Source of the DNA: Amoebophrya sp. A120
Taxonomy: Eukaryota; Protista; Dinoflagellata
Assembly: GCA_905178155.1 (NCBI GenBank)
Contig: CAJINV010000007.1
Span: forward strand, 3,366,265-3,430,264
Length of the DNA stretch: 64,000 bases
Direction of reading: 5' to 3'
This document shows, piece after piece, positions 1-64,000 of this stretch; positions within the stretch are counted from its first letter, which is position 1; the number at the start of each line of letters is the position of its first letter. Under the pieces are notes generated by a model that was given only the letters and a program-made list of their open reading frames with translations, was not told where the DNA came from and did not search any database. The translations under genes and the position numbers were made by a program.

Positions 1-270
1 GTTTCAGGTTCTCGGTTCTCGGTTTCCAATTCTCGGCTCTCGGTTTCCGATTCTCGGTTTCCGGTTTCCGATTCTCGGTTTCCGATTCTCCGTTTCAGGT
101 TCTCGGTTCTCGGTTTCCAATTCTCGGTTCTCGGTTTGCGATTCTCGGTTCTCGGTTTCCGATTCTCGGTTTCCGATTCTCGGTTCTCGGTTTCCGATTC
201 TCGGTTTCCGATTCTCGGTTCTCGGTTTCCGATTCTCGGTTTCCGATTCTCGGTTTGCGATTCTCGGTTT
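1..270. repeat. Tandem heptamer satellite (TTCTCGG / TTTCCGA / TTTCAGG variants; 14-bp higher-order unit GTTTCCGATTCTCG), truncated by the window start
   Basis: Continuous degenerate 7-mer array from base 1 to ~270, ending in TTTTTACGCCCTGG. ORF 136-339 is just a translation of this repeat. Confidence 0.9.
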
Positions 271-1232
271 TTTACGCCCTGGCCAAAGCTTAACTTGATA
301 AAATCAATTTTTATGCTTGTACTTTTCGATGCGTGCTGACGGGATCTAACCGTAAAGCCGCAACTTAAAGATAAAGCCCAATCCTGTCCATTGAAGTGTT
401 TGGTAAGTCTTACCAAATACCTCGCGCAAAACTCGCTCGAGAAACAACTCCGCCGTGCCACGTCTTGACGTCTATCTATCCATAGCTACTTATTTTGGTA
501 AGAGGCCGCCCCGCTGTAGCCATTGATTTGGCCTCATCAAAAAAGCGGCTCTGCACTTACTGATATAGTTAAAAGGATAGAGCTACAAGGTCAAGTTGAA
601 GTTGTAAAAGTAAAGATAAAAAGTAAAGGAACTCGTTTCGCGAGCGTGCTTGCCAAAGAAGAATACTGACGTCACAGAAATTTGAAAATCGCATGGTCGG
701 GAGAAGCGTGGTTCGCGAATGCTAGTACTTCTTGATCCTACCCTCGAAGTAAAGCGTTCCGACGCTCGCATTGAAACCCCTGGTCAGCGGATCTTGGTGT
801 ATTTTTCAGTAGAGAGCATTGTCTTGCCTGATTTCCTCTGAATAAAAACCCATGATCGACGTTGGCCGCACGGTTTTTTAAATATCATCTCTCCACGACG
901 GCACACCCACACATACTTACTACAAGATCAAGTTTTAGAAGGTCCGTTTTGATAACAACACTTTTCCGGATCTGTTTCCTTCCTCGTTTGGATTTTCACG
1001 TCTTACGCTCGACGCGATCAAGTTTTGTGATCCGAAGTTCTGCGTTTTGTTTTGAATCCGTCTTCATGCAAGCCTGTAAAAGTGCAATTATTCTTTGTTG
1101 GGGTGTGTTTCGTCAATTCAGTATGGTAATGCTTTTCGTATGTTAATTGAAAGGAAAATGAAATGATTCAGGTTGATGAGGTCTCGTCCTTTTGCTTTTA
1201 GTAGAAGGTAACGTAGAGCAAAAGCGGACAGA

Positions 1233-4200
1233 ATGAGGACACCAATGTCGGCTGTTGGGCGAACAGCAAGTTTTTATGGTCTGATGGAGACAGTTCTCTA
1301 TCGATGTTTCCCCGCCTCGCGTGCCCTGCGACACTTGGTGGTGTTGTTCGCTTCGATTGGCTCTTTGGCGGTTGTGGTCATAGGAGCAGGCACGGCACTG
1401 ACCGCGCAACCTGATCATCTTCAGGCGCAGCTTTCTGGAACGTTTTCACAGACTTTAGAGCGGCTGGATGTCTCGCTTTTTTTCAACCCAGGAAGAAGTA
1501 GAACCGGCGGAGCTGCAAAGGGCAAAAACTACGTCAAGAGCAAAGATGAAAGAGGAGTCGCTTCTTCAAGCAACGGCTCAGCAGCTGAAGGTTCGACAGT
1601 AGTCCCCTCATTCTGCGGAAGCAACGAGGTCGCGGGGAAAATAGAAGAGTTCCTAGTGATCAGCTCAGTCGGAATCGGGTTTCCGAGGTGCGGAAAAGTT
1701 TTGGAATTTACAGAGGATGTCGCTTTGCAGGGCTACAGTTACGATGGTGCTGCAACGTTTCTGTACAGAAGCAAGAAGACTGCTGCCACTGCGTCCAAGT
1801 CTCACTCCAACTCCAAGAATGTACCAACGGTAGAACAACTTGCTCCTGAGACAGGCGAACCACCGATAGGCATTCGATTGAAGTTGCAGAAAAGACATCT
1901 TCACTACTGGGCGCAGGTGTTTGAAGGGTTCAAATTGCAGCCGCAGAATACAGAGGATGAAGACGACAAGGTGGAGTTACCCACGGGACGGTTTGTGAAA
2001 AAAGTTCGATTTTTGCAGGCGTCATCAACAGTTCCTTCGCCTTCGGGCGACGGGGGCGGGGGCCCGGCGACAAGGCTGGCGGAACAAGGTAGTTTTTCAT
2101 TGCAGACGAGATTCGACCACTTTCAGTTCCACGAACGGGAGCAAAGCCACGGTACAGCTGCGGTGAAGAAGATCATGGAGGACTTTTTCTACCGAGAACA
2201 AACACAGCAATTCAGTTGCTCTCAATATCTACATCACCACGCAGGATGGCTGAAGGTCGTGAATGGCTCTGAAAAAGATAATTTCTCGGCTATCGTAGTT
2301 GCGCCGAGACATTCTTGGTGCCCAAAGTGCTTACACAAAGACAAAGCATTCCGCAGTGTGGCGAAGCTGTGGAATCAGAAGAAGGAACATCAGCTGCATC
2401 CAGGAATGTTGCTGCGCGGCGAAGAAGCAGCAGCAGGGGTAGGAGTTTCGAGAGTTCATTTCGTGGCACTAGATACGCAGGCGCATAAGCGATTTTTCCG
2501 ACAGTATGATGCAGAACACAGAGGCTTTTCTGGAACAACAGTCCAGAAGAAGAAGGCTTCTACTTCCGATGACGACTGTCCACTCTTCGTTTGTCGTGCG
2601 GACGAGCCGCTCATGTATGAGACCCGGATCCCCCACGCCTACAAAATGTCGGACATGGACCTCATGGCGGGGGCCATGTCGGCAGGAGTGAGTATGAACA
2701 ACCAACTCGCGGACGATAAACTCGAGCCGGATCTGGATCGCTTCCAAGAGGAATTGGGTTCCTTGACAAGTGCCTCTGTGGCGGATGAACTCTTCCAGGT
2801 TGTGTGGAGAGACCAGCAAAAATTTTTTGAAGATGGGAAAGGACTGAGAGCAGCGCTGGCACTGGCTCGGTCCTCCGACAGGGCAAGTCACGACATCCGC
2901 GCGAGCACTCTTGCTCGTGGTGGCGCGCCAGGGCACGTACCAGAGGCCTTTGTGGTTCTGTCGGTTTCCGAAGAGGACTTTAGTTCTATTCACACTGCTG
3001 GTCGTCCGTCTTCCGGCCGCTTATTATCATCTTCATCTTCATCTTCATCTCCAACAGTCGACGACCTCCTGCCTGATCCAAAAACGGCGATCTCCGCTGC
3101 GACTTTGCGCCACGACTTTTTGCAAAGGATCGCGGAAAAAAAGTTGACACAAAACAACGCGGTCGCGGATGCTTTTGTCCACCACGCAAGGTCGTTTCGG
3201 CGAACGGGAAAAGGCTTTGCGAAGTTCGTGGTTTGTGTTGCCTGTGCATTGAACGTCGGCCGTGAGGAGCCACCGTCTCCTGGTCTTGCGCCACCACTGC
3301 TGGTCTGGTATTTGGGTGAAAACCGCACCGATTCCTACTCGTTTTACGACAGAACTGAAAACTCAAGTTCACCTCCTTCATCGCCAGCTGCTTTTTTGCA
3401 AAAAACCACAGCACCCTTGCTCCGGAAGTACTCGTTTGGGATCAAGCGCGAGCTGGAGACGCAGTTTCGTCCACAACCACAACTACTGCAAGAGAAGAAC
3501 ACAACTGCTACAAGAACTACGCAGCAAAATAAATGGTACGCGGTTGTCTACTGGAACACCACGGCACTATTCGCAGCAGACGCGTCTCCGCAAGTAGAAA
3601 GTGTTAGCGTGACTGATGGCGGCGGGTTCTCCACAGCCTCTGCTGATTTCTTGCCTGTTGATACAACAAGGACAAACCACACCCAAACTCAGAACAGATT
3701 TTTCGCGGAAGCCGTGCGTCAGTTTCGCAACAATGTGCTCAATCTCGCAGTAGACCTCCGGCGCAAGGGATTGGCGTCTGAAGAAGCAGAGGAAATCACT
3801 TTCCTCCAATTTGAGCCCACTTGGAGCTACTATTTGAAGGACTTCGGGTTTCACAGAAAGCAGTATCCGCAAATCGCGTTCGGATTGCGGTCGTCACTGG
3901 ATGTTGGGAAGGGGAGGAGCTTCGTCTTTGAAGGATCAAACAGCAAAATAAAGGCCGACAACAGCAATACACGACGAGGCCAAAAGATGAAACAACTACC
4001 TTGCGCAATGAAAACAGCAAAAGCTGCTCTGACAAGTGAGAAAGAGCTTCGTTCGTTCGAAAAGTGCTTTTCGAAGAAGAAGCTGGAAAAATTTGTGACC
4101 CAAGTGTTCTCCGGGAAGGTCAGAGAAGCGCATGCCAGTGGTCCGGAAAAAGAAGATGGGGATCGAGTGTTGGAAGATCACCAGCCTGCAAGCGATGCAG

Positions 4201-6938
4201 CAACAGCATCGAGGAGTCCTCCTGCTGGAGCTGCACCAGAGGGGCAGAAGAAGGAATTAGCGTCACATGTCGCAGAGCAGACGAGCAGCGAAAATAAGCC
4301 ACAGACCACCTCCTCTCCGACAAGCACCACCGTTGGCGACTCCCCCACTGGCGCATTTCCTCGAACCCCTGTGAACGATTTGACCTGGAAATCTCTTTCG
4401 ACCCAACTGTTCAACAGCAAGGAGGCTGATCTGTCAGCGGCAACAGTCATCATCGAGCTCTACCATCGGGATCGGGATAGAAAGTTTGAGAGGGAGGCGA
4501 TTTACCACACGGCCGCGCTGGTCTTCGAGGAGTTGGAGAGGTTGGAGATAGGGAGCAAACCAACCGGGGCGACGTCGCAGATACTTGACGGCAGTGCGGT
4601 CGTACTCGGGAAGAAAAAGTCGAGTCTTCGTTTCTTCCGCTACGACATCAGCGAAAATTACGTCAGTCCGGAGATTTTCGGCGAGAAATACCATAAGCTA
4701 TTCGGGGAAACAAGTATCGGGAGGAAAACGGAAGCGACGGAGCAAGGGGCTGTGTTTTTGTTCCACGGAATTGAAAATACACCTGCAAGAACTGCTGGCG
4801 ATAGAAATACACTGACCACCGCCTCCAAAATAAATTCGCTGGCTTCACTTCGTCGCGGCCCCCCTGCTGTTTTTCCGCTTTCGTTTTCGGGGAAGGAGCC
4901 CAGAGCGCTGTTGGAAGGGTTGGTCAAGTGGATCCACAAGAAAACGACAACGTCCTCGTACCCAGCAACGGCATCAAGGGCTGCTTCAGCGAAAAATCAG
5001 CTTCGAGACGCGTTAGACCTCGTAAAGGATTTCGAACCTGAAATCCTTGCTCGGGCAAAAACGGCGGATGACAACGAAAGACGGCAAAAGAAAGAAAAAC
5101 AAGCGGCGATTGATAAGATGATGAAAACGCTGAAGCAAGAAAAGGGCTTGTACGACATCCGAGACAGTGCCTTCATGTCAGCGGCGAGCGGAAATGCAAA
5201 TGGTGCAGGAAGTGCTACTGGAGGAAGCGGAGGAGAACCAACTGAAACCAAAGCGCCCCCGCTGAAACAGTTCCGCGACCGTGGGGGAGTGAAGGACGAT
5301 AAAAAAGGAAAAAAGATGAAACCGAAAAAAGCGAGGAAACAAGGACCGACAAAACGCTCAAAGGAGCTGAGAGCCCGAGCTGCAGCTGCGGAACGGCGTG
5401 CAGAAGAAGCGATAGAGAAGCAGAAGAAGGGGAGGGAAGAAAAGCTGCAAAGACGCAAGGAGGTTGTAGCTTCGCCTTCGGCGGCTGCTCGTCATACTGT
5501 TCCATCTGCACCGAAGATCATGAAGAAAGATCATGTCGCTCCAGAAGAGATGATCCACACAGTTTCCTGGGGGCAGACGAAAGACACGTTGCACCTCACC
5601 CTGCACTTCTCTTCCAATTTCAAGTCCTGTGTGACAGAGCACCTTCTTAAACAGGGCGAGAAGAATAAGAACACGAACCCGCGCAAGTTTTTCGACGCTG
5701 TCACCGTGAAGATTGCGGAAGAGCAAGATGCTGTTGTAATAGAAGCGGAGTTAGACGACGACGAGGACGAGCAGGCAAGCGCAGCATCAGTTTCATCCCG
5801 GACCACGACTTTGTCTTGCGCTGGCAACAACATGACGCCTGTGGCCTTCCGCACGACGACCCGTCTCAACCTCCGAGAATTTGTCCGGAAAGAGACCCTC
5901 GAGCTTGCGTTTCAGGGCCAACAGACGAGAGACGCAACAGCTTCCACGTCAGTGACTGCACCAACCGCCACCGTCGAAGCGCAAGCGATTCTGACAGTGC
6001 GAAAGAAGATTCCGCACCGGTGGGACCGTTTGTTGGACACTTGCAGTGCGAAAAAGGGCAAGGCGTTTTTCGAAACAGCATGCAAGACTACAAGCTCCTT
6101 CCAGCGCCAGCACTCAGAAAAAAACTATAGGAGCAGTTCAACATCAATGCCTTTCCGGTTGAAAAAGGATTGGGTAAAGGAGGACCCGAATTTGGAGGAG
6201 GAGGAAGATGTGGAGCTCCCCAAATGCAAAGATTTGAAACCAATCACCGGGTCGCAGCTGGAGCTAATTTTCGAAAGAGGAAGCGCTGATCATGTTGCGA
6301 GGTCACAAATTTCAATTGCTGTTGCATGTCTTTTCGTAGGCGCATGGTTCTATGGTGAATGAGACGCTACGCCGCACGTCATCTGGTGCAGCAATTTGTG
6401 ACTGTGACACATTCATATTGCGAAAATTCAATTTGAAATAGAAACTCTTCTACAGGCCCTCAATCGCGTCGACGACAGCATTGCAGCCAAGCTCAAACGA
6501 GACAAGTTCCGAAAAATCCAGCGCCGTCTTCCCCCGCATGCTCGTTCTGTTAGTCCGTCACCCCTGGTGCCGTGCCTGTGAGGAAAAGGACCGGGAAATC
6601 GTGAACTTCGTGAAATGGAAATCCAGCGAACTGCCGGCCAATTTGGTGAAGTTCGCGGTCCTTGACGCCAGGGAGTACAAAAATGTGGCAAGTCGCTTTT
6701 TGCAGGACCATTCTGCTGCGTCCGCGGATGAAAATTTCAGCGGCGGAAATCTTCCCGTTCTTTCTGCCTGCGACGCCACCTGCCCTCTGCACGTCTTCAA
6801 GCGTGAGGAGGGGCTGGATAAGTTTTACGTCCTACCGGCGAAGAAGTGGCACGAGGAGTACTTGCTGGATATGTACCAGTATGCGGTGCCGCTCGTGACT
6901 CTGTTCAACCAGGAACTAAAGCAAGACGCTGAAGAAAA
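1233..6938 (+). CDS. 5' part of a large secretory-pathway thioredoxin/PDI-like protein with a CS(p23)-like domain (exons 1233-6301 and 6456-6938), interrupted by the retroelement
   Basis: 1709-aa ORF with an N-terminal hydrophobic segment and CS-like motifs (SWGQTKDTLHL...KKIPHRWDRL...KDW). Phase-2 GT-AG intron 6302-6455 joins an exon with the thioredoxin motif PWCRAC. The frame continues at 21205 after the element. Confidence 0.75.
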
Positions 6939-7058
6939 TTATGAGATCTAAGGTTTTCGTAAGGAAATAGTTGATCGTCAATTGTGGGAGTTGTCTATAG
7001 TCGGTTTCGTATCCGGGGCTGTGAGCATCCGGTCACCACACTCACACTCTGTTGAAAA
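6939..7058 (+). repeat. Split direct repeat A1 (120 bp)
   Basis: Matches 20751-20870 with 1 mismatch. Confidence 0.95.
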
Positions 7059-7389
7059 GCGACTTTCACGTTCGCCCTTCGGCTTTTGCCTTCGGCATTG
7101 TGGCAGCTCCTTTTCGCGTGTTTGGTCAGCAAACACTGCTCCGACTCGCCTCTCGTCGTCCCGGTTTCTTCACTTGTATGCTTGTTGATTGCGATGTCGT
7201 TGGGCGTTAGCATGTCCGCTGCGCACACACGACAGGGCAGTCGCTGGTGACAGTGCCAGCACCTCTCGCTCAGTTGTTGGACAGAGTACCTCATTGGTGG
7301 TAGCAGCACGTATGCATGTGAAGTCGTGTCCCGAACACACTTGGCGTAAGGCTGCCGCATGTATGTGTTCTATGGCTCTTGGCTAAGAC

Positions 7390-8188
7390 ATGGCATGCTG
7401 CGTGTTGATCTTGTCATCACACATGTTCACAAGGTTAGACATTCGTACTGCTTACCGGGATCATACGATGTCTGTTGCAAGAGCGAAAAAAGATCTTTTA
7501 GAGCTCTTACAGTTTTGCCGTGCGTCAGAGACAACAGTAATACGAGTCTGGTCGTCCAACAAGATGGTCGTCTCTCTGTCCGCAGCGGATCTTCCGCAGT
7601 TGCAACGCATTATGTCTGCTTGCTCTAACGACGTCTCGCTACACACCCCTGTGTGGTGTGCGCTGGTGTACGGCAGCCGCGCCCTGGAGTCGGTGGCCAA
7701 CATTGTGGAATCGCACGCTTTGCGCATGCAAGCAGCAGGTCCGAAGGTGGTCAACGAAGCGAATAATGACCCGATGACCACGGTTGCCGCCGTGGAGGCC
7801 ATGCGCCGCACAATTACTGAGTCTCACGACCTGACGGTGAGCACTTTGATGGTATGTTTTTTTCCTTTTGCGATACGCATGACTGCATGACGCTCGATGA
7901 TGCTGCATGATACAACCCATCAAATTGTCTCAGGAATCGGCGCAGACGGTGCTGCCGGGGACGAAACCCTGCGCCAAATTCAAGCAAATGCTCTGGGAAA
8001 TTCCAGTGGTGATCCCGCCGCAGTTCGCGGCCGCCAAGGCCTGGAGTCCCAAATTCAAGGAATGGGTCCACGGCACAGCCCCGATCCAGCAGACTGGTTT
8101 GGTGCGCCTGTTGATGGACCGCAACGTGGCGAAAATGTTCGAAGACGCGAGTGCTAGTGTTAGCACTACGAGTACTTCCGCAAGCTAA
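7390..8188 (+). CDS. Element accessory gene 1, unknown function (exons 7390-7851 and 7934-8188; ~238 aa; start uncertain)
   Basis: ORFs 7390 and 7907 are joined in phase 0 by GTATGT...CTCAG intron 7852-7933. Confidence 0.6.
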
Positions 8189-8436
8189 ATTTCCCACAGA
8201 TTCGTGTCGTTACAAGACGTATTTGTCTTTATGAATTAGACGAACCAGTCTAACTCTCAGGACAATTCCGAACACGAGTTCAACTATTTTGAAACTCTGA
8301 ACGCGAATTACTGGCACTACCATCTTGACCTTTCAACGTAATGGTGTTCGAGCTTTTCGTTTCTTTTGGTCGTGTTGTAGCTCACGCCGTTTCGCATAGA
8401 TTACTCTTGAGCCGCCGTGCAAGCCACAGCGAAATC

Positions 8437-11121
8437 ATGTCAAGATGCGTAATTTGTTACGACGACAGCGTGGTAGACGCTGGCAGGGAGCTATGGTGCA
8501 CAGAAGTCGCCTGTGCGAACAAGCACTGCATCTGCTCCACCTGCTACTCCAGCAAAGGAGGTGTCATCCTGATCGCCGAATTCGGAGCCTGGGGCCAGTC
8601 CACAAAGTGCGGCAAGTGCAAAGCATGTGACAGATCCAAGACAGTTGCGAACTCAGCAAAGGTAAAAGATAGAATCGACCAGCGAGCAGGAACTGCAGCC
8701 GTTACGGAGCAAGTCATCGCAGCTTTCCCTTGGTGCGCCCAATTCGCCGCTACGTCGGTAGAGAGAAAGGCGAAGTACTACGACATTCTGAAAAGGCCGC
8801 CGATACGCCGCTCCCAAAAGATTGAGAAAGATCAAGGAAAGTACATGATGAAGCTGCTCGGTCAGTGCCTGGCCAACACCAACCAAGCGGCTCAGGTACG
8901 CTTTTTTGCTTTGTAGCGCAACGGACTTTGATTGCCTAGTAAATACAGCATGACAAATTCTTCATTGTTATCACCACAGGACTTCATCGACAGCACAAAC
9001 ATGCAAGAGATTCCGAAGTGTTCGTGGAAGACGATGATTCTCCCGCCGGAGGGATCGCTGTTGGAACTCAAGCAATACTTGCAAACCTTGACTGACTTGT
9101 TTCCGTCCGAGGATTGGATCACTCTGGCCCGATATTTCTTGTGGCCCGTGACCTACTACGAAAAAAAGTCGGCCGCCCTGACCAAAAACTCCGTGGCCAA
9201 GAAGAGTTTGTCTTTGAATTACAATTATCAACTGTGCAGACATTTTCCTTTTCATGTTGCTCTCGTCTTGACACGTGATACGCAAGCAGATATCCATGCA
9301 GATCACCACATAACTCTCATGCGATTGTTTGCTAGGTAATCACAAAAATTACAAAAGCCAGGTATTTTCTCATCAAAGATTTTGCGGCCGCCCTCAAAAA
9401 GAAGTATCAGCCGGCCGATGGCTCGCAAATTTGCCGCCTAAAAGGCTGCCGATTTTTTTCTAATATTGTGGGCCCCACATTGTTCCGGCATGGCGCCCCC
9501 CTTGCTTCTTTTCGTCGTGGCCCCGCGAGTCTGGGGCCCCGAGGGTTCTGGAGGTAGTCCGGGCACGGGTTTTGTCGTCGGTAGTTTTTGCAGGTTTTGG
9601 AAGCTGGGGCGCTGGGGATTTGCGTTTTTAGCATTGTTTGGCGAAGATTGCCCGCCCCGGGGTCTCCAGGGCCCGGGGCGCATCCGGCCCGGGGTTGCCA
9701 AGGTTTGCGCCCCTGCGATGTTTGCGCCCCAGAAGGAAGGCAGCGCGATTGTTTTCCATTTGTCTCGGGCCGCACATCAATGGCCCCGGCCCGCCCGGCC
9801 GGGGTTCACGAGGGGCGCAGAAGTGGGGCGGGGGGGGGTCTAATTTGGGCTCTAATTTCGCGTCTAATTTGTTTCTAATTCCAGCATAGGGAATGTGGGG
9901 GGATTTGCAATGAAAAAAATTAGCCGTGATTTAGCCAGGAAATTAGGCGCGAAGTTAGTCGCTTGCCTTAGCATCGATTTAGGCAAGGAATTAGCCGGAG
10001 GCAAGAGGCGCCCCGCCCGGCCTGTTTCCGGCTAGGCGGTTGGTGTTGATCATTTTGCCGGGCGGCTTCCCGGCTTTTTGTGTGGGCGAATTGCCGCCAC
10101 CCCTAATCTTGCATCTCGCGCCTGACCCCCCCTCGGGGCCGCCTCCCTTCTGGGCCATTTTCTCTCTGGATGGGAAGAGCCCAGCGGCGTTCGGTATTTG
10201 GCCGCGAAGTTCTTGGCCCCGTTCGTTTTTGTTGTCCCGCCCAACGTGATTTCTGCCCGGTGGCCTTCGGGCTGGGTGTTGTCTTTGGCGGCATTGCCGC
10301 CACTTTCTTTTTTTTGTTTTCCTTCGTAACATTAGAAAAAAGATAGCAAGTTTTAAGCCTTGGAGAATGCCCGGGGTCGGCTGCCTGACAAGTACGTCGC
10401 GTCCGCGGTCGACGAGGCATTTTACAACCTCGAGTACGCCTGTGCAATGACGCAGGCGGCTTGCGATAATTTGTGCAAGCCCAGTATTATGCAGCGCATG
10501 ACGCAGATAGGCGGAAGCTTCATGTCGATGATCGCGGGAGGCGGCGGCAGGAACGCCTTCCCTGAGCTGGGACAGAACCCCACAGACAGCAACGCGATCC
10601 AGCAAAAGAGTCAGCAGCTGTACAACGAGATCAGCCGCATCATGACCGAGGCACCGCGCACCACCGCAGGAGCATACGCTGCGATGGAAACGGCGAAAGC
10701 CAAGAGCGACGCGATTCTGTCGCAGTGGATGCAGAAGACCCAGAGCTGTGTCAACTGCCTCATGGGCGGCAAGGGTCCAGGAAGCCACCATGTGGGAAAA
10801 AAGATGGGTTTGAAGGCCTGCTCAGACTCGAACAACACGCGCTACATCAAGTGCCCACGCCCGCAGTGCAACGGAGAAGCCCACTGGAACAAGAGCTGCC
10901 CGGTCGTCCTTGCAGGAAAGAACGGGGGTGGCAGCCAGCAGTTCGGTGGGAGCCAGCAGTTTGGTGGTAACCAAAATTTTCAAAAAGGTCTTGGTAGTAA
11001 TTTGCTCCGTCCGTTCAATGGAAATGGAGGTCAACCGTTTGCGAAAAGAACCAAAAACAACAATGGTGGAAAAGGGCGCAACATTTCTAACGTCACTACT
11101 TATGCCAACCCCTTCAACTGA
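8437..11121 (+). CDS. Gag-like protein with N-terminal C3HC4 RING finger and C-terminal Zn knuckle (exons 8437-8895, 8980-9205, 10358-11121; ~482 aa)
   Basis: CVIC-x18-C-x3-H-x2-CSTC-x21-CGKC RING pattern; CPRPQCNGEAHWNKSC knuckle followed by a Gly/Asn/Gln tail; GT-AG introns 8896-8979 (phase 0) and 9206-10357 (phase 1) keep the frame. Confidence 0.7.
9336..10357. other. GC-run-rich non-coding insert within the gag intron, with a central divergent CTAATT/AATTAG array; probable degenerate nested element
   Basis: Abrupt compositional shift to G/C and A/T homopolymer runs. CTA at 9840, 9852, 9864 and 9875, then TAG at 9921-9992 every 11-13 bp. Same design as 18260-19486, but no clear TIR/TSD. 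Confidence 0.5.
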
Positions 11122-11386
11122 CGAAGTAACCTGTTTCAATTTCTTTATCGATAAAAGAATACATGAGTCAAGGCAGATACAAGCGCCCCCTTTTCCATGG
11201 CGTCAATGTAGCTCGACGCCGACGGTGGCATGTTCTTTGAAGTTGTGTCACGCAGGAGAGATCATGGCAAGAGATTAGTGAGTCCTCACCTTTTCTTTTA
11301 TTTTCTTTCTTTCGTCTGTTGCCCGGTTCTTCCTGTTGTTGCGTCCGGAGTGCATTTTGGCACACACAGATCTTCCAGCAACCTCT

Positions 11387-13680
11387 ATGACAGCCTTAGT
11401 AGGTAGTCACTTCACGATGAGCAAATTAATTGCAAGTGATGCGATAAAAGACGCTCTTGGCCAAGAGGTCAGGCAGCGCGAGTTACACAAAATTGCTGAG
11501 CAAGCGGCGGTAGCAGCATCGCTGAAAGAATTAGCGAACGCTGAAAGGAAATCAAGCAAAAAGCCGATCGTCGCGCCACCACAAGCCGCACCTATCGCCC
11601 CCGCATCATCGAAGCGGAAAGCACCTGAGTACTACAGCGCTCTGATGGACGCGGTGGAGACAGAGTTAGTGTGTGTGGAGGACTGGCACGAGGAGGCTCT
11701 AGAGGATTTCAGCGCAATCGTGCCGTCGTCGGGATTCGTGACTGCCGCCTCCTCACCAGCGGCGGAGCATAAATTCGCGACAACGCTATTCGGAGTTACG
11801 GGAATACGCGAGCACATGGAATTACGGAAAGAGGCGCTGAAGAAACCGCTGGGCACACTAATGTGCATGAACGCCTGGGCAGATGTATCGCAGTGTAACT
11901 CCAGCGCATGCAATTCGTCGCAAGGAGCAGCAGCTGGCTCTGTGACGTCGTCGAGTTCAACTTCATCGAGTGCAACGTCGTCAAGCGACGCCACGTCCGA
12001 CTCCATCGCAATCATATCGAAACCGGGAAACATAGTGCTCACGACTCCCACGCCGTCGATAGCGAGTGTTTTACATTTTTACCAGCAAGCAAAAGGAAAA
12101 GCCGCAAAGAATTACACGCCAGTTTCGGAAGAAGGTCTCAAGATCGATTTTACAATAAAGGCCGCAAGCAGCGAGATGTTCGGTGCCTTCCCGCTTTCGG
12201 ACCAAGCAGCCCAGTTATTAGAATCGGCGACCGCGGACCACGCCAACTCCTCGATAACAGAGGGTACGTCGAGAAGCTACACATCGATCTTGTCGAAGGT
12301 GATCCCAGCCGTCGCGCGGGAATTAGGTTTCATTCTGTGGCCGATAACCACGGATGCCGAGGCAGCGCTGCTGTTCGTGACGTTCGCACATGTTCACTCG
12401 GTCCACAGCGCCTACAAGAATGAAGATTCGAATCGAATACGGTGGGGCGCTTTTTTACAATTGAGCGCGGCGATAAACGCCTTCAATTCCTCGAGAATCG
12501 AGTTAAGCGGCTACACCACGAAGAACAGAGGAGCTTTCTTCCAGAAGCTATGGAAAGGGTGCGTTTTATTTGTTTCTTGTCGCCAAAAGTTTGATGATGG
12601 TTTCTCTGAGCACAAATTGTTGGAACTTCGTCACGAGTCATCACATATTTCCACAACACAGGTTCAAAAAAGAAGCACACCACGGAGCCCCACTGGATGC
12701 GAAGTGGTGTCCGACGTCCACCGAGATGCTCGACGCCTACACGACCGAATGGGAGCATTGGCAGCGACACCACAAGCACATGGTAGACAGCGAAGGAGAT
12801 TTCCAGAAGAAAGTCTTGAGAAACATGTCGCGCAACGATATAGATCTAGTTTTACGACTTCAAAAATTAGCGATAGTTGTCGTAGCTTTCTTCTGTGTTA
12901 GACGGAGCGACGAGGTCAGACTGCTGCGGTTGCGTGATGTAACAATCACCGCGTCACCAGGGTCGGGGCCGCAGTGCGCAGTTTTCGTTTCTCAAGCAAA
13001 GAGCGACCAGCTCTCATTCGGCTCCCTCAGAAGCCTGGGTGCCAACGCATTTCACAAGAATGATAGCTGATTACCAGCGATTTGCCCGCGCCTTCTTTGA
13101 CATAGTACTAGGACGAAAAATGGCCCCCGCCGACGCCTTTTTCTTCGTCATAGGGAATGCGAACATTAAAACCAGGGGTGCGTTCAAATCTAGCAAAGAT
13201 GGTATTAGGAAAGACATCAAAGCCTTTTTCAGCTACGCCTTGCCAGGCACGGTCCCTGAAAAACCAATCTCGCTGCGCAAAGGGGGAGCAAAGCATTATA
13301 TCGAGCACGATGTCTCGCGACGTTTCGCTTATTATCAAGGCGGATGGAGGAACAGCTACTGTCTTGATGTGCACTACGCACCTATCTCGAGTATGGAACT
13401 AAGACAGATGGCAAACAGACACTCGTCCAAAAGCTTAGAAACCTATGCGAATATCGCAAGCCTGCGGGCACTTGACCGCGCCCACGCGATATATCTACAC
13501 GATGATGACGCGATCAAATTTTCGCGCGAGGTCGAGAAGGTGGCATGGGACAGAACCTCTTTAGAATCCTTCCAGGAGGAATGCCCCAGGCTTTTCTCTC
13601 ACGCCGCGTGCAGCTCTTGCGATGCGGCAGTGTACGGAAAAATTTTAGATTTTTTATCAAAATGCGACGAAGATTCATAA
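11387..13680 (+). CDS. Tyrosine recombinase of the retroelement (intron 12559-12661; frameshift near 13036-13039)
   Basis: Box I AFFCVRRSDEV, catalytic K in QAKSDQ, ISLRKGGA (HxxR box with H replaced), GGW and DVHYA nucleophile. The phase-2 GT-AG intron joins LWKG|FKKEAH. Confidence 0.85.
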
Positions 13681-13914
13681 GCGAAAATCTCACACCAAAC
13701 ATGTAAATCTCAGCCACGCAGGCTTCTCGCACTACGTGATATGTTGTCCTTGTTTGCAGCTACTGGCACAGAGCGTCAGCAGATCTGAGCGCAGGCGCGA
13801 CGTAGAGAGAAACGCAAGTGGTAGCACACGGTGCAAACCAGATCCAAAAACTCACTACCGCAAGCAAGCATTAGCCTAGCGTTAGCAGCTCAGCCTTAGT
13901 TTACAGTAGAAATA

Positions 13915-15030
13915 ATGGAACGACCGCTAGGGCATTTGTCAGGATGGCGCTTCTGGTTCTTTGTGACCAAGGTGACCATGCAGAAATGCTGGTTGCTCTT
14001 ACAGCGTCTCAGCACCATACCGCAGTTAATGGCACGCGCAGTCTACGATGACGATAGAATGCTCGTGGACCATTTCTTCCGCAATTTCCGGTCCGCACAG
14101 CACTGGACTTTCCTGGCCAAGTTCTATACGGCAACCATACTGCGCGTGATGGTATTTCTAGTTCGATTACATAATTTACATGCATCTTTGGGCGCAGCGA
14201 AAGCCTTTTCATTAACAAATTCTCATGATCAAAATTAACAAGGTTCCGTATATTCTGATCGAAATCGGCATCATCGACGGGCAATCGCTGATGTGCGCAT
14301 GCATTTCTTATGCAGTAGTCCAGCGGGCGGAATCTTGTCGGTATTTGTTGTTATTACCAAACTTCAGGGACAATTAATAGCAATCCACATATCCTTCTAG
14401 TACCGAGCGCAAAAAATGGACCTAGGAAATCTCGACTATTGCGAAAAACTGCCGTTGCTTCGGCAGGCAAAGTCGATGCGATCCATGATCGATGATTTGA
14501 GTACGAAGGAGCAGAACAATTCCACCTTTTCGCAAGTTGTCGCTTCTTATCGCTGGTGCATGCGCAAAACCCTCCCCAAAAATTGTGACGCCAATGAGTT
14601 ACGCAACACCTGCGCCGTGCTGTTGGACACGCTGGAGGCAATTTGTGCCAAACAGAAGTGTCAAGCGAAATTAGCGGAGGGGATGGCGTCTGCGATTGAT
14701 TCGCTGTACAGCCACCTGTCGGAGATCTGGAATTATCCGGCCCAGGACGAGGCGATGATGGGCCGCAAATGGGCGTCTGTGCTCCTCGCGCGCCAGTTCG
14801 CCCACACCGCAGTGCAGATCTATCGCACCTACCACAAGCAGTCCTCCGCCGACATCGCGAACTTCTACAACCACGAGAAAAAGAAGTACAAAGAAGCCCG
14901 CTTGAAGCAGTTCAACTTGCGAAAGGAAGGAAAGGCTCTGCATGATGAGAAGAAGGAGGAATCCAAGAAAGAAGACTTGCAGAAGCCGTCTGAGGATGAT
15001 AGCTCATACCCGTCTTCGGATTCTGACTAA
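13915..15030 (+). CDS. Element accessory gene 2, unknown helical protein (exons 13915-14151 and 14401-15030; ~288 aa)
   Basis: ORFs 13915 and 14416 are joined in phase 0 by GTATTT...TTCTAG intron 14152-14400; charged C-terminus. Confidence 0.6.
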
Positions 15031-15057
15031 ACAATTTTAAAAAATTTCTTCTTCAGT

Positions 15058-15432
15058 TGTCTCGGACGGATTGTCGGGTCGCAGATCGCAGTGCGCAACT
15101 TCGTTCAGACCAGCGGGCGACTAATCGCACGCGCCTTGGCTCGATGCCTGGAACTGCACCCGGAGCCGTATAGTTTTACCTTTCTTTCCCTTTCGCGCAA
15201 TGGCGCATGTTTTTTGTTTGCATCATGATGATATTGGCATGACGAAAATACTTTATACCACTTAGAACCAAATCACAATCACTCGATCAGGTTAGATGAC
15301 GACCTGCCACCGAGCAGACACACATCCTCATCGGAAGACGAGCGAGTGGATTCGTCATCGGGTGATGATTCTGATGCGGAGGTCGTGAACCCGCAAGAAG
15401 CCATTGATGCAGTCCACCAGCACCAAGACTGA
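15058..15432 (+). CDS. Possible further element exons (15058-15167 and 15291-15432), acidic peptide, no own ATG
   Basis: Open frame joined by phase-2 GT-AG intron 15168-15290; in the same frame as accessory gene 2 just past its TAA. Confidence 0.3.
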
Positions 15433-16001
15433 TGTGTGTCAGTCTCATCGTGGATTTCAAAAAAATTTGTTCATCTTGTAGAAACATTTGACTCAACAAG
15501 AACGGAAAATAGATAGACAAAAACACAGACGACAGAGGACCACGGCAGCAGGATTGTTCTTCTTTCGTTTTGATCACAATCTGTGCAAGAGCATCGGTTT
15601 TCAGTACTTTGCTGCGTCCTTTCCAATCGTCAGTGTCATTTTGATTGTCGTCGTCCGATCCCGCTACCGTCTATTCCAATAAGCTTCCCGCACAGTTTCA
15701 CAGATGTCATATACACATGTTTGGTTTGTAAGTGGGCGCAGGTGGCCTCACGAGCGAATATGTTACTTTCAGAAACTAGAGAGAATCGAGCGCAACTTCA
15801 TGTGCAACCTGAGGGGTTGCTCAGACGAGATTTTATGTGAAATACAATCAAACTGGCTACAAAAAAATGCGCACCTCCTCTCCACGTCCTCCGCGGACGC
15901 ACATGAAGGCCTAGCGGCAGCATGCGCAGACGCGAAATGTCATTTATCTAGGTTTCGGATTTTTGATCTGATTGAAAATGAGCGAAAAATGAGATAAAGA
16001 A

Positions 16002-19000
16002 ATGCGCTCGTCACCTCTCGTTATGTTTTGCGGGGTGCAAATAGGCCGCTCAGCAGCATTGCTGCGCGCACAAGATGCGCAGGACAAGAGAGCAACAAAA
16101 AGACACAAGACGCAGCACGCCTCCTTCTGCGGAGCCCAAATAGGAAAGCCACCAAAAGTAGCGGAGCCGGCACAAGAAATTCATCACTGGATAGCGCAAG
16201 AAAATGCGGCATCAATCATGAAAGATAAGCCGAGGCCATGCAAGAAGGATTCGCAGAAAGAATGCGACGCGTGCTGGGACGACCCCTCGCTGATCTTTCC
16301 GCAGGAAACAGTGGTGACATGGGGCAGCCACTTACCGCAGCCGGGAAAAGCGCCACGAAGCCATCAGTGCGACATCGACACCGTAGACCTGTCACGTCTG
16401 TTTACATGCGGGAATGAGTTCGGTGACCCTTTCAATTTCGCGCCGTGCTCCCCCTTCAAAAAAGAAGACTACGAGAAGGCGGGCGCACCTCTGACACGAG
16501 CAGCAGGCAGGAAACTGCTGCAAGACCAAGAGGGCCCGAGCGACAGGTGGCGCAAGGCCGAGGATGGCCAGGCGTTCGCGGGTCTAACGATAAACCCAGA
16601 AGAATGTGTACGGTTTGGACTACAGCCAGAAGTTTTGCTGAAAGCCTGCACGGGGATAAAGTTCCAACAAATCGCAGAGCACCTAGACCCGGTAGTATGC
16701 GAGAACTACCCGGCGGCCAAGCAGAGCCCGGAGGTCTACAGTAACGAGCTCAAGCGCTTCTTCGAGTGCAAAAAGATCATCCTGTACGATGTGAAATCAG
16801 AAAAGAACGACAAAGGCGAAAGTGTGGAAGTGTGCGACTACCCCAGCGACTTGACGCGCGTGCCAGGAAATCTGCTGTTCCAACGCGACGACAAGATCAG
16901 GGTAGTCAGCGACTACAGCAGCGAGTGGGCCCTGATAAGCCAGTCCATTTTTTCCACCGAAGTAAACTACAAGACCTACTGGGATATGTTTCTGCTGCTG
17001 AAGCCGAACTCCGTCGGGAGTGGTATCGACTTCATGGACTCCTTCGGCCACTGGTTGGCGCACGCACGTTTTCGCCGCATGCTTGGAATAAGTCTCGAAG
17101 GGACAGTACAAAAAGGAGGACATTTGTGCTGTCCTTTTGGCATCGGACCAGCACCGGGCGAAAGCGATTTCTTCGTGAAAGCATTTCTTGCTGCAGTGAA
17201 GAGAAACGGAGTATCGTCGCCAGCACTCGACTACGTAGACGACGTGAGATTTATAACCAGCCCGGTTGACGGCAAACCACACTTCGATAAAGCCAAGCTC
17301 GACCTCGGCCGAGCAGTGTACATACTTACCCGCATGGGCATCAAGATTCACCACAAGGAGTCGAAGCTAATACAGCCGTCGACAATTTTCCCCTGGCTGG
17401 GAAACGTTTTCAACACAGACCCGAGGTCGTGCAACATCATGCTCGAGCCCAAAAGGCGCAAGGAATACCTGCAAGCAGTGCGAGACTTCAAGCAGGCAGG
17501 CAGTAACAAAGAAGCGAAAGCCAGAGACGTAGCCAGCATCAAAGGAAAATTAGGTTCCTGCGCGCTCATCCACCCACGCGGGCCACTGGACGAGCTGAGC
17601 AAGTTGCTGGTAGCTTCAACAGCACCGAAGCAGTGGGCGAAGCTGAGCAGGCAGCTCAATCCGCCAGTTGAAATCTCGGACGCCGCTTTCGAAGACTTGG
17701 ATTTGTGGGAAGACCTGCTGTCGACCGACCACACAAGACAAATGCTCTTCAACGGCGAGCAGACCTTTATTTGGTCTCGTGAAGTCTTGGCCTTCGGAAA
17801 AGCCTTTTTCGCGTCGTTGGGGCCAGAGCTGTTTATCGGTGTTTACATGGACGCAGCAAAAGGCGACATCGAAAACTGCGAAGACCGAAGAAACAGAGGC
17901 TGGGGCGGCACCGTAGCGGACCACTATTTTCGCGGACTCTTCGATCGACGAAAAAGTGCCAGATACCGCCAGCATCAACGAGCTAGAGGCCTTGACAGTT
18001 CAGCACGTGCTAGACGCGGCCAGAGAGAAGTTAGGAGACGCATATTTTCACCAGAAAATAATCCTGATCAAAACCGACAATCCAACGGCAAAAAGAACCA
18101 CGAACAAGGGCTCCGCGGCAACACCGATTCTCAAGAACGTGACGAAAAGCTTGACATCCTTCGCTTCCAGCACAGGCACAGAAATAGTCGCAGCCAAGAT
18201 CGCGGGCGAAGTGAACATCATCGCCGACGCCCTGTCACGCCACGAAGAGCATTTATTTGTCAGTCAGAGAGCCCCCGGGCCGCGGGAGGCACTAAATCCC
18301 AGCTAATTTTTGCGGGATTTCCCCGAAGCCCATAGGTTGGGCGGTGGTTTTCTTCCCCGGGCGTTGAAGGCCCCCGGGCCCGCTGGGTTCCTCCCTTTTC
18401 CGCAGCTCCCGGGGACCCGGGTTTTTCGCAAAGCCCCCGCTGACCCGGCGTGCTTTTTTCAATGAAAAGGCATGGCGGGAATTAAAATTTAAAAATTCGG
18501 GCCGTTTGCAGGGGATTCGGAATTTCGAACGCCGCGGGGGCTTCTTTGGTATTTTCGTCCCCGGGTGGCCCCGAAGGTGGTGGGTAGCGCTCGCGGTCTG
18601 GCTTTCCTGGGGGCCCTCGGGCTTTCGGATTGGGCTGTGAAGACCCCAGCCGTGTGGCCAATGTTGAAATCCCTCCGCCCTATCATTGCTTCACTTTTTC
18701 GCAAAGCCATTGTCGTTTGGCTTTTCGAAAGCACCGCCAGGGTTCCCAGTTTTCTCGTGTTCTATTTTGGACTTCTAAATGTGCTCGCTGTTTTGTTTTC
18801 TATTTTTCTGCGGGATTCGCGTGTTCGGCAGCTGTCTTTTCATCTTCTATTTTTCGCGACACTGGAGATTTCCAAAGGAAATCCTCCAAAGCGCGAATTT
18901 AGAAGTTGAAAAACAGCCGCTCGAGCATGCGAATCCCGCAAAAAATAGAAAGCAAAATAGAAGCACGATTTAGAAACCAAAATAGAATACGATTTAGAGC

Positions 19001-20529
19001 CCCGATTTAGAACATGGAAATAGAATACGATTTAGAGCACGAAAATAGAATACGACTTAGAAGCAAAAATAGAACCCAAAAATAGAAACAAAAATAGAAC
19101 CAAAATTAGCCGGGGAATTAGCAGCGAAAATAGCCGCCCGCGGGGGCTGTTTCGTGTGGGTGTAACTGGGTGGGGTTTCCGATGGTTGATGTTGTTTTTC
19201 GGGCGGCTTTGGGATTTGGGATTTTGGCTTGTGGGAATTCGTCCTGTGTGAGATTGCCGCCCCTGCCATACTCCATGTGCAGAAGGTGGCCTGCTTCCCA
19301 TTGGGTGCTTTTTGTTTTCCTGAAGTTCCTTGCCTGATTGCTTTGGGATCTTATGTGGCGCAACTTGGGCGCTCGGTTTTCCGGGTTTGGGTCTTCACCC
19401 ATTGTCCCGGGTCTCGGGGTTTGAAAAAATCCCGCAGAAATTAGCTGGAAATTAGCGGCCGCCACCGCCCCGGGGTTTCTGGCTGATATTTGCGTTTAAA
19501 GATCCTTTTCCGGATAAAACTTTGCGCAAGCGCTCGTGGAGCATTGTGATGCGCGAGATACCGGGTTTGAATGTCGACTGTTTTGCAGATCACCACAACT
19601 GGCGTTTCCCGGAATACTACACTGCGCACAATCATCCGCTCGATAGCTTCGACGTGTTTTATAACAAACGTTCGTGGTGGTTCCCACCAATACGCCTTGC
19701 AATAGTAGCAGCGCGCTTCCTCGCCAACTTCCAAAAGATTCCAGTAGCTCAAAGACCACGCTTTGCGCTGATGCTGCCGATGATCAGCCCCATGTTCTAC
19801 GACCTAGCGTCCAACTTCGTGCAGTTCTGCACGTACAAAAAGGGTTCCAAGGTGTTTTGCGCAGCGCAGTGCCCACTCGTGTACGGAGCACACGAAGACT
19901 GGATGTTGTTGTTGTCTGTGCATCTACACGACTGGGGAAGAGACAGAGAAAAGACAGAAATAGGCGCGCAAGTTACAAAAATTTTACGCAGGCCTTACTT
20001 TCGTCAATTTCCCGAGCTCGCTAGGAGCAAGTTAAGAATTATGGATATTTGCTATGCGCGCGAGCGGTTTATAGTCCACAACACATGCTGCGTCCCGTGC
20101 AAGCCCAGCGGTTTGGCGGCACAGCTGTTTGCAAAATATCCGAAGGCAAACCGCTACGGGGAGCCGTTTTCTGCGAAACCACTAGGAGGATATGAAGTGA
20201 TAGGAAAAATTGTCAATATTTACGCTATGGTCTGGCCAGGAAAACCCGTCCTCAACAGAGTCCCACGACCATCAGACGTAGTACCGGTAGAAGCATTTAC
20301 AGCAGACGACTCAGCAGAAGCTCGTCTTTTTCGTTTCAAAAACGCGTTGCGCGACTTTATTTTGTCAATCATAGACGAGACAGAATCAGTAGCAATCCCG
20401 CTCAGAATTGGACAAGGCTCATGCGCAGGAGGACAAAAAGAATACTGCGCAGTGATCGCCAAAGCCATCGACGTCGCATTTCGAAACAATGTAGACGCCA
20501 GCATTTATGAGAAGCCGCGCGCTCTATAA
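16002..20529 (+). pseudogene. pol: reverse transcriptase - RNase H - DNA N6-adenine methyltransferase-like - macrodomain; disrupted by a 4-bp duplication (17941-17948) and a nested insertion (18260-19486)
   Basis: RT motifs GIDFMDSF, CPFG, YVDD, WLG. RNase H motifs YMDAA, INELEAL, KTDN, NIIADALSR. MT motifs VDCFAD...WFPP...LMLP. Macro motifs IVHNTCC...GLAAQLFAKYP...VAIPLRIGQGSCAGG. Confidence 0.85.
18260..19486. mobile_element. Nested non-autonomous TIR element (1,227 bp) with 6-bp TSD TATTTG
   Basis: Imperfect ~60-bp TIRs (TCAGTCAGA...CTAAATCCCAGCTAATTTTTGCGGGATTT vs AAATCCCGCAGAAATTAGCTGGAAATTAG...TCTGGCTGA). TATTTG at 18254-18259 and 19487-19492. Removal restores HLFAFKDPFPDKTLRKRSW in frame. 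Confidence 0.85.
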
Positions 20530-20570
20530 TTTCAAATCCACACACCTTGCCCTGGGATACTCTGGAATTA

Positions 20571-20750
20571 GCGCCCAAACTACACGTTTGTAGCATGTGC
20601 TCTGTTCTAGTCCTAGCTGGAAAACGCAGATCACTTCAAGATCAAGACCTCGTGGGTCATTCGGTCTAGATCGCGTGTGTGTGTGTCGGGTACTGAGCTT
20701 GTGCGGTCGCTCAGCAAAATAATTACGAAACCTTTGCTCTACGACAACAA
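20571..20750 (+). repeat. Split direct repeat B1 (180 bp)
   Basis: Matches 21025-21204 with 3 mismatches; directly abuts A2. Confidence 0.95.
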
Positions 20751-20870
20751 TTATGAGATCTAAGGTTTTCGTAAGGAAATAGTTGATCGTCAATTGTGGG
20801 AGTTGTCTATAGTCGGTTTCGTATCCGGGGCTGTGAGCATCCGGTCACCACACTCACATTCTGTTGAAAA
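20751..20870 (+). repeat. Split direct repeat A2 (120 bp)
   Basis: Copy of 6939-7058; B1|A2 reproduces the end-to-start (circle) junction. Confidence 0.95.
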
Positions 20871-21024
20871 CCCACCCACCCGCACCAAACTGTGTCGGCT
20901 CTGGGCAGTGTTCTATGAAACAATTCGGTCGTTTCGTTCATCACGAAAAGACTATAGATAGCTCCCACGATTTTTGTATAAATCGTTCAAGCCACTACCC
21001 GTTCACACCAGAGCATATCCATGC

Positions 21025-21204
21025 GCGCCCAAACTACACGTTTGTAGCATGTGCTCTGTTCTAGTCCTATCTGGAAAACACAGATCACTTCAAGATCAAG
21101 ACCTCGTGGGTCACTCGGTCTAGATCGCGTGTGTGTGTGTCGGGTACTGAGCTTGTGCGGTCGCTCAGCAAAATAATTACGAAACCTTTGCTCTACGACA
21201 ACAA
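21025..21204 (+). repeat. Split direct repeat B2 (180 bp), right end of the element
   Basis: Copy of 20571-20750, followed immediately by host coding sequence. Confidence 0.95.
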
Positions 21205-23700
21205 CTTTAATCGGGAAAAGGCGTTCCACCAGTGGCGAACCGCTTTTCACACTGGCATTGTGGCGTACTTCCCGCCCGGGGTGGTGGATCTGGATGAGAA
21301 GGATATCCAAGCAAATACAACCGACGTGAAAGCTCATGATATTGCAGCGCAGAATGGCACGGTGATTGAAGGGGGAAAGAACACCATCAATACAACAAGC
21401 AGCGCAACAAGAACGTCACCGCTGTGGGAGAAAAGCGCCAACACGATTTGGTTAGATTTCCTAACTACCGCTCGCGCGCTCCGCGGAAAAGCACTGTTCA
21501 GTGCGACGAACGACTTGCGGATGGTGCACAATGCCGCTGAAGGCAATGAAATGAATGCTGTTGCTGACGGAACGGCAACGGCATCAAGTCCTCGTGATTC
21601 AGTTTCATCATCGCACGATGAAACAAGTCGCCAAGTCCAAATCTACGTTTTCAAGTCGGCCGAGAACCGTGCGGTAAAGTACCCGACTCCGGAACAACTA
21701 ACCGCAGAGAAGCTGACCGAGTTCAGCAAAAGACTCGCAGTTCCGCTCGTCTCCAACTTTGATTTTCACTCCAGGCAACAGTTAGCAGAGTTGAAAATGC
21801 CCATTGGGCTCCTCTGGGTGCAGAATCAGGACGAAAACATTGATACAGCTCTTGCCAAACAGGAACTGGAGCGGAAAGGAGGGTCAGCAAAGAAAGTCAA
21901 TGACAACTACACCGGAGCTGCATCGTCCGGCAGCGTTTCGGAAGATGACAGTGGCGAAGAGATGAACTACCGCAGCGAGGAAGAGGATGTAGATGAAACT
22001 ACCACCGCCGTTGAGATCGTCGAGAAACTGGCGCGGAAATTCGAGGGCAAGATGGCATTCGCGAAGTTAAATGTGACGACCGAGGGCATTTACATGCGGG
22101 AATTCGGGTTTCACCCGGCGAGATCCCTTCCAGCGTTCGGAATTGTCAACACCGTCGACGCGCTGACAGGCGGTGCTCCAGGAGGAATGCAAGGAATGCC
22201 GGGGTTGGAAGGTACAGCCTGATTGCTCGTGTAGTGGTCCGGCGGTTGTACTTACCTCCGCTTTTCCTTTTTTCGTCTCTTTGACAGCTTGCACTACAAA
22301 ACTTAATTTTTTGTCTAAGAAGCAAGCTTGCACTACACTGTCTCTTTGACAGTGAGATCAAGATGTTTTACTATTCATAAGGAGGGAACGAAGGGGACCT
22401 ACAGGCACGAATCTTGTTCGAAATCTACATCTCACAAGGCACGAAGTCCTCGCTCGCTTTGGACGGCGGAGCCCGCTACGCGTTTGCAGAACGGGTGACA
22501 CAGGGTTCGGAACAGAAGTTGGCCCAGTTCGTCGACACCTACTTGCACGACCAGCAGAAGCTCTCAAAGGCTTTTCGCACGAACGAGCTGTCGGCGAAGT
22601 ACGAATGGCTGGCGAATCGGGGACAGGTCCAGGAAACGGTGTGGAGCCGACTGTGGGAAGATTTGGGATGGTGGAGCGAAACCAAAAAAGACTCTCATGT
22701 CCTCTTCGAGCTCTACGCGCCGAACCGTCCGCAACACTCTACCCACATGCTGCTGGTGAATTTGCTTGCTGTCGCGCTGAAGAAGGTGCAAGGGTTCAAA
22801 ATTGTGCGAATGGACACGGAAAACAATCACGTGCCAGAGGAATTCAAGAAGCCTTCTTTCGCATCAAGTTCATCTAGCAAGAATAAGCATCTGAGGTCTG
22901 AGAAACAGCACAACTCAGCGCCCGGAGCAAACATTTTCGACACCGCGAGCGGACAGGCTCCTGCAGCAACGGAATACTTCTTCCTCGATACGAAGGCAAG
23001 GAAGGTTACACGCTTCAAGAGTTTCCAAAGCGCGAAATTGCTCGATTTGCCGGTGAAGTTATTGCAGTTCGTGAAAACGCAGCTGGAGAAGGGAGTAGAA
23101 GGCTTGGAAAGAACTGCACATGTGCAACAGGATGAAACTGCAGAGACGGAAGATGAAAAAGAGACGAGCAAGATCGCTGAAATAAACGAAGAACCGTCAA
23201 AATTTGCGAGTGGAAATGCTGCTCATGTTGCTCGTGCGCAAGTAGAGGAACTTTCCACCGCAGATTACGAGGAACGTGAGGAGGCGGACGAGCACCGCGA
23301 GGTGGACGAGCCACGGTTACTGACATCAAACCCCATGATGATCGGGTCTACTTCAGGGGCTGTAGCTATGCTATCTCCTTCCTCTCTTTTTTCTGAACAC
23401 GGCCACTTCAAACCCGAGCCCCTCCCGGTCGTCTTCAGTGCCGCAAAAGAGTTTGTGAAACGGGAAGTCCGCGAGAAGGTGCGGAAAATGAAGCGGATCG
23501 AGCGGGAGCGAGAGAAGAAACACCACGAAGCCTGGGCGCAGTACGAAATCGAGGAGTTTTTACGGTACGAGAGGAAAGGATACGACTTACACGGAGCCGC
23601 TGGGATGGCCGGGTCGTTGGGGAATCTAGCTGCAGGAATGGGTGGGGGGAAAAATGGAGGTGGTGGTGGCGGGGGCGGCGGGAGAAAATCTAAAGATTGA
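21205..23700 (+). CDS. 3' part of the thioredoxin/PDI-like host gene (exons 21205-22211 and 22382-23700)
   Basis: PDI b'-like segments (EKLARKFEGKMAFAKLN...REFG...LPAFGI; LFELYAP...IVRMDTENNHVP) resemble repeats in the 5' part. Phase-1 GT-AG intron 22212-22381. Confidence 0.75.
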
Positions 23701-24903
23701 AATGGAAGCTACTTATCTTGTTCTAAAGTTCATCAAGCTTGTTGTAGTAAATTGCCAGTGTGAACGAGGAGGAGGTATTGGGCTCTCAGGAAGTAAAAAT
23801 CACCATCACATCTAATGAGTTTCTTTATCCAGATGACCAGAATGGCAATGGTTCCGTACAAAATCTAGCGAACAAACAACTCATCTGCAAGTTGAAAGAG
23901 AAACGTGTGTGTCTATAAACGAATGTCGCCGGAATCGGAATCGGAAAGTCAAAGTTGTTAGTTGTAGAAAACATGCGTACTGATACTGAAGGCATCAAGG
24001 CATGGCCCAAAATTAGCAGCGTTCGCATGTCCTATCAGCTGTACTAAAATCGAAAATGCATCGGCTGCAGCTCTTCATGATGTGGTCGATGTCGTGACGG
24101 CACGAAAGGCAAAGGTCGGTTGTTACTGCTCGCTCCTACGTATCGGTTTCTAGTCCTTGAATGAACACCATAGAAGGTGTGTTGCTTCGGTGACGGTTTC
24201 CGACGCCAATAAAGGTGGCAAAGATACTTCTCATTGTGCCACGAAAGGAGTTTGACGATCTACGGCTCAAAGAACTATTCATGACTCGGCCTGTTGTCCA
24301 CATTGAGATCTGAAATTATTGAATTTAGAAGTCTAATTTCTAGATGACGCACAACTAATCGCCATGAACAACCGGATATCTTTTATGTATTTTTGTTGCC
24401 TACGGTGCGATGTTGCAAGAATGACTCTCACGTCGTTTTTTTTTTGAATCAGGCTACAGCAATACGCACACACGAAGATGTTACGCGATTTTTATCATGG
24501 GCTGGACAGTTGCAGTTTCAGTTGCAATAGCCGTGCTTTACTACTTTCGTTAGCATGCAGCACGAATACATTACTAAATTAGACTCAAAGTTAGCTTTTG
24601 AATTTGAACGAATGTACATCGACGTAGCGGCGGAGAAATATTGACCTCGGCGTTCGCAACATCGTTTTCCGTCATTAGCTCACGACGTTTAACGTCTCCT
24701 AAGAACTTGAACATGGGAATGGGATTCTTCTTGAGCACGAGTCTTATTACAACCACAAGGACCTTCGCCTGACCTGAAGCCAAAGTGGCTCGCTGCAAAT
24801 ACGCACGTAAAATTGCGCGGGCCTGAGTTGCTTTTTCACGGTGGTCGATTTCATCTTGTCCTGCCTCGAAAACAAATCAGCCCAGTAGAAGACAGCATCG
24901 ATC

Positions 24904-27900
24904 ATGCGTGCCCGTCGCAATTCCCAATTTTCCGAGGACTCGGAGGACCTCCACGTGGGCCCCGGCCACGTCAATCGCGAACTCCGCGATGTGACGAGCC
25001 AGAGCTTTCCGGCGCCGAGGATAGGCAAAACGTCGAACAACCGATTTGAATTCGACAGCGAGGAGGAGCTGCATTTCGACCTGGCGGATGTCGACGCGGA
25101 CGAGCAGCGGCGGCGGAAAAACCGCGAAGACGCGAGCTTCGTGCAGTGGTGCTTCATATTCTCCTGCTGTCTGGTCTTTGCCGGGTTTGTGTTTTTCTTG
25201 CTGTCCCTCCGCGCGAACTCTTTGAACAGCCAGAAATTCACCAGCCCGAGGCCGCCGCACCGAAGAGACGAACTGCTTCCGGCGCGAGAAAGGGCAGCAG
25301 CGGCGCAAAAGAAAATTTCGCCGAAAAGAACAGTGGGAGAGGATCATGGTGCGGACAGTACAACAGCTGCTGGTGCTGCCACTCACACTAGCCACAGGAG
25401 TAGAGCAGCAAGCCCGAAAAAACCAAACCCGAACGCGAAGGGGATTCCCCTTTCTGATAAGCTCAAGGAGGAGTCTTTGGAGCGCGAAAGACTAGCAAAA
25501 AAAGAGCAGCACCAAACAGAAGAAGGGGCCCATCCCCCCACGCAGCACCACAGCCACGGGCCGGACCAGCCCCACCCCATGTCGCCGGCCCACACGGTAA
25601 ATCTGATGATGGAGAAGCGCTACGAAAAGCTGGTGAACGCCATCGCGGACCGGCAAAGGGAACTGGCCAAACAGCCGAATCCACCGGACGAAAACGACCC
25701 GAGTTTCCACCTCATTCCCGTGCTGAAACACCAGCCGCGGCTGCGCGACGGTAACCTGGACCATAGAAACGCGCCGCAGCCGGCGCTGACCTCGCCGAGG
25801 CAGCGCGTGGACTTTGGGTGGCGGTTCGAGAATCCGTATCCCGACCTACGGAACGTCGCGCCCGAAGCGTTCATGGAGCAGGTGAAAAGCTCGGTCAAGG
25901 GAAGATTTGCGAGCGCAGAGGACCACGTGCTGGACCTGTGTCGAGGCAGAAAAGCCCGGTTGCCGGATGGCGAGGAATACGTCATGTACACGTTGAACAC
26001 GGCGCAGATGTGGAGACAAGCCTGCTTCAATGCGTTTTACACGGTAATAGAACTGGAGAAATCTTGTTTTTTTCTAACCAGCCACCTGAATGTTTATTTT
26101 GCAGTGACTGACGCATGGTTGTATCTGCCCTTGTTGACGTGAACCCACCAACCGCGTTTGGTCTAGGAACGAAGCTACGAGTATGACAAGTGCAAATCAT
26201 TCCTTTACATAAACATAAACGAACTAAACTCACCGCACAGGTTTTCACGAAAGAGTACCAGGAGCAGCAGCAAAATCCGCAACAGAAAGTCCTCCGCTTC
26301 GGGGACTTTATCAAAAGAAAAAAGTTCGTCACGATCACTCATGAGCATTTTTGCAATACAAAAAATGCCTGTCATGCGTAAAAATGCATCACAGCCAAAC
26401 TTCATAGGAGATTTCCCTTTGTGTTTCTGCAATACAAGCAAAAGTTGTGATGCTAAAAAAATTTGTAATGCTAAATCTCCAAGTTAATGACTGTGACAAA
26501 CTTTTTTCTTTCTATAGACTTTCAATCACTTCACTTTTTCTTTCCCGACGGCAACTACGCGCCGCAGCCGCACGAGGGGTACCACGTGCCGCAGGGCTTC
26601 CCGGTTCCGCGACAGAGCAGCATCAGGGCCAATTCCGTGGACCAGAACGAGATTCTCCGCGGCATCAACGACATGCTGGACGACGCGGGGGACGAGAATT
26701 TGGTCTTTCTCACCATGCACGTGAACCGAAACTTGAAGGAATACCCTGGGTACGAAGTGCAAACCATTGCGTTCTACGCCATGGTCGGCAGAAGAGACAT
26801 CCGACCGGTGGAGGAGCAGAGCCGCTGGTGGGGCGCGAGCAGTGACGAGGAGGATGAGGAGGAAAGGTATTGAGAATATAAGTATAGTACTTAGTTGCTT
26901 CAATGAGGTTTCAGTCATGCCGTTCACGTTCTGCATTTGAAAGGAAGTTGAAGTTCTGCTAGGCATTATGGTACGAATTCAATTTTTTGATTTTATCCAA
27001 GAACTCTAGTAAGGCAAGTCATCGCTCGAGGTTTGATGTCATGATGGTTCAGCGCAACATGAAAAAATATTTTATCCTCTGCCGCGAATGCATTTCCTTT
27101 TCCTTTTCCACAACAGCGCCGCAGACCAGCAACACGCGGCTCAGCACAAAAAGCACCACCACTACAAGCCGAAAGTGGGCGGTGGCGTTTGGAAGGTGCA
27201 GGTGGCGAAGGACGAGCGGGGGCACGACGTGTGCCCCGGCTCCATGGTCCAGCTTTTTGACACGCTGAACGAGATGCGGTTCAGCATTTGGCCGGATTTT
27301 GACATCACACTCATCCTGGACGCCTCCTGGTCGTACGCGACCGGGGATACCCAGAACGCGGAGTTCACAAATGAGAACAAGCAGGCCTGGCTGAAGAGCA
27401 GCGAGAAGATGCGGAGGTTTATGCTGAAGCTGATGGACCCGAACTTGAGCGACAACCAGAAGCTGCAGATCCGGGCGCAGATCCTGGAGGGCGTGAAGAC
27501 CCCGGGCAGGAATTGCTACCTGGCCCCATTACTGGCGAATCGGTACACAGATTTGACTCGGATGTCGGCCGTAACGGACAACTCGGTGGCGATATGGGAC
27601 AAGCACACCTACCCAAACATGAACGTTCCTGGGTTGTTCCCCGGAATCAACTACTACATCTTCTACATGCCGGAAATCAAGGCGGGCGAAAGGGGCGAGA
27701 GGTTCGAGTACGAGGGGGGATTTGGCGTGCACGGCAGCCAGGGGCAACAGCATCAGAATTTTGTTGGCCCGCCGCACCCCGGCGGCCACGACATTCAGCA
27801 GCAACTTCCGTATGAAGATCTTGACGAAGACAGCAGGTACTTTCACGTGGACCAAGAGGGCCAGCAGCAGTTTTACCACGATCAACAACTACGTGGAACA

Positions 27901-28347
27901 AACAGTAGAGTACAGAATCATGCCTCACAGGAGGATGAAAACTGGCACCATTACGACAACCACCAACGGCTCCAACAAGAACATCACTCACCAGGGCACC
28001 ACCACCAGAATCACTATCACGCCGACGGGAATCGAAATCATGATGGAAGTAGAACGGATCAACATCTGCAAAGTCACGCGGGAAATCATGACCGGCAGCA
28101 CCACCACCCGTACTCGCCGGAAGAAGCGGAGGAGTTTGGTGTTCCCGAGCATAATGGACATGAGGAGTTCTACCACGACAATGGGCAATTTTACGACGAA
28201 CACGACTACGACGAGCAGGAGGAAGCAAGAAGGGAGGAAGAGGAGAACCAAGCATCTCGTCGACAACATCTTCAAAATAGACCTGCGCACGTGGATCATA
28301 CACAGAGAGCGAACTACAAGAGGAGGAATGGTGGCGACCTGGGTTGA
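24904..28347 (+). CDS. Type II membrane protein with possible VWA/MIDAS-like motif and His/Gln-rich tail (about 4 exons)
   Basis: Single TM segment (FVQWCFIFSCCLVFAGFVFFLL). In-phase GT-AG introns 26044-26240 and 26867-27116; intron ~26330-26545 has unresolved ends. ILDASWS fits DxSxS. Confidence 0.6.
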
Positions 28348-29411
28348 GGAGACGTGCGCGTTTCTTCGATCTATGTATACTTCTTCACGCTGCATTTATT
28401 CACGAGCACAAGTTGACAACTACATCTCGACCTTTTCAATATTTCCCATACGAATTTCATGCGACAGCACTTCTAGTTCTAACTCAACACCACGCTCGTT
28501 GGCGTTTTCGTTCGGCCCCGAACGACGAGGTTATTCCCCAAAATGAAAATATTAGGAGAGTTGTTCACTCACAAACTTTCAATCATCGTAAAGGAAAGCG
28601 CATACAAGCACAGATGATTCGACGACAACTCATCTTTACACGATGGCACTTTTCTATATACACGACTCAATGTACTGGCTTGAACCACATGCCGCACATA
28701 CTTAGCTGCAAAATGTACCAGGTTGAGCCGTTTAGAGCGACCCATAGCGAAAAATTTTTGCGAGGCGGCTTTTACATCAATTCATTGAGTAAGAAGTTTT
28801 CGAACAGATGCGCGGCAGATCTCCCGCGGCCTGTGCTGAGCCTTCGATATGGACGATTGTTCATGAATGCTCCGCCTCTGCCACCGGGTGGCCTTCTGTC
28901 ACAGGTGACCCGTGATGTAGATGCAAGGCCTTCTGATGTTCTTCTTCTTCATTGTTGGCATGGTAGGTCGTGAGCAAGGTGAGTGTGTTCATTGTCCCGA
29001 CATAAATACAAATTGGGGTGTTGAGAGTATTTCCTGCAAATGGAAGAATTTCCTGGCCGATATCTTCGTCTCACATCTTCTTCAATGCATATCTGGCGCT
29101 GAATCAAGTCGTGTAAGTAAGTCTCAAAAAACACGAACATCACCGGCATAGGAATTGTAGTGACGAGCGCAAAGGCAAAGGGTTACCAATTCATATCGTA
29201 ACTATTCTGTTGTCCTTTACCTCTACATATTACAAATTCGACATGTAGCAACAGGCAACCGTGGTTCATCAAAAACAGAGAGAGACCATACCAGGACGAA
29301 CGCAATGTCCGACCGAGACGAGGAGAGCAAGCGAAAGGAAATGGTTGTGTATCGTGACGAGTGACAAAGACAAACAAGAGAACTACCCTTCAAAATCATT
29401 CCCCCGCCACG

Positions 29412-31542
29412 ATGGTCGAGCTCCACGTCCTGGACCTCGCCGGCACGCCCCTCCGCCTGTCCGGCGACTTCCGGACCGGCGCGGAGGTGCGACAGGCGGT
29501 CGCCGAGGCGAAGCGCATCCCGGTGTCGCTGTGCTTGCTTTACTGGGACCCTTTTCCCAGTTCGTCCCCCGCCAGAGACGGGTGCAGCGCGCTGGGGGGA
29601 TCCACGAGCTCCTCTGGCTCGGAATCGGAGTTCATGCTGGAGAGGTACGATCCGAATAAAGCTGCTGCAGCTGGGCAACAGATTTCGTACGGCAACGGCG
29701 GCGGAGGTCCTCCAGGAGGGTGCGTGAACAGCAGCGCTGGAGGGCCAGGCACGACGACGAACTCTACAAGCGGCGATAAAGTGCAGAACAATCCTGTCGT
29801 GGCAGGAGGACCAACGTCAGGAACAACCACTACAGGTCCTCTTCTTGAGGACACTCTCCGTGGAGGCAGTGTCGACGAGATGCTTACGCCCACTGCATCA
29901 ACGACGACTCAAAATCAGCCCCATGGTGTGCTCACCGGAAACTCGCTCGCAACCTCCAGTTCCTCTACCACCTCGATGTCCGAGCAGCAACGGTTACGAG
30001 CTGGCAGCCACCACACGACCGCGACAACGCACAGTCACAAGAGCGACCCGGGGGGCGTTGCGAGCGTCGTGTTTCTGCTTGACAGCGACATCGTGTCGCT
30101 ACCGTCAACCTCGGCCGCCGCGTCCGGGAACAACGGGAATGGGACACTTTTGGAGAGCGAAAACGAGAAGGCCTCTGCGTCGCCACCAACACTGCGGCTC
30201 ATTGTCACCACCGCGGACTTTTCCGAGTATGTAATGCTTGTATGTTCCACCTTGTAGTTTGGTTTGTGCTGATGTCAGAGTTGTGTCAGTGTCAAACGTA
30301 TATATCAACACAACTGAACTTCTCCGCGTCTCACGTGTCGAGGCCTTGCTCATACGCATGATAGCCAAATCGTTCTGGAGGATGCTCCGTTGTATGTAGT
30401 TCTTGCCAAAAATCACATCAAAATGAACACCCAGTTTCCCTCGGCAACCCCAGGAGCCTGAATGGCGTGCGTTATCCGAGAGTGGGATTGCCCGGTGTCG
30501 GGACTACGTTTTCCAGGAGGAGTACCGGAAGGTATCGGACCTAACGCTGCCCCAGCTGCTGCGATACTTAGCGAATCGGACCGGTTTCGACAATTTGCTG
30601 GAAGCCTACGTGGAAGATGAGCAGCGAACCCCGACAAGCGCTTGGCTGGACGTGCAGGTACAACTATTTTCGGCATGTCTTTGTCGTTCAGCAGCAGATG
30701 AACTACGCATTTCAGAAAATCATGTGAGTTAACCGCAGCAGGAACAAAAAACGGCAACAGTATGCATAAGTACTTGTACTAGTAGTTGCACCTCTTGCAA
30801 CATCACACTCAAGGGCCTTCTGTACAGCAGCCCCCCGGGCGGCGGCGGGTCCTCCCCAGATTTGCTGAAGCTGGCCGAAAAAGCGGAGCGGGCCTCGTCG
30901 AAGAGCAGCAGCCCACCCGACCAGCCTGATCCTGCGGCAGACACAAGAACCCAGAATCAACAAGGCCAACCTACTAGCGCGATGAAGAACGCGAACACAT
31001 ACAGCCCGAAGAACCCGCCGGCCATCCCAAAACAGCAGCGGAAGTGGCCCGCGCTGTTTTTTCTCTTGAGGAAGGCGGAATTTTCCCCGCGGATCCGCAC
31101 GAAACTCCTCCACCGGTCGGATTGCCAGCTGCTGCTGAACTTCGTGCACCCGGAAACGTGTGAAACCTGCTTGATCCTCGGCGGCTTGTTCTCCGGGAAG
31201 CAGTTCCTCCTCGACATGCTCGCGAAAATTCAGGTGACGACTTCCTGCGTGAACGCGGTGTCGAACCTCTGCTCCGAATCGGAAAAGACCTGCGCGACCT
31301 GCTTGGCGAACTTTTTCCAAGTGGGGTGTTTTGAGGGCTTCGAGGAGATTCTGAAAAGGGACGACTTGGAGCTGGAGATGCTGGCCATCACCTACAACTA
31401 CCTAAAGGAAATCGGCCGCAAGTACGCGGAAACGCAGCGTAACACGGGACGGAAACCGTCGAAGAAATTGGACGCTTTAGGGGTGTACCTGCGAAAAGTG
31501 AAAGAGCGGCTAGGAGGAATGGACTACGTGTTCAGCGATTGA
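29412..31542 (+). CDS. Hypothetical protein with possible ubiquitin-like N-terminus (2 exons; intron ~30231-30813)
   Basis: ORFs 29361 and 30862 are joinable in phase 0 by a GT-AG intron; MVELHVLDLAG...EVRQAVAEAKRIP is Ubl-like. Confidence 0.55.
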
Positions 31543-33325
31543 CGAAAAACAAAACCACCGTTTTTAGAGGTCCTCCGTTCTGCCAATGCAGAAGCTAGTA
31601 CACCGCGAATGAGCTTAAGTCGATGCTATTGGGCATGGCCTTCAGTTTCATGCGGTCTTGTGCAGGATAGCGAATGACGAGAATGACCCATCATTAACAT
31701 TACTCTACGCAACAAAAATCTTCCGCGGCTTTGGCTTCCTCTTCTTGCTTTATGATTGCTTCGACAGTAGAAGACAACATTTTCAACACGACTGCAAAGT
31801 CTTGCACTTGTTTTTACACAGATGAATCGAAATGCACATGTACCTGTAGGAAACTGTAACTGATAACTCTCCTTGTGCTAGTTATACCCATGGCTATAAC
31901 CTCTATCATACACCTCAGTTCTAGAGGACCTCCACACACAAATAAAATGCAACTCGCTGAAGCACGCTCCCAAAAGAATATCGATGACGTTTTCGCGGAG
32001 TAGCTACAGGAGTTGTTCGTACCTACTAGAATTTTTTAGGACTGCTGGACGTATTACCAATGTAACAAAGAAAGCACTTGACTGCTCCTGTTACTGTCTT
32101 GGTCTCCGAACTGTACGACCAACATCTTTTAGTGTCAGCCTTAGACCACCGACCTTGCCCGCTCTGTCTTCTTACTTTCCCTTTAGGACTTTTTGACCAT
32201 GGGCACCTTCGCTCTGAATTAGAGTTGATAAGGCCCCACTGCTGTATTGAAGGCGACATGTCGCTACTGGTACTGGTGTAACCTTTGTCAACATCTTCGC
32301 CGGTTGTGTCGTATTACTACCTAGTGATCATGATGAAGAACTTGATCTTATGTGTAATGCTAATAATGCCCTCTTTACATGTTGCATGGCTTTCCCCGCC
32401 ATCCTTGCGATTGACCATCATCTACCCTGGCGTGACACGGTCCGCACCTCGCAGTCAACGACTATGATCTTCCCACCACCTGTGGTCGGAATACTTTTTT
32501 ACGAAATCCTTGCCATTTCTCACCTGATGGTCTGATGATGAGTATGTGTACTCCACAACTACTTCTACTTCAACTTTACTTTCTCGCGATCGCGTTCGGA
32601 TTTCAATTTTTCGTTTTTGAAGCAAACTGCAGACAGTCAAAGTCTAAAATAAACCGAGGACAAACCACCCAGTGCTACGACGGCGTCGTGCTAGATGAAA
32701 GACCAAGCGTACAAACGGATTTAATTCGTGGCTTTGCTTTCGTCTGTGTCTGTCAAACAAAAAGTAGTCGCCGTCACTTTGCATAGTAAAAGCAAGGCAG
32801 GTGCTGGTGCACATTGATTTTGAAGGGCTTTTTTTTTCTTTCATCCAGCACCTTCCTTGTTGCGTTATCACACAGTCGAGTCGTCTGGCTCGTAGTGGCA
32901 ACGAGGGCAGGTGGGCGCAATTTTTTCCTGGAGTGCTGGAAGTCGAGCGATGTACTTATCACTCGGAGCGGATTTTTTCGTTTCTTTCCATTGTGTCTGA
33001 GTGAAGAATCTGCATATGTGCACCGTGGTAGTTGACACAGCAAGGCGGGTTTCGATATTAATTGTGATTGAGGGCACTGCGTGGTTTTACATTCTCGTTC
33101 TTGTGCTCGCGGTTTATTATTATTTCGAGGAAAGCACCACATTTTGTTCGAGAGGAGCACAAAAAAACTACACGAACAGAGAGACAGAGAGACCACACGA
33201 CAAAATGAAAATAAGTGACTTCTATGCACGGTGGCGAGAAGAACAAGAATCACGCACCAAAAAAAAGGGCGCTGTCATATAATTCAAGTTAGTTCTTCAA
33301 GGTTCGTGCAGACGCGCAACCGAAG

Positions 33326-36300
33326 ATGGTCTTTCCTGTCACAACGTCGTCGGGCACCGCTAAGGGTGCGCCAGCCTTCCAATCCGTGCTTCCAGGATCA
33401 AATGACAGCAGTTCTTCGAAGAGCCATGGCACATCAAATTCCCGGATCCAGCGAATACTTGACGCTGCAAAGCGCCCGAAAAGCCGGGATGGTGGAGGAG
33501 GAGCTGGAACCGCGAAGAGGGCGGTCGTGAGTGGGGAACAAGGGGTCGTCAAGTATGGAACTGTGGACAAAATTACATCTAGCGAGATTTTAACAACGAA
33601 GCTGAAGGAAAAGCAGGCAGGTGCTTCTAGTTTTCCCTACCCAGCGCCGCCCCCTCCTTCTTCTGTGGGGAGCAGCTACAAGACCGGTGGAGCGATGAAG
33701 CCGTCCTCTGCAGCCAAGCCATCAGCTGGAGCTGCTGGCTCCTCTTCCGCAACAACTCCCTCAACGAAGAAAACGACCCGTCCGGGAAGCCGGGATCAGA
33801 AATCCAGCGGTTCTCTGCGACATTTTATGTCTGTTTTGTCGTCCGGGTCCGGGATGCTAGGAAGTGCCGCCGCGGCAGGAGGGGGCTCTGCGGGCAGTAG
33901 AAATGCTTCTTCCAGCACCACCCCCGGTCAGAAAAGTAAAGCCGGAGCAGTGGTGGAGGCGAGCAAGGTGGACAACAAAGAGCAAGGCCGAGAAAGAGCA
34001 TCTTCGTCTGGCGTAGTCGGAGGTGGAACTACCAAGAAGATTGCGCAGCTCGAGCCGCTACTGGTCATACCGAACATTTCTTCTGCTGCGGCTGGTGCGA
34101 AGAAGGGCCAGGGGTCTTCATCTTCTTCGTCGAAGGCTGGAAAAAATAGGACTAGCACACCGAGCGAAATAAATGTGAAGAACCCCAGTCCTGCGGCACT
34201 ATTGAATCTGCTGAAATCTGCTTCCGGCAGCTCCAGCACGCCAGTGCCGGCGCCGATAGCAGGAACAAATCCAACAGCAGCCACAACTAGGAATAAAGGA
34301 AGTGCTACTGCTGCATCGCCGGGACCCCTGCTGCATAAAAAAACTGAAGACGCTCCTCCACCTCTCTTTCCACCCGCAAAGGGAAGCAGCACTGGCAGCG
34401 GCGCTTTAGAAAACAAGACGCATGAGCAATCTGCGAAAAGCAGCAAAGAAAGCAGCGTTCAACCCCCTGCGACGCGGCTGCCGAGGCGGCCGCGGTCGAG
34501 CAACCAGAAGAGGCGAGCGGCGTCGTCGAAAGACACGTCGTGCTCAAGTTCGTCGTGGAAGGAAGACGAGCTCCACGCGCCTTCTGTGCAGGAGGGGGAG
34601 GGTGCGGTGGAAGTAGAGGAGGAGGTAGGGAAAGTGGAAGAGGAAAGTACACAGTTGATGTGTATAGGTGGTAAACCGGCGACCACTACATTACCGCCTG
34701 CTGTAACTCCTGCCTCCACCGCAGCCACGACCGGCGCCAAGAAAATCGACGATGCGGATGAAACCACGAAGGACACGTCTGCAACAAGTTCTCCCGGAGC
34801 AGCTGCTGCGCCGTCAGTAACCACCGCTGCAACAGGCTTCGCGTTTGCGGATCGCGTGCTCGCCGCGTATTCCACGGCAAGGCCGAGTAGCGCAGGAAGG
34901 GGGAATGGGAGCCGGGGAAGGAGCAGGAAGCCAACTGAGGAACAAATTAAGGAACAGGCAGCGTCGATGGCCTCATCCTCTGCCAGCACTGGGGAAGTCG
35001 AAGTAGAAACAGAGATCAAAGGACAGGGGCAGGTGGAGCAGTCTTCCAAAATCAAGTCCCTGATTCCATCCCTTGACTTCAAGAAGGTAGCCGCCGTCGC
35101 GCCACCGGTTCCCGAGATTGTGATGCGGACGACGGAGGAAAGACAAAAATCAAAAACGCAGCATCAAGTTACTGCTGGTGCTGAACCCGCCACTTCATCA
35201 CCGACCGAAGCCGACGTCGAGCCTGACGTTGCTGTAAAGACCATGTCATCGATGATGAGTCAGGAGGATAAAAAACAAAAAACCACCTCAGTCGCGACGA
35301 CGCCGCACGCAGTGGCAACTGCGAGTGCTAGTACGGAAGAAGAGAAGGTGGTTGGCCTTGGCGCGAGCACGCACGTTGAAGAAGCAAAGAAGCCAAAAGA
35401 TGTAGTGAAGAAGGCTGATGGAGGAACTTCAAAACCTTCAAAGCCGGTCCGCGAAGCCTTCATCGACCATTTCCCACCACCGCCTGCGGATCTTCATGCG
35501 GAATTGATGGGCAGCAGCAGTGACTCATCGCCTCTGGGAAAAACATCCAGAGCTGCGGAAGATGGTCCAGCTGGAGTGGTCACTGGTGCTGGAGTCTCAT
35601 CTTCAAGCGAAGCCGACAAGAAAGCGGATGAACTGAAGATCGAGACCGTCACGACCGAGGACCTGCAGGACCGAAAAATAGATCTAGTTCTCGGAACTGT
35701 TCAAGATGTTCTTGTGACTGAGAATACTGGATCTGCAAGGAGCATAGGGAGCAAGGTACAACGACGGGATCTAGCGAGGACACCATCTTCAACTTCGACA
35801 CCGCCGAAGGGAGCTGCTGGTGCATCATCGGCGTCGAGGGCAAAGGGAGCTCAGGAACATCAAGAACATGATCAACAACAAGTCGACAAAGATGATTACA
35901 ACTCTCATAATTCTGCTTCCGCCGGTTCAAAAATAAGTTCGTCCCGAGTCAACAGTCTCCCCGGGTCGGAGCAGTACGACTCGATGCTGGACTCGATGCA
36001 GTTGTGCGAGATTGTGGATCCGAAAACCGGAATGCCAAAAATCGTCTCGAAACAGGAGGCAGCGAAAATCTACGCGACTTTGAACAACAACGCGTCCTCC
36101 GGCGCTGGGGTCCGAGGTGGAGCGGGCTCATCCGTCATGCGAACACGCGCGGGCACCGGAGGAGCAGGTGGGAGTGCTGCTGGAGGTACGACTTTTTACA
36201 CTGTCGTGCAATCGACAACGCGAGTTCTACTTTCATCTCTGAATAAACGTGAAAGTGCTTCTACATAGATCCAATCATCTAAACTTGATCCATACAACAG

Positions 36301-39300
36301 CTCGCGCCATCGCCCTGACCGCTGCGAAGCAACGCGAACTCGCCTCGCGGCAGCGCGAAGCGACGGAGCGGCTCGCGCTGCCGATAGCGCACCAGACCAA
36401 GCGACTCCAGCTCGGGACCACCACGGATTCGCGCCCCGGAACACCCGCCTGGGTGAGTAATCTCGTGAAGACCTCGCGAACCCGCGAGGAGGCCGCGCGC
36501 CGGGGCGTGGCACCCTCGCCGCCGAACGGTCGGCGGAAGAAATGGGACGAAAGCAGCCGGGTGGGCGGAAACAAAAAGAGAAAATACCCGCCCGGAACGC
36601 CTGGCGGAAGGTGCAGGTCGAGCGGACGGAGTGGCTACGGTTTTTCAAACGCGGAAAGGAGCCGGACGCCGACGTATTCAGGGTCGAGGATTGTCAATTC
36701 CGCTGGTGCTGCGATGAATAGCCGGGGTTTCACGTTTTACTCCGTTGATGCCAGCCCGAAAAGTCAACATTTTGGTGGCGAATACTACAACCAAATCGCT
36801 TCAGGTAACAAACTCCGACTGTGTTGTTTTTGTCGTGCGATTTCTTGCCACGTTATTGCGTACATTTTCAGGTTTTCATAATTTCCTTTTGTAGACTGCA
36901 TGAATGATTTCGAGTCATCTTTATTTCTATCGTCATTACGTTTACCTTGTTTACCTTTACGTACAAACTAAACCCAGACAACGCCTACTGGGTGCCTACC
37001 GCGGAAGAGAAGCGGCGGCAGGTCGCCTGGGAGAGGCACCACGCAGCGGAAGAGTCTGCGCGCAAGCGTGAAGAGGAGAGGAACGAGAAAATTGCTGAGT
37101 TGCTCAAGAACCTCGCGATTCACGGGGAAAGCGTGCGGCCAAAGCTTCCGCTCGAAAACGACATCAAAGTGGATGACGTTGGGGCGGAGGATGAGCTGGA
37201 TGAGGTAAAAATCAAAGTGCTCATAGTACAATGATCATGTTCATCATAATTGTTTTCTGGCAACATAGGCATGACCTCTAGATCAGCTGCATCATCTGTG
37301 TGATGCTCGACTGTGCCTCTGCTCTTGAAATGACACATACGTCTCATTCAGGCCGAGCAAGAGCGCATCCGGAGCAAAGTCCCCGCGCCGGCCCCACTTG
37401 ACGTCGAAGTGACACCCGACGACGAAGGAGACAATGGCACCACGGTGAAACCCCAAGCGACTACAGAGACGGCGGAAGTTGGTGCGAAAGCGGAGTCAAC
37501 CACAGAAAGCACTGCCACTGCGCATCAGCCACAGGAAGCCAAAATGAACCCAGAAGATGCGATTACCCCGAAGCCCATGGGCCTGCAGGAGAAACAAGTC
37601 ATCCGGAACCGCTTGCAGGAGGAGCTCCGAGCGTTGGAAGCGGGCGCGAGGGGGGATCAGCAGGACGAGAAGATGAAAGTAGGAAAAAATAACGCCGGCA
37701 AGAAAGAGATGAAATCAATGTCTTCATCGAAGGAGGGAAAAAAATCATCTTCCTCGTGTGATGAAGTTGAAGAGTCCGGAGATCATTCCGGGGTGAACAC
37801 CTACTCGTCTGAGTTCCTGTCAGAAGACAAGACAGAACAGGAGGGGCCTTCAGATAGAGATACAAAACTTAAGCAACAAAATCAAAGTGTTGCTCCTGCT
37901 GCTGACGCAGGTACTCTTGACAAGGAGAAAAAGACGAAAAAGGAGGTTGTAAAGGCGCAAGATAAAAAGCCGTCGTCCAGCAGTAGTTCGTGCTCGCCCG
38001 GATACACGACGCCGGAGGAAGATGAGGATGAAGCTTCGTCAGATTCGTCGCAGAGTTCTTCGTCGTCACCAATAAACCCGGACGAAGATGAAGGACCGGC
38101 GGACGAGAAGAGAACGTCGAAAACGAAAAACACCAAGCTTGGGTCGCCAAGCATTCTCCCGGAGAACGTGCATCGACACCAAATCGCGGCGGTCGAAGAT
38201 CTGGTGGCCCAAGCACGACTGCGGGCAAAGCAAAAAGCGGAGCAGCAATCATCGACAGACACGTTGAGCAGAGCAGGTTGGGAGATTTTTTGGATTCTTG
38301 TTTCTGTGTCACGTGGTGCAACATGAACATGATCGTGTTGAGAATTTTTTTAATATCAGCTTTTGCGTGCTCCTACTCCTTCAATCTCTGGTCCTGATAG
38401 ATCGCATTCATAATTGACGTTTTATTTTCCAGGTCCTGAAGACAAGGACGATGACGACGAGCAGCATGAGAGCAGTGCCACGACGAAGGGGGAGAACGAC
38501 GACGAGACCGAGGAGAAACCGCACGAGATTCCCCTGTACTGTAGATTTCTGCAGCCAACTGACCCGATCTACATGCAGTCGAAGGCGTTCGATCCCAATT
38601 CGGTATTTTTGCTTGGGTCTTGTCTCCATCTGTGTTCTTGTCGATTATGTTCAGTCTTCTCGACTACTACAAGCAGCCAGTTCTTTCTGATGTTGTCCCT
38701 GTCATGCATCATTGCGAAATCTTATCGTTGTATGTATTCTTTGACTTGCCAGTACCAGTACTTACGCATGTACACTACATGTTCTGCAACTGCAACTCGG
38801 GATGTTGAACGCTACGCCCCTTGTAAAAAAACCGAACCCGCACCAGGTCCCCGCCACGTCGCTGATGAAGCTGCTGAATCAGTCTGGCACCTGGTACCAC
38901 GAGGATCCCTTCGACCAACCGCCGAAGGATACCCGTTGTCTGTGCCGGGATTTGAACGAATCATTTATCTGGGTGGAAGACGACCTTCCGGATTCAGATG
39001 ACGGTGCGGAGCACGGCGAATACCCCGAGGGCTTGCCGCCGGGTATGAGTCCCGAAGAGTACGAGGAGATGATGCGCATGCTATCAAATGTATAAATGTC
39101 TGGGTCTGGAAGAATGGAAGGCTTGTCATGCTTGTCTGGCATGACCCATGATGCTTGTAATGCATGACCCAGCATGACAGATTTTTGGAAAGCTTCCTGA
39201 TGCCATTTCCGCATGACAAATTCCCTCCTCGCGTAGCACAAATGTGGCTCCTCTTGCTGGTCATGCAATACAGATTTTTTTAGAGTCCAAAGTTAGCATC

Positions 39301-39685
39301 ACAAGTTCCAACTTTCCAGACCCAGACATTTTTACATTTGATACATGCAGTACTACCACGAAATGGAGCAGCGCGGGATGGTATCAAATGTAAAAATGTC
39401 TGGGTCTGGAAGATTCCGGAATTTGTGATGCATCTTTCGTATGATCCACGACGCATGTAATGCATGATCTAGCATACAGATTTTTAGAGGGCTTGCTGAT
39501 GCCTATTCCGCATGAGAAATGCCCTCTCCGCGTAACACAAACTGGAGGCCTGTTGCTGGTCACGCAATACAGATTTTTTTGGAATCCAAAGACAGCATGA
39601 CAAGTTGCAATCTTCCAGCCCCAGACATTTTTGCAATCCATAGATGGGGGTCGGCGGGCCGCCCAGGCGCGCGGTGAGTTTCTAA
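33326..39685 (+). CDS. Large low-complexity hypothetical protein (~8 exons)
   Basis: In-phase GT-AG introns 36186-36300, 36805-36977, 37205-37351 and 38277-38432; an ambiguous intron at ~38587-38812; two introners at 39082 and 39382. Confidence 0.65.
39082..39343. mobile_element. Introner, family 1 (TIR TATCAAATGTA...), 5-bp direct repeat CATGC
   Basis: Long TIRs; CATGC at 39077-39081 and 39344-39348; removal gives MRMQYYH in frame. Confidence 0.9.
39382..39642. mobile_element. Introner, family 1, 5-bp direct repeat GATGG
   Basis: Same TIR; GATGG at 39377-39381 and 39643-39647; removal gives QRGMGVGG in frame. Confidence 0.88.
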
Positions 39686-41845
39686 CGGTTTGAAAGTCAA
39701 CATCATTTGCGATTCAAAACTAAAGATATGAGTATGACACGTCTTCGCAGGAGGTCAGACTCAGATACAACAGAAATAGGAATTTATAGACTTTTTTGTT
39801 TGATGTGGTCCCTGTGGCGAAGGGTGATAAAGACGGTAGCATTGATTTCTATCGAAAAAATTGGTGACTAACTACAAAAATACTTACAAGTAATCTATCC
39901 GTTTATTTAAGTCCGTTTCGAGTAAGCTTGCTTGCTTATGCTTTTCGTTTTCGAAATAGTTATGGAGAGGATGAAGATCTTGCAGTGGCGGGGAAAAGGC
40001 ATAACTGGGAAAGCGATACTGAATCCTGAGAATAAGTGATGAGCGAGCAACATGTTGTGCTGTCAGAAGTTCTTGCAAACTCTACGTTGACACGACCACT
40101 TGTAGCTGAGCTTTTTCTCTTGGCTCTTCCCGCAGTAGATTCTCTAGCAGTAAAGAGTAACGGCCACTTTTGCTGGTCCATAGTTTTTTAGTAGGCGATG
40201 TAAAAGAAGTTTACACTGGAGAGAAGTCTTGAATATTGTCCTTGAGTCTAGATCTACTACTTCTTTATCTTTTTCGCAGCGATCGTCATTTATTTTGCGT
40301 TTCGCTTTTGTTCGTTTTCAGTTCTTAGGCGTTATTTCTTCGCATTGCTGTCTACCCGTTACCTGGCTTGAACAAGGAATTTAACCAGATGTATTTTCGC
40401 TGCTATCGCGACTTTGAGCTGCGCGTTTGTTGATATGATGTGCTTTCTTGTGGTATTTCTACGTGGTGTTGCTGTTGTATGTTGTTCTCAAGTATATGTG
40501 GACTTCCTGCACTGTTGTAGGGGCAATCGAGCTATTTCTGAAAATAGTTTTCTGGTCAATCAAAAAAGAAAGCTAGCAAAGAGTGCGTTGAATTTGTATG
40601 CTGCAAAGGAGCATTCTTGTGGACGACGCGAGGATGAGATTCACGGCAGTGTTGCCGTCGTGAGGAGGCACATGAGCAGACCACTTCCAAAAGGTTGGCA
40701 CGGGGACCGAGGTCGTGCCAGCCACCTCAAAGTCAGAAGTGCCACGCCAGGGGACAGTTTCGTCGCTGTTCTTCAACATGTTCGAGATTTTTAGAAAGCC
40801 CATGAGCGTGGAGGATGCTTGTTCTTTCCTAATCGTAATCCATGATGAGGCTCATCAAGTGCGCAAGATCATGTGTCGTGTGTAACCTGACATGCTATTC
40901 GTCATCTCGCCCAGGTGCAAGTCGTGGTTCTTGTCGTAGATGAAGTTGTGCAGCTCTAGCAAAAGATGCAGCGTCGCGCAGGATCAAGATCGCAGACACA
41001 CAGTGTTAACGTGGGCAGACAATGATCAAATTCAAAACAAATAGCAGATCAAAGCCATTCATTCCTCGTACACGGCAACAGCTTTGCGAATAATCTCGTG
41101 GGAGTCGAGGGCAGTGGCACCAAACACAGATCGCTCCCTCTGACGTTTCGTTGCTCGAATCGTTTTCGTAATTTCCATTTATACCATTTCGTTCTTGATA
41201 GAAGCGCGCGGGTCGATCAGGAAGAGCAGAGCAACTGCTTGCAACTCGCGAGAACAGACCGAGGCTAATCTTTGTGCTTTTTCTAACGCTTGTTCCTTCG
41301 GAGGAACTACTGCGTACTATTCGGAGCACGAGCACCTCGACGTTGAACTAGAAATTGTGCTCGAAATATCTTTTCGATTCGGGTCGACGTACTTAGCCAC
41401 ATCAAGCATCGGGATCTTCATACTTGTGTCATTTCTTTCACCAAACAAGAGAACTACACCTGTTCTCGTGCAGCATCGGAGTAGAAGCTGTTGGATCCAA
41501 CGATTTTAAAAGTAGCGCTGAGGTCCGTGGTTTTTCCGACTAGTCAAGAAGAGGACTGTTTGTCACTTTCTTTCGTTTTATTCGTTGATCCATAGATGTT
41601 TCACAACGACAGCGACACAGAAAGTTGTATTCTGAATCTGGTGAAGAGTACTCAGGATATTCGATATTAGATTGTAGTTGTAGCTAATCGCACCAGGAGG
41701 TGGATTTTTAGATCAAGTTCTGGTAGAAGTGAACGCCCCCTGTGAGCATTGTTCTTGTTGATAAAGCTCTACAAAGCAGACGGTCTTCACCCTCAACAGA
41801 CAATTAAGACACAGAAGTACAACCTCACCTACCGACAACCCAACT

Positions 41846-44800
41846 ATGGACAACTTTCTTTGTATCTTGCTCCTCTGGGCGGTCGCACTGTACATCCTGT
41901 TAATTCCGATCGTTCGGTCCGTGACGAAGTACCGGTTTTCTTCCTACGAGGCCCCGGTCACGCCCACGGTTGGCGGGCAGTACAGCTTCAACCAAGTGGA
42001 CAACTTCGACCTGGCGCAACGCCGGAAACAGGTGGTGCTCCGCGCCTACAGCGACTTGGCCGTCGCCTTTCTCCTCCTGATCGCAACCCAATGGCTCGCC
42101 CAGCCCGTGCGGTCCTCCGCTTTTCAGCGGCACGTGAGCCCGGCGGAGGAGAGCCACGCGAAGGAAATTTCGACACTGGTGATGATTCCCACAGTTTTGA
42201 CCTACAGTGTCCTGGCCAGTCTGCTGCAGAACCAGAAAAAGCTGATCTTCTACGTGTGCGTGTTCTACGGGGTGGTCTTCGTTTTGTTCGCGACCTACTT
42301 GGTCTACCTAGACCTGCACGAGGACGGGCAGGCGCTGCTGCACGACCACACGCACTCGAATTCCCTGCAAAAGGAGCTGCACGGGAGTAGCAACAGTCTG
42401 CGGAGCATCCACGGGGCAGAGTCGGTCCAGAGCCACCACTTTTTCCTGTTCTCCGGCAACTGGAAGAGGTTTTGGATGTACGTTTTGTACGCCGTGATCG
42501 ACACGAAAGCGGGCCTGGCGCTCTCCATGGTCTGGTCGTGCGCCCACTTGCTGTTCAAAGAGCAGCAAACGAATGCGACCACGGGCACCTCCTCCTCCTT
42601 CTGCTCCACGTTTATGAAGGCGTCGATTGTTTACCCGTACCTGAATTTCTGGTGCCAGATCGGCGGGACGCTGGGCGCCTTGGGCGGGGTCCTGACCAAA
42701 ACGCTGCAGATTCCCATCGCGGGCACGGAGAAAATCATCACTGGGTCCTCGGTTCTGTACTTTTTTCTCGGGTTCGGCACTCTATTAGTGCCCTACTTCG
42801 CGATCCCGGCGTTCAAGGCGCTGGAGCGGGTGCAGCGGGAGGAGAGCGGGCTGACTAGGTTGTCCTCTTCCTCCAGCGATTTTGGGCAGCCGGACGATTT
42901 TAGGGAAGACAAGGACCAACAGAGAGGGTTTGGTGCTGGAGGAGCATCGTCTTTATCGCCTATGGACCCGAAGAAAGTTTATCCAAGTGGAAGGGCTCCG
43001 AAGATTGAGTATAGTTCACCCTACAACACCGGAGAGCAAAACTCTGAGCAGGATTTGCACCTCCGAGCAAACCGGACTAAGGAGAGCAATTACGCAATGA
43101 ACTCTTCGCCAAAAGAACAGGAGCTGCATCACTACGGCTCTGGATCTGCTCCATCTTCGGGAATAGCAGGAGATCCCGGTGAAGACCAGGGGGAGCACGA
43201 GGGACTGCTTAGCGGATACAACACTAGGGGATCTCCGTATCAGTACCAGAATTCTAGTGCGCGGACCATTAACCAGAATCGGATAGATCTGGAGGCCGGG
43301 ATGGTGTCAAGTAGTACCTCGCTCAATAACCAGCATCAAACGTCGCAATCCCGATCCAGACCCCATTCCCCCGACACCCTGCTTCCCCCGGCGACAATTT
43401 CTCCTGCGGACGGTTCTTCATCTCTCAACGCAGCATCGTCACCCAAGAGGACTTTCCGCCAAGCGTGCTACGAGACATGGAAGCAGTCTACGGAGGGCCT
43501 GCACGTGCTCCTGACCAACCGCTACGTCTTCCTCATCTGGATTTGTTCCAGTGGGCACTTGGCGATCCGCACGCTGTTGGAATTGCAGGGATCTGTCCTG
43601 GTTTCCTACGTCCACCAATACCCCGCAGATGACGGGTTGTCCCTCAAAGGCCCAAATCCGAAGAAGGTCGGCGACAATCGGACGAAATTGATTTCCGCGA
43701 TGCTGTTACTCAACGGGGTTCTGTCCGCGGCGGTGTCCTTTTGCGGCACTTCGGCTTTGGTGAAGGAGTACGGCATCGCGAAAATTCTTCGGGTCAACCC
43801 GATCTGCTGCTTCGCCATGCTGGGTGTGTTCTGCTCCTTCGCCATGCTCAGCGAGCGACAGGGCTTCGTGACCGTCAACGAGACTTTGCGGCTGACCCGA
43901 CCGCAGGTGGAGTGGAACGACAATGTGGTGTTGACGAGGTTTCACGACCATACACGACATGAAGATAGCCAAAATGATCACTGGCACGACGACGAAGAAG
44001 ACGAAGCCTCCCAGCACGACGCTTTCCAGGAAGCCCGCGCTCTCGCCGTGGACCCGCCGGCCTCCCAGGTGCACGAACTGACTGCCGACGGGATTATCCA
44101 TTTGCAGGGATGCGGCAGCTCGTCAGTCTCGGATCTGCAGAGATTAATACAACTCGCGGCGCAGAAAGCGCAGCGGGAGGATGCGGAGAGAAGATGGGGA
44201 GGACGACCTACAGGAGACTCCACGTCTTCAACGAAAGAGATCATGAACAGCAGATATCTTCATCGCAACAAGCGCTTTCTTGCTGCGTTTAGTTGGCGGG
44301 ACCCGGCAACAAACGACCTGACGAACTTCTTCCAGTTGAAGCAGTGTCACAGCGCAGACTACGTAGAGAGCGAGCTGGCGAAAAGGGAGATCATGGACCC
44401 GCGCGGTGGCGGTCTGGTAGCGGCGGCGAAATTGTCGTCTTCTTCCCCCCTGTTAGCCGAGGAACTCGGGGAAGAGGAGCTCTCCGCCCTGGATCAAGAG
44501 CAACAGCGGCTGCAAGCGGCACCGGTGACGCAAGACCTGTCTTCGTGTCGCAAGCTTTGCGCGGACCGGTTTCCGCTCTGCAACCACGTGTCGTTGAATA
44601 TGGCGCTCTCAAACGTTACATTCTCAACTGTTACGTGATTTGTCATAAAAATTTACAATCAGAGTCGACACGATCAAGGTGCTTCGCATGGCAAATTCTT
44701 GAAATGCCAAACAGGCTGACAATCTGCGCCAACTCTGTCATGCAAGGCGCGCAAAGTCACCTCGTTCACTTTTTCCATTCTTGCATCACAAATTTATGTG

Positions 44801-46670
44801 GAAAGGTGCCCTATGGGTTGCGTTTGTGGTTTCGGTTGGTTTAGCATCACAAATTTATGTAACACTTGAGAATGTAACAGTTGAAAACGCCATATTGAAT
44901 CGCGAGACGAGGTTGTGCCGCTTTTTCCACGTGAATGATGACGAGGAGGAAACAATAACAAGTAGTGCCATAGGACAGTATCATCAGGCGTCACCAGCAA
45001 GCACCACTCCAGCCTTTGGGGACACTGATTCCGCCACAGCAACTGCTGCTCTCCTGCGGAGTCACCAGCGTTGCCAGGCGGTGAAAAATCGACACATGGA
45101 AACGACGGGGCAGTCCTCTGTAAACGACGAGAAGCACCAATTTTACGAGATGCGGCCGAAATGTGGGTTCCGTGACATGGTCCGGGACGCGGAGCTCGGC
45201 GGTGCCGCCGGGGTAATATTAGTGAACCCTGGGACAAGAAGACGAGTGGAAAAGATCGCGACTGGTGCTGGGACATCGAGAACAAATTCTGCTGTTCTTG
45301 ACGGTCAAAGTCCAGAAACAGGTTCGGAAATCGACGCACCCTCGATTCTGACGCTGTTCGTTTCCGAAGGGGAGTACGAGCAGCACTTCAAACAGCACGA
45401 AGTTCTTTCGTCAGGGACCACTAGCGGTAGTGGGAGCTCAGTAGGATTGTCAAGAGGTCTAGCTTCAACATCGTCCGGCACTGGCAGCAACATGCTGCAG
45501 CCAAACACCGGGCCGCGCGCAGATCTGTTAACCACGGATTACCAGCAATTGCAGAGCTACAACTCACCTGGATCGTATCATGGTTCTGGTTCTGGTGCTT
45601 TCAATACCCCTAAAAGCGCAAGGGCCTACCGAGATCGTGGCACGGGCCCAATGACAGCGTTTATGGAGATAGGGCATGAGGAGCAGCAAGGAAATCATAA
45701 CTACCTGCACAGGTGGTCAGCATCTTCCGAGAATGGCGGGGAAACGGATCTGGCTTCCGCAGCGCGCGATTTTCAAGAGGCACCACCACGGATTGTAGCA
45801 AATCTCGCGGAATCACAAGCACCGCCCTCGTCCTTCATGTCCTTGATGACAGCGCTGCAGACAACCACCGGACTAGATTTTTCCAAAACTACTGGCAGCC
45901 TTGAACAGGACCACGAGCTCAATGAAATCTCCGACCCCCCACGAATCCGCATCACGCGCACCCCCGGCCGACACTACTTGACCAACGCCCTCTCCACCCA
46001 TTTCGGCCTGAACTCTTCCCCCTGGCTATCGTACTACGCGCTCTTCGTGATTTGCTCGCTGTGCTCCATTGTAATGAACGTGTTTGTTTTCGCGATCAAC
46101 AATCCGATGGTAGAGGTCTTGTACCTGCAAACCTCCAAGGTCGCAAAGGTGAAGGCGAAATCCTGGATCAGCGCGTTCGGCTCGAACCTGATTCGCGCCC
46201 TGGGAAACCGGGTCAACACGGTCTGCAACTCGCCGATATTTGACCCCTTCTCCTCGGTTTTCTTCTCGTCGATCTGGTTCCTCGGCTGGTTCGCCGCCTG
46301 CACGGAGTGCGGACATCTACACAATCACCAGCAGGTGCTGGGTGGTAGCGCTGGAATTGGGACGAAAATGACGGGGGGCGGGGGAGGTGGGGCTGGTGGT
46401 GGTAGGTTTGATGACGTGCTGACTGCTGCCGCTGGATCTTCTCCCGCGACGGTCGAGAAAACAACTACCAAGGGAGGTTCTTTTGAACCACAAACATTTG
46501 CGCAAAGTGGAAAGCGATTTGGCAGTCCGAATACGAACTTTGAGCAAAACCAGCTCTACCGACGAGAACAGAGCTTGCAGTCCATGACTCGTGGAGGTGT
46601 GACGATAGAGCAACATCAGGAGACAAAGATCGTCACCGGAAAAAGCCACGACCATTTTGCAGTTAGATAG
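41846..46670 (+). CDS. NTT/TLC-like (ATP:ADP antiporter family, MFS fold) transporter with inserted PAN-like and PA-like domains (~1507 aa; exons 41846-44598 and 44900-46670)
   Basis: Multiple TM segments. Family-like motifs VWSCAH...YPYLNFWCQIGGTLG and FAINNPMVEVLYLQTSKVAKVKAKSWISAFG. The loop contains CRKLC...CNHVSLNRETRLCRF and RPKCGFRDMVRDAELGGAAGVILVN. Confidence 0.7.
44599..44894. mobile_element. Introner, family 2 (TIR TATGGCGYTCTCAAACGTTAC), 5-bp direct repeat TTGAA
   Basis: TTGAA at 44594-44598 and 44895-44899; removal gives VSLNRETR in frame. Confidence 0.9.
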
Positions 46671-47660
46671 CGCCTGGATGCAGCCAGCTGTCGTGTGGCG
46701 ATATATGATAGACCTCTGGACACGAACAAGACCCAGTTCCGTTTGCTGATGCTCTTTTCGTCGTCTAATTGTGCTGCATTCACAGCACAGGAAGATAAAT
46801 ATCACATCTATTCTGCTCGAACTCGATTCCACGAGGATTTCCACTCCTTTGTGTGTACCTTGTACTTCTCAACCGCATACAATATGTATCAACAATTTCA
46901 ATCGCTCCTAGATTTCAACCTACTTAGGTGCAGGTACGACCTCTTATGGACCTGAATCTGCCACTCTCTATGATGATGTACTTGTATCTATGTGCAGCGA
47001 GTCCGGCTTTTTACTCTTATGCAGTGCTTCGCGTTCGCCTTCGCTCACACTGGACTGTCCCACTCGACGCAGCCGTAGTACCCTGAGATCGCTATACCTG
47101 ATGTACTTGCCCCTTGAATGAAATGACTTTGAACGCTATACCGTTTTATTACATCTGAAATCTGAAATTGTTATATGTATGATCACCATCACCGAGACCG
47201 ATGAACAAGCAAAAGAGCCGACGAGCAACTGTTTGCGAATCGATCCTTTCTGCCCTCCACTACCAGCAGGAGGCACTCACTTTGGAGGTTGCGGGATACC
47301 GTATTTGTTTTTGTTCTTCTTCCCGCACCATTTTTTGAGATAGAACGAAGTTGCATGCCCTTCGAGGATTTTTGTAAAGAAGATCAAGGTTGACGTTGAG
47401 ACAGGAGAGAATTCATCTTGTCGGAATCTCCTTCCACCTTCGCTTCTGTGTTTACTTATGTGTTCTTGTCATGCTTCTCTCGGGCGGAAGTTGAAGTTCG
47501 TCGCACCAAGTAGAGCACAAAGCCATGAAATGGCGGTAGTTGTAGTAGTTTGAAAATTCATCTTCGGTCTTCTCGGGAAAGAAACTCAGATTCGGTGCTC
47601 AAGGAATTATCCGTCTTCCCCACGCGGCGGCAGCCCGCCGCACCGCTTTGACTGCCCAAG

Positions 47661-49747
47661 ATGGCCACCCCGCCGAGTCGTCGTTCCGTGCTCTTCACGG
47701 CCGGCGCAGTACTTTCCGCGTATCATCTGCAGAGTAATGGAGTTGTGTCCGCGTTCGAGCAAGGCGCCGTTGAGGACCCGGTTTCCGTTTTGAACAGTCT
47801 AGATCGCCAGATCTTCCCCCCAACCGACCAAGAAGACCAGTCAGCGCCGCTGTCGGAAGATGCTGGTGCTGACGGTGACAGCTCGCAACGAGTTTCTGAA
47901 GAACCTGTGTTGGCTTTAACCGGGACGGCCAACGCCAAGAGCGGGAGCAGCCACAACCAGGTGATCGCGTTTCTGGAAGAGAAAAAGAACGGGTTCCGTC
48001 TGCAGTGCCCCCCGGGCCAGCCCTGCAACTGCAACTGTCACTGCAACAAGGCCGCGTCCGCGCCCCCCGCGGCCGGGGCGGCGGCTGCTGCGGCCGCTGC
48101 GCCTCCGGCCCCACCACCGCCACCGCCGGTTGTGGTATAAAATATGACGAGATGTTTTTTTGAATTTGATTGGATTTATACAACAGCACGGTCACGGAAG
48201 ATGCTGCTGACGTATACCACTTTCAATTCCGAAGTGCGCCGTCTTTCGCCAACCGCTACTGCCCACAAACAGATGACTCGAAAAAACCCTAACCCAGGTC
48301 GCCCCTCCACCGCCGCCGCCCCCACCGCCACCGGCGGCCCCGGCTGCGGCGCCTCCACCACCACCCCCGCCACTGCCAGCCCTGCCGCCCATGCCGGAAG
48401 TTTCCGCGGACGATTTGCCCAAGCTGGCGCCGTATCAAATGTAGAAATGTCTGGGTCTGGAAGAATGCAACTTGTCATGCTAAATCTGAAGCATGCAAAA
48501 ATCTGTGTTGCATGACTGTAGGGTGAACTATGTATGTAGCGCTTAGGGCCCTTCCGTACGGCCAATTTGTATGTCCCGCAACGGGGTTCGCCAATGTCGG
48601 TCATTTGTATGCGAGGCGATGGGTTACCCGGTCGGCAGAGCCGATCCACACGAACGAACGATGACTACCAAAAGTCGTCCAGTTTTGACCAAGTCGGGAG
48701 GGAGTTTCTCATGCAGGATAGGCATGAGAAAGATCGCACAGAATCTGTCATTCTAGGTCCTGCATTCCAGACCTCATGGGTCATGGAAAAGCTGCATGAC
48801 AGATCGCGCATTCTTCCAGACCCAGACATTTTTACATTTGATACGCCGTTGCCGATCCAGTTTTCTGGCTCCGTGCCAATGTACGGATCGGGGAGTGGCT
48901 TCGGGTCCGTGGGCTCGGCGGTCGGATCCGTGCCTGGTGCGTTCTTGCAAGGACAACAGCAGCAGGTGCAGCAACGGGGCGGGCAAATGAAAATGGGAAC
49001 GAGCAATGGAAATGTTTCGCCGATGATGCTGCAGCAGAGCCAGCAGTACAACATGATGAACATGAACCCAGCGTTGGTACAGCAGCTCTACGCACAACAG
49101 CAAAGAAGCGCGGCCCAGCAAATGCAAACGCAGGTGAGTATGGATGTTTGACATATTTTTCACTTCACCTTAGAGCTTGAAGTTGAACGCATCGTGGTCT
49201 ACTTCGTTGAAGAAGCTGCACCTCGCATGGTCATAGTCGAGCTGCACTTCCACTTTCTCCTGTCAGAGGCTGCTCTGATATAGTTGTTCTTTGAAACTCT
49301 GTGTTACAACTAACTTTTTATTTCATCGATCAGTTCCTGAAGCAGCCGCTGAACCTGATGAGCTTCCAATCCGGTGTCTCTCCGGTTATCACACAGCAGC
49401 AATTGATGCAGCAGGACGCGCTGCTGCAGCAGGAACGGCAGCGGATCATGAACGCGCAGGAGCAACTCTACAACGCCTACAACTACGGGAACAGTGTGGC
49501 CGCGGGAAACCAACAGCAGCAACTGCAGCCGATGGTGTCGAACCAGCAACCTTTTCTGAGCAGTGCGAGGAGCGCGGGTGGTAGTGCCAGTGGTGGTCCG
49601 ACGTCTGGAGCAATGTTGTTGCAGCGGGGAATGACCAACAACGCACAGCAGTCCGCGAACAAGAACGTGGCCTCTTCGCCGTTGTCATTCTTGCAGCAGC
49701 GATCCCAAGAGCGGTTCTGCTACTGCCCCTGCATGTTTGGGGCGTGA
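47661..49747 (+). CDS. Putative secreted Cys/Pro/Gln-rich protein (4 exons)
   Basis: N-terminal hydrophobic segment, CPPGQPCNCNCHC, polyproline, Gln-rich region and C-terminal CYCPC. GT-AG introns near 48130-48297 and 49134-49333, plus the introner at 48433. Confidence 0.65.
48433..48843. mobile_element. Introner, family 1, 5-bp direct repeat CGCCG
   Basis: TATCAAATGTAGAAATGTCTGGGTCTGGAAGAATG ... CATTCTTCCAGACCCAGACATTTTTACATTTGATA; removal gives KLAPLPIQF in frame. Confidence 0.9.
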
Positions 49748-50344
49748 TGGAGGAGAACTAGGAGAAGAAAATTTGGCTAAACTTCTCCCATGGACCGAAG
49801 AAGCTATGTGATGCCTGAAGATCAAGATTGTCTTTTTGATACTTTTTTCCAAGATTACGATTCTGAAACAACCATTTGAGCAGTGATTGGTGCCTCCACG
49901 GTGTGCCTCAACTACAGCGACCACTTGTTGTCGACTGTGAGGCAGTGCTTGTCTAAAGCGACGAGGTCGAGAACGTTCGGAGAACATCACTACGTCAAAT
50001 ATTCTCGTTGTTCGAGGTCGAGGAAACACTTCGTCGCCGACTTTCGCGAATCAAAATCACGTAGCGTTCGTTTTGATCTGTCGTTCTTGTGTGTTTCGCC
50101 TTCGATTATGTATATGTTGAGTGATTGACATTGACTGTCCAGCATCGTACTTGACAGCAAGCAACGAAGCTGCAGAAACTTGGCGCATGTCATGGCTTCG
50201 TCCTATCTATGTATGTTGGATTCGCTTAGTATCTGTGATACTGACTTTCGAAGAAAGTAAAAAGATCCATGCAGTTTGTTTTTGCTGAAGCTGCTGATGC
50301 TGGCACAACCACAAGAAATTGCGATTGAAAATTGAATAGACAAG

Positions 50345-53300
50345 ATGCCTGAGACCGCGCCCTCGGCGCAGGATAAGAAGCGTCCTCGCGCCGCCGAGGA
50401 TGCAGATCCGACTGCAGATAAAAAGCTCAGCAGCTCGAATGCTGCAAAAAAACCAAAGCTGACCGCCGCCGCGTTGAGCGCCCATGACAAAGCGAACAAG
50501 AAAGAGAGTGCCGCGAAAGGCAATGAAAAACCCGGCTCTGCTTCACCCGGGGGGACGGAGGAGCTCGACGAGTGTCGGCGGACAGAACGGCTGGAAGACA
50601 GCAGCTCGAAAGAAGCGCTGAATTTGCGAATCTTGAGTGACGGAAATGAGGACGAGGAGGAGGAGGATGAAAAATCCGAAAAGGGGGCGGGAGGGGACGA
50701 AGGCAAAGCAGACGCTGCTGCTGGATCTGCTGCTGTTCCGCCAGACGAGCAAGACGATCCTCAGGCCGCGGCTCCAGTCGATATGGAGGTGGAGGTAGAT
50801 GACAAGGTAGGAGATGACGTCCCCGAACCACCGCCGGCAGCACCTCCTGTGCTTGTGAAAGGCAAAGAGGACGAGGCTGAGAACAAGAAGCCAGCAGCAA
50901 AGGCTGCACCGCCAAAGGGGAAGGAGCCATACGTGCGTAAGCAGCAGCTTGAGCAAGGCAAATCTGCATCGTCTTCGTCTCTTAGCAACGCAAATTCGAA
51001 GTTGGACAAGAGCGCAAATAACACGTCGCTTGACTTGTTGAACAGTTCAGGGAACTCGAGCGCCAGCATCGAAGCAGAAGATTGGAAGTGGAATGGAGGT
51101 ACATGCAAAATTTGTTCGTTGTACTGCTGCTGATGAATTGTTGATCTTGATGCAGACTGCTTTTGTGTTACATGACGATCAAATGGAAAAGCAGCACTCA
51201 TGTCAACGACAACTCTTTCCCCTTTTCATTTCAGGTATCGACCCCAAATGGGAGAAATCCTCCTGCGGCAACTTCTACGCATTAGATAACAACAAATTTA
51301 AACTTCCCGCGACCATTTACGACAAGCTTTACCCCTACCAGCGGCACGCGGTCGGCTGGATGTGGAACCTTTACAAGGCGAAAAAGGGCGGAATTTTCGC
51401 CGACGAGATGGGTCTGGGCAAAACCGTGATGGTGTGCGCTTTCCTGGCCGGGCTGTCGGCCAGCAATCTCGGACGGCACTTTCTCATCGTCTTGCCGAAC
51501 ACACTGTTCATTTCCTGGACGGAGGAATTACGGAAATGGGTTTGCGAAGTGGTGTCGACGTCGAAAAGCAGTTCCTCTTCCTCTTCCAGCAGCAATCCAA
51601 ACCCGCTACAAGACCAGCCCGACCCGAACGAGCTGCCGGGTGTGAATTTCGGGCCCCAGTTTTTCGTCCGCTACCTGTGCGGATCCAACAGCAAAAAGGA
51701 GCGGCAGGAGTCGATCCGGAAAATCGCGCGGTGTGGGGGCGCGCTGCTGACCAGCTACGGGATAATCAAAACGTCGTTGGAGCATATTTCCTGCGTCGGG
51801 CCGCCGACGGAAATCCAGACGAACAAGCGAAAAGGGAAAAACGCGAAGAAGAAGAACAAAGCGGTGTCCGACGACGACTTTGATGATGAGCAGGAGGAGG
51901 AGAAGCAGTTTGCGCTACTGCAAGACCGGAAAGCCTGGGACTGCGTGATCTGCGACGAGGCGCACCAGCTGAAGGAACGCAGCAGCCAGGGGGCGAAGTC
52001 GCTACGCCAGGTGTCCGCGCACAGCAAGTTTTTGCTGACGGGCACGCCGTACCAAAACAACTTGGGGGAAATCTGGTCGCTCGCGGACCTCGCGATGCCG
52101 GGCGTGCTCGGGAATTTCGCGACCTTCACGCAGAACTTCTCGGACCCGATTGTGGCGGGGTCGAAACGAAACGCCAGCTCTTTCGCGGTTCTCAAGAAGG
52201 ATAAGTTGTCGCGAGAGTTGAAAAACATTCTCAGTCGCCACTTCCTCCGCCGCGACAAGGCCGGGGTCTTGAAGCAAATCAACACCGTTGGACTAGTGCA
52301 GCAGAACAGTTCTGGTGGTGGTTCTAGCTCATCCTCGTCTTCGTCTACGGCAAATAATAAAAGCGCCGGAATAAGTTCAACAGAACCGAGAAAAATGGAA
52401 CTGCCGCCGAAAAAAGACGTCCTGCTGTTCTGTGAATTGTCGACGAAGCAGAAGCAGATGTACAGCGAGTTTTTGAATTCCGACATTGTCCGCGAGGCGA
52501 AGCTATGAATTGCAAAAGTATCGCACTCGTAGTAGTGCAACACAAATTAGCTCAGCATGACAAAGGGAATCTGCCATGCTAATTTAGCTTGAAAATAATG
52601 AGATTTGTCTTGCATGACTGCGATTAGTACGAGGACGATACTTTTGCACTGGATAGAAGCGCGCGAAGAAGTCCGGCATTGAGTCGTTCAAAGCGATTTC
52701 GTTGTTGAAGAAACTCTGCGACCACCCGTTGATGTGCCTCCCGTTTGAACCCTTTCACCTCCAAATGCTGCAGAAGTGGGGAATGATCGCCGCGGGTAAC
52801 GAGGGGCCGGAAGAAGAGGAGGCCAATTTGGACGAGAACAAGGGCTACGACTGGTCGAAGCTGGTGGACATGATCCCGGACCAGCCGGTGCAGGCGGTGG
52901 ACTTGTCGTGCAAACTCTCCTTGTTGAACGAGTTGGTGCCGAAACTGGTGTTCAACAAGCAAAACCCGCACCGCGTGCTGATCTTCAGCTACAGCACGCG
53001 GATGCTGGATTTGATCCAGTCTTCGGTTTTACGACCCAACGGGGTGAAGTTCCTGCGCATCGACGGTGCGGTCGAATTACCGGAGCGGGAAAAAAAGATC
53101 CAAAAGTTCGAGAATGACACGAACGGCAAATTCCACTGCATGTGTCTCAGCACGAAGGTGGGGGGCGTGGGGTTGACGCTAGTGTCTGCGGACCGGGTGA
53201 TCCTGGTGGAACCCGGGTGGTCGCCGGCGATCGATCAACAGGTAAATCGATATAGGGCGCCTTTGGTCATGCACCTGCGCCGTACTATATTCAGTTTCAG

Positions 53301-54552
53301 TTTCAGATTCACACTTTGTAGGGGCAGTAGTAGCATTAGCCAAATAGTATCATGATTGATGATGTGGATGTCCGTTGGCTCGCAAGTAGAAGTTACCAGG
53401 AAGTAAGGAAAAACAAAACACGCACTACCACTCATTTCCCAACAGGCGATGGACCGCGCGCACCGGCTTGGGCAGACGAAGGAGGTGGTCGTTTACCGTG
53501 TCATTTCGCACAGCACTATCGAGGACAAAATGTTTCGGGTGCAGGTGTTCAAGCAGGGTCTTTGCAAAACGGCGCTGGGCCGAGAGAACCAGCAGCGGTA
53601 CTTCAACACCGACGAATTGAAAACGCTCTTCACGCCGATAGAGGACGGAGATAAAAAAGTTGTTGCTGTGAAGAAAAACAACCAATCCGGTGGCAGTTCT
53701 TCCTCCTCCTCATCCTCCTCTTCCGCGGTGAAGAACAAAAATCAAGCCGACGAGGAGAACATGCAGCTTGTCGCCGCCGATCCCTCGGACCAGCCGCAGC
53801 ACAGCACGCTGCAACTTCTCGATTTCGAGCAGGATAGCGAGAAGGTACTGCAAACGTTAGTGGCGGACGTAGGGGAGGTTTCGGAGGAGAACTCCTTCTG
53901 GAAACGGGCGGGGTTGAAGGGGTTCGCGGATTACGCGGAGCTGTTTCAGAAAGAGGACGACACGGTGAAAAAGGACGCCGTTGCGGAGGAGGAAATTCTG
54001 GAAGAGGTCGAGGAAGCCGTGGTATTGCTGAAGTCCGAGACCTACGACCACCAAATCTCCGACTCGCCGAAACAACTGAGCAAGAAGAGAAACAACGGCG
54101 GTGCTGGTGGGAAGAACAAAAATGAGCTGGATTTGGAATTAAATGTGCTGATGGATTTGGACGAAGAGGAGGAAGTCGGCGAACCGGAGTTTTTGAAAAA
54201 AGAAGAGGATGGTGTTGAAGAAAACAAGGAAATGCCCGATGCAGGACCTGTGCAAGAAAATGAACGGGCAAAAGGAGAAAAGAGCAAGAATGAAACCAAA
54301 GAGGGTCATCTTCTTGAGGAACAGCCAGAGAACCCTGCTCTGGCTGAAGAACAGGAAGAAGATGAAGAGGATTTCGAGGAGCCTGAAGAGCAATCTTCGC
54401 CGGCCGCGGCTGAAGACGACGAAGCTGTAGGGAATAACAAGAAGGTGCAAGAAATAAACCGCGGACCAAAACAGGATGTTGTCATGCAGGACGCGGCTGA
54501 AGACAACTCGGCCCCGATTGAGGAGGCGGACGACCAAATGCTCACTTCGTAG
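50345..54552 (+). CDS. SNF2-family ATPase, ERCC6/ERCC6L(PICH)-like (exons 50345-51098, 51235-52503, 52661-53241, 53446-54552; ~1236 aa)
   Basis: [69 protein letters not shown]; all joins are in frame. Confidence 0.9.
52504..52655. mobile_element. Introner, family 3 (TIR TAT....TGCAAAAGTATCG), 5-bp direct repeat GAAGC
   Basis: GAAGC at 52499-52503 and 52656-52660; removal gives EAKRAKKSG...LKKLCDHP in frame. Confidence 0.85.
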
Positions 54553-55721
54553 GCGCTCGGAAGTACTAGCTGCGGAACGAAGTAGAAAAGTTCCGCAAAT
54601 AACTAGTCAAACGAGAAGAGACAGTACCACCAGGGTAACAAGCTCACATCATCTCTGCGCAACAGAGAACCGAACGGAACGGCCTACGTTGAAGTTGATG
54701 AATACTTTTGTACGACGTGAAGATGAACTAAATCGCGAGTTGACTCATCCCAATAAATTGAAAGTCTAGCCCCCGGGAAACCTAGTTGGCACTGAAATAC
54801 GAGCGCAAGATGAGTTGAAGTTGTCGTGTGAATCTGTAATTTGTACCCTCGAGAATGAAGAAACACAACTGCTGTGCGGACCTGTAACACTGCCTACGAA
54901 ATAAGTAAAATGTTTCGAAGGCCTTCTCCCAGCCTTGTTCCTTCGTCCTATGAGGCCTGAGGAATACGACCCGGTCGAATCCGCAGTCGCTCAGGAGACT
55001 GGCATTGTGGCCACGACGGACGCCAGGCAGAAGTGAAACAGCGACGGTGTTTGAAGATGGTGCCCGGGTAGCGCATCAGCAATTGTTTGTGCCAGGCACT
55101 GGCTTTTGACGCCGTCTCTTGGCAACTTGAAACAGACCCAAATTTTAAACTCACGCTTCCGAACGTGTCTGAAGATCAACGAGCACACTTGACTTCTACC
55201 TTGCGATCAGATCATTGGTATGACTCTGTCTGAGCTAGCAAAGAAACGGCACAGTGCAGAAAGAAAAGCTTATGAAGAGAATGGTGCAGGAGCTCCCTGC
55301 TAGATGATGATAATGGAAGATCTACTTGAATGAGATGTGTTGTAGCTAGTTTAATAATCCCACCTCATGCTGTTGCTGTCCCTGTCTTCGTTGATGTTGT
55401 AGATCTTCGCTCTTTTTGTGTTGGATCCGACCTCACCCAAATTCACAGATTTGTCCGGCAGACAAAGCTTCTCAGACTCGGTTTTTTTGAATACTTCTGA
55501 ACGGAACTCTGTTATTGTGAACGCACTTACTAACCTCTCTTAGGTGCCTGCCAACGCAGAAGTCTTGTTGATCTTCATCGTCAACGCGAGAATCAAATAC
55601 TGAAAATTGGTATCAAAGCAATCGAAAGCGCGATAAATATCAATGCAAGATAGGACCACACGATTGGGATTGCAGCTGCAAGAATACCGAAGATCAGTAG
55701 AAAGCAGCAAGGAAGAACACT

Positions 55722-57554
55722 ATGATGGCGCCGTCGACTGCGACGCCAGACACCGTGCGCATGTCCGCGTCAATTACCTTCCCCTGCTCCGAGGGCCGCG
55801 CAGTAGAGGAGGACCCGGTGGTGGAAAAGATCAAGGCGAAATGGAACTGCCCCCGCCTCAGCGACCGGGTAAAGTTCCGGCTGGATTGGGGCATGACGGG
55901 CGACGAGCAAGACAAAATTTTGTTCACGCACAAGGAGCTTCTGCACCTTGGCTTGCTGTGGTCCGACCTGGATCGCGATATTTTGCTCTATGAGGCAACG
56001 GATCCGGCTGAGGAGGAGGAAAAAAAGAAGAAGAAGAAGAAGCAAAACTACAAGCTGGATAGGCAGAAGATGCAAAATGATAAGAACCTCGCGAACGACG
56101 GTACGGGTACTTCTAAACGTGAAAATGCAAATGACAGCATTACGTTAGAGATGAACGAGACTACGTCCGACTCCGACGAGGAGGTGGAGGAAAGCGATCC
56201 ACTGACGCGATTGATTGTGACGTACGAGGATTTTTCGGGCGCTTTTCTCGCGAAGTGCTGGAAGAAACGGTTTGGCGACGCCGTTCCATACCGGAATGAG
56301 CTCCCGGACATGACATTTTTGTCGATTATGGCTTTCCGGCCGACAGCAGAAGATTACACGACCAACAACAAAACGAAAAGTTTAACCTCCCATGCCTCAG
56401 AGGATACTTGTTGGCTGCGTCTCAGTGACGAATTGAACGGGAAGATTTTGGAAACAGACGACGACATTACGAACCGAATCATGCAAATCTTGGACGACTT
56501 TTTCCAAACGGAAAACGCGGATAAACTGTTCCAAGAAACGAAAACCCCTGGCGTACCGACAGGAGGTGTCCGAGAACCAGAACAAGGACCACATCCACCA
56601 CATGGAGACAGCAAGAACGGTTCGTCCGTGAAGAACGGGAGTCAAAATCCACTTGATATCATTGAAGTGGAGACGCACCTGCGGTTGATTTTGACGTTGC
56701 CGGACTTTGCCATCGGCGACATGCTGCTGCGGCGGCCCATGCACAGTTGCGAAACGGAGTCGGACCTGCGGAAAATGTTCGGTTTGTTCGAGTGCGTTTT
56801 GGAAAATTTCCCGCAGCAGGCAGAAACCGAGAAAGACCACCCCCTCGTGGCTGAGGTTCTGTTTCGCTTCGCCCAGAGAGACTGGAAAGTCGCCGCGGAA
56901 GTGGACAAACGGACGAAGTGGATGATAAAAACAGGAGCGGAAAGGCCGGCCGAGCAGCTCCCGCTTGCTGCGTATCCCGATTTTGTGGAAAAAGGGTTGA
57001 TGCAGCTTCTCCGTCATGGATTTTCCGCAGCTTCTGTTCGGACACCGGCTGGTGCGTACCATGAGCTGGTCGGCCCCGCGCCGTTTGGGTTCCCTCCGGC
57101 CAGGGCGGTCAAAAGTGCGGAGCTGTTTTCTGCCCTTCTTGGCATGAAGGATCTGCACGCATTGGCGGTGGAAAAAAATCGAGAAGTAAAGGCGGACGGT
57201 GACGTGGATAACTTCACCTCCTTCGATTTGAAAGCCGCCGCGGATGTTTTTCTGGAACGACCCGACTTGGCGGAAGCGGCGCGCATCTACCTCTGTCCCG
57301 TGGAAATGCGGAAAGAGCCCAAGAGCTTCTACAAACTGAAAACCTGGTCAGAGGAAAGGGAGCGATTTGAGAAGTTGTATCGCGCACCCAATCACAAAAA
57401 GTGGGCAGAAATAATGCGTCTGGCGCCACCAAGACCAACATCTACATCTACTCTTCCTTCAGCTGGACGAACTGGAGCTGGTGCTACAACCACGGGGCCG
57501 CCAGTACAGCCCCACATGTGTGAATTCTCGCCGCTGCCTAACGGTGGAAAATGA
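55722..57554 (+). CDS. Hypothetical protein (610 aa, single exon)
   Basis: Long ORF with coding-like composition; no recognised motif. Confidence 0.7.
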   Translation: MMAPSTATPDTVRMSASITFPCSEGRAVEEDPVVEKIKAKWNCPRLSDRVKFRLDWGMTGDEQDKILFTHKELLHLGLLWSDLDRDILLYEATDPAEEEEKKKKKKKQNYKLDRQKMQNDKNLANDGTGTSKRENANDSITLEMNETTSDSDEEVEESDPLTRLIVTYEDFSGAFLAKCWKKRFGDAVPYRNELPDMTFLSIMAFRPTAEDYTTNNKTKSLTSHASEDTCWLRLSDELNGKILETDDDITNRIMQILDDFFQTENADKLFQETKTPGVPTGGVREPEQGPHPPHGDSKNGSSVKNGSQNPLDIIEVETHLRLILTLPDFAIGDMLLRRPMHSCETESDLRKMFGLFECVLENFPQQAETEKDHPLVAEVLFRFAQRDWKVAAEVDKRTKWMIKTGAERPAEQLPLAAYPDFVEKGLMQLLRHGFSAASVRTPAGAYHELVGPAPFGFPPARAVKSAELFSALLGMKDLHALAVEKNREVKADGDVDNFTSFDLKAAADVFLERPDLAEAARIYLCPVEMRKEPKSFYKLKTWSEERERFEKLYRAPNHKKWAEIMRLAPPRPTSTSTLPSAGRTGAGATTTGPPVQPHMCEFSPLPNGGK

Positions 57555-58567
57555 CAGCACTTTGCTACAGATATAATATTGATAGTCTGTTTCCTGTTTT
57601 TCTTGTAAAGTTAGTTTCCTGCCTGCTCGGCCTTATTCTCAACAAGAACAAAAACAATCTTCATACAAGAATATGCAAGAACGAAGCCGGGTCCTCATTA
57701 CGGAGATACAGATAGTGCTCTAACGACCGACAGCTACAAAAATCATGCTTGTGCCACTTCTGCAGGACAAAATCAAAGCTCAACAGAAAAATAGCGGATC
57801 GTCCAGGAAATCGTTGAGCTTAAAAAATGCGTTGAACTTGAAGCAAGATCCTCAGTCTTTCGCCGATCGCGTTGAAATTTGAACAAAACTAAACGTGGTC
57901 TTGCAAAATAATGTGGATGATAGAAAATTGAAAAGAAGAACAAGACGAAGAACCACGATGCTCATTGCGTGTTGCTGCTTCATCAATCAAACAAATTTGT
58001 CCTCACAAAATTCAACAGCACGAAGCGGCATCCGAATTGCTACGCTTTTTCTCGCTATCAACTTTAGATGCGATTTGGAAGAAAAATTGCATCTCGGAAC
58101 GAGGAATAGATCCCTAAAAAGAATAAAAAGTCGCGACCCCGCACTCTTTTATCCCTCCTTTTTCACGAGCTTGTTGTTACCGCCATTTGTTTCACTCAGA
58201 TTCATGTGTTATCGTGTGCGATGAAGCGAAGCGGAAGCACAAGCAGCATAATTTGTCCAGCCCATGTAGTATGGAAAATTAACGATAGCGAAATAACAAG
58301 ATCGACCTATATTTTTCTACCCCAAAAATAAAATTCCCCCATTTATTCAAGGTTCGTCTTACCACCTAGTAAACGCCGTATTTATGTTTTCTAGAGCTCG
58401 ACGAGTCACCCTCACCTCCACGTGTACTCAACAGGTTAGTTCTTGAAAAAGAAAAGTCTTTATTCAACATCAAGGAGCGCCGTTGAAGCTATCAATTGAA
58501 GTTGTCGAGGATTATTACACACCTCCCACCTCTCTCCCCACCGAGGATCGAGACTAACAACATCAAC

Positions 58568-61500
58568 ATGACTTCGCAACCGCCAGCACCTGGTTCGCAT
58601 CACACTAAGATGCCGCCACCCCAGCACCTCCCGCCGCCGCCGAGCCACGATCCGCGGGGAGCGCCGCCCCCGACAGGAACTCCTGGTTACCACCCGCAGC
58701 CACGGGGAGCAGGTACTAGTGCAACGACCGGTGTTCATCTTGCGGGTGTCCTCCCGGGAAATCCGCCACCGCCCGCACCTAGTCCACCTGGTGGACTACA
58801 ACCGCAGTCAATGATGCCATATAATCCAGGGCAACTACATCAAGGCACTATGAAAAATGGTCCACCAGCACCTCCCGGAATGATGCCAACATCTCAACAT
58901 CCTGCCACTATGCAGCCGTCTTCCACCAGAGGGCTGCCGCCGGGAGGAGGTTCGGTTTCGCCCCCGCCGCCGCCGGCGATGCTGGTCCCTTCACAACAAG
59001 CAGGCGCAGTCCCGCGGCCAAACATCCGACCGCCGCCCGGAATGGCACCGGCAGGCAATGGCGCGACGACCAATGGAGGTGGAGCTGGGAACGGGAATGG
59101 TCATCCATTGAACCAACAACAGCAACAGCGTGGTGGTGCTCCTCAGGGTACTACCAGCCCGACTGGACCACCGCCACCACCGCCCCCACCGGGGATGGAG
59201 ATGGTTGGTCCTCCAGGCATGGCCAAGGGAGCTGGAAAGATGGGTCAACACCAGCAGCACCCCGCGCCGGCTCCGCCACCGGGGATTGTCGCAGGAGCAG
59301 GGGTTGGCAGCTCCACCAAGCAAACAACACCGCACATGAAGACCTCCAATGTAGTAGGCCCGCCGCCGGGCATGGCTGCCGTGGCTCCGCAACAACCGCC
59401 AGCTGGGATGGCGGGGCAACAACCTTCGCCCGGAGTCGTGTCAGGGGGAAACATGGCCGCGCAGCGCGGGTCTCCACCTCCGATGCAGGGAGCAGGGCCG
59501 CATCCGCAGGCTGCTTACATCGCCGTGCCGACCGGGTACGGAGCGCCGCCTGCAGGAGCAGGCAAGGGACAGCCGCTGTACCATGAACAGGTATTGGATG
59601 TTGATAATTTTTCGGTGGTGCGGCTTCAATTTGTGTGATGGTATGTGATGTGTGGTCTGGTTGAATCTTCATCGCGAGTATGGTATAAAACGGCACGGCA
59701 CGACGACAGGTGAAGTAGAATATGAAAGGTTAGTGTGCATTTATTGATCTTGCAGCAAGTACTCTGCAGCCCAGATTGATAAAGCAAAAGCACATATACA
59801 CAACATCACTTCGTCATATTAATTCCAGAGATGACATCTTCCGAATTCAAATCATCTGCAAATCAATGCACCCTGCACATCAACACCAACAGGCCCGGTA
59901 CAACAACGTCGCCCAGCCTCCGCACCCAACGGACCCTCGTTACGGTCTGGGTCCACCGCAGCAGCCGATGCACCCTGCCGGCGCGATGCCAACCTCGCCG
60001 CGTCCCGCGCCGCCAGCCGGCGCTGCCCCCGCACCGCAGGAACTACAACCACGCCAACGCATGTCGCACCAGCAGGCTGCAGAACACCAAGCCGCCGCAC
60101 AGCAGCAGGCACAGAATCTTCAAGTACAGCAGCAGCATGCCGCCAACTATAACAACAACCAAACGGCGATAATTCCTCCGCCGAGGAGGAGCAAGCAAGC
60201 CCGGGCGTCCACCAGCACCCTGGATGAGTACCAAGCGCGGTGGGTGAAGCATATGGAGGTGAACAAGAAGATGCGGCAGAGGTTCCACAACGCGATTATG
60301 GCGTTCTCAAACGTTACGTCCTCAACTGTTACATAATTTGTCATGCAAAACTCGCAGCAGCATCTACACCATTAAGGAGCTGCTTCGCATGACAAATTGT
60401 CGAATGGCTAGACAGCATCTAAATCTGTACCAGACCTGTATTGCAAGAGGCGCAAACTTCCGCCTTTCACTCTTGCTGTTTTTGCATGACAAATCCATGT
60501 AACAATAGAGAATGTAACATTTGAGAACGCCATAGCGATGAAGGCGAAGTTTCCGGAGTACACCCGGGCCATGACGGAGTTGCAGAAGAACGACATGCAG
60601 GACGTGTACCTGATGGTGGGCATGCGCCACTGCTTGGTCATGATGCGGCACTACATCGGGGAACCCAGCGAGGAGCAGAAACTGGGCTACGGCACCGAGC
60701 AGCGCGTGGAAATGACGAAGCAGGAGCGCCACGACGAACGGCAGCGGCGCAAGGCGGAAAGGGACAAGCTGCGCGAAGAACAAGGAGCCACGCTGGGAGC
60801 CGCACGTAAGATGTTGAGACAGGATTTTTACGTTTTATTTCGCATGATGTTCTTGATGGATTCTGTTTTTTCTTGAAAATTCGACTTCGAGTAGAGGTTT
60901 AGATTTCATCTGCTGTCATTACACTTCTTGACTTGCACTTCTTCTTCGCGCATTTAAGTTCTTGAAAAGCAAATTGAACTTCATACTAAACCGCAGGTGC
61001 CACTTTCACCAGCACCGGGACGGCCGGAGACAATCCGCCGGCCGACCCGTGGTTTTTGCGCCAAGGGGGCCCTAGTGGAAGCGCAGACCCCGCGAAGGAA
61101 ACTAATGCTGCTTCGAGCAAAGTGGCCAACTGGCGCGACGCGCAAGCGGAGCCGACGTCGAGCTATTTCGCAGCGCGGACCACCGCGAAGGACCCTGAAC
61201 GCGGTGGCCTGCCGCGTGCCGGGTCAAAGGCGCCGAGTAGCTCTGCGTCGCAGTACGATGTCGTGAATAAGGAAATGTGGCGGACAGTGTCGACGCTTGA
61301 GCAGTCGTCCCCTGACAGCACTACTGCCGCGGCCGGTAATGGGATGAACAGCAACAGTGCCGGTAAGGATCATCAAAACAAGGACACTGACAACCCAACT
61401 GACGACTTCGTCCCGTTGTCCCGGCAACGGCAGGAGCAGGAGCGGTTGGCGCGCCAGGAGTCCACGGGTGGAGCGGGCGGGCTGCTGTCCCGCACCCATA

Positions 61501-64000
61501 GCAAGCCGCTGATGAAGACCGCAGACAAGGGAGAAGATGGCGAAGACGCCAAAACTCCGAACTCCTGGTACAAGCAGAAATTCAGTTCGTCGTCGAAACT
61601 CGGAGACCACGACGAGCCCGGCTCCAGCTCCAGCTACCCTCCCCGCGCCGCGACTGAGGATAACAGTACTAAGGAAAAGGATAATTACAAGAACTGGCGC
61701 GACGTCAGCAAGGAGCACGATTACAACGAGCCCGGCTCCGGGTACCAGAGACGCTGGCACTACACGCAAAGTGGTCAAGATGGTGCGAAAGGGACCACGT
61801 CGACGTCGAACAAAGAGTCAGGCAGCCGATACGACCGGTTCAACAGTAGCAACGCCTCCACTAAAGAGGATTACTTCGGAGGCAGCCGGGACGAGGACTA
61901 CCACAACTCCTGGGACAGCAACCATCGCGACTGGGACCGGGGCTGGAAGAGCAAAAACAAGCGGGATCATAAGTACGGTTGGGAGAACGACTTTTTCGAC
62001 GACTACAATAATTCCGACAAGGAAGACGATCCCTACAGTAACTGGAAGCCGGACGCGCTGGACAATTCCAACTCCTACGATACGGCACTCACCAACTGGA
62101 AAAACGAACAATCTTCCGGTAGTTACTTGAACAACGATTCCTCCAATTCAGGAACAGCTACCACGTCGGACTCCTGGAATAACCAGCAAGCGACCGGCGC
62201 AGGAGCTGTGACCGCGACGAGTACAACTTCTCGCCGCCAGCAGAAGGAGAAGGAGCGGGAGGAGGATGAGCGACGGGAGGTGGAAGCGGCGAAGCGACTG
62301 GCGCAGGAGTTGGAGCAGACGAAGCAGAAACTGGAACAGGAGCGGCTGAAGCGGTTGGAGCTGGAAGAGAAGAAGAAGCAGGAATCGGCGCTGGAAGAGG
62401 TGAAACAGCGGAAAATCCGGGAGCAAATTCGAGAGGAAACGGAACGGCTGGAAAAGAAAAAGAAGCAAATCGAGACGGAGTCCAAAGCCATGGAAGTACA
62501 GAGACAGAAGGAAGCGGCGGAGTTTAGAAGGTAGTACCGTTTTGATGTTGTCTTCAAGAGCTTTTTAGGTCGTTGTTCACTTGCTTCTACAGAGGGACCA
62601 CATGGTTTTTTGATGCAACACAAGATTTCGTGCCATGTGCGCTCCTGTGCAACGTTACTAGCGTGTCAGCACTTATAGTTGTTCTGGTGTGCTCGGCGCT
62701 TTTTCTGTTTGTAGTTACGCTCTCGCGAGTTGTTGTTTTTTTCTCCATGCCACAATCACAATGTTCGATCATGAACCAAAAATAAAGAATCCTCCTCGCA
62801 GATTGATGAATCACAATGATGAAAAATCGTATATGACCCACGACCTCGCAGGTTGCAACTGAAGCAGCGCGAAGAGTCTCAGCGGAAGGCCCGGGAGGAC
62901 CGGGAACGGGAGGAGCGCGAGCTACAGCAGAAGCGACTGGAGCTAGAACAGTGGGAAACCAAGTTGAAGCAGCAGGAGGAGCAGGCAAGGCGAGCTGAGC
63001 GAGAACAGCAGGAGCATCTGCAGCGGCAACACAGTAGTACTGCTGCACCATCTCACAAACAGCTGAAAGTTCCGCTCCCGCCGCCGCCGATACTGCCGTC
63101 CTCCCCACCTCATGCCGATTTGGAGATGGCTTCGCCGCCGTCCGGGGGAGGCTACTCGAGTTATCAAAGTTCGCTCGCGGGCTCACCAGGAGCTTCGATT
63201 GATGTGGAACAGGGTCAGCAACAGCATGCTAGGGCCAGCACGCCAGGTCAGCATCATCCACCCGGAACGAAAGGACAATCCTCCTCGCAGATGGCGGGAA
63301 AAAATAACGCGATGTTAAACAAGGCTGTTGTGACCGCCCCGCCAATGATCTCGCCACCGACAATCGCCCCGCCGAGCATTCCAACGCCACAGATCCCGAC
63401 GCCGCAGAAACATTCTACTTTGGCGGGAGCGCAAAAGGACCAAACTTCTGACAAGAAGGCACCATCTTCTCGCAGTTCTCCCGTCGGGCCTGCTTCAAAT
63501 AAGATGAGCGACTCCGTTGCCTCCACTCCCGCTGCAGCGAAGACCTACGGTGACGAGGACGACGCTGATTACAATAAGAACAGTGGCTCGTGGAAGGATT
63601 ACGGGAACAACAACAAGTGGGAAGATGATGTGGACCGACGGAACTACAAAAACTCGTGGGAAAATAACTACAAGAACGACTATGGATCTTCTGGCTGGAA
63701 AGACTACGATAAGAATGAGGACAGTGGGTACAACAACAGTAGATACAAGCATTACGACGACGATGAAGTAGCCAAGAATTATGCTTGGAACAAGAAGAAG
63801 TACGAAACAAACTACGACAAATACGACGATTTTGACATCAATGAAGTGGAAAGCGACGAAGAGAGAAATGAAAAGCCAGTCCAGAAGAATTATGATTACC
63901 GCGCCGGCAAAACCAAACACCAAGAAGAACCGCCGAAGCCCGAACCTGTGCTCGATTACACCAAGCCTGTGGAGCATTTCACCGGTCCGAAGGCGAAGAA
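58568..64000 (+). CDS. Pro-rich / coiled-coil low-complexity protein that runs off the window end
   Basis: In-phase GT-AG introns 59591-59892, 60806-60996 and 62531-62851, plus the introner at 60297; the last exon appears open to 64000. Confidence 0.7.
60297..60534. mobile_element. Introner, family 2, 5-bp direct repeat GCGAT
   Basis: ~50-bp TIRs; GCGAT at 60292-60296 and 60535-60539; removal gives RFHNAMKAKFPEY in frame. Confidence 0.9.

Follow-up and report, generated by a model that had tools for sequence, protein, structure and literature searches.

In the marine parasite Amoebophrya sp. A120, a coding exon of a thioredoxin-domain gene is interrupted by a degenerate tyrosine-recombinase retrotransposon, which the cell likely cuts out of the pre-mRNA as a single giant non-canonical intron (probability roughly 0.6). 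The window, the whole stretch of DNA analyzed, comprises 64,000 nt of assembly GCA_905178155.1 (contig CAJINV010000007.1, positions 3,366,265-3,430,264, forward strand) and is free of N. Eight of eleven runs were compared with it (X2, X8, and X11 were left out), and the evidence on both the RNA and the DNA side consists of assembled contigs, not raw reads; the raw RNA runs X9 and X10 contributed 0 placed reads. Runs X3-X6 were counted as cDNA-derived because their contigs skip GT-AG introns; this RNA status is a guess, none of the runs being recorded as RNA. DNA carries the sample label S1 and RNA the label S2, and the four RNA-like runs represent one sample (n = 1 per side).

Host gene and transcript junctions

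The host gene is encoded on the forward strand. Its first exon (1233-6301) lies in an open frame spanning 1212-6362, with the first ATG at 1233 and the start of the public protein at 3987; the RNA contig comparison covers the gene only from 4100 onward. A canonical GT-AG intron of 154 nt (6302-6455; joint 6299→6454 in X3 and X4) precedes the exon upstream of the element, which contains a thioredoxin-like CxxC region (6456-6938, RNA contigs). Downstream of the element, an exon with a Pfam Thioredoxin_6 domain (21205-22211) is followed by a canonical GT-AG intron of 227 nt (22212-22438; joint 22208→22436 in X3-X6) and the last exon to the stop (22439-23700), both exons being represented in RNA contigs. 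The public annotation already treats the two sides of the element as one gene, and the A25 orthologue, whose protein is 35% identical, is continuous across the insertion site. A metagenome scan with the host exon gave no match.

The first-pass annotation of this DNA had described an uninterrupted host frame of about 2,625 codons after removal of the element. The joined frame is indeed intact; with introns placed according to the RNA contigs, and counted from the ATG at 1233, it comprises 2,606 codons. The intact frame had also been used as an argument for removal; it proves nothing, because a tyrosine-recombinase insertion duplicates nothing beyond a short core (accessible text of PMC7192593) and any such insertion would leave the frame intact. 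In the host frame 0 frameshifts were seen versus 2.7 expected at the element's rate (P = 0.064).

The predicted host junction is present in transcripts as the joint 6936→21203, found in all four RNA-like runs with the gene. The contigs with this joint leave out GT-AG introns as well and show 0 other differences in 3,883, 4,411, approximately 2,500, and approximately 2,500 nt. As first noted, the junctions have only AA in common (6937-6938 and 21203-21204); 14,266 bp are removed. The bin depths allow no filled left-junction contig in any of the four RNA-like runs and no filled right-junction contig in X4 and X6, while the right-junction bin of X3 has depth partly unaccounted for (10 of 18 explained). 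No precursor contig spanning either junction unspliced was found in the RNA-like runs. In the DNA-like run X1, both filled junctions are present at single-copy depth, with flank contigs entering the element by 24-30 nt at depth 43-44, and no empty-site joint was found in contigs at depth 43, contigs being prone to drop rare forms. In a second, noisy DNA-like run, X7, 8 of 9 flank bins and 0 of 21 element bins are covered, and neither junction is present; sister copies and multi-copy MITEs, which are in part represented in the RNA sample, are missing from it as well. None of the runs compared yielded a contig linking the element interior to the flanks, and one RNA-run piece of 171 nt inside the element matches it without a difference (weak support, P up to 0.21). 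In X5, an RNA contig of depth 12.4 retains a solo A2-B2 unit, in one orientation or the other, that ends as the element does and has flanks on both sides. The first-pass annotation had left removal from RNA and from DNA side by side. With the exact junction in transcripts and only filled junctions in X1, RNA removal leads, but it is not separated from a DNA difference between the samples.

Organization of the element

The element (6937-21204, forward strand; 14,266 nt missing in the mRNA) has split direct repeats and an AA core at both ends, and measures approximately 12 kb without its nested inserts. Repeat comparison places A1 at 6937-7058, B1 at 20571-20750, A2 at 20749-20870, and B2 at 21025-21204, all on the forward strand, with B1/A2 forming an internal copy of the circle junction. 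The element border is fixed to the base by this internal junction; a metagenome scan with it gave no match. A1 contains the in-frame TAA noted at first (6949-6951).

Four groups of forward-strand reading frames lie between A1 and B1. The 5′ frames (7387-11121), gag-like by position, have Cys-rich and CCHC-like motifs and, by eye, apparent GT-AG introns, with no Pfam match above cut-off. The putative tyrosine recombinase region (11282-13680) contains catalytic-type motifs in order at 12900-13370 (R..SLRKGG..GGW..Y); Atlas look-alikes at 0.96 (NDC10_II and Phage_integrase) provide a lead, and neither a Pfam match nor a homologue by word-index search was found. Additional open reading frames (13900-15030) precede pol (15993-20529), which comprises RT (YVDD at 17232), RNase H, a Dam-like methyltransferase, and a tail that, from its motifs, we take to be possibly macro-like. 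The macro label has no Pfam support, and comparison of the methyltransferase/macro frame with the PDB returned nothing meaningful. Single-sequence folds of the recombinase (pLDDT 37) and the macro-like piece (pLDDT 34) were both unusable. The window RT protein has no direct Pfam match and its word-index search was also empty; it has 115 relatives at E ≤ 0.001, and RVT_1 is found at E ≤ 0.01 in 13 of the 27 scanned (8 above cut-off). Identity to long relatives is at most 35%, and the relatives also match the RNase H part of the frame. The methyltransferase lies after RNase H: of 121 proteins, 15 are matched by the window frame in their C-terminal portion, among them P0008 over its Dam stretch.

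Two frameshifts had been reported and are present, near 13022 in the recombinase region and near 17941 in pol, each corresponding to 4 bp missing from a sister copy. Where a single nested insertion had been described there are two, both multi-copy, without assigned strand, and lacking in a sister copy: one of 988 bp (9400-10387; joint 9399→10388; depth 226-370 in X1), and one of 1,233 bp (18254-19486) that has strong terminal inverted repeats and a 6-nt direct repeat, and further disrupts pol.

The element combines PAT-like repeats and a methyltransferase with a VIPER-like gene order. Its recombinase motifs precede the RT and are read the same way, an arrangement found in VIPER/TATE, in contrast to PAT-like DIRS, where the recombinase is downstream of RT/RH. 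The Dam-like methyltransferase following RNase H is a feature shared with PAT, whereas the additional frames and the length without nested inserts differ from PAT, Ngaro, and VIPER alike. The accessible text of PMC4157794 defines Ngaro and VIPER without a methyltransferase, in contrast to the A120 element, and that of PMC6681497 gives the VIPER/TATE order as Gag, YR, RT/RH. As far as the available excerpts extend, PAT-like DIRS, Ngaro, and VIPER/TATE share with this element a short core at both ends without target duplication (here AA, with the empty site taken from RNA contigs), as well as A1-ORFs-B1-A2-B2 repeats, RT, and RNase H (PMC4157794, PMC6681497, PMC8547959). Solo A-B units are found here, as in the partly available descriptions of SIRE and Cafeteria Ngaros.

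Element borders and possible removal signals

The three cut registers at the borders are AA..AC, AT..CA, and TT..AA, none of which is GT-AG, GC-AG, or AT-AC. AT-AC splicing was rejected, since one extra A would remain and none is seen. An imperfect inverted repeat had been noted at the ends (6950-6962 in A1 and 21177-21188 in B2) and does exist, its arms sitting 13 and 16 nt inside the borders. Between the outermost 60 nt on either side, the best local complement modestly exceeds chance, being reached in 67 of 5000 shuffles and 41 of 5000 random window pairs. The proposed likeness to the inverted-repeat-bounded introns of this genome is not sustained: the two 70-nt ends pair with -8.6 kcal/mol, a value reached by 173 of 595 random pairs, whereas that of four small inverted-repeat elements of the window is reached by only 0-4 of 595. 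Small elements of this kind start with TAT and end with ATA in 6 of 7 cases, with boundaries chosen by eye, and the element has neither. The same inverted repeat also flanks the internal B1/A2 junction (20723-20734), and therefore belongs to the recombination junction of the element itself. Folds also show the B end pairing in a splint-like manner with A nt 45-75, but not significantly (13 of 200 shuffles). The direct repeat at the element borders is 2 nt, versus 6 nt for a control introner (26304-26516). An introner-type terminal hairpin was rejected as the removal signal, as the ends pair no better than background; the border signal is something other than such a hairpin.

Like the non-canonical introns of Amoebophrya A25 and A120, the element is a transposon-derived exon insert that is missing in the mRNA and has no GT-AG, although it is approximately 60 times their mean length of 240 nt (PMC7789003). 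The introner elements differ in having a 3-5 nt border direct repeat, where only AA is found here, and 8-20 nt terminal inverted repeats starting with TAT at the border, where no TAT..ATA hairpin is found (PMC7789003); the A120 element also differs in encoding retroelement proteins. That study was limited to introns of 40-1000 bp; in A120 it reports non-canonical ends for 66.6% of introns and a longest annotated intron of 35 kb (PMC7789003). Intron removal in A120 copes with tens of thousands of introns without GT-AG. How A120 and A25 remove introns without splice signals, U1 not having been found, is an open question, for which a model of terminal hairpins and short direct repeats has been offered (PMC7789003). 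With neither hairpin nor direct repeat, and at its length, the element is a sharp test case for that question and for RNA removal versus DNA excision.

Among dinoflagellates, the VIPER/Ngaro-like introners fam3 and fam5 of Polarella glacialis likewise place an element of DIRS order as an intron, one of 13.4 kb, but in the accessible text they have GT/GC/GA-AG ends in >99% of copies, most of which are short solo repeats (PMC12130899), whereas the A120 element is a full-length copy without splice signals. In the available part of the introner table, 0 of 58 A120 families are finally classed as DIRS. Family fam135, with four long members, all with non-canonical ends, an alignment of approximately 18.8 kb, and a classification as non-LTR unknown, might be this element's family (PMC12130899, accessible part). 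The host gene id was not found in the accessible introner supplements of the same source.

Removal from RNA suggests the following course. By recombination at the AA core, the element would have entered the exon without any duplication, and would then have decayed in place through two MITEs and two 4-bp insertions. The host gene may have stayed intact via A120's permissive intron-removal system, which would cut at the element borders and leave one AA. It is a tentative and rather doubtful extension that A120 locates the borders of foreign inserts without splice signals, target duplication, or hairpin, reading them, for example, from a chemical mark on transposon DNA; such a mark would also account for the stretch without usable words that X7 shows at precisely this element. 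Methylation could be signalled by CpG depletion, of which there was none (o/e 1.05-1.18), and no literature linking Amoebophrya with 5hmU was found.

Alternative explanations and the age of the insertion

An unlikely alternative is that the cultures differ and the RNA-sample cells lack the insertion, through recent entry in the DNA lineage or precise loss in the RNA lineage. The "intron" would then be a mixed-sample annotation effect and the filled allele a knock-out, and some giant "introns" of the A120 annotation would be insertion polymorphisms. The separate sample labels, the lack of a precursor contig in the RNA-like runs, the lack of splice signal and end hairpin, the retention of the solo copy in RNA, and the X7 run without element coverage all fit this explanation. 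X7 also lacks sister copies and MITEs, and so is not simply an empty-allele culture. The flanking exons are identical between RNA and window (0 differences in 4,411 nt, upper bound approximately 0.07%), and a split between cultures would therefore be very recent. Against such a recent split stand four private lesions and the lack of an identical parent at extra depth (one record). The sister copies have neither nested insert and neither 4-bp insertion, and this copy's own variant has depth 40.8 in X1 (one record, 11047-11466), which gives no sign of an identical parent. These private MITEs and frameshifts, with the single-copy-looking variant, make a fresh insertion less likely. A copy made through RNA would probably also have lost a nested hairpin MITE, being of a kind that this genome splices.

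The four repeat mismatches counted in the first-pass annotation (1/122 in A and 3/180 in B) are present, but do not date the insertion, because a solo sister copy has the A2/B2 letter at all four places, a 1 in 16 chance had they arisen in place. They may be inherited, as a difference between cultures would allow.

If the recombinase of a sister copy regularly and precisely cut the element out of the DNA at the AA core, expressing nuclei would carry an empty site; this explanation is very improbable. Developmentally excised DNA elements exist in bacteria; here the mRNA junction equals the product of reversed integration, sister copies have no frameshift in the recombinase frame, and the X7 hole spans the whole element family. 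However, at depth 43 no empty joint appears in X1 (rare forms being dropped from contigs), X7 has none either, and no literature on precise excision of such elements was found. In a single-nucleus parasite with no separate germ line, the empty site would be inherited and the filled one lost. Within the literature searched, either RNA removal or DNA excision would be new for a full-length element of DIRS order.

Joining of the halves in trans, or a true insert that is shorter (e.g., a solo A-B unit of approximately 455 bp) with its interior from another locus, would fit the existence of solo A-B units and the lack of a contig bridging interior and flank, but is hardly credible given a window without N, A120 scaffolds checked against long reads (PMC7789003), a letter at 7047 that sets A1 apart from both A2 and the solo unit, and an exon order in the mRNA that equals the genomic order.

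Repeat layout and coding content of the insert

The insert (6937–21204) separates two exon parts of the thioredoxin-domain host gene by 14,266 nt, and its left (6937–6938) and right (21203–21204) junctions have only the letters AA in common. The window sequence contains no N. Repeats A1 (6937–7058), B1 (20571–20750), A2 (20749–20870), and B2 (21025–21204) show one mismatch in A and three in B. The order A1-[ORFs]-B1-A2-B2 is described for PAT, Ngaro, and VIPER retrotransposons (PMC4157794, PMC6681497, PMC8547959), and by its sequence features the insert appears to behave like a split-repeat YR retrotransposon. However, the putative recombinase comes first, in contrast to PAT, and a methyltransferase is present, in contrast to Ngaro and VIPER, so that none of the three is matched by features.

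Searches with the 15993 frame gave 115 relatives at a threshold of E≤0.001; among 27 relatives scanned (E≤0.01), RVT_1 was found in 13 and Dam in three. Similarity to relatives extends through an RNase H piece (17917–18253) and a methyltransferase piece (19487 on). Recombinase-type motifs at 12900–13370 draw their backing from Atlas look-alikes only, and Pfam, word-index search, and folding gave no support for this region. The methyltransferase is followed by a putative macro-domain-like tail (20000–20529), proposed from its motifs and unconfirmed by Pfam, PDB, or folding; at the corresponding position, a JmjC/cupin domain is present in the AT5 relative P0011. By eye, the frames of the element contain apparent GT-AG introns (7853–7934, 8897–8980, ∼12561–12660, and 14153–14244). 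One sister-copy piece from an RNA run is unspliced past 7853.

A solo A2-spacer-B2 unit of ∼455 bp (window 20750–21204), resembling the SIRE of VIPER, occurs at another locus (X5 record 2, also X3 and X4). Its right flank starts TTTAGATCG, similar to CTTTAATCG at the present site and to the A start TTATGAGATC, a sequence likeness that hints at a target preference. RNA contigs contain a diverged subfamily in which the motifs of the B end are kept, along with the B–A junction (20668–20722, 20973–21003; loose ends).

Absence of the insert from host mRNA

A full-length, decayed YR retrotransposon is missing, to the base, from the spliced mRNA of its host gene. Eight of 11 sequencing runs were compared with the window. 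Four of these, X3–X6, have a single sample label and are RNA by guess; each yielded one contig skipping from 6936 to 21203 along with the in-range GT-AG introns, with no further differences from the window. Because the GT-AG introns are absent, these contigs derive from spliced RNA. Bin depths were fully accounted for without a filled-left-junction contig in all four runs, and without a filled-right-junction contig in X4 and X6; in the right-junction bin, crowded with repeat pieces, the unaccounted depth was 0.3 in X5 and about 8 units in X3. The evidence base comprises contigs from one RNA sample and one informative DNA run; the raw RNA runs X9 and X10 contributed 0 reads. A control IR introner (26304–26516; ends GA..TA, 6-nt repeat) is likewise skipped in RNA. 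It was the one checked for skipping among the small TAT..ATA inverted-repeat introners of the window, the others lying at 39082–39646 (two in tandem), 44594–44899, 48428–48848, 52503–52656, and 60297–60534.

The exon part 3′ of the element matches the A120 protein P0001 (CAD7956151.1) at 100%, and a strain A25 protein at 37%. P0001 is continuous across the insertion site, so that the insert already counts as an intron in the public transcript-guided annotation. No break occurs there in the A25 protein either, and the A120 protein is 13 residues longer exactly at the insertion point (window 6900–6938); Thioredoxin_6 is present in both. With introns taken from the RNA contigs (RNA comparison from 4100 on), the host frame comprises 2,606 codons and a single terminal stop. 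The first-pass annotation had linked the intact frame to a possible non-canonical intron. Split-repeat YR retrotransposons are thought to integrate via short-core recombination, the core then lying on both sides (PMC7192593); an intact frame after element removal is therefore expected, and is uninformative on splicing.

Probable removal from RNA and other readings

The same annotation proposed that the host may splice the whole element out of the RNA, or that the element may be excised from DNA. The precise absence from mRNA is borne out, and removal from pre-mRNA, which would require the insert in the mRNA-making cells (DNA and RNA have different sample labels), is the leading reading, with a probability of roughly 60%. 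If the insert is old, this reading joins a host frame free of frameshifts (none seen, where the rate in the element predicts 2.7; P=0.064) with RNA and DNA alleles identical across 4.4 kb. Most introns that A120 removes are reported to lack GT-AG (PMC7789003). Counting against RNA removal, one RNA contig (X5 record 2) retains, between its two flanks, a solo copy whose ends are those of the insert. No splice signals were found in any cut register of the insert, and its ends pair at background level (173/595, with four IR elements scoring 0–4/595). The inverted repeat previously likened to those of IR-bounded introns does exist, but also brackets the internal junction, and is thus part of the element's own cycle.

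DNA run X1, with a different sample label from the RNA-like runs, has flank contigs of 5,951 and 5,161 nt (depth 43–44) that enter A1 to 6962 and exit B2 from 21175. No empty joint was seen among the X1 contigs listed, and rare forms get dropped from contigs. Depth within the element is mostly 76–153, about three copies; a variant private to this copy has depth 40.8 in one listed record, a single copy. Across the listed pieces, sister copies diverge by 0.9–6%. Both nested inserts (9400–10387 and 18254–19486) are missing from them, as are the extra 4 bp at 13022 and at 17941 that shift the reading frame of the recombinase and of pol. On thin evidence, a fresh insertion in one culture fits neither of two expectations: added depth from a parent sharing all four lesions, and a likely loss of the hairpin MITE during passage through RNA. 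The four repeat mismatches, earlier taken as a sign of age, are no clock, since at each of these sites the letter in a solo A2-B2 copy is that of A2/B2. For 33 transitions that distinguish this copy from a sister (7248–9303), the base after the C is T in 15 cases and A in four, with a background of 23% T and 31% A.

The DNA-like run X7 (reading through the intron from 26043 on, with many small gaps) covers eight of nine flank bins and none of 21 element bins (P=1.5e-6), although such a hole proves nothing. The flanks are covered and 7267–21273 is not; neither a filled nor an empty junction was seen. X7 also lacks the sister copies and multi-copy MITEs, and absence of this single insertion is therefore insufficient as an explanation. 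Family loss is possible, as is base modification of transposon DNA, which would account for the hole. In core dinoflagellates, 5hmU is described as marking transposons, including Ngaro (PMC11572971, PMC11071213). The literature searched yielded no report linking Amoebophrya to 5hmU, and there is no CpG depletion.

Relation to known introners

Transposon-derived introns, including retrotransposon-derived families, are reported from A120 (PMC12130899). Supplement 8 of that work lists VIPER/Ngaro-like introners with GT/GC/GA-AG ends in Polarella, and finally classes none of 58 A120 families as DIRS. One of these, fam135, comprises four long members whose ends are non-canonical; it could be the family of this element or a different one. 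Titles and abstract openings yielded no report of a DIRS/Ngaro element that is spliced out or excised precisely. The nested element at 18254–19486 (1,233 bp) resembles A120 fam103 (1,143–1,191 bp, TIR 16) in size and TIR length. Elsewhere, the window holds a tandem array of 7-bp units (1–307; periods 14, 21, 35, and 91) and an SNF2-family helicase gene (51042–52508).

Follow-up and report, generated by a model that had tools for sequence, protein, structure and literature searches.

The described elements closest to the one reported here include Kangaroo-1, about 10.6 kb in length, and the VIPER/TATE elements of kinetoplastids, whose genes run in the order gag-like, recombinase, reverse transcriptase (RT)/RNase H. 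In the accessible part of PMC4157794, PAT elements (Pat1, Toc, Kangaroo) are structurally defined by split repeats together with a methyltransferase, the recombinase of Kangaroo and of nematode Pat1 being placed after the methyltransferase. The Symbiodinium elements, as far as the accessible part of PMC5890265 describes them, combine A-B-A-B repeats with a shuffled recombinase/Pol order and captured domains; of these, SymbioDIRS-Dnmt3 occurs in two forms with recombinase and Pol shuffled, carries a captured chromatin-related domain in Pol and is annotated as intronless. VIPER has three ORFs and lacks a methyltransferase, with the word ‘intron’ absent for VIPER/TATE from the accessible text of PMC6681497. 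A set of 28 DIRS1-like elements measures 4–6 kb (PMC3266345), against 12 kb for the present element without its inserts; at 14 kb, the unit is about twice the usual size of its class.

The element lies within a 64,000-nucleotide stretch of Amoebophrya sp. A120 DNA, referred to here as the window. As in the DIRS order, RT is followed by RNase H and there is no target-site duplication; as in PAT elements (PMC4157794, accessible part), there are split direct repeats (A1-B1-A2-B2), a likely recombinase, and a Dam-like methyltransferase after RNase H. It departs from the PAT arrangement in that its likely recombinase gene precedes pol, with both in one orientation, and in having five non-overlapping genes, likely introns, and RING and macro domains. 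It shows neither the inverted termini nor the internal complementary region that mark DIRS1-like elements. The methyltransferase-like domain separates it from Ngaro, which has none, and from VIPER, with which it shares split direct repeats, a likely recombinase before RT/RNase H and a host with trans-splicing (PMC6681497, accessible part). Compared by described features, SymbioDIRS-Dnmt3 resembles our element in its alveolate host group, its A-coding-B-A-B repeats and a divergent RT poorly seen by Pfam; it differs in the Dnmt3-type cytosine methyltransferase of its Pol, where ours has a Dam-like domain and a macrodomain (PMC5890265, accessible part).

We read the locus, from the sequence of this single copy, as a recently inserted and now broken split-direct-repeat retrotransposon, which probably copied itself through full-length unspliced RNA, probably relied on its own tyrosine recombinase for integration, and probably expressed five proteins, each from a message spliced on its own.

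Ends, insertion site and condition of the copy

An earlier, sequence-only reading had delimited a 14.3-kb unit by the repeats A1...B1-A2-B2, of about 12 kb without nested inserts and with five co-oriented coding units in the order ORF1, gag, recombinase, ORF2, pol. All of this stands (Table 1): the units lie on the + strand, the repeat pairs differ at 4 of 300 bases in total, and subtraction of the two inserts, with one 6-bp flank each, leaves 12,045 bp. The join between B1 and A2 is the predicted circle junction. The spacer separating A2 from B2 was absent from that earlier reading; as an internal complementary region it was rejected, its complementarity to repeat A scoring 43 against a shuffle maximum of 46. 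No terminal inverted pair is found at the element ends, which are direct repeats.

Table 1. Features of the element and its flanks (positions in the window)
Feature	Position	Strand	Details
Host thioredoxin/PDI-like coding sequence, left flank	6442-6938	+	WCxxC motif in translation
Whole element	6939-21204		14,266 bp; split-direct-repeat retroelement of DIRS order
Repeat A1	6939-7058	+	119/120 bases identical to A2; BLAST E 1e-56
ORF1	7468-8188	+	about 212 aa; predicted exons 7468-7851, 7934-8188
Predicted GT-AG intron, ORF1	7852-7933	+	82 nt; GC 0.43; changes frame; second T-richest of 40 GTRYG sites
Gag-like gene	8437-11121	+	about 495 aa; disrupted by insert 1
Predicted GT-AG intron 1, gag	8896-8979	+	84 nt; in-frame stops; GC 0.39; third T-richest of 40 GTRYG sites
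Predicted intron 2, gag	9234-9361	+	ends uncertain, acceptor 9335 or 9361; weakest of four
Nested insert 1	9407-10388	.	982 bp; TCAG...CTGA ends, imperfect inverted repeats; 6-bp flanks match 5/6
Likely tyrosine recombinase gene	11417-13680	+	long N-terminal leader; one predicted intron, one frameshift
Predicted GT-AG intron, recombinase gene	12559-12661	+	103 nt; GC 0.40; T-richest of 40 GTRYG sites
ORF2	14416-15030	+	204 aa; charged C-terminus
Pol gene	16002-20529	+	RT (YVDD), RNase H, Dam-like methyltransferase, macrodomain; disrupted by frameshift and insert 2
Nested insert 2	18260-19486	.	1227 bp; TCAG...CTGA inverted ends; exact 6-bp target duplication
Dam-like adenine methyltransferase domain	19493-19950	+	homology through relatives
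Predicted phage-type (T4 Tk.4-like) macrodomain	20011-20526	+	C-terminus of pol
Repeat B1	20571-20750	+	177/180 identical to B2; BLAST E 2e-85
Repeat A2	20751-20870	+	abuts B1; pairs with A1
Unique spacer, A2 to B2	20871-21024	+	154 bp
Repeat B2	21025-21204	+	pairs with B1
Host thioredoxin/PDI-like coding sequence, right flank	21205-22211	+	Pfam Thioredoxin_6, E 8e-13

The element interrupts an exon of a host thioredoxin-like gene: when the empty site is reconstructed, left and right flanks rejoin as a single 505-codon open frame, the two junctions having AA alone in common. This interrupted exon had been overlooked in the sequence-only reading.

The present copy is dead, carrying one frameshift in the recombinase gene (between about 12970 and 13065), another in pol (near 17941), and the two nested inserts. 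The inserts have end motifs in common without clear internal homology, insert 2 containing a 240-bp hairpin (18755-18992) and short tandem repeats; the frames around both are open when they are left out. A reading of both as canonical introns was rejected, since cutting at GT-AG pairs in the flanking sequence breaks the frame.

Coding content

An Rfam scan of positions 6300-21500 returned zero families, and a Pfam search of all element frames no RT, RNase H, recombinase, Dam, RING or Macro family. Through relatives and profiles, the RT/RNase H label proposed earlier gains strong support and the methyltransferase and macrodomain labels are upheld; those of RING, recombinase and Gag rest on weaker grounds. 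RT/RNase H finds 115 relatives at E<=0.001 (best E 7e-44), 12 of the 24 scanned relatives matching Pfam RVT_1, and of 126 fetched proteins 24 show a match to the RNase H piece; aligned motifs retain the catalytic DD of RT and those of RNase H. The methyltransferase domain has no direct Pfam match; it matches eight of the 126 fetched proteins (best E 7e-13), and Pfam Dam is matched by 3/24 scanned relatives, one of them at the cut-off. As to a cytosine methyltransferase, there was no DNA_methylase match in any frame scanned.

A predicted ADP-ribose-binding macrodomain at the C-terminus of pol is supported by the ESM Atlas, where Pfam Macro occurs in 27 of the 30 nearest clusters (best score 0.94), by hhalign (probability 75%, E 3e-5) and by its rank as the best of 969 segments (E 0.006). 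Folded as a single sequence it reaches a pLDDT of 36; with phage macrodomains supplied as the alignment (pLDDT 66) the fold matches solved macrodomains, a match biased by that alignment. A PDB sequence search and phage tblastn with the methyltransferase–macro region gave nothing useful, and we found no description of a macrodomain for tyrosine-recombinase retrotransposons.

The third gene likely encodes a tyrosine recombinase. The motifs R, K, x-S-L-R, G-G-W and Y occur in Cre order, with Ile in x-S-L-R at the position of the first catalytic His of Cre; a Cre-like profile ranks the piece best among 969 window segments (E 0.055; 0.14 for the joined read); and alignment to Amoebophrya protein P0009, itself scoring E 0.008 against this profile, gives 76 against a shuffle maximum of 56. 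The hhalign probabilities are 4% and 1%, a profile of Cre and three other element recombinases missed the candidate, and Pfam, PHROG and NCBIfam hold no match to it. The recombinase motifs, like the splice-donor motifs considered below, were picked after viewing the sequence, and the shuffle controls are hence generous.

‘Gag’ is a positional label. The N-terminus of this protein contains a C3HC4 RING pattern, the sole match among 969 six-frame segments and reached in 2 of 300 shuffles; its C-terminus has Cys/His knuckle-like motifs, with one CCHC-like match at the chance level (given by a third of shuffles); a zinc knuckle in Gag is a feature of the Pat1 subgroup. The frame is open when two predicted introns and insert 1 are omitted. 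ORF1 and ORF2 are taken as coding on account of their open frames—that of ORF1 once its predicted intron is taken out—and, for ORF2, codon bias, its 3′ part showing coding-like codon use; upstream exons of ORF2 may lie in 13900-14400. The searches gave no family match for ORF1 and no homologue for either; an antiholin match to ORF2, weak and below cut-off, was rejected as probably spurious. At E<0.01, not one of the 133 fetched proteins matches ORF1, ORF2 or gag.

Relatives, introns and competing readings

Two gene models of Amoebophrya AT5.2, g6114 (P0009) and g16992 (P0021), also place recombinase before RT. Known as unannotated models and only 27–32% identical to our element, they have Val/Ile for the first catalytic His and RT motifs in common with it; P0009 runs on from RT into RNase H and methyltransferase, and its final JmjC domain may represent either cargo or fusion with a neighbour. 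In a quick tree of 56 of 134 proteins (unnamed rows only, without PAT, Toc or Kangaroo references), the element RT is placed in a divergent group whose members are mostly unnamed. A word-index protein search with the RT gave no match and profile searches only five longer and three near-length distant proteins; two short related contigs (1.8 and 2.5 kb) make the RT visible and not the gene order. We found no related loci in viral contigs, nor in metagenomes when starting from the element RT.

The earlier proposal of a new lineage with unusual order is sustained in part, by the divergent RT group and by the pairing of recombinase-before-RT with a methyltransferase in the AT5.2 models; against it, the PAT definition and the shuffled Symbiodinium order are already published. 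‘Cargo-bearing’ describes the single copy seen, and ‘virus-like’ is unsupported, no envelope or capsid fold having been found. We hold as no better than doubtful the larger claim of an undescribed superfamily-level lineage in marine alveolates, with five spliced genes, inherited introns, a His-less recombinase and a phage-derived macrodomain that would remove host ADP-ribose marks, the order's first such anti-defence module.

The relatives' RT proteins mostly end 78–133 aa after the methyltransferase motif, 0/133 fetched proteins carry a macrodomain of the present type, and in P0009 recombinase and RT adjoin with nothing ORF2-like in between; all this would suit an ordinary three-gene PAT-like element, of which this copy or subfamily alone captured ORF1, ORF2, the RING part and the macrodomain, introns included. 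Yet the core recombinase gene also has a predicted intron, macrodomain and methyltransferase share one reading frame, and P0024 and P0009 have other C-terminal extensions, so that extra domains recur in the group; such capture we consider unlikely. (The P0024 extension was itself rejected as a macrodomain, at a probability of 1.5%.)

Less probable still is that the unit now moves as DNA, circularised or copied by its recombinase without an RNA step and keeping its introns trivially. Recombinases do work on DNA, and DNA transposons easily keep introns and large size (PMC13465315, accessible part); the catalytic motifs of RT and RNase H are nevertheless kept, no Crypton-type terminal feature is seen, and near-identical A1/A2 and B1/B2 pairs are what template-switching reverse transcription renews.

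Under the preferred reading, a retrotransposon copied from unspliced RNA, GT-AG introns probably interrupt three genes: ORF1, gag and that of the recombinase. The predictions measure 82–103 nt at a GC content of 0.39–0.44, against 0.51–0.54 for exons, and the three main donors are the three T-richest among 40 GTRYG sites. Excising the recombinase intron gives a gap-free match to P0009 and is the joint best of 190 options (74, against 66 unspliced, a small gain; tied with a GC donor). For gag intron 2, coding score is low in all frames and its removal yields an open frame. The element acceptors ranked poorly under a splice model that had been self-trained on host genes and failed to converge. 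Neither the predicted introns in three genes nor the two frameshifts had featured in the sequence-only reading.

That these stretches are instead unspliced, being small insertions or linkers with frameshifts in a decayed copy, we rate as improbable as movement by DNA: the copy does have other lesions (two frameshifts and two inserts), and many GT-AG pairs could restore a frame by chance (190 options for the recombinase intron), but every one of these stretches runs from GT to AG, they are alike in length, T-rich at the donor and poor in GC, neither inverted nor direct repeats accompany them, and so few differences between the element's repeats imply little time for four such insertions. An assembly artefact fusing unrelated repeats is barely credible: homopolymers are denser in the inserts than anywhere else in the window (31–39 runs per kb against 8–27), and numerous small indels distinguish the inverted arms, as errors in the sequence would, but the two halves of the host exon join up in frame, each insert has clean ends, flanking repeats and open frames around it, and the A and B repeats sit at model-predicted places.

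Proposed life cycle and significance

In the DIRS model, RT makes circular DNA and the recombinase recombines the circle junction with a short host site that matches it. Applied to our element, RT would make a circle whose junction is the B1/A2 join, and the recombinase would recombine this with such a host site. The packaged template would be unspliced RNA, with spliced messages supplying the proteins, and we propose that the GT-AG introns survive because of this. T-rich tracts before gag, recombinase and pol (21, 25 and 19 T per 40 nt upstream, against a coding maximum of 17) could be the acceptors to which a shared leader exon, or the host spliced leader, is joined; the values for ORF1 (15) and ORF2 (16) are not above background, and a single leader phase fits three of the five genes, an outcome expected by chance in roughly a fifth of cases. 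Methyltransferase and macrodomain might, as a guess from domain type, modify or protect new DNA or element proteins against host chromatin or ADP-ribose marks.

New here are the likely introns in ORF1, gag and the recombinase gene, together with the recurrence of recombinase-before-RT in two Amoebophrya gene models. The clean insertion into an exon yields the exact target site of the recombinase. If the layout is common to the family, this would be a retroelement able to retain introns and five genes through RNA-based copying, and the introns, if real, would mark naturally the RNA used for reverse transcription, a question still open for split-repeat elements. Fusion of a macrodomain to Pol would suggest that a protist host fights retroelements by ADP-ribosylation, as hosts do RNA viruses.

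Boundaries, nested inserts and neighbouring repeats

The limits of the element are defined by two pairs of split direct repeats, with 154 bp of unique spacer between A2 and B2; the join between B1 and A2 is seen again at the element's left junction. No target duplication is present at the element's ends, and the sequence common to the join and the host site consists of AA alone. Joining the host flanks without the element gives one 505-codon open frame, the right part of which matches Pfam Thioredoxin_6, and the insertion point thus lies inside a host exon. The gene concerned is thioredoxin/PDI-like (6442–6938 and 21205–23700), with one exon disrupted by the element; the disrupted allele is probably null, barring a further copy. 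Misassembly—raised by the sequence-only reading as a possible refutation—is strongly disfavoured by both the repeat-bounded ends and the rejoined host exon. Judged from the A and B repeat pairs, which differ at 4 of 300 bases, the insertion is recent.

Coordinates of the element, its repeats, predicted introns and inserts
Feature	Position in window	Length	Remarks
Element	6939–21204	14,266 bp	Split direct repeats
A1	6939–7058		Against A2 (20751–20870), 119/120 bases identical
B1	20571–20750		Against B2 (21025–21204), 177/180 bases identical
Predicted intron	7852–7933		ORF1
Predicted intron	8896–8979		gag
Predicted intron, less sure	~9234–9361		gag
Predicted intron	12559–12661		Recombinase gene
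Insert 1	9407–10388	982 bp	TCAG...CTGA ends; 6-bp flanks matching 5/6
Insert 2	18260–19486	1227 bp	TCAG...CTGA ends; exact 6-bp duplication

The two inserts look like later-arriving non-autonomous DNA transposons. The gag tail becomes open once insert 1 and one flank are removed, and the RNase H–methyltransferase–macrodomain frame once insert 2 and one flank are removed, the linker then being within one residue of the length found in relatives. Without both inserts, and one flank of each, the element measures 12,045 bp, in agreement with the earlier estimate of about 12 kb. The arms of each insert agree at just 75–81% and differ by numerous small indels, and nowhere else in the window are homopolymer runs so dense as in the two inserts; the insert interiors may therefore be low-quality sequence. 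Within insert 2, at 18755–19100, a 240-bp hairpin is accompanied by short tandem repeats of AAATAGAA type, possibly a further nested element. Two frameshifts come in addition, one close to position 17941, where 4 bp are tandemly duplicated, and one between ~12970 and 13065; this copy of the element is dead.

Elsewhere in the window, nearly all long host frames lie on one strand, and host genes contain inverted-repeat elements resembling those of PMC7789003; taken with the RT matches to Amoebophrya models, these features suggest an Amoebophrya-like host. Three related 260–420-bp elements (39082–39642, 48428–48848), with inverted ends beginning TATCAAATG, are introner- or MITE-like; a second short inverted-repeat family occurs at 44594–44899, between two long host frames where it may be a non-canonical intron, and at 60294–60534. 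Positions 1–295 form a tandem array of 7-bp TTCTCGG/TTTCCGA-like units.

Protein domains, predicted introns and proposed mechanism

Pfam missed every domain of the element. In a full search of the reverse transcriptase (RT) region (16002–17939) against 1.84 billion representatives, 115 proteins reached E ≤ 0.001, the strongest match having E 7e-44 and 31% identity; RVT_1 is found in 12 and Dam in 3 of 24 scanned relatives, with the element's RNase H and methyltransferase pieces matching 24 and 8, respectively, of 126 fetched proteins. The last 170 residues of pol form a phage-type macrodomain: Pfam Macro occurs in 27 of the 30 Atlas clusters closest to it, hhalign gives a probability of 75% against relatives of T4 Tk.4 (itself passing Pfam Macro), and a Tk.4 profile ranks this piece first among the window's 969 six-frame translated segments (E 0.006). 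A structure model from the phage-macrodomain alignment also matches solved macrodomains, a comparison that is partly circular with the alignment built in. Macrodomains are present in some LINE elements; that of pol was seen in none of 133 fetched proteins.

The product of 11417–13680 is likely a tyrosine recombinase, given that R, K, x-S-L-R, G-G-W and Y are present in Cre order and that a profile of eight Cre-like proteins places its middle piece first among the 969 segments (E 0.055; E 0.008 for the corresponding part of P0009), together with the surrounding split repeats and the absent target duplication. Profile–profile scores are low, and a mixed recombinase profile missed the product. 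Here Ile stands in place of the first catalytic His; in P0021 and P0009 (Amoebophrya AT5.2 models g16992 and g6114) the residue is Ile or Val. The replacement is thus a trait of the lineage, not a sign of decay. At the N-terminus of gag there is a C3HC4 RING pattern, the sole one in the 969 segments and recovered in 2 of 300 shuffles; the knuckle pattern at the C-terminus is no better than chance. For ORF1 and ORF2 no homologue or family was found.

ORF1, gag and the recombinase gene likely contain GT-AG introns, unseen in the sequence-only reading: each is interrupted by short, AT-richer segments with GT...AG ends (GC 0.39–0.44 against 0.51–0.54 in coding parts) and a low coding score in every frame. 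Donors 7852, 8896 and 12559 are the three T-richest of the element's 40 GTRYG sites, a motif picked post hoc. Among 190 possible splices compared with P0009, cutting 12559–12661 shares the top score and leaves the match there without a gap; the margin over the unspliced read (74 against 66) is small and counts against introns. A self-trained splice model, which failed, gave the element's introns no support. Upstream T content per 40 nt reaches 21 for gag, 25 for the recombinase gene and 19 for pol, against a coding maximum of 17 (62 windows); no T-rich tract above coding background precedes ORF1 or ORF2. A short leader whose donor lies at 7361 would be in phase with the acceptors of ORF1, gag and the recombinase gene but not with those of ORF2 and pol; three fits in five lie within chance. 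Short intergenic frames at 13900–14400 and 15290–15990 have some coding-like signal and may be extra exons.

We consider the following scheme, taken as a whole, quite probable. Unspliced full-length RNA would be reverse-transcribed into a circle, the junction of which copies the B1/A2 join; the recombinase would then place this circle into a short matching host site, the five proteins coming from spliced or leader-joined messages. The sequence directly shows the ends, the target site and the domains; we infer the RNA steps and the splicing, and likewise, from domain type, any part played by the methyltransferase and macrodomain.

Relatives and placement of the element

Names were looked up for 30 of the 115 RT matches. 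Two are P0009 and P0021; two from one cluster (P0138, P0139) are labelled bacterial MAG proteins, probably eukaryotic contamination of bins, and the remainder have no informative name. Recombinase sequence precedes RT in both Amoebophrya models; this order, as earlier proposed, also holds in the element to the extent that its recombinase is correctly identified, which is likely. P0009 has a JmjC/Cupin_8 domain after the methyltransferase (residues 1530–1700), either cargo or a fused neighbour gene. Another large element type is represented by P0123–P0125. These single-frame proteins of 2200–2370 aa start with a methyltransferase-like region, continue with RT and RNase H, and end in a stretch resembling a recombinase.

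In a quick tree of the 56 of 134 proteins spanning the RT core, curated references not being among the rows, the window RT falls in a 33-row group (SH-aLRT 97) within which a 21-row subgroup (SH-aLRT 94) contains the Amoebophrya models; the 33-row group stands apart from 16 rows, many of which have the usual D-L-x-D-A-Y motif. The window branch (length 1.72) is flagged as a long-branch join, and among sets comprising at most half of the rows none that contains the window is starred.

PAT elements are defined by methyltransferase plus split repeats, with the warning that structure is homoplastic (PMC4157794); Symbiodinium elements with A-B-A-B repeats have captured Dnmt3 and occur with the order of recombinase and Pol shuffled (PMC5890265); VIPER is treated in PMC6681497; 28 DIRS1-like elements span 3974–6283 bp (PMC3266345); and Dam domains are widespread in the DIRS order (preprint 10.64898/2026.05.21.726589). 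Across the main texts searched, mostly open-access and exclusive of Repbase (including PMC8547959, PMC8226300, PMC9940879, PMC12477816, PMC3783388, PMC8969392, PMC6431247, PMC6338049, PMC13465315, PMC7789003), there is no description of DIRS-order introns or macrodomain, or of such elements in Amoebophrya; an earlier published description is possible.

The boldest reading—an undescribed superfamily-level lineage with five spliced genes, inherited introns, a recombinase lacking the first His and an anti-defence phage macrodomain—strikes us as unlikely. Of the new lineage proposed from sequence alone, what stands is a real, well-bounded and unusual element; it is a variant of a known order, with a PAT-like structure (split repeats and methyltransferase) and a VIPER-like gene order. 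Size, gene order and introns each have precedent; what this one dead copy adds is the macrodomain, the RING and the five-gene layout.

Follow-up and report, generated by a model that had tools for sequence, protein, structure and literature searches.

PAT-like tyrosine-recombinase (YR) retrotransposons (Pat1, Toc3 and Kangaroo), in the sections of PMC4157794 and PMC6681497 that describe them, have A1...B1A2B2 repeats, a zinc-finger-like Gag, a YR, RT/RH, a putative methyltransferase (MT) and no target duplication, as does the element described here, its YR and MT putatively. Compared with those accounts, our element carries the YR gene 5' of pol in the same orientation, at least three extra ORFs, a macro-like domain 3' of the putative MT and introns in gag and the YR gene, and is 14 kb long; its RT has also diverged too far to be matched by Pfam or by sequence search. 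SymbioDIRS elements of Symbiodinium (parts of PMC5890265) share with it a dinoflagellate lineage, A-coding-B-A-B repeats, a divergent RT and a YR/Pol order that is shuffled between families, but their Pol contains a cytosine DNMT and their annotation gives no introns, whereas an adenine-MT-like motif and introns were found here. VIPER/TATE of kinetoplastids (excerpts of PMC6681497 and PMC7192593) also have split direct repeats and a host with leader trans-splicing; VIPER lacks the MT domain putatively present here, and the word "intron" is absent from PMC6681497.

Penelope-like elements retain introns after retrotransposition, as here, but by the relevant part of PMC8557442 they have a GIY-YIG endonuclease, pseudo-LTRs and introns mostly in the 5' UTR. 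Cryptons, in the sections of PMC3212892 on their structure, have no RT and terminal repeats of 4–6 bp only, in contrast to the RT and 122/180-nt repeats of our element. As to the host, in which the first-pass annotation had thought it possible that leader trans-splicing resolves the element RNA into single-gene messages, sections of Farhat et al. (PMC7789003) report a truncated spliced leader on 18–38% of transcripts and no evidence for polycistronic mRNA.

Ngaro elements have no MT, whereas MT-like motifs were putatively recognised by eye here. Spliceosomal introns within ORFs of DIRS1- and Ngaro-group YR retrotransposons were reportedly described by Goodwin and Poulter in 2004, so that the first-pass annotation of this locus, which named Penelope-like elements as a recognised exception to intron loss through spliced RNA, was too narrow. 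Those members come from another host group; here, near-identical repeats set beside a diverged intron give an argument for retention through replication. Intron retention in YR retrotransposons is rare, yet has precedent in the class. Our search of open papers found none stating such introns; key reviews lay outside it, so publication is possible.

Architecture of the element

Amoebophrya is a marine parasitic protist. The stretch under study lay inside a 14.3-kb YR retrotransposon (Table 1) within the window, the whole 64,000-nt stretch of DNA that was analysed. The repeats, of 122 and 180 nt, were arranged as A1...B1A2B2 and differed at 4 of 302 positions between the pairs overall. No target-site duplication was seen at either element end, AA alone being common to both junctions; the host site with the element removed read in frame, and the left junction was bridged by a 5951-nt DNA contig. 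At least six ORFs, all co-oriented, were present, with pol downstream of the YR gene and both on the + strand. VIPER/TATE have the same gene order, gag-YR-RT. Judged from its sequence, the element is probably a split-direct-repeat YR retrotransposon, closest in anatomy to PAT-like elements. Its earlier designation as a retroelement was borne out by these repeats and by the RT match given below. The present copy is probably dead, having two frameshifts (at 13022 in the YR gene and near 17945 in pol) as well as two nested inserts, both acquired as DNA.

Table 1. Features of the element (positions in the window)
Feature	Position	Strand	Remarks
Whole YR retrotransposon	6939..21204	+	14,266 nt; insertion in host exon at common AA
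Split direct repeat A1	6937..7058	+	1 difference in 122 nt from A2
ORF0	7468..8188	+	two predicted exons; frame 1 preferred by coding model, with a switch to frame 2
Probable GT-AG intron	7852..7933	+	82 nt; in ORF0; intact ends retained in sister
Gag-like gene	8437..11121	+	homologues P0002, P0003 (Amoebophrya sp. A25 gene model)
Probable GT-AG intron	8896..8979	+	84 nt; two in-frame stops; outside homologue coverage
Probable short gag intron	9234..9361	+	best of 10 candidate boundaries; replaces 9206-10357
Nested 982-nt insert	9407..10388	+	TCAG...CTGA ends; 6-nt target duplication, one mismatch
Tyrosine recombinase gene (putative)	11387..13680	+	catalytic-type motifs by eye; 4 extra nt at 13022
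GT-AG intron in YR gene	12559..12661	+	common to three sequence variants of the family
ORF X	13915..14238	+	product without assigned family
Non-coding stretch	14152..14400	+	intron, or gene boundary with acceptor-like AG
ORF Y	14416..15030	+	helical protein without assigned family
Intron-like stretch	15168..15290	+	upstream exon without in-frame ATG
Pol	15993..20529	+	RT, RNase H, putative Dam-like MT, macro-like domain; frameshift near 17945
Nested 1227-nt insert	18260..19486	+	TCAG...CTGA ends; 60-nt subterminal inverted repeat; 6-nt target duplication
Split direct repeat B1	20571..20750	+	3 differences in 180 nt from B2
Split direct repeat A2	20749..20870	+	followed by 154-nt unique spacer before B2
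Split direct repeat B2	21025..21204	+	right end of element

Predicted proteins

None of the element proteins had a meaningful match in Pfam, PHROG or PDB. ESM Atlas linked the RT to RVT_1 clusters (0.94, 182 features in common); a YVDD motif was present, and Pfam had no match for it. Metagenome scans gave no relatives, searches of large protein collections found no homologues of the RT and YR ORFs, and single-sequence structure predictions reached pLDDT values of 34 and 37. The RNase H, MT and macro-like domains of Pol were assigned by eye from motifs that appear to fit the consensus; these putative domains had no Pfam or PDB match. The putative MT showed DCFA and FPP motifs, also by eye, and was in frame with RNase H across the joint in the sister. 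A sister contig covered 17328-17815 of the RT/RH ORF gap-free.

The Gag-like protein had a Cys-rich N-terminus and a Cys/His zinc-knuckle-like motif at its C-terminus, the Cys/His/Trp columns of which were invariant in all three sequences. Its label presumably applies, from the position of the gene in the element. A profile of the family returned its own two members and nothing more; a third candidate, P0001 (frog mucin), was dropped as a low-complexity match.

In the putative recombinase, residues R, K, xxxR, W and Y, seen by eye, presumably correspond to the consensus, with Ile in place of the usual His. Its assignment is drawn from these motifs, and the insertion pattern fits it too. Pfam and PHROG gave no match, and ESM Atlas gave a lead to a QRICH1-tagged cluster (tag in 12% of members). 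The gene is frameshifted in the present copy by 4 nt at 13022 that the sister does not have. pN/pS between copies was 0.11, indicating at the sequence level that the YR exons are under purifying selection. ORF0 had no family match in Pfam or PHROG, and an antiholin match of ORF Y was rejected, its score being under its cut-off.

The intron in the YR gene

In a sister contig spanning the YR intron, GT and AG were both preserved, at a length of 102 nt versus 103 nt here. Relative to the present copy, this contig was changed at 14 of 103 intron positions versus 26 of 679 exon positions (Fisher test, p=2e-4, or 4e-4 if two unlisted changes are exonic). Synonymous changes were 10 of 11 on the 5' side, in one frame, and 9 of 15 on the 3' side, in another. 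The intron thus had GT-AG ends and a neutral interior, and its removal restored the frame. A programmed frameshift in its place was rejected, because the intron measures 103 nt in the present copy, that of the sister is 102 nt long and contains a stop in the upstream frame, and no single frameshift fits both copies. A third, more distant contig aligned from 12659 (the CAG), its 5' part being unrelated AT-rich sequence. The intron, as proposed in the first-pass annotation, is well supported by this comparison of copies. RNA runs X4-X6 yielded 1, 0 and 0 reads on the host gene, and contig runs X3 and X7 yielded none, so that splicing is predicted here from DNA.

Other candidate introns and nested inserts

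At least five introns had been claimed, a count that our analysis does not support. All six intervals named, one of them as a possible intron, started with GT, ended with AG and joined their flanks in the correct phase, as had been said. Reading phase alone is weak evidence for an intron, since many alternative stop-free GT..AG pairs fit: 12, 12, 24, 3 and 14 for the five short gaps, and 10 for the gag gap. Besides the YR intron, two of the intervals are probably introns, one was wrong and two are doubtful.

The probable ones, 7852-7933 and 8896-8979, had GC contents of 0.43 and 0.39 (0.38–0.44 in six inferred host introns), appeared non-coding under a host-trained Markov model and contained in-frame stops, with flanks coding-like in the joining frames. 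Donors and acceptors of the element candidates resembled those of the same host introns. In the sister, 7852-7933 kept its GT and AG, with no excess of changes (4/82 versus 12/370). Synonymous codons in ORF0 exon 2 numbered 4 of 8 in the frame first proposed versus 3 of 8 in the alternative; in gag exon 8980-9205, one of four changed codons was synonymous (among 40 of 702 substitutions listed).

The claimed 1152-nt intron 9206-10357 was rejected in favour of a probable short intron followed by 45 bases of coding sequence and a nested TIR insert of 982 nt. Within the claimed interval, block 9363-9404 was similar to P0003, the Gag homologue (p=0.0004 by shuffling). The sister had A in place of G at donor 9206, as well as a 1-nt deletion at 9250. 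Since the homologue matches both flanks, a stop-containing segment of ~130 nt has to be taken out at 9234-9361; alignment to P0003 scored 121 for this short model versus 82 for the long one.

The stretch 14152-14400 looked non-coding and held four sister indels (among 12 of 21 indels listed). An extra A at 14410 in the sister, between the acceptor and ATG 14416, broke the fused frame. As a coding intron this stretch is doubtful, as is 15168-15290.

The 982-nt insert was missing from the sister contig, which joins 9399 to 10388, and had a summed depth of 177 versus 28 for the host; it appears to be MITE/introner-like. The 1227-nt insert sat between the RNase H and MT regions and was also missing from a sister contig (joint 18253-19487). 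Both resemble Amoebophrya introner elements, as described in sections of PMC7789003, in inverted ends, flanking direct repeats and genomic repetition, but are ~1 kb long with 6-nt duplications, against 3–5 nt there.

Replication of the element

The terminal repeats (4/302) differed far less than the YR intron (14/103, p=3e-6) or four sister contigs overall (111/2033, p=9e-4). With so few differences between repeats, reverse transcription likely took place after the copies split, and the YR intron was kept; its independent gain after the last copying round was rejected. Gene conversion could be an alternative source of the near-identity. Genomic copies had been suggested for comparison of intron presence or absence: the YR intron was kept in the sister, and no DNA joint removing a short intron was found in contig set X1 across 1200-20560 or in sets X1 and X2 across 12240-13060, among about three visible family variants, which are short contigs not phased into whole elements and from which rare variants drop out. 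Divergence between copies was uneven (3.5% in ORF0, 9% at 13527-13937), a hint that copies have recombined or that sister copies are mixed.

The likeliest explanation, as the first-pass annotation had proposed, is an unspliced full-length RNA template. We consider it rather probable, from these comparisons, that the YR-gene intron and probably three others were kept via reverse transcription of such RNA, the proteins coming from separately spliced messages. By analogy with the known YR cycle, RNA from repeat A1 to B2 would be copied into a circle, during which the repeats would become identical, and the recombinase would insert the circle at the common AA. Early Gag capture would shield full-length RNA from splicing; a 12-kb template with several genes would depend on such capture, too, to avoid 3'-end cleavage and leader trans-splicing between genes.

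If instead the majority of the short AT-rich stretches mark boundaries between genes, or spacers that hold leader-acceptor sites, the YR intron alone being real, the extra A at 14410 fits well for 14152-14400 and 15168-15290 possibly belongs with it; an ATG in the downstream frame within 8896-8979 and the unexceptional divergence of 7852-7933 also agree. We regard this as somewhat unlikely, given the Gag homology on both sides of 9234-9361 and the host-like donors and acceptors. It is unlikely, too, that copies are made from spliced as well as unspliced RNA, with intronless progeny lost because required signals (internal promoter, export or expression) lie in the introns. At least six co-oriented ORFs need internal signals, and Penelope introns overlap an internal promoter (part of PMC8557442). 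Tagged DIRS-1, in the sections of PMC7192593 on that assay, made both spliced and unspliced cDNA; that some of it was unspliced when the intron was near the 5' end also favours an unspliced template, whereas the loss of the marker intron from selected completed copies speaks against one. Against such loss, no intronless DNA form was present among the contigs compared, though copies are few, and the YR intron, situated in the middle of its gene, diverges at a neutral rate (14%), unlike a conserved signal. Movement as DNA, by excision and reinsertion of a circle by the recombinase as proposed for Cryptons (part of PMC3212892), would account directly for introns never exposed to splicing and agrees with insertion without target duplication. 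The earlier suggestion to this effect is very improbable: split repeats far more alike than the copies, beside an intron 14% diverged, are unexpected without conversion, the RT/RH ORF is retained in both copies, and the Cryptons of that account have neither RT nor long repeats.

Reverse transcription of unspliced RNA can be extended, in a form we hold to be quite improbable, to a six-gene-operon-like dinoflagellate retrotransposon. Its one full-length RNA would serve as genome by escaping both intron splicing and leader trans-splicing, cleavage of that same transcript would supply spliced messages for single genes, and its ORFs would also tolerate kilobase introners spliced out without standard ends.

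Apart from two Gag-like proteins, searches of large protein collections revealed no close relatives of the family. Whoever annotates repeats in such protists must expect introns and nested introner-like inserts in retroelement genes. The choice of template RNA by YR retrotransposons is poorly known, and an intron that occurs naturally in the YR gene and likely predates the latest round of copying marks that choice from within: genomic copies, free cDNA and mRNA compared at the YR junction would separate selection of unspliced RNA from loss of intronless progeny.

Layout of the element and its host gene

All six candidate introns of the first-pass annotation lay inside one mobile element, a 14.3-kb tyrosine-recombinase (YR) retrotransposon. 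Its repeats were ordered A1 ... B1 A2 B2, with 154 nt between A2 and B2, an arrangement of split direct repeats that PMC6681497 and PMC4157794 describe for PAT-like, Ngaro and VIPER retrotransposons. The element interrupted a coding exon of a thioredoxin-like host gene (window 6442–6938 / 21205–23700): only AA was common to both junctions, the exon without the element (the empty site) had an intact reading frame, and the part of the gene downstream of the element encoded a thioredoxin-like domain.

Features of the YR retrotransposon (window positions)
Feature	Position	Strand	Basis and remarks
Split direct repeat A1	6937–7058		Repeat search; 1/122 positions differ from A2
Split direct repeat A2	20749–20870		Repeat search; partner of A1
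Split direct repeat B1	20571–20750		Repeat search; 3/180 positions differ from B2
Split direct repeat B2	21025–21204		Repeat search; partner of B1
Nested insert, 982 nt	9407–10388		TCAG...CTGA ends, 6-nt duplication; missing from sister contig
Second nested insert	18260–19486		TCAG...CTGA ends like the first; missing from sister
ORF0, gag, YR, ORF X, ORF Y, pol		+ (all six)	ORF reading of element

The reverse transcriptase of pol scored 0.94 to RVT_1 clusters (ESM Atlas). What we take to be YR, RNase H, Dam-like methyltransferase and macro-like domains, by motif against consensus, had no match in Pfam, PHROGs or PDB. The macro-like stretch (20032–20526), seen by eye, was fused C-terminal to the methyltransferase-like domain of pol; predicted fold and searches gave no informative support for it. 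The last gag exon matched three proteins among 1.84 billion representatives, two of them credible, and one Gag homologue was an Amoebophrya sp. A25 gene model. That homologue, together with the introner-like inserts in host genes, points to a host that is probably an Amoebophrya-type syndinian.

Candidate introns

All six intervals ran from GT to AG and joined their flanks in phase, as annotated, but phase was no evidence because 3 to 24 other pairs suited each gap equally. The five short intervals had a GC content of 0.37–0.43 vs 0.38–0.44 in six host introns of the window (one anchored by a conserved SNF2 helicase motif, the others inferred by eye), and a Markov model built from host ORFs scored them as non-coding and their flanks as coding-like. 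Besides two canonical introns, that SNF2-family gene (51042–54552) contained a non-canonical introner.

Interval 7852–7933 was retained with intact ends in the sister, a related family copy, with no excess of changes (4/82 vs 12/370). Interval 8896–8979 contained two in-frame stops and was spanned by no homologue. At least four sister indels (12 of 21 indels listed) fell inside 14152–14400, which may be a gene boundary, since an extra A at 14410 in the sister broke the fused frame and spared the ATG at 14416. Interval 15168–15290 had no in-frame start upstream. The count of at least five introns was not supported: one candidate is well supported, three are probable, and the last two intervals are doubtful.

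The 1152-nt interval in gag (9206–10357) could not be upheld as one intron: the sister joined 9399 to 10388 and carried A at the proposed donor 9206. Most of the interval was an insert absent from the sister, plus a coding block (9363–9404) matching the Gag homologue P0003 (shuffle p=0.0004). Because P0003 matched both flanks, a short intron was required near 9234–9361; these putative ends were the best of 10 short-intron models (score 121 vs 82 for 9206–10357).

The YR intron in two copies

Runs X1 and X2 came from one sample, possibly the one from which the window derives, and their DNA contigs included, besides this copy, one or more sisters. Among the 40 of 42 substitutions listed for 12240–13060, at least 14 fell in the 103-nt YR intron (12559–12661) vs at least 26 over the 679 nt of exon (p=2e-4; p=4e-4 if the remaining two were exonic), and its GT and AG were identical in both copies. 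Listed changes were synonymous in 10/11 cases upstream and, in a different frame, in 9/15 downstream, with pN/pS 0.11 across both exons. A single programmed frameshift in place of the intron was ruled out, as it could not serve both copies: the sister intron was 102 nt long and contained an upstream-frame stop. Alignment of a third, more distant contig started only at CAG 12659, preceded by unrelated AT-rich sequence, as would be expected of the same intron position with saturated sequence.

This copy had a 4-nt insertion in YR at 13022, absent from the sister, and a frameshift in pol at ~17945; without complementation it is therefore probably inactive. The pol frameshift resembled a 4-nt duplication, like the YR insertion; both are possibly footprints of excised transposons.

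Nested and introner-like inserts

The second nested insert separated RNase H from methyltransferase in pol, and a shorter form without 18508–18989 was present in contigs. Both inserts had a summed depth of ~170, compared with 28 in the host gene, which hints that they exist in many copies. They were different kilobase inserts, both with 6-nt target duplications, and likely belong to one non-autonomous DNA transposon superfamily. Host genes carried introner-like inserts (26309–26516, 39082–39642, 44594–44899, 48428–48848, 52503–52656 and 60297–60534) of at least two repeated families, lacking GT-AG ends; their inverted ends and short direct repeats resembled those of the introners described in PMC7789003.

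Probable retention of the intron

In the accepted model, as outlined in PMC6681497, each reverse transcription makes the split repeats identical. The repeats differed at 4/302 positions, compared with 14/103 in the YR intron (p=3e-6) and 111/2033 over four sister contigs (p=9e-4). Because the repeats were far more alike than the copies, this lineage was likely reverse-transcribed after its split from the sister, with the YR intron kept. The argument would be weaker if gene conversion had acted between the repeats or if copies had recombined; divergence between copies was uneven along the element.

Goodwin and Poulter reportedly described, in 2004, spliceosomal introns in ORFs of DIRS1 and Ngaro members. 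The open literature searched yielded no statement of introns in YR retrotransposons. By term search, the word "intron" was absent from four surveys (PMC3783388, PMC6681497, PMC3266345 and PMC4157794). Penelope-like elements, cited in the first-pass annotation as a recognised intron-keeping exception, do retain introns according to PMC8557442.

Comparison of copies for intron presence or absence, as the annotation had proposed, revealed no joint that removes any short intron in the DNA contigs, from which rare forms can drop. That intronless progeny arise and are lost seems rather unlikely, and movement at the DNA level more improbable still. Leader trans-splicing might act between the genes of the element, as the annotation proposed; PMC7789003 describes the spliced leader but gives no polycistronic mRNA. 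Tagged DIRS-1 produced some unspliced cDNA, which its authors explain by splicing factors competing with retrotransposition factors (PMC7192593). We favor, with some reserve, as the most likely explanation that an unspliced full-length RNA would be captured as template and the element proteins would be made from spliced messages.

Follow-up and report, generated by a model that had tools for sequence, protein, structure and literature searches.

A probably captured macrodomain with replaced catalytic positions in the predicted Pol of a DIRS-order retrotransposon from Amoebophrya sp. A120

Macrodomains of the ALC1 class comprise both readers and erasers (PMC7050489), and catalysis across the class is varied, relying on a lysine, a glutamine or a backbone water (PMC7050489, PMC9411070). 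One member, SCO6735, reverses thymidine ADP-ribosylation: its Gln85 corresponds to Lys80 of DarG and Lys84 of TARG1 and is positioned by Asn27; activity is lost in the mutant Q85A and nearly lost in N27S (passages of PMC9411070). Capture of macrodomains by retroelements is already known, and fish epsilon-like endogenous retroviruses encode one (Basta 2009 as cited in PMC4977317). Like the element described here, these viruses are reverse-transcribing and carry a macrodomain, but they use an integrase, and their macrodomain is described as an additional ORF, unlike the Pol domain reported below. What appears new is the DIRS order: no macrodomain in an element of this order was found in our search of the openly accessible literature, and no macrodomain passage was found in a review of retrotransposon accessory domains (PMC6338049), in PMC6681497 or in PMC12440569.

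The window, by which we mean the whole 64,000-nucleotide stretch of Amoebophrya sp. A120 DNA analysed here, contains a tyrosine-recombinase retrotransposon of 14,266 bases (14.3 kb; 12.0 kb without its insertions); for DIRS1-like elements, lengths below 6 kb are quoted. The features of the element, and of the host gene that it interrupts, are as follows.

6939..7063, + strand: split direct repeat A1, left element end (repeat family D5, 98% to A2; repeat match 6937-7063)
9400..10387, no strand: 988-bp insertion with TCAG...CTGA ends (X1 contig joint 9399 to 10388, short side 255)
10388..11121, + strand: part of a Gag-like ORF, with motifs at 10747-10899 that we take to be Cys/His zinc knuckles
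11282..12901, + strand: 539-codon extra ORF that runs into the recombinase frame
12507..13680, + strand: putative tyrosine recombinase in two frames, which we presume from the motifs RRSDE, QAKSDQ, ISLRKGGA, GGW and VHYA
14401..15030, + strand: extra ORF of 209 aa, of no convincing family (antiholin match below cut-off)
15993..17843, + strand: reverse transcriptase (RT), from the motifs IDFMDSF (17025), CPFG (17130) and YVDD (17232); no Pfam match
17844..18253, + strand: RNase H (RH), from motifs and HHalign (YMDAA at 17844 in the RT frame; SINELEAL, KTDN and ADALSR in the +1 frame)
18254..19486, no strand: 1233-bp insertion bounded by imperfect terminal inverted repeats (TCAG...CTGA), with a direct repeat of 6 bp
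19487..20025, + strand: putative DIRS-type methyltransferase (MT), from the motifs DCFA (19576) and WFPP (19678), with linker, in the macrodomain frame
20026..20529, + strand: macrodomain of the ALC1-like class, SCO6735/Bt_1257/Poa1p-like subfamily, predicted C-terminal domain of Pol (profile, AF2 model, fold searches)
20029-20046, + strand: macro motif KLRIMD
20077-20091, + strand: macro motif HNTCC
20215-20232, + strand: macro motif NIYAMV
20407-20433, + strand: macro motif IGQGSCAGG
20571..20750, + strand: split direct repeat B1 (repeat family D2, 98% to B2)
20749..20875, + strand: split direct repeat A2 (repeat family D5)
21025..21204, + strand: split direct repeat B2, right element end (repeat family D2)
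21205..22222, + strand: downstream part of a host thioredoxin-fold gene (Pfam Thioredoxin_6, E 8e-13)

Split direct repeats are the pattern of PAT, Ngaro and VIPER elements (passages of PMC4157794 and PMC6681497), and we regard the element as PAT-like because the combination of a putative methyltransferase with split repeats fits that group (PMC3266345). With PAT-like elements (PMC3266345, PMC4157794 and PMC6681497) it shares the A1-B1-A2-B2 repeats and the lack of a target-site duplication and, as far as the motifs show, a putative RT-RH-MT order and a zinc-knuckle-like gag motif; it differs from them in having the putative recombinase upstream of pol, extra ORFs, intron-like segments and a C-terminal macrodomain. 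Both element ends and the B1/A2 junction have AA in common. An RT and an RNase H with DIRS motifs are present in the predicted frames. Of six pol motifs listed for DIRS1-like elements (three rows of supplement file 2 of PMC3266345), five recur here in the tabulated sequence, and P-x-W is missing. The putative MT, which agrees in its xFPP motif and its position but lacks P-x-W, had no match in the Atlas or the PDB and no support from library profiles; its phage matches stand at E 0.3 and lead to a hypothetical protein, and its single-sequence model (pLDDT 42) is unusable. In the putative recombinase, read by eye, the His of H-x-x-R is replaced, and no match was found for it in the libraries scanned. 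The upstream part of the host thioredoxin-fold (PDI-like) gene, 6442-6938, ends at 6938, the frames of the gene agree on both sides of the element, and there is no target-site duplication; no empty-site joint at this gene was seen in X1 or X3.

Several observations concern the remainder of the element. Two GT...AG intron-like segments lie in its 5' region (7852-7933 and 8896-8979), introns being unusual in a retrotransposon, and a Cys-rich, RING-like ORF stands beside them at 8329-8916. The two extra ORFs (11282-12901 and 14401-15030), neither assigned to a family, bring the element to about twice the usual DIRS length. Over A2, spacer and B2 (20750-21204) the X1 depth is about twice that of the element body and the X3 depth is by far the highest, and other letters precede 20750; together this suggests short solo A-B copies, like the SIRE of VIPER (passages of PMC6681497).

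Both insertions have identical TCAG...CTGA ends, flanking repeats of 5-6 bp and a depth above that of the element, while their interiors are unrelated. That they might be stretches of poor sequence was considered and rejected, as the repeats, depth and joints show insertions. The one at 9400-10387 is absent from another copy (an X1 contig with a 255-letter side); the one at 18254-19486 has a depth of about 197 and resembles a MITE or an introner-like element. Repeat-bounded inserts such as these resemble the introner elements described in the genus Amoebophrya (passages of PMC7789003) and might be spliced out. More families of short, introner-like inverted repeats occur in the window at 39082-39643, 44594-44899, 48428-48848 and 60294-60534.

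The insertion at 18254-19486 splits the RNase H from the MT, and the RNase H is itself divided by a +1 shift close to the A5 run at 17951, so that in the window copy the macrodomain frame is discontinuous with that of RT and RNase H. The 1233 bp are exactly 411 codons, however, and leave the frame unchanged, such that the +1 part of the RNase H, the MT and the macrodomain have frames identical modulo 3. A single X1 contig joins 18253 to 19487 and skips exactly 18254-19486, with unknown letters between; its short side has 24 letters, below the 31-letter standard of the method. For the family as a whole, a predicted RT-RH-MT-macro fusion is well inferred from the frame arithmetic, the 6-bp duplication and this one contig joint, and an intact full-length Pol with this C-terminal macrodomain occurred in 0 of 345 candidates. 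Another copy is without 4 nt at 13022, which makes the recombinase frameshift particular to the window copy. With two insertions and two frameshifts, the window copy is probably dead. From 24-28 on the flanks, depth rises to mostly 57-89 over the element; with the proviso that depth is no copy number, this suggests that the element is present in a few copies. Of ten listed runs, four were aligned to the window. Three short contigs from X3, the RNA nature of which is a guess, lie over MT and macrodomain, and the raw RNA runs X8 and X9 gave 1 and 0 reads on the window, too few for an expression test. X3 record 11 (19564-19791) is one low-depth contig in which a run of T precedes 19564; an antisense RNA with its poly(A) end there could account for it.

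The initial annotation of this DNA placed a macrodomain of the Poa1p/TARG1/DarG class at the end of pol in an element of the DIRS order, and this reading stands: the motifs lie in one ORF and the fold is matched. That ORF (19456-20529, + strand) runs for 357 codons without a stop, which has a chance of about 5e-8 given the base composition, and includes all macro motifs quoted above, with DCFA (19576) and WFPP (19678) upstream of them in an identical frame. The Met at 20041 is not the start of a separate macrodomain gene, since the first strand of the fold (20029-20040) precedes it. Structure prediction followed by Foldseek on the last ~165 aa, the check that had been proposed, yielded a confident AF2 model (pLDDT 91, pTM 0.87) with a macro fold, for which DarG was the best match (E 1.3e-6, TM 0.66/0.73). 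In VIA, Bt_1257, DarG, Poa1p and SCO6735 were tied within 1 at Z 14.0-14.8, superposing at rmsd 2.5-2.9 over 131-141 residues. In the Atlas, 27 of 30 matches fell into Macro-bearing clusters (score 0.94), in which Pfam Macro is annotated on only 10-27% of members. Direct scans with the last 162-170 residues returned nothing useful from Pfam, PHROGs (E 0.21), NCBIfam or PADLOC, nor did searches of PDB sequences and annotated phages with the macro or MT-macro frame; matches of these frames to KDO8P-synthase were dismissed as chance.

An HMMER search with the domain found 150 proteins at E <=1e-3, and 127 of these homologues, together with the window domain, form alignment A1, which omits 23 long or fragmentary matches. 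Among solved structures the A1 profile had 27 matching sequences, with Bt_1257, SCO6735, DarG and Poa1p in the lead; the best profile matches are the ALC1-like hydrolases SCO6735 (5E3B) and Bt_1257 (2FG1/2AFC), at E 1e-13 to 4e-10. Membership of the ALC1-like class, with the minimal alpha/beta macro fold, is confirmed at the level of the predicted model. SCO6735 and Bt_1257 are free-standing, whereas the window domain is fused to a retrotransposon Pol. DarG (5M3I, 5M3E), TARG1 (4J5S) and Poa1p (6LFQ series) have the same minimal fold (Z 12.9-14.5), but the window domain is without a catalytic lysine and the element without a cognate DarT-like gene; the domain had no match to DarG in PADLOC or NCBIfam.

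Aligning the A1 profile with PDB 5E3B, with positions counted by hand, places Q71 of the family at Gln85 of SCO6735 and N24 at Asn27. Relative to SCO6735, the window domain has Met for Gln85 (20227) and Cys for Asn27 (20086), and has lost the Cys and the Trp of the phosphate loop. The first position is Gln in 126/126 homologues and Met in 0/126; the second is Asn in 118/126 and Cys in 4, and P0002 (Yihiella) and P0007 (Polarella) have the Cys there. Elsewhere Gln22 is replaced by Asn (Gln in 124/126), Gly9 by Met (Gly in 94/126) and, within the phosphate loop, Cys133 and Trp140 by Gln (Cys and Trp each in 122/126), with Ala136 also changed (Ala in 117/126). An extra residue in this loop was considered and discarded, the alignments showing substitutions only. 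The variable loop has 32 residues, against a median of 17. Retained are Asp10, His21, Pro42, Tyr47, Gly57, Pro74-Gly75, Arg103, Phe107, Pro128, Gly132, Gly134, Gly138 and Tyr143, and the equivalents of SCO6735 His24, Gly126 and Gly128 are kept at 20077, 20410 and 20416. The catalytic lysine of DarG and TARG1 (Lys80/Lys84) is absent from the window domain, the equivalent site being the Met. Judged from these alignments, the window domain is without the Gln85 and Asn27 that SCO6735-type hydrolases require. The active de-ADP-ribosylating counter-defence enzyme that the initial annotation envisaged is not supported, given a Met and a Cys at the key sites and the absence of the DarG/TARG1 lysine.

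Only one close protein was found, P0001, which is labelled Amoebophrya sp. A120 and is 97% identical over the C-terminal 100 aa; the domain is present in this related copy. P0001 covers only this half of the domain, not the N-terminal one, and has the Met and the altered phosphate loop as in the window; the macrodomain family of the element is thus known from two sequences only. Over these 100 residues 3 differ, where 9-11 would be expected of a copy at about 5% divergence under neutrality (P 0.02-0.005, a test which assumes that P0001 is such a copy). No ingroup branch is longer than that of the window domain (3.97; median 1.37), and this length, together with the intact core and the open frame, suggests that the fold stayed under selection once the known chemistry was lost. 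No close relatives were found in viral contigs, metagenome contigs or longer proteins.

The initial annotation called for a survey of further fusions. Among 6747 candidate proteins of 488-2000 residues, a profile search found 27 matches, 2 of them with RVT_1. Besides the Pol of the window, two DIRS-type Pol proteins, so called from their protein motifs, carry the subfamily. P0173 falls into a nine-member cluster, of which the longest protein, P0190 (1382 aa), has the order macrodomain, RT, RNase H and degenerate MT-like tail; in P0173/P0190 the motifs QQCNC, NMLAQ and IGCGLAGGDW are all intact. P0186 is partial and begins with the C-terminal part of a macrodomain, followed by RT and RNase H. 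The window RNase H matches those of P0190/P0192/P0186 (HHalign probability 63%, E 6.9e-5), while the RTs of P0173/P0190 and P0186 gave no BLAST match to the window RT. Searches for the DNA that flanks P0190 and P0186 found none. The macrodomain lies before the RT in P0173/P0190 and behind the MT in the window, and the P0173 loop has 17 residues against 32, which suggests separate captures; in an AU test, a clade of the window domain with P0173 was not rejected (p 0.14). Overall, these sequences suggest repeated capture of the macrodomain by DIRS-type Pol. This extends macrodomain capture from integrase-using retroelements to the DIRS order, across three Pol sequences that look unrelated and no fewer than two positions of the domain.

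The link to viruses drawn in the initial annotation is upheld insofar as large DNA viruses often carry the subfamily, which occurs in 46 IMG/VR loci (L002-L047), many of them on contigs of 150-500 kb and two of them from giant-virus assemblies. P0002, P0007 and P0168 (Effrenium) and these viral loci share the subfamily of the window domain; the dinoflagellate and large-virus macrodomains keep the Gln and the canonical loop, unlike the window domain. P0002 is also its best non-self match (E 1.1e-11, 39%), and a long variable loop is common to 11/12 dinoflagellate-group proteins, against 9/126 rows of A1. Neither a quick tree of 149 rows nor a careful one of 42 hand-picked rows put the window domain with the dinoflagellate group or with the viral macrodomains, while a clade with 12 rows of this group was not rejected in an AU test (p 0.30). 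No RT, RH, MT or tyrosine recombinase was matched among the 150 nearest proteins or in the 46 viral loci. Giant viruses, phages and dinoflagellate proteins that combine an ADP-ribosyltransferase-like (ART) domain with a macrodomain all carry the subfamily and are candidate donors, and capture from the host is plausible.

The reading we tentatively prefer, at a little under even confidence, is that of a captured ALC1-class macrodomain with its catalytic positions replaced, which would serve as a non-cutting ADP-ribose binder on Pol. It is taken as non-cutting because the Gln85 and Asn27 equivalents are replaced while structural residues are retained. Intact copies would make a single RT-RH-MT-macro polypeptide; an ancestor would have acquired the macrodomain as an active hydrolase, the lineage would then have lost the chemistry with the fold kept, and the domain would now probably dock Pol and cDNA on ADP-ribosylated chromatin, or shield ADP-ribose marks. 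A dead enzyme in the same Pol has a precedent, in that MT domains of DIRS elements are described as likely inactive (passages of PMC4738411). Against a binder, the changes extend to the adenine-side Gly and the phosphate loop and could have abolished binding, which is one of the arguments for an alternative that we consider improbable, namely that the domain no longer serves ADP-ribose biology and that Pol retains it to bind nucleic acids or proteins. In its favour, residues on the adenine side (Gly), at the distal ribose and in the phosphate loop have changed together while the core stays, and the variable loop is long (32 residues against the median of 17); against it, such a module has no known partner, and Asp10 and both loop glycines are kept. 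Equally, the varied catalysis of the class, the kept His21 and the Cys of P0002 and P0007 make another chemistry possible. An eraser with changed chemistry, which would remove ADP-ribose from the single-stranded cDNA, RNA or proteins of the element as counter-defence by means of the retained His and backbone waters, is in our view unlikely. His23 of Poa1p has a catalytic role. The window domain has kept His21, where Poa1p also has a His (title of the H23A entry), along with the Gly126/Gly128 equivalents; its best fold matches are active hydrolases, and P0173/P0190 bear the domain with intact motifs on a DIRS-type Pol. Furthermore, the cDNA of DIRS elements is single-stranded (PMC7192593) and DarT modifies thymines in ssDNA (passages of PMC7050489). 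Set against this, neither Gln nor Lys occupies the main catalytic site, the Asn is replaced, and the Met is found in none of the 126 homologues. No transferase is known to act on retroelement cDNA in this host.

That the macrodomain is a decaying passenger, a gene acquired behind the MT that has no role, would fit a broken window copy with its two insertions and two frameshifts, the few copies, and the lack of relatives with the same arrangement in viral contigs, metagenome contigs and longer proteins. We nevertheless hold it to be quite improbable: the branch is very long, yet structural residues and frame are intact, the amino-acid differences to P0001 are few, and other DIRS-type Pol proteins hold the subfamily. 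Returning to the preferred non-cutting binder, the window family and P0190 would form a matched pair of a naturally blunted and an intact domain. As DIRS cDNA is single-stranded and this macrodomain class reverses thymidine ADP-ribosylation on ssDNA, the pair makes DNA ADP-ribosylation against retrotransposons in eukaryotes testable. At its most speculative, and with very little probability attached, the argument would run that DIRS elements repeatedly captured SCO6735-class macrodomains as protist hosts ADP-ribosylate single-stranded cDNA, that dinoflagellate ART-macro proteins are a eukaryotic DarTG-like restriction system, and that the elements answer with erasers or, here, with decoy binders.

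The wider subfamily is found in further combinations. P0002, P0007, P0072, P0168 and P0176 are dinoflagellate-type proteins with a PARP-like ART and a macrodomain, some with a RING/Deltex C-terminal domain, in which case writer, eraser and ubiquitin ligase stand together in one chain; the PARP-like domain of the dinoflagellate proteins is weak (Pfam E ~0.002, below cut-off). In 7 of the 27 long matches (the P0162-P0167, P0171, P0174, P0175 group) the subfamily is joined to a uracil-DNA glycosylase; the proteins probably come from large DNA viruses, and the fusion points to a role in DNA repair there. The remaining long matches are fusions to RING/Deltex, PIF1, RNase H, RNA cyclase and others. 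P0006, of 917 aa, has three tandem macrodomain copies, some with degenerate motifs.
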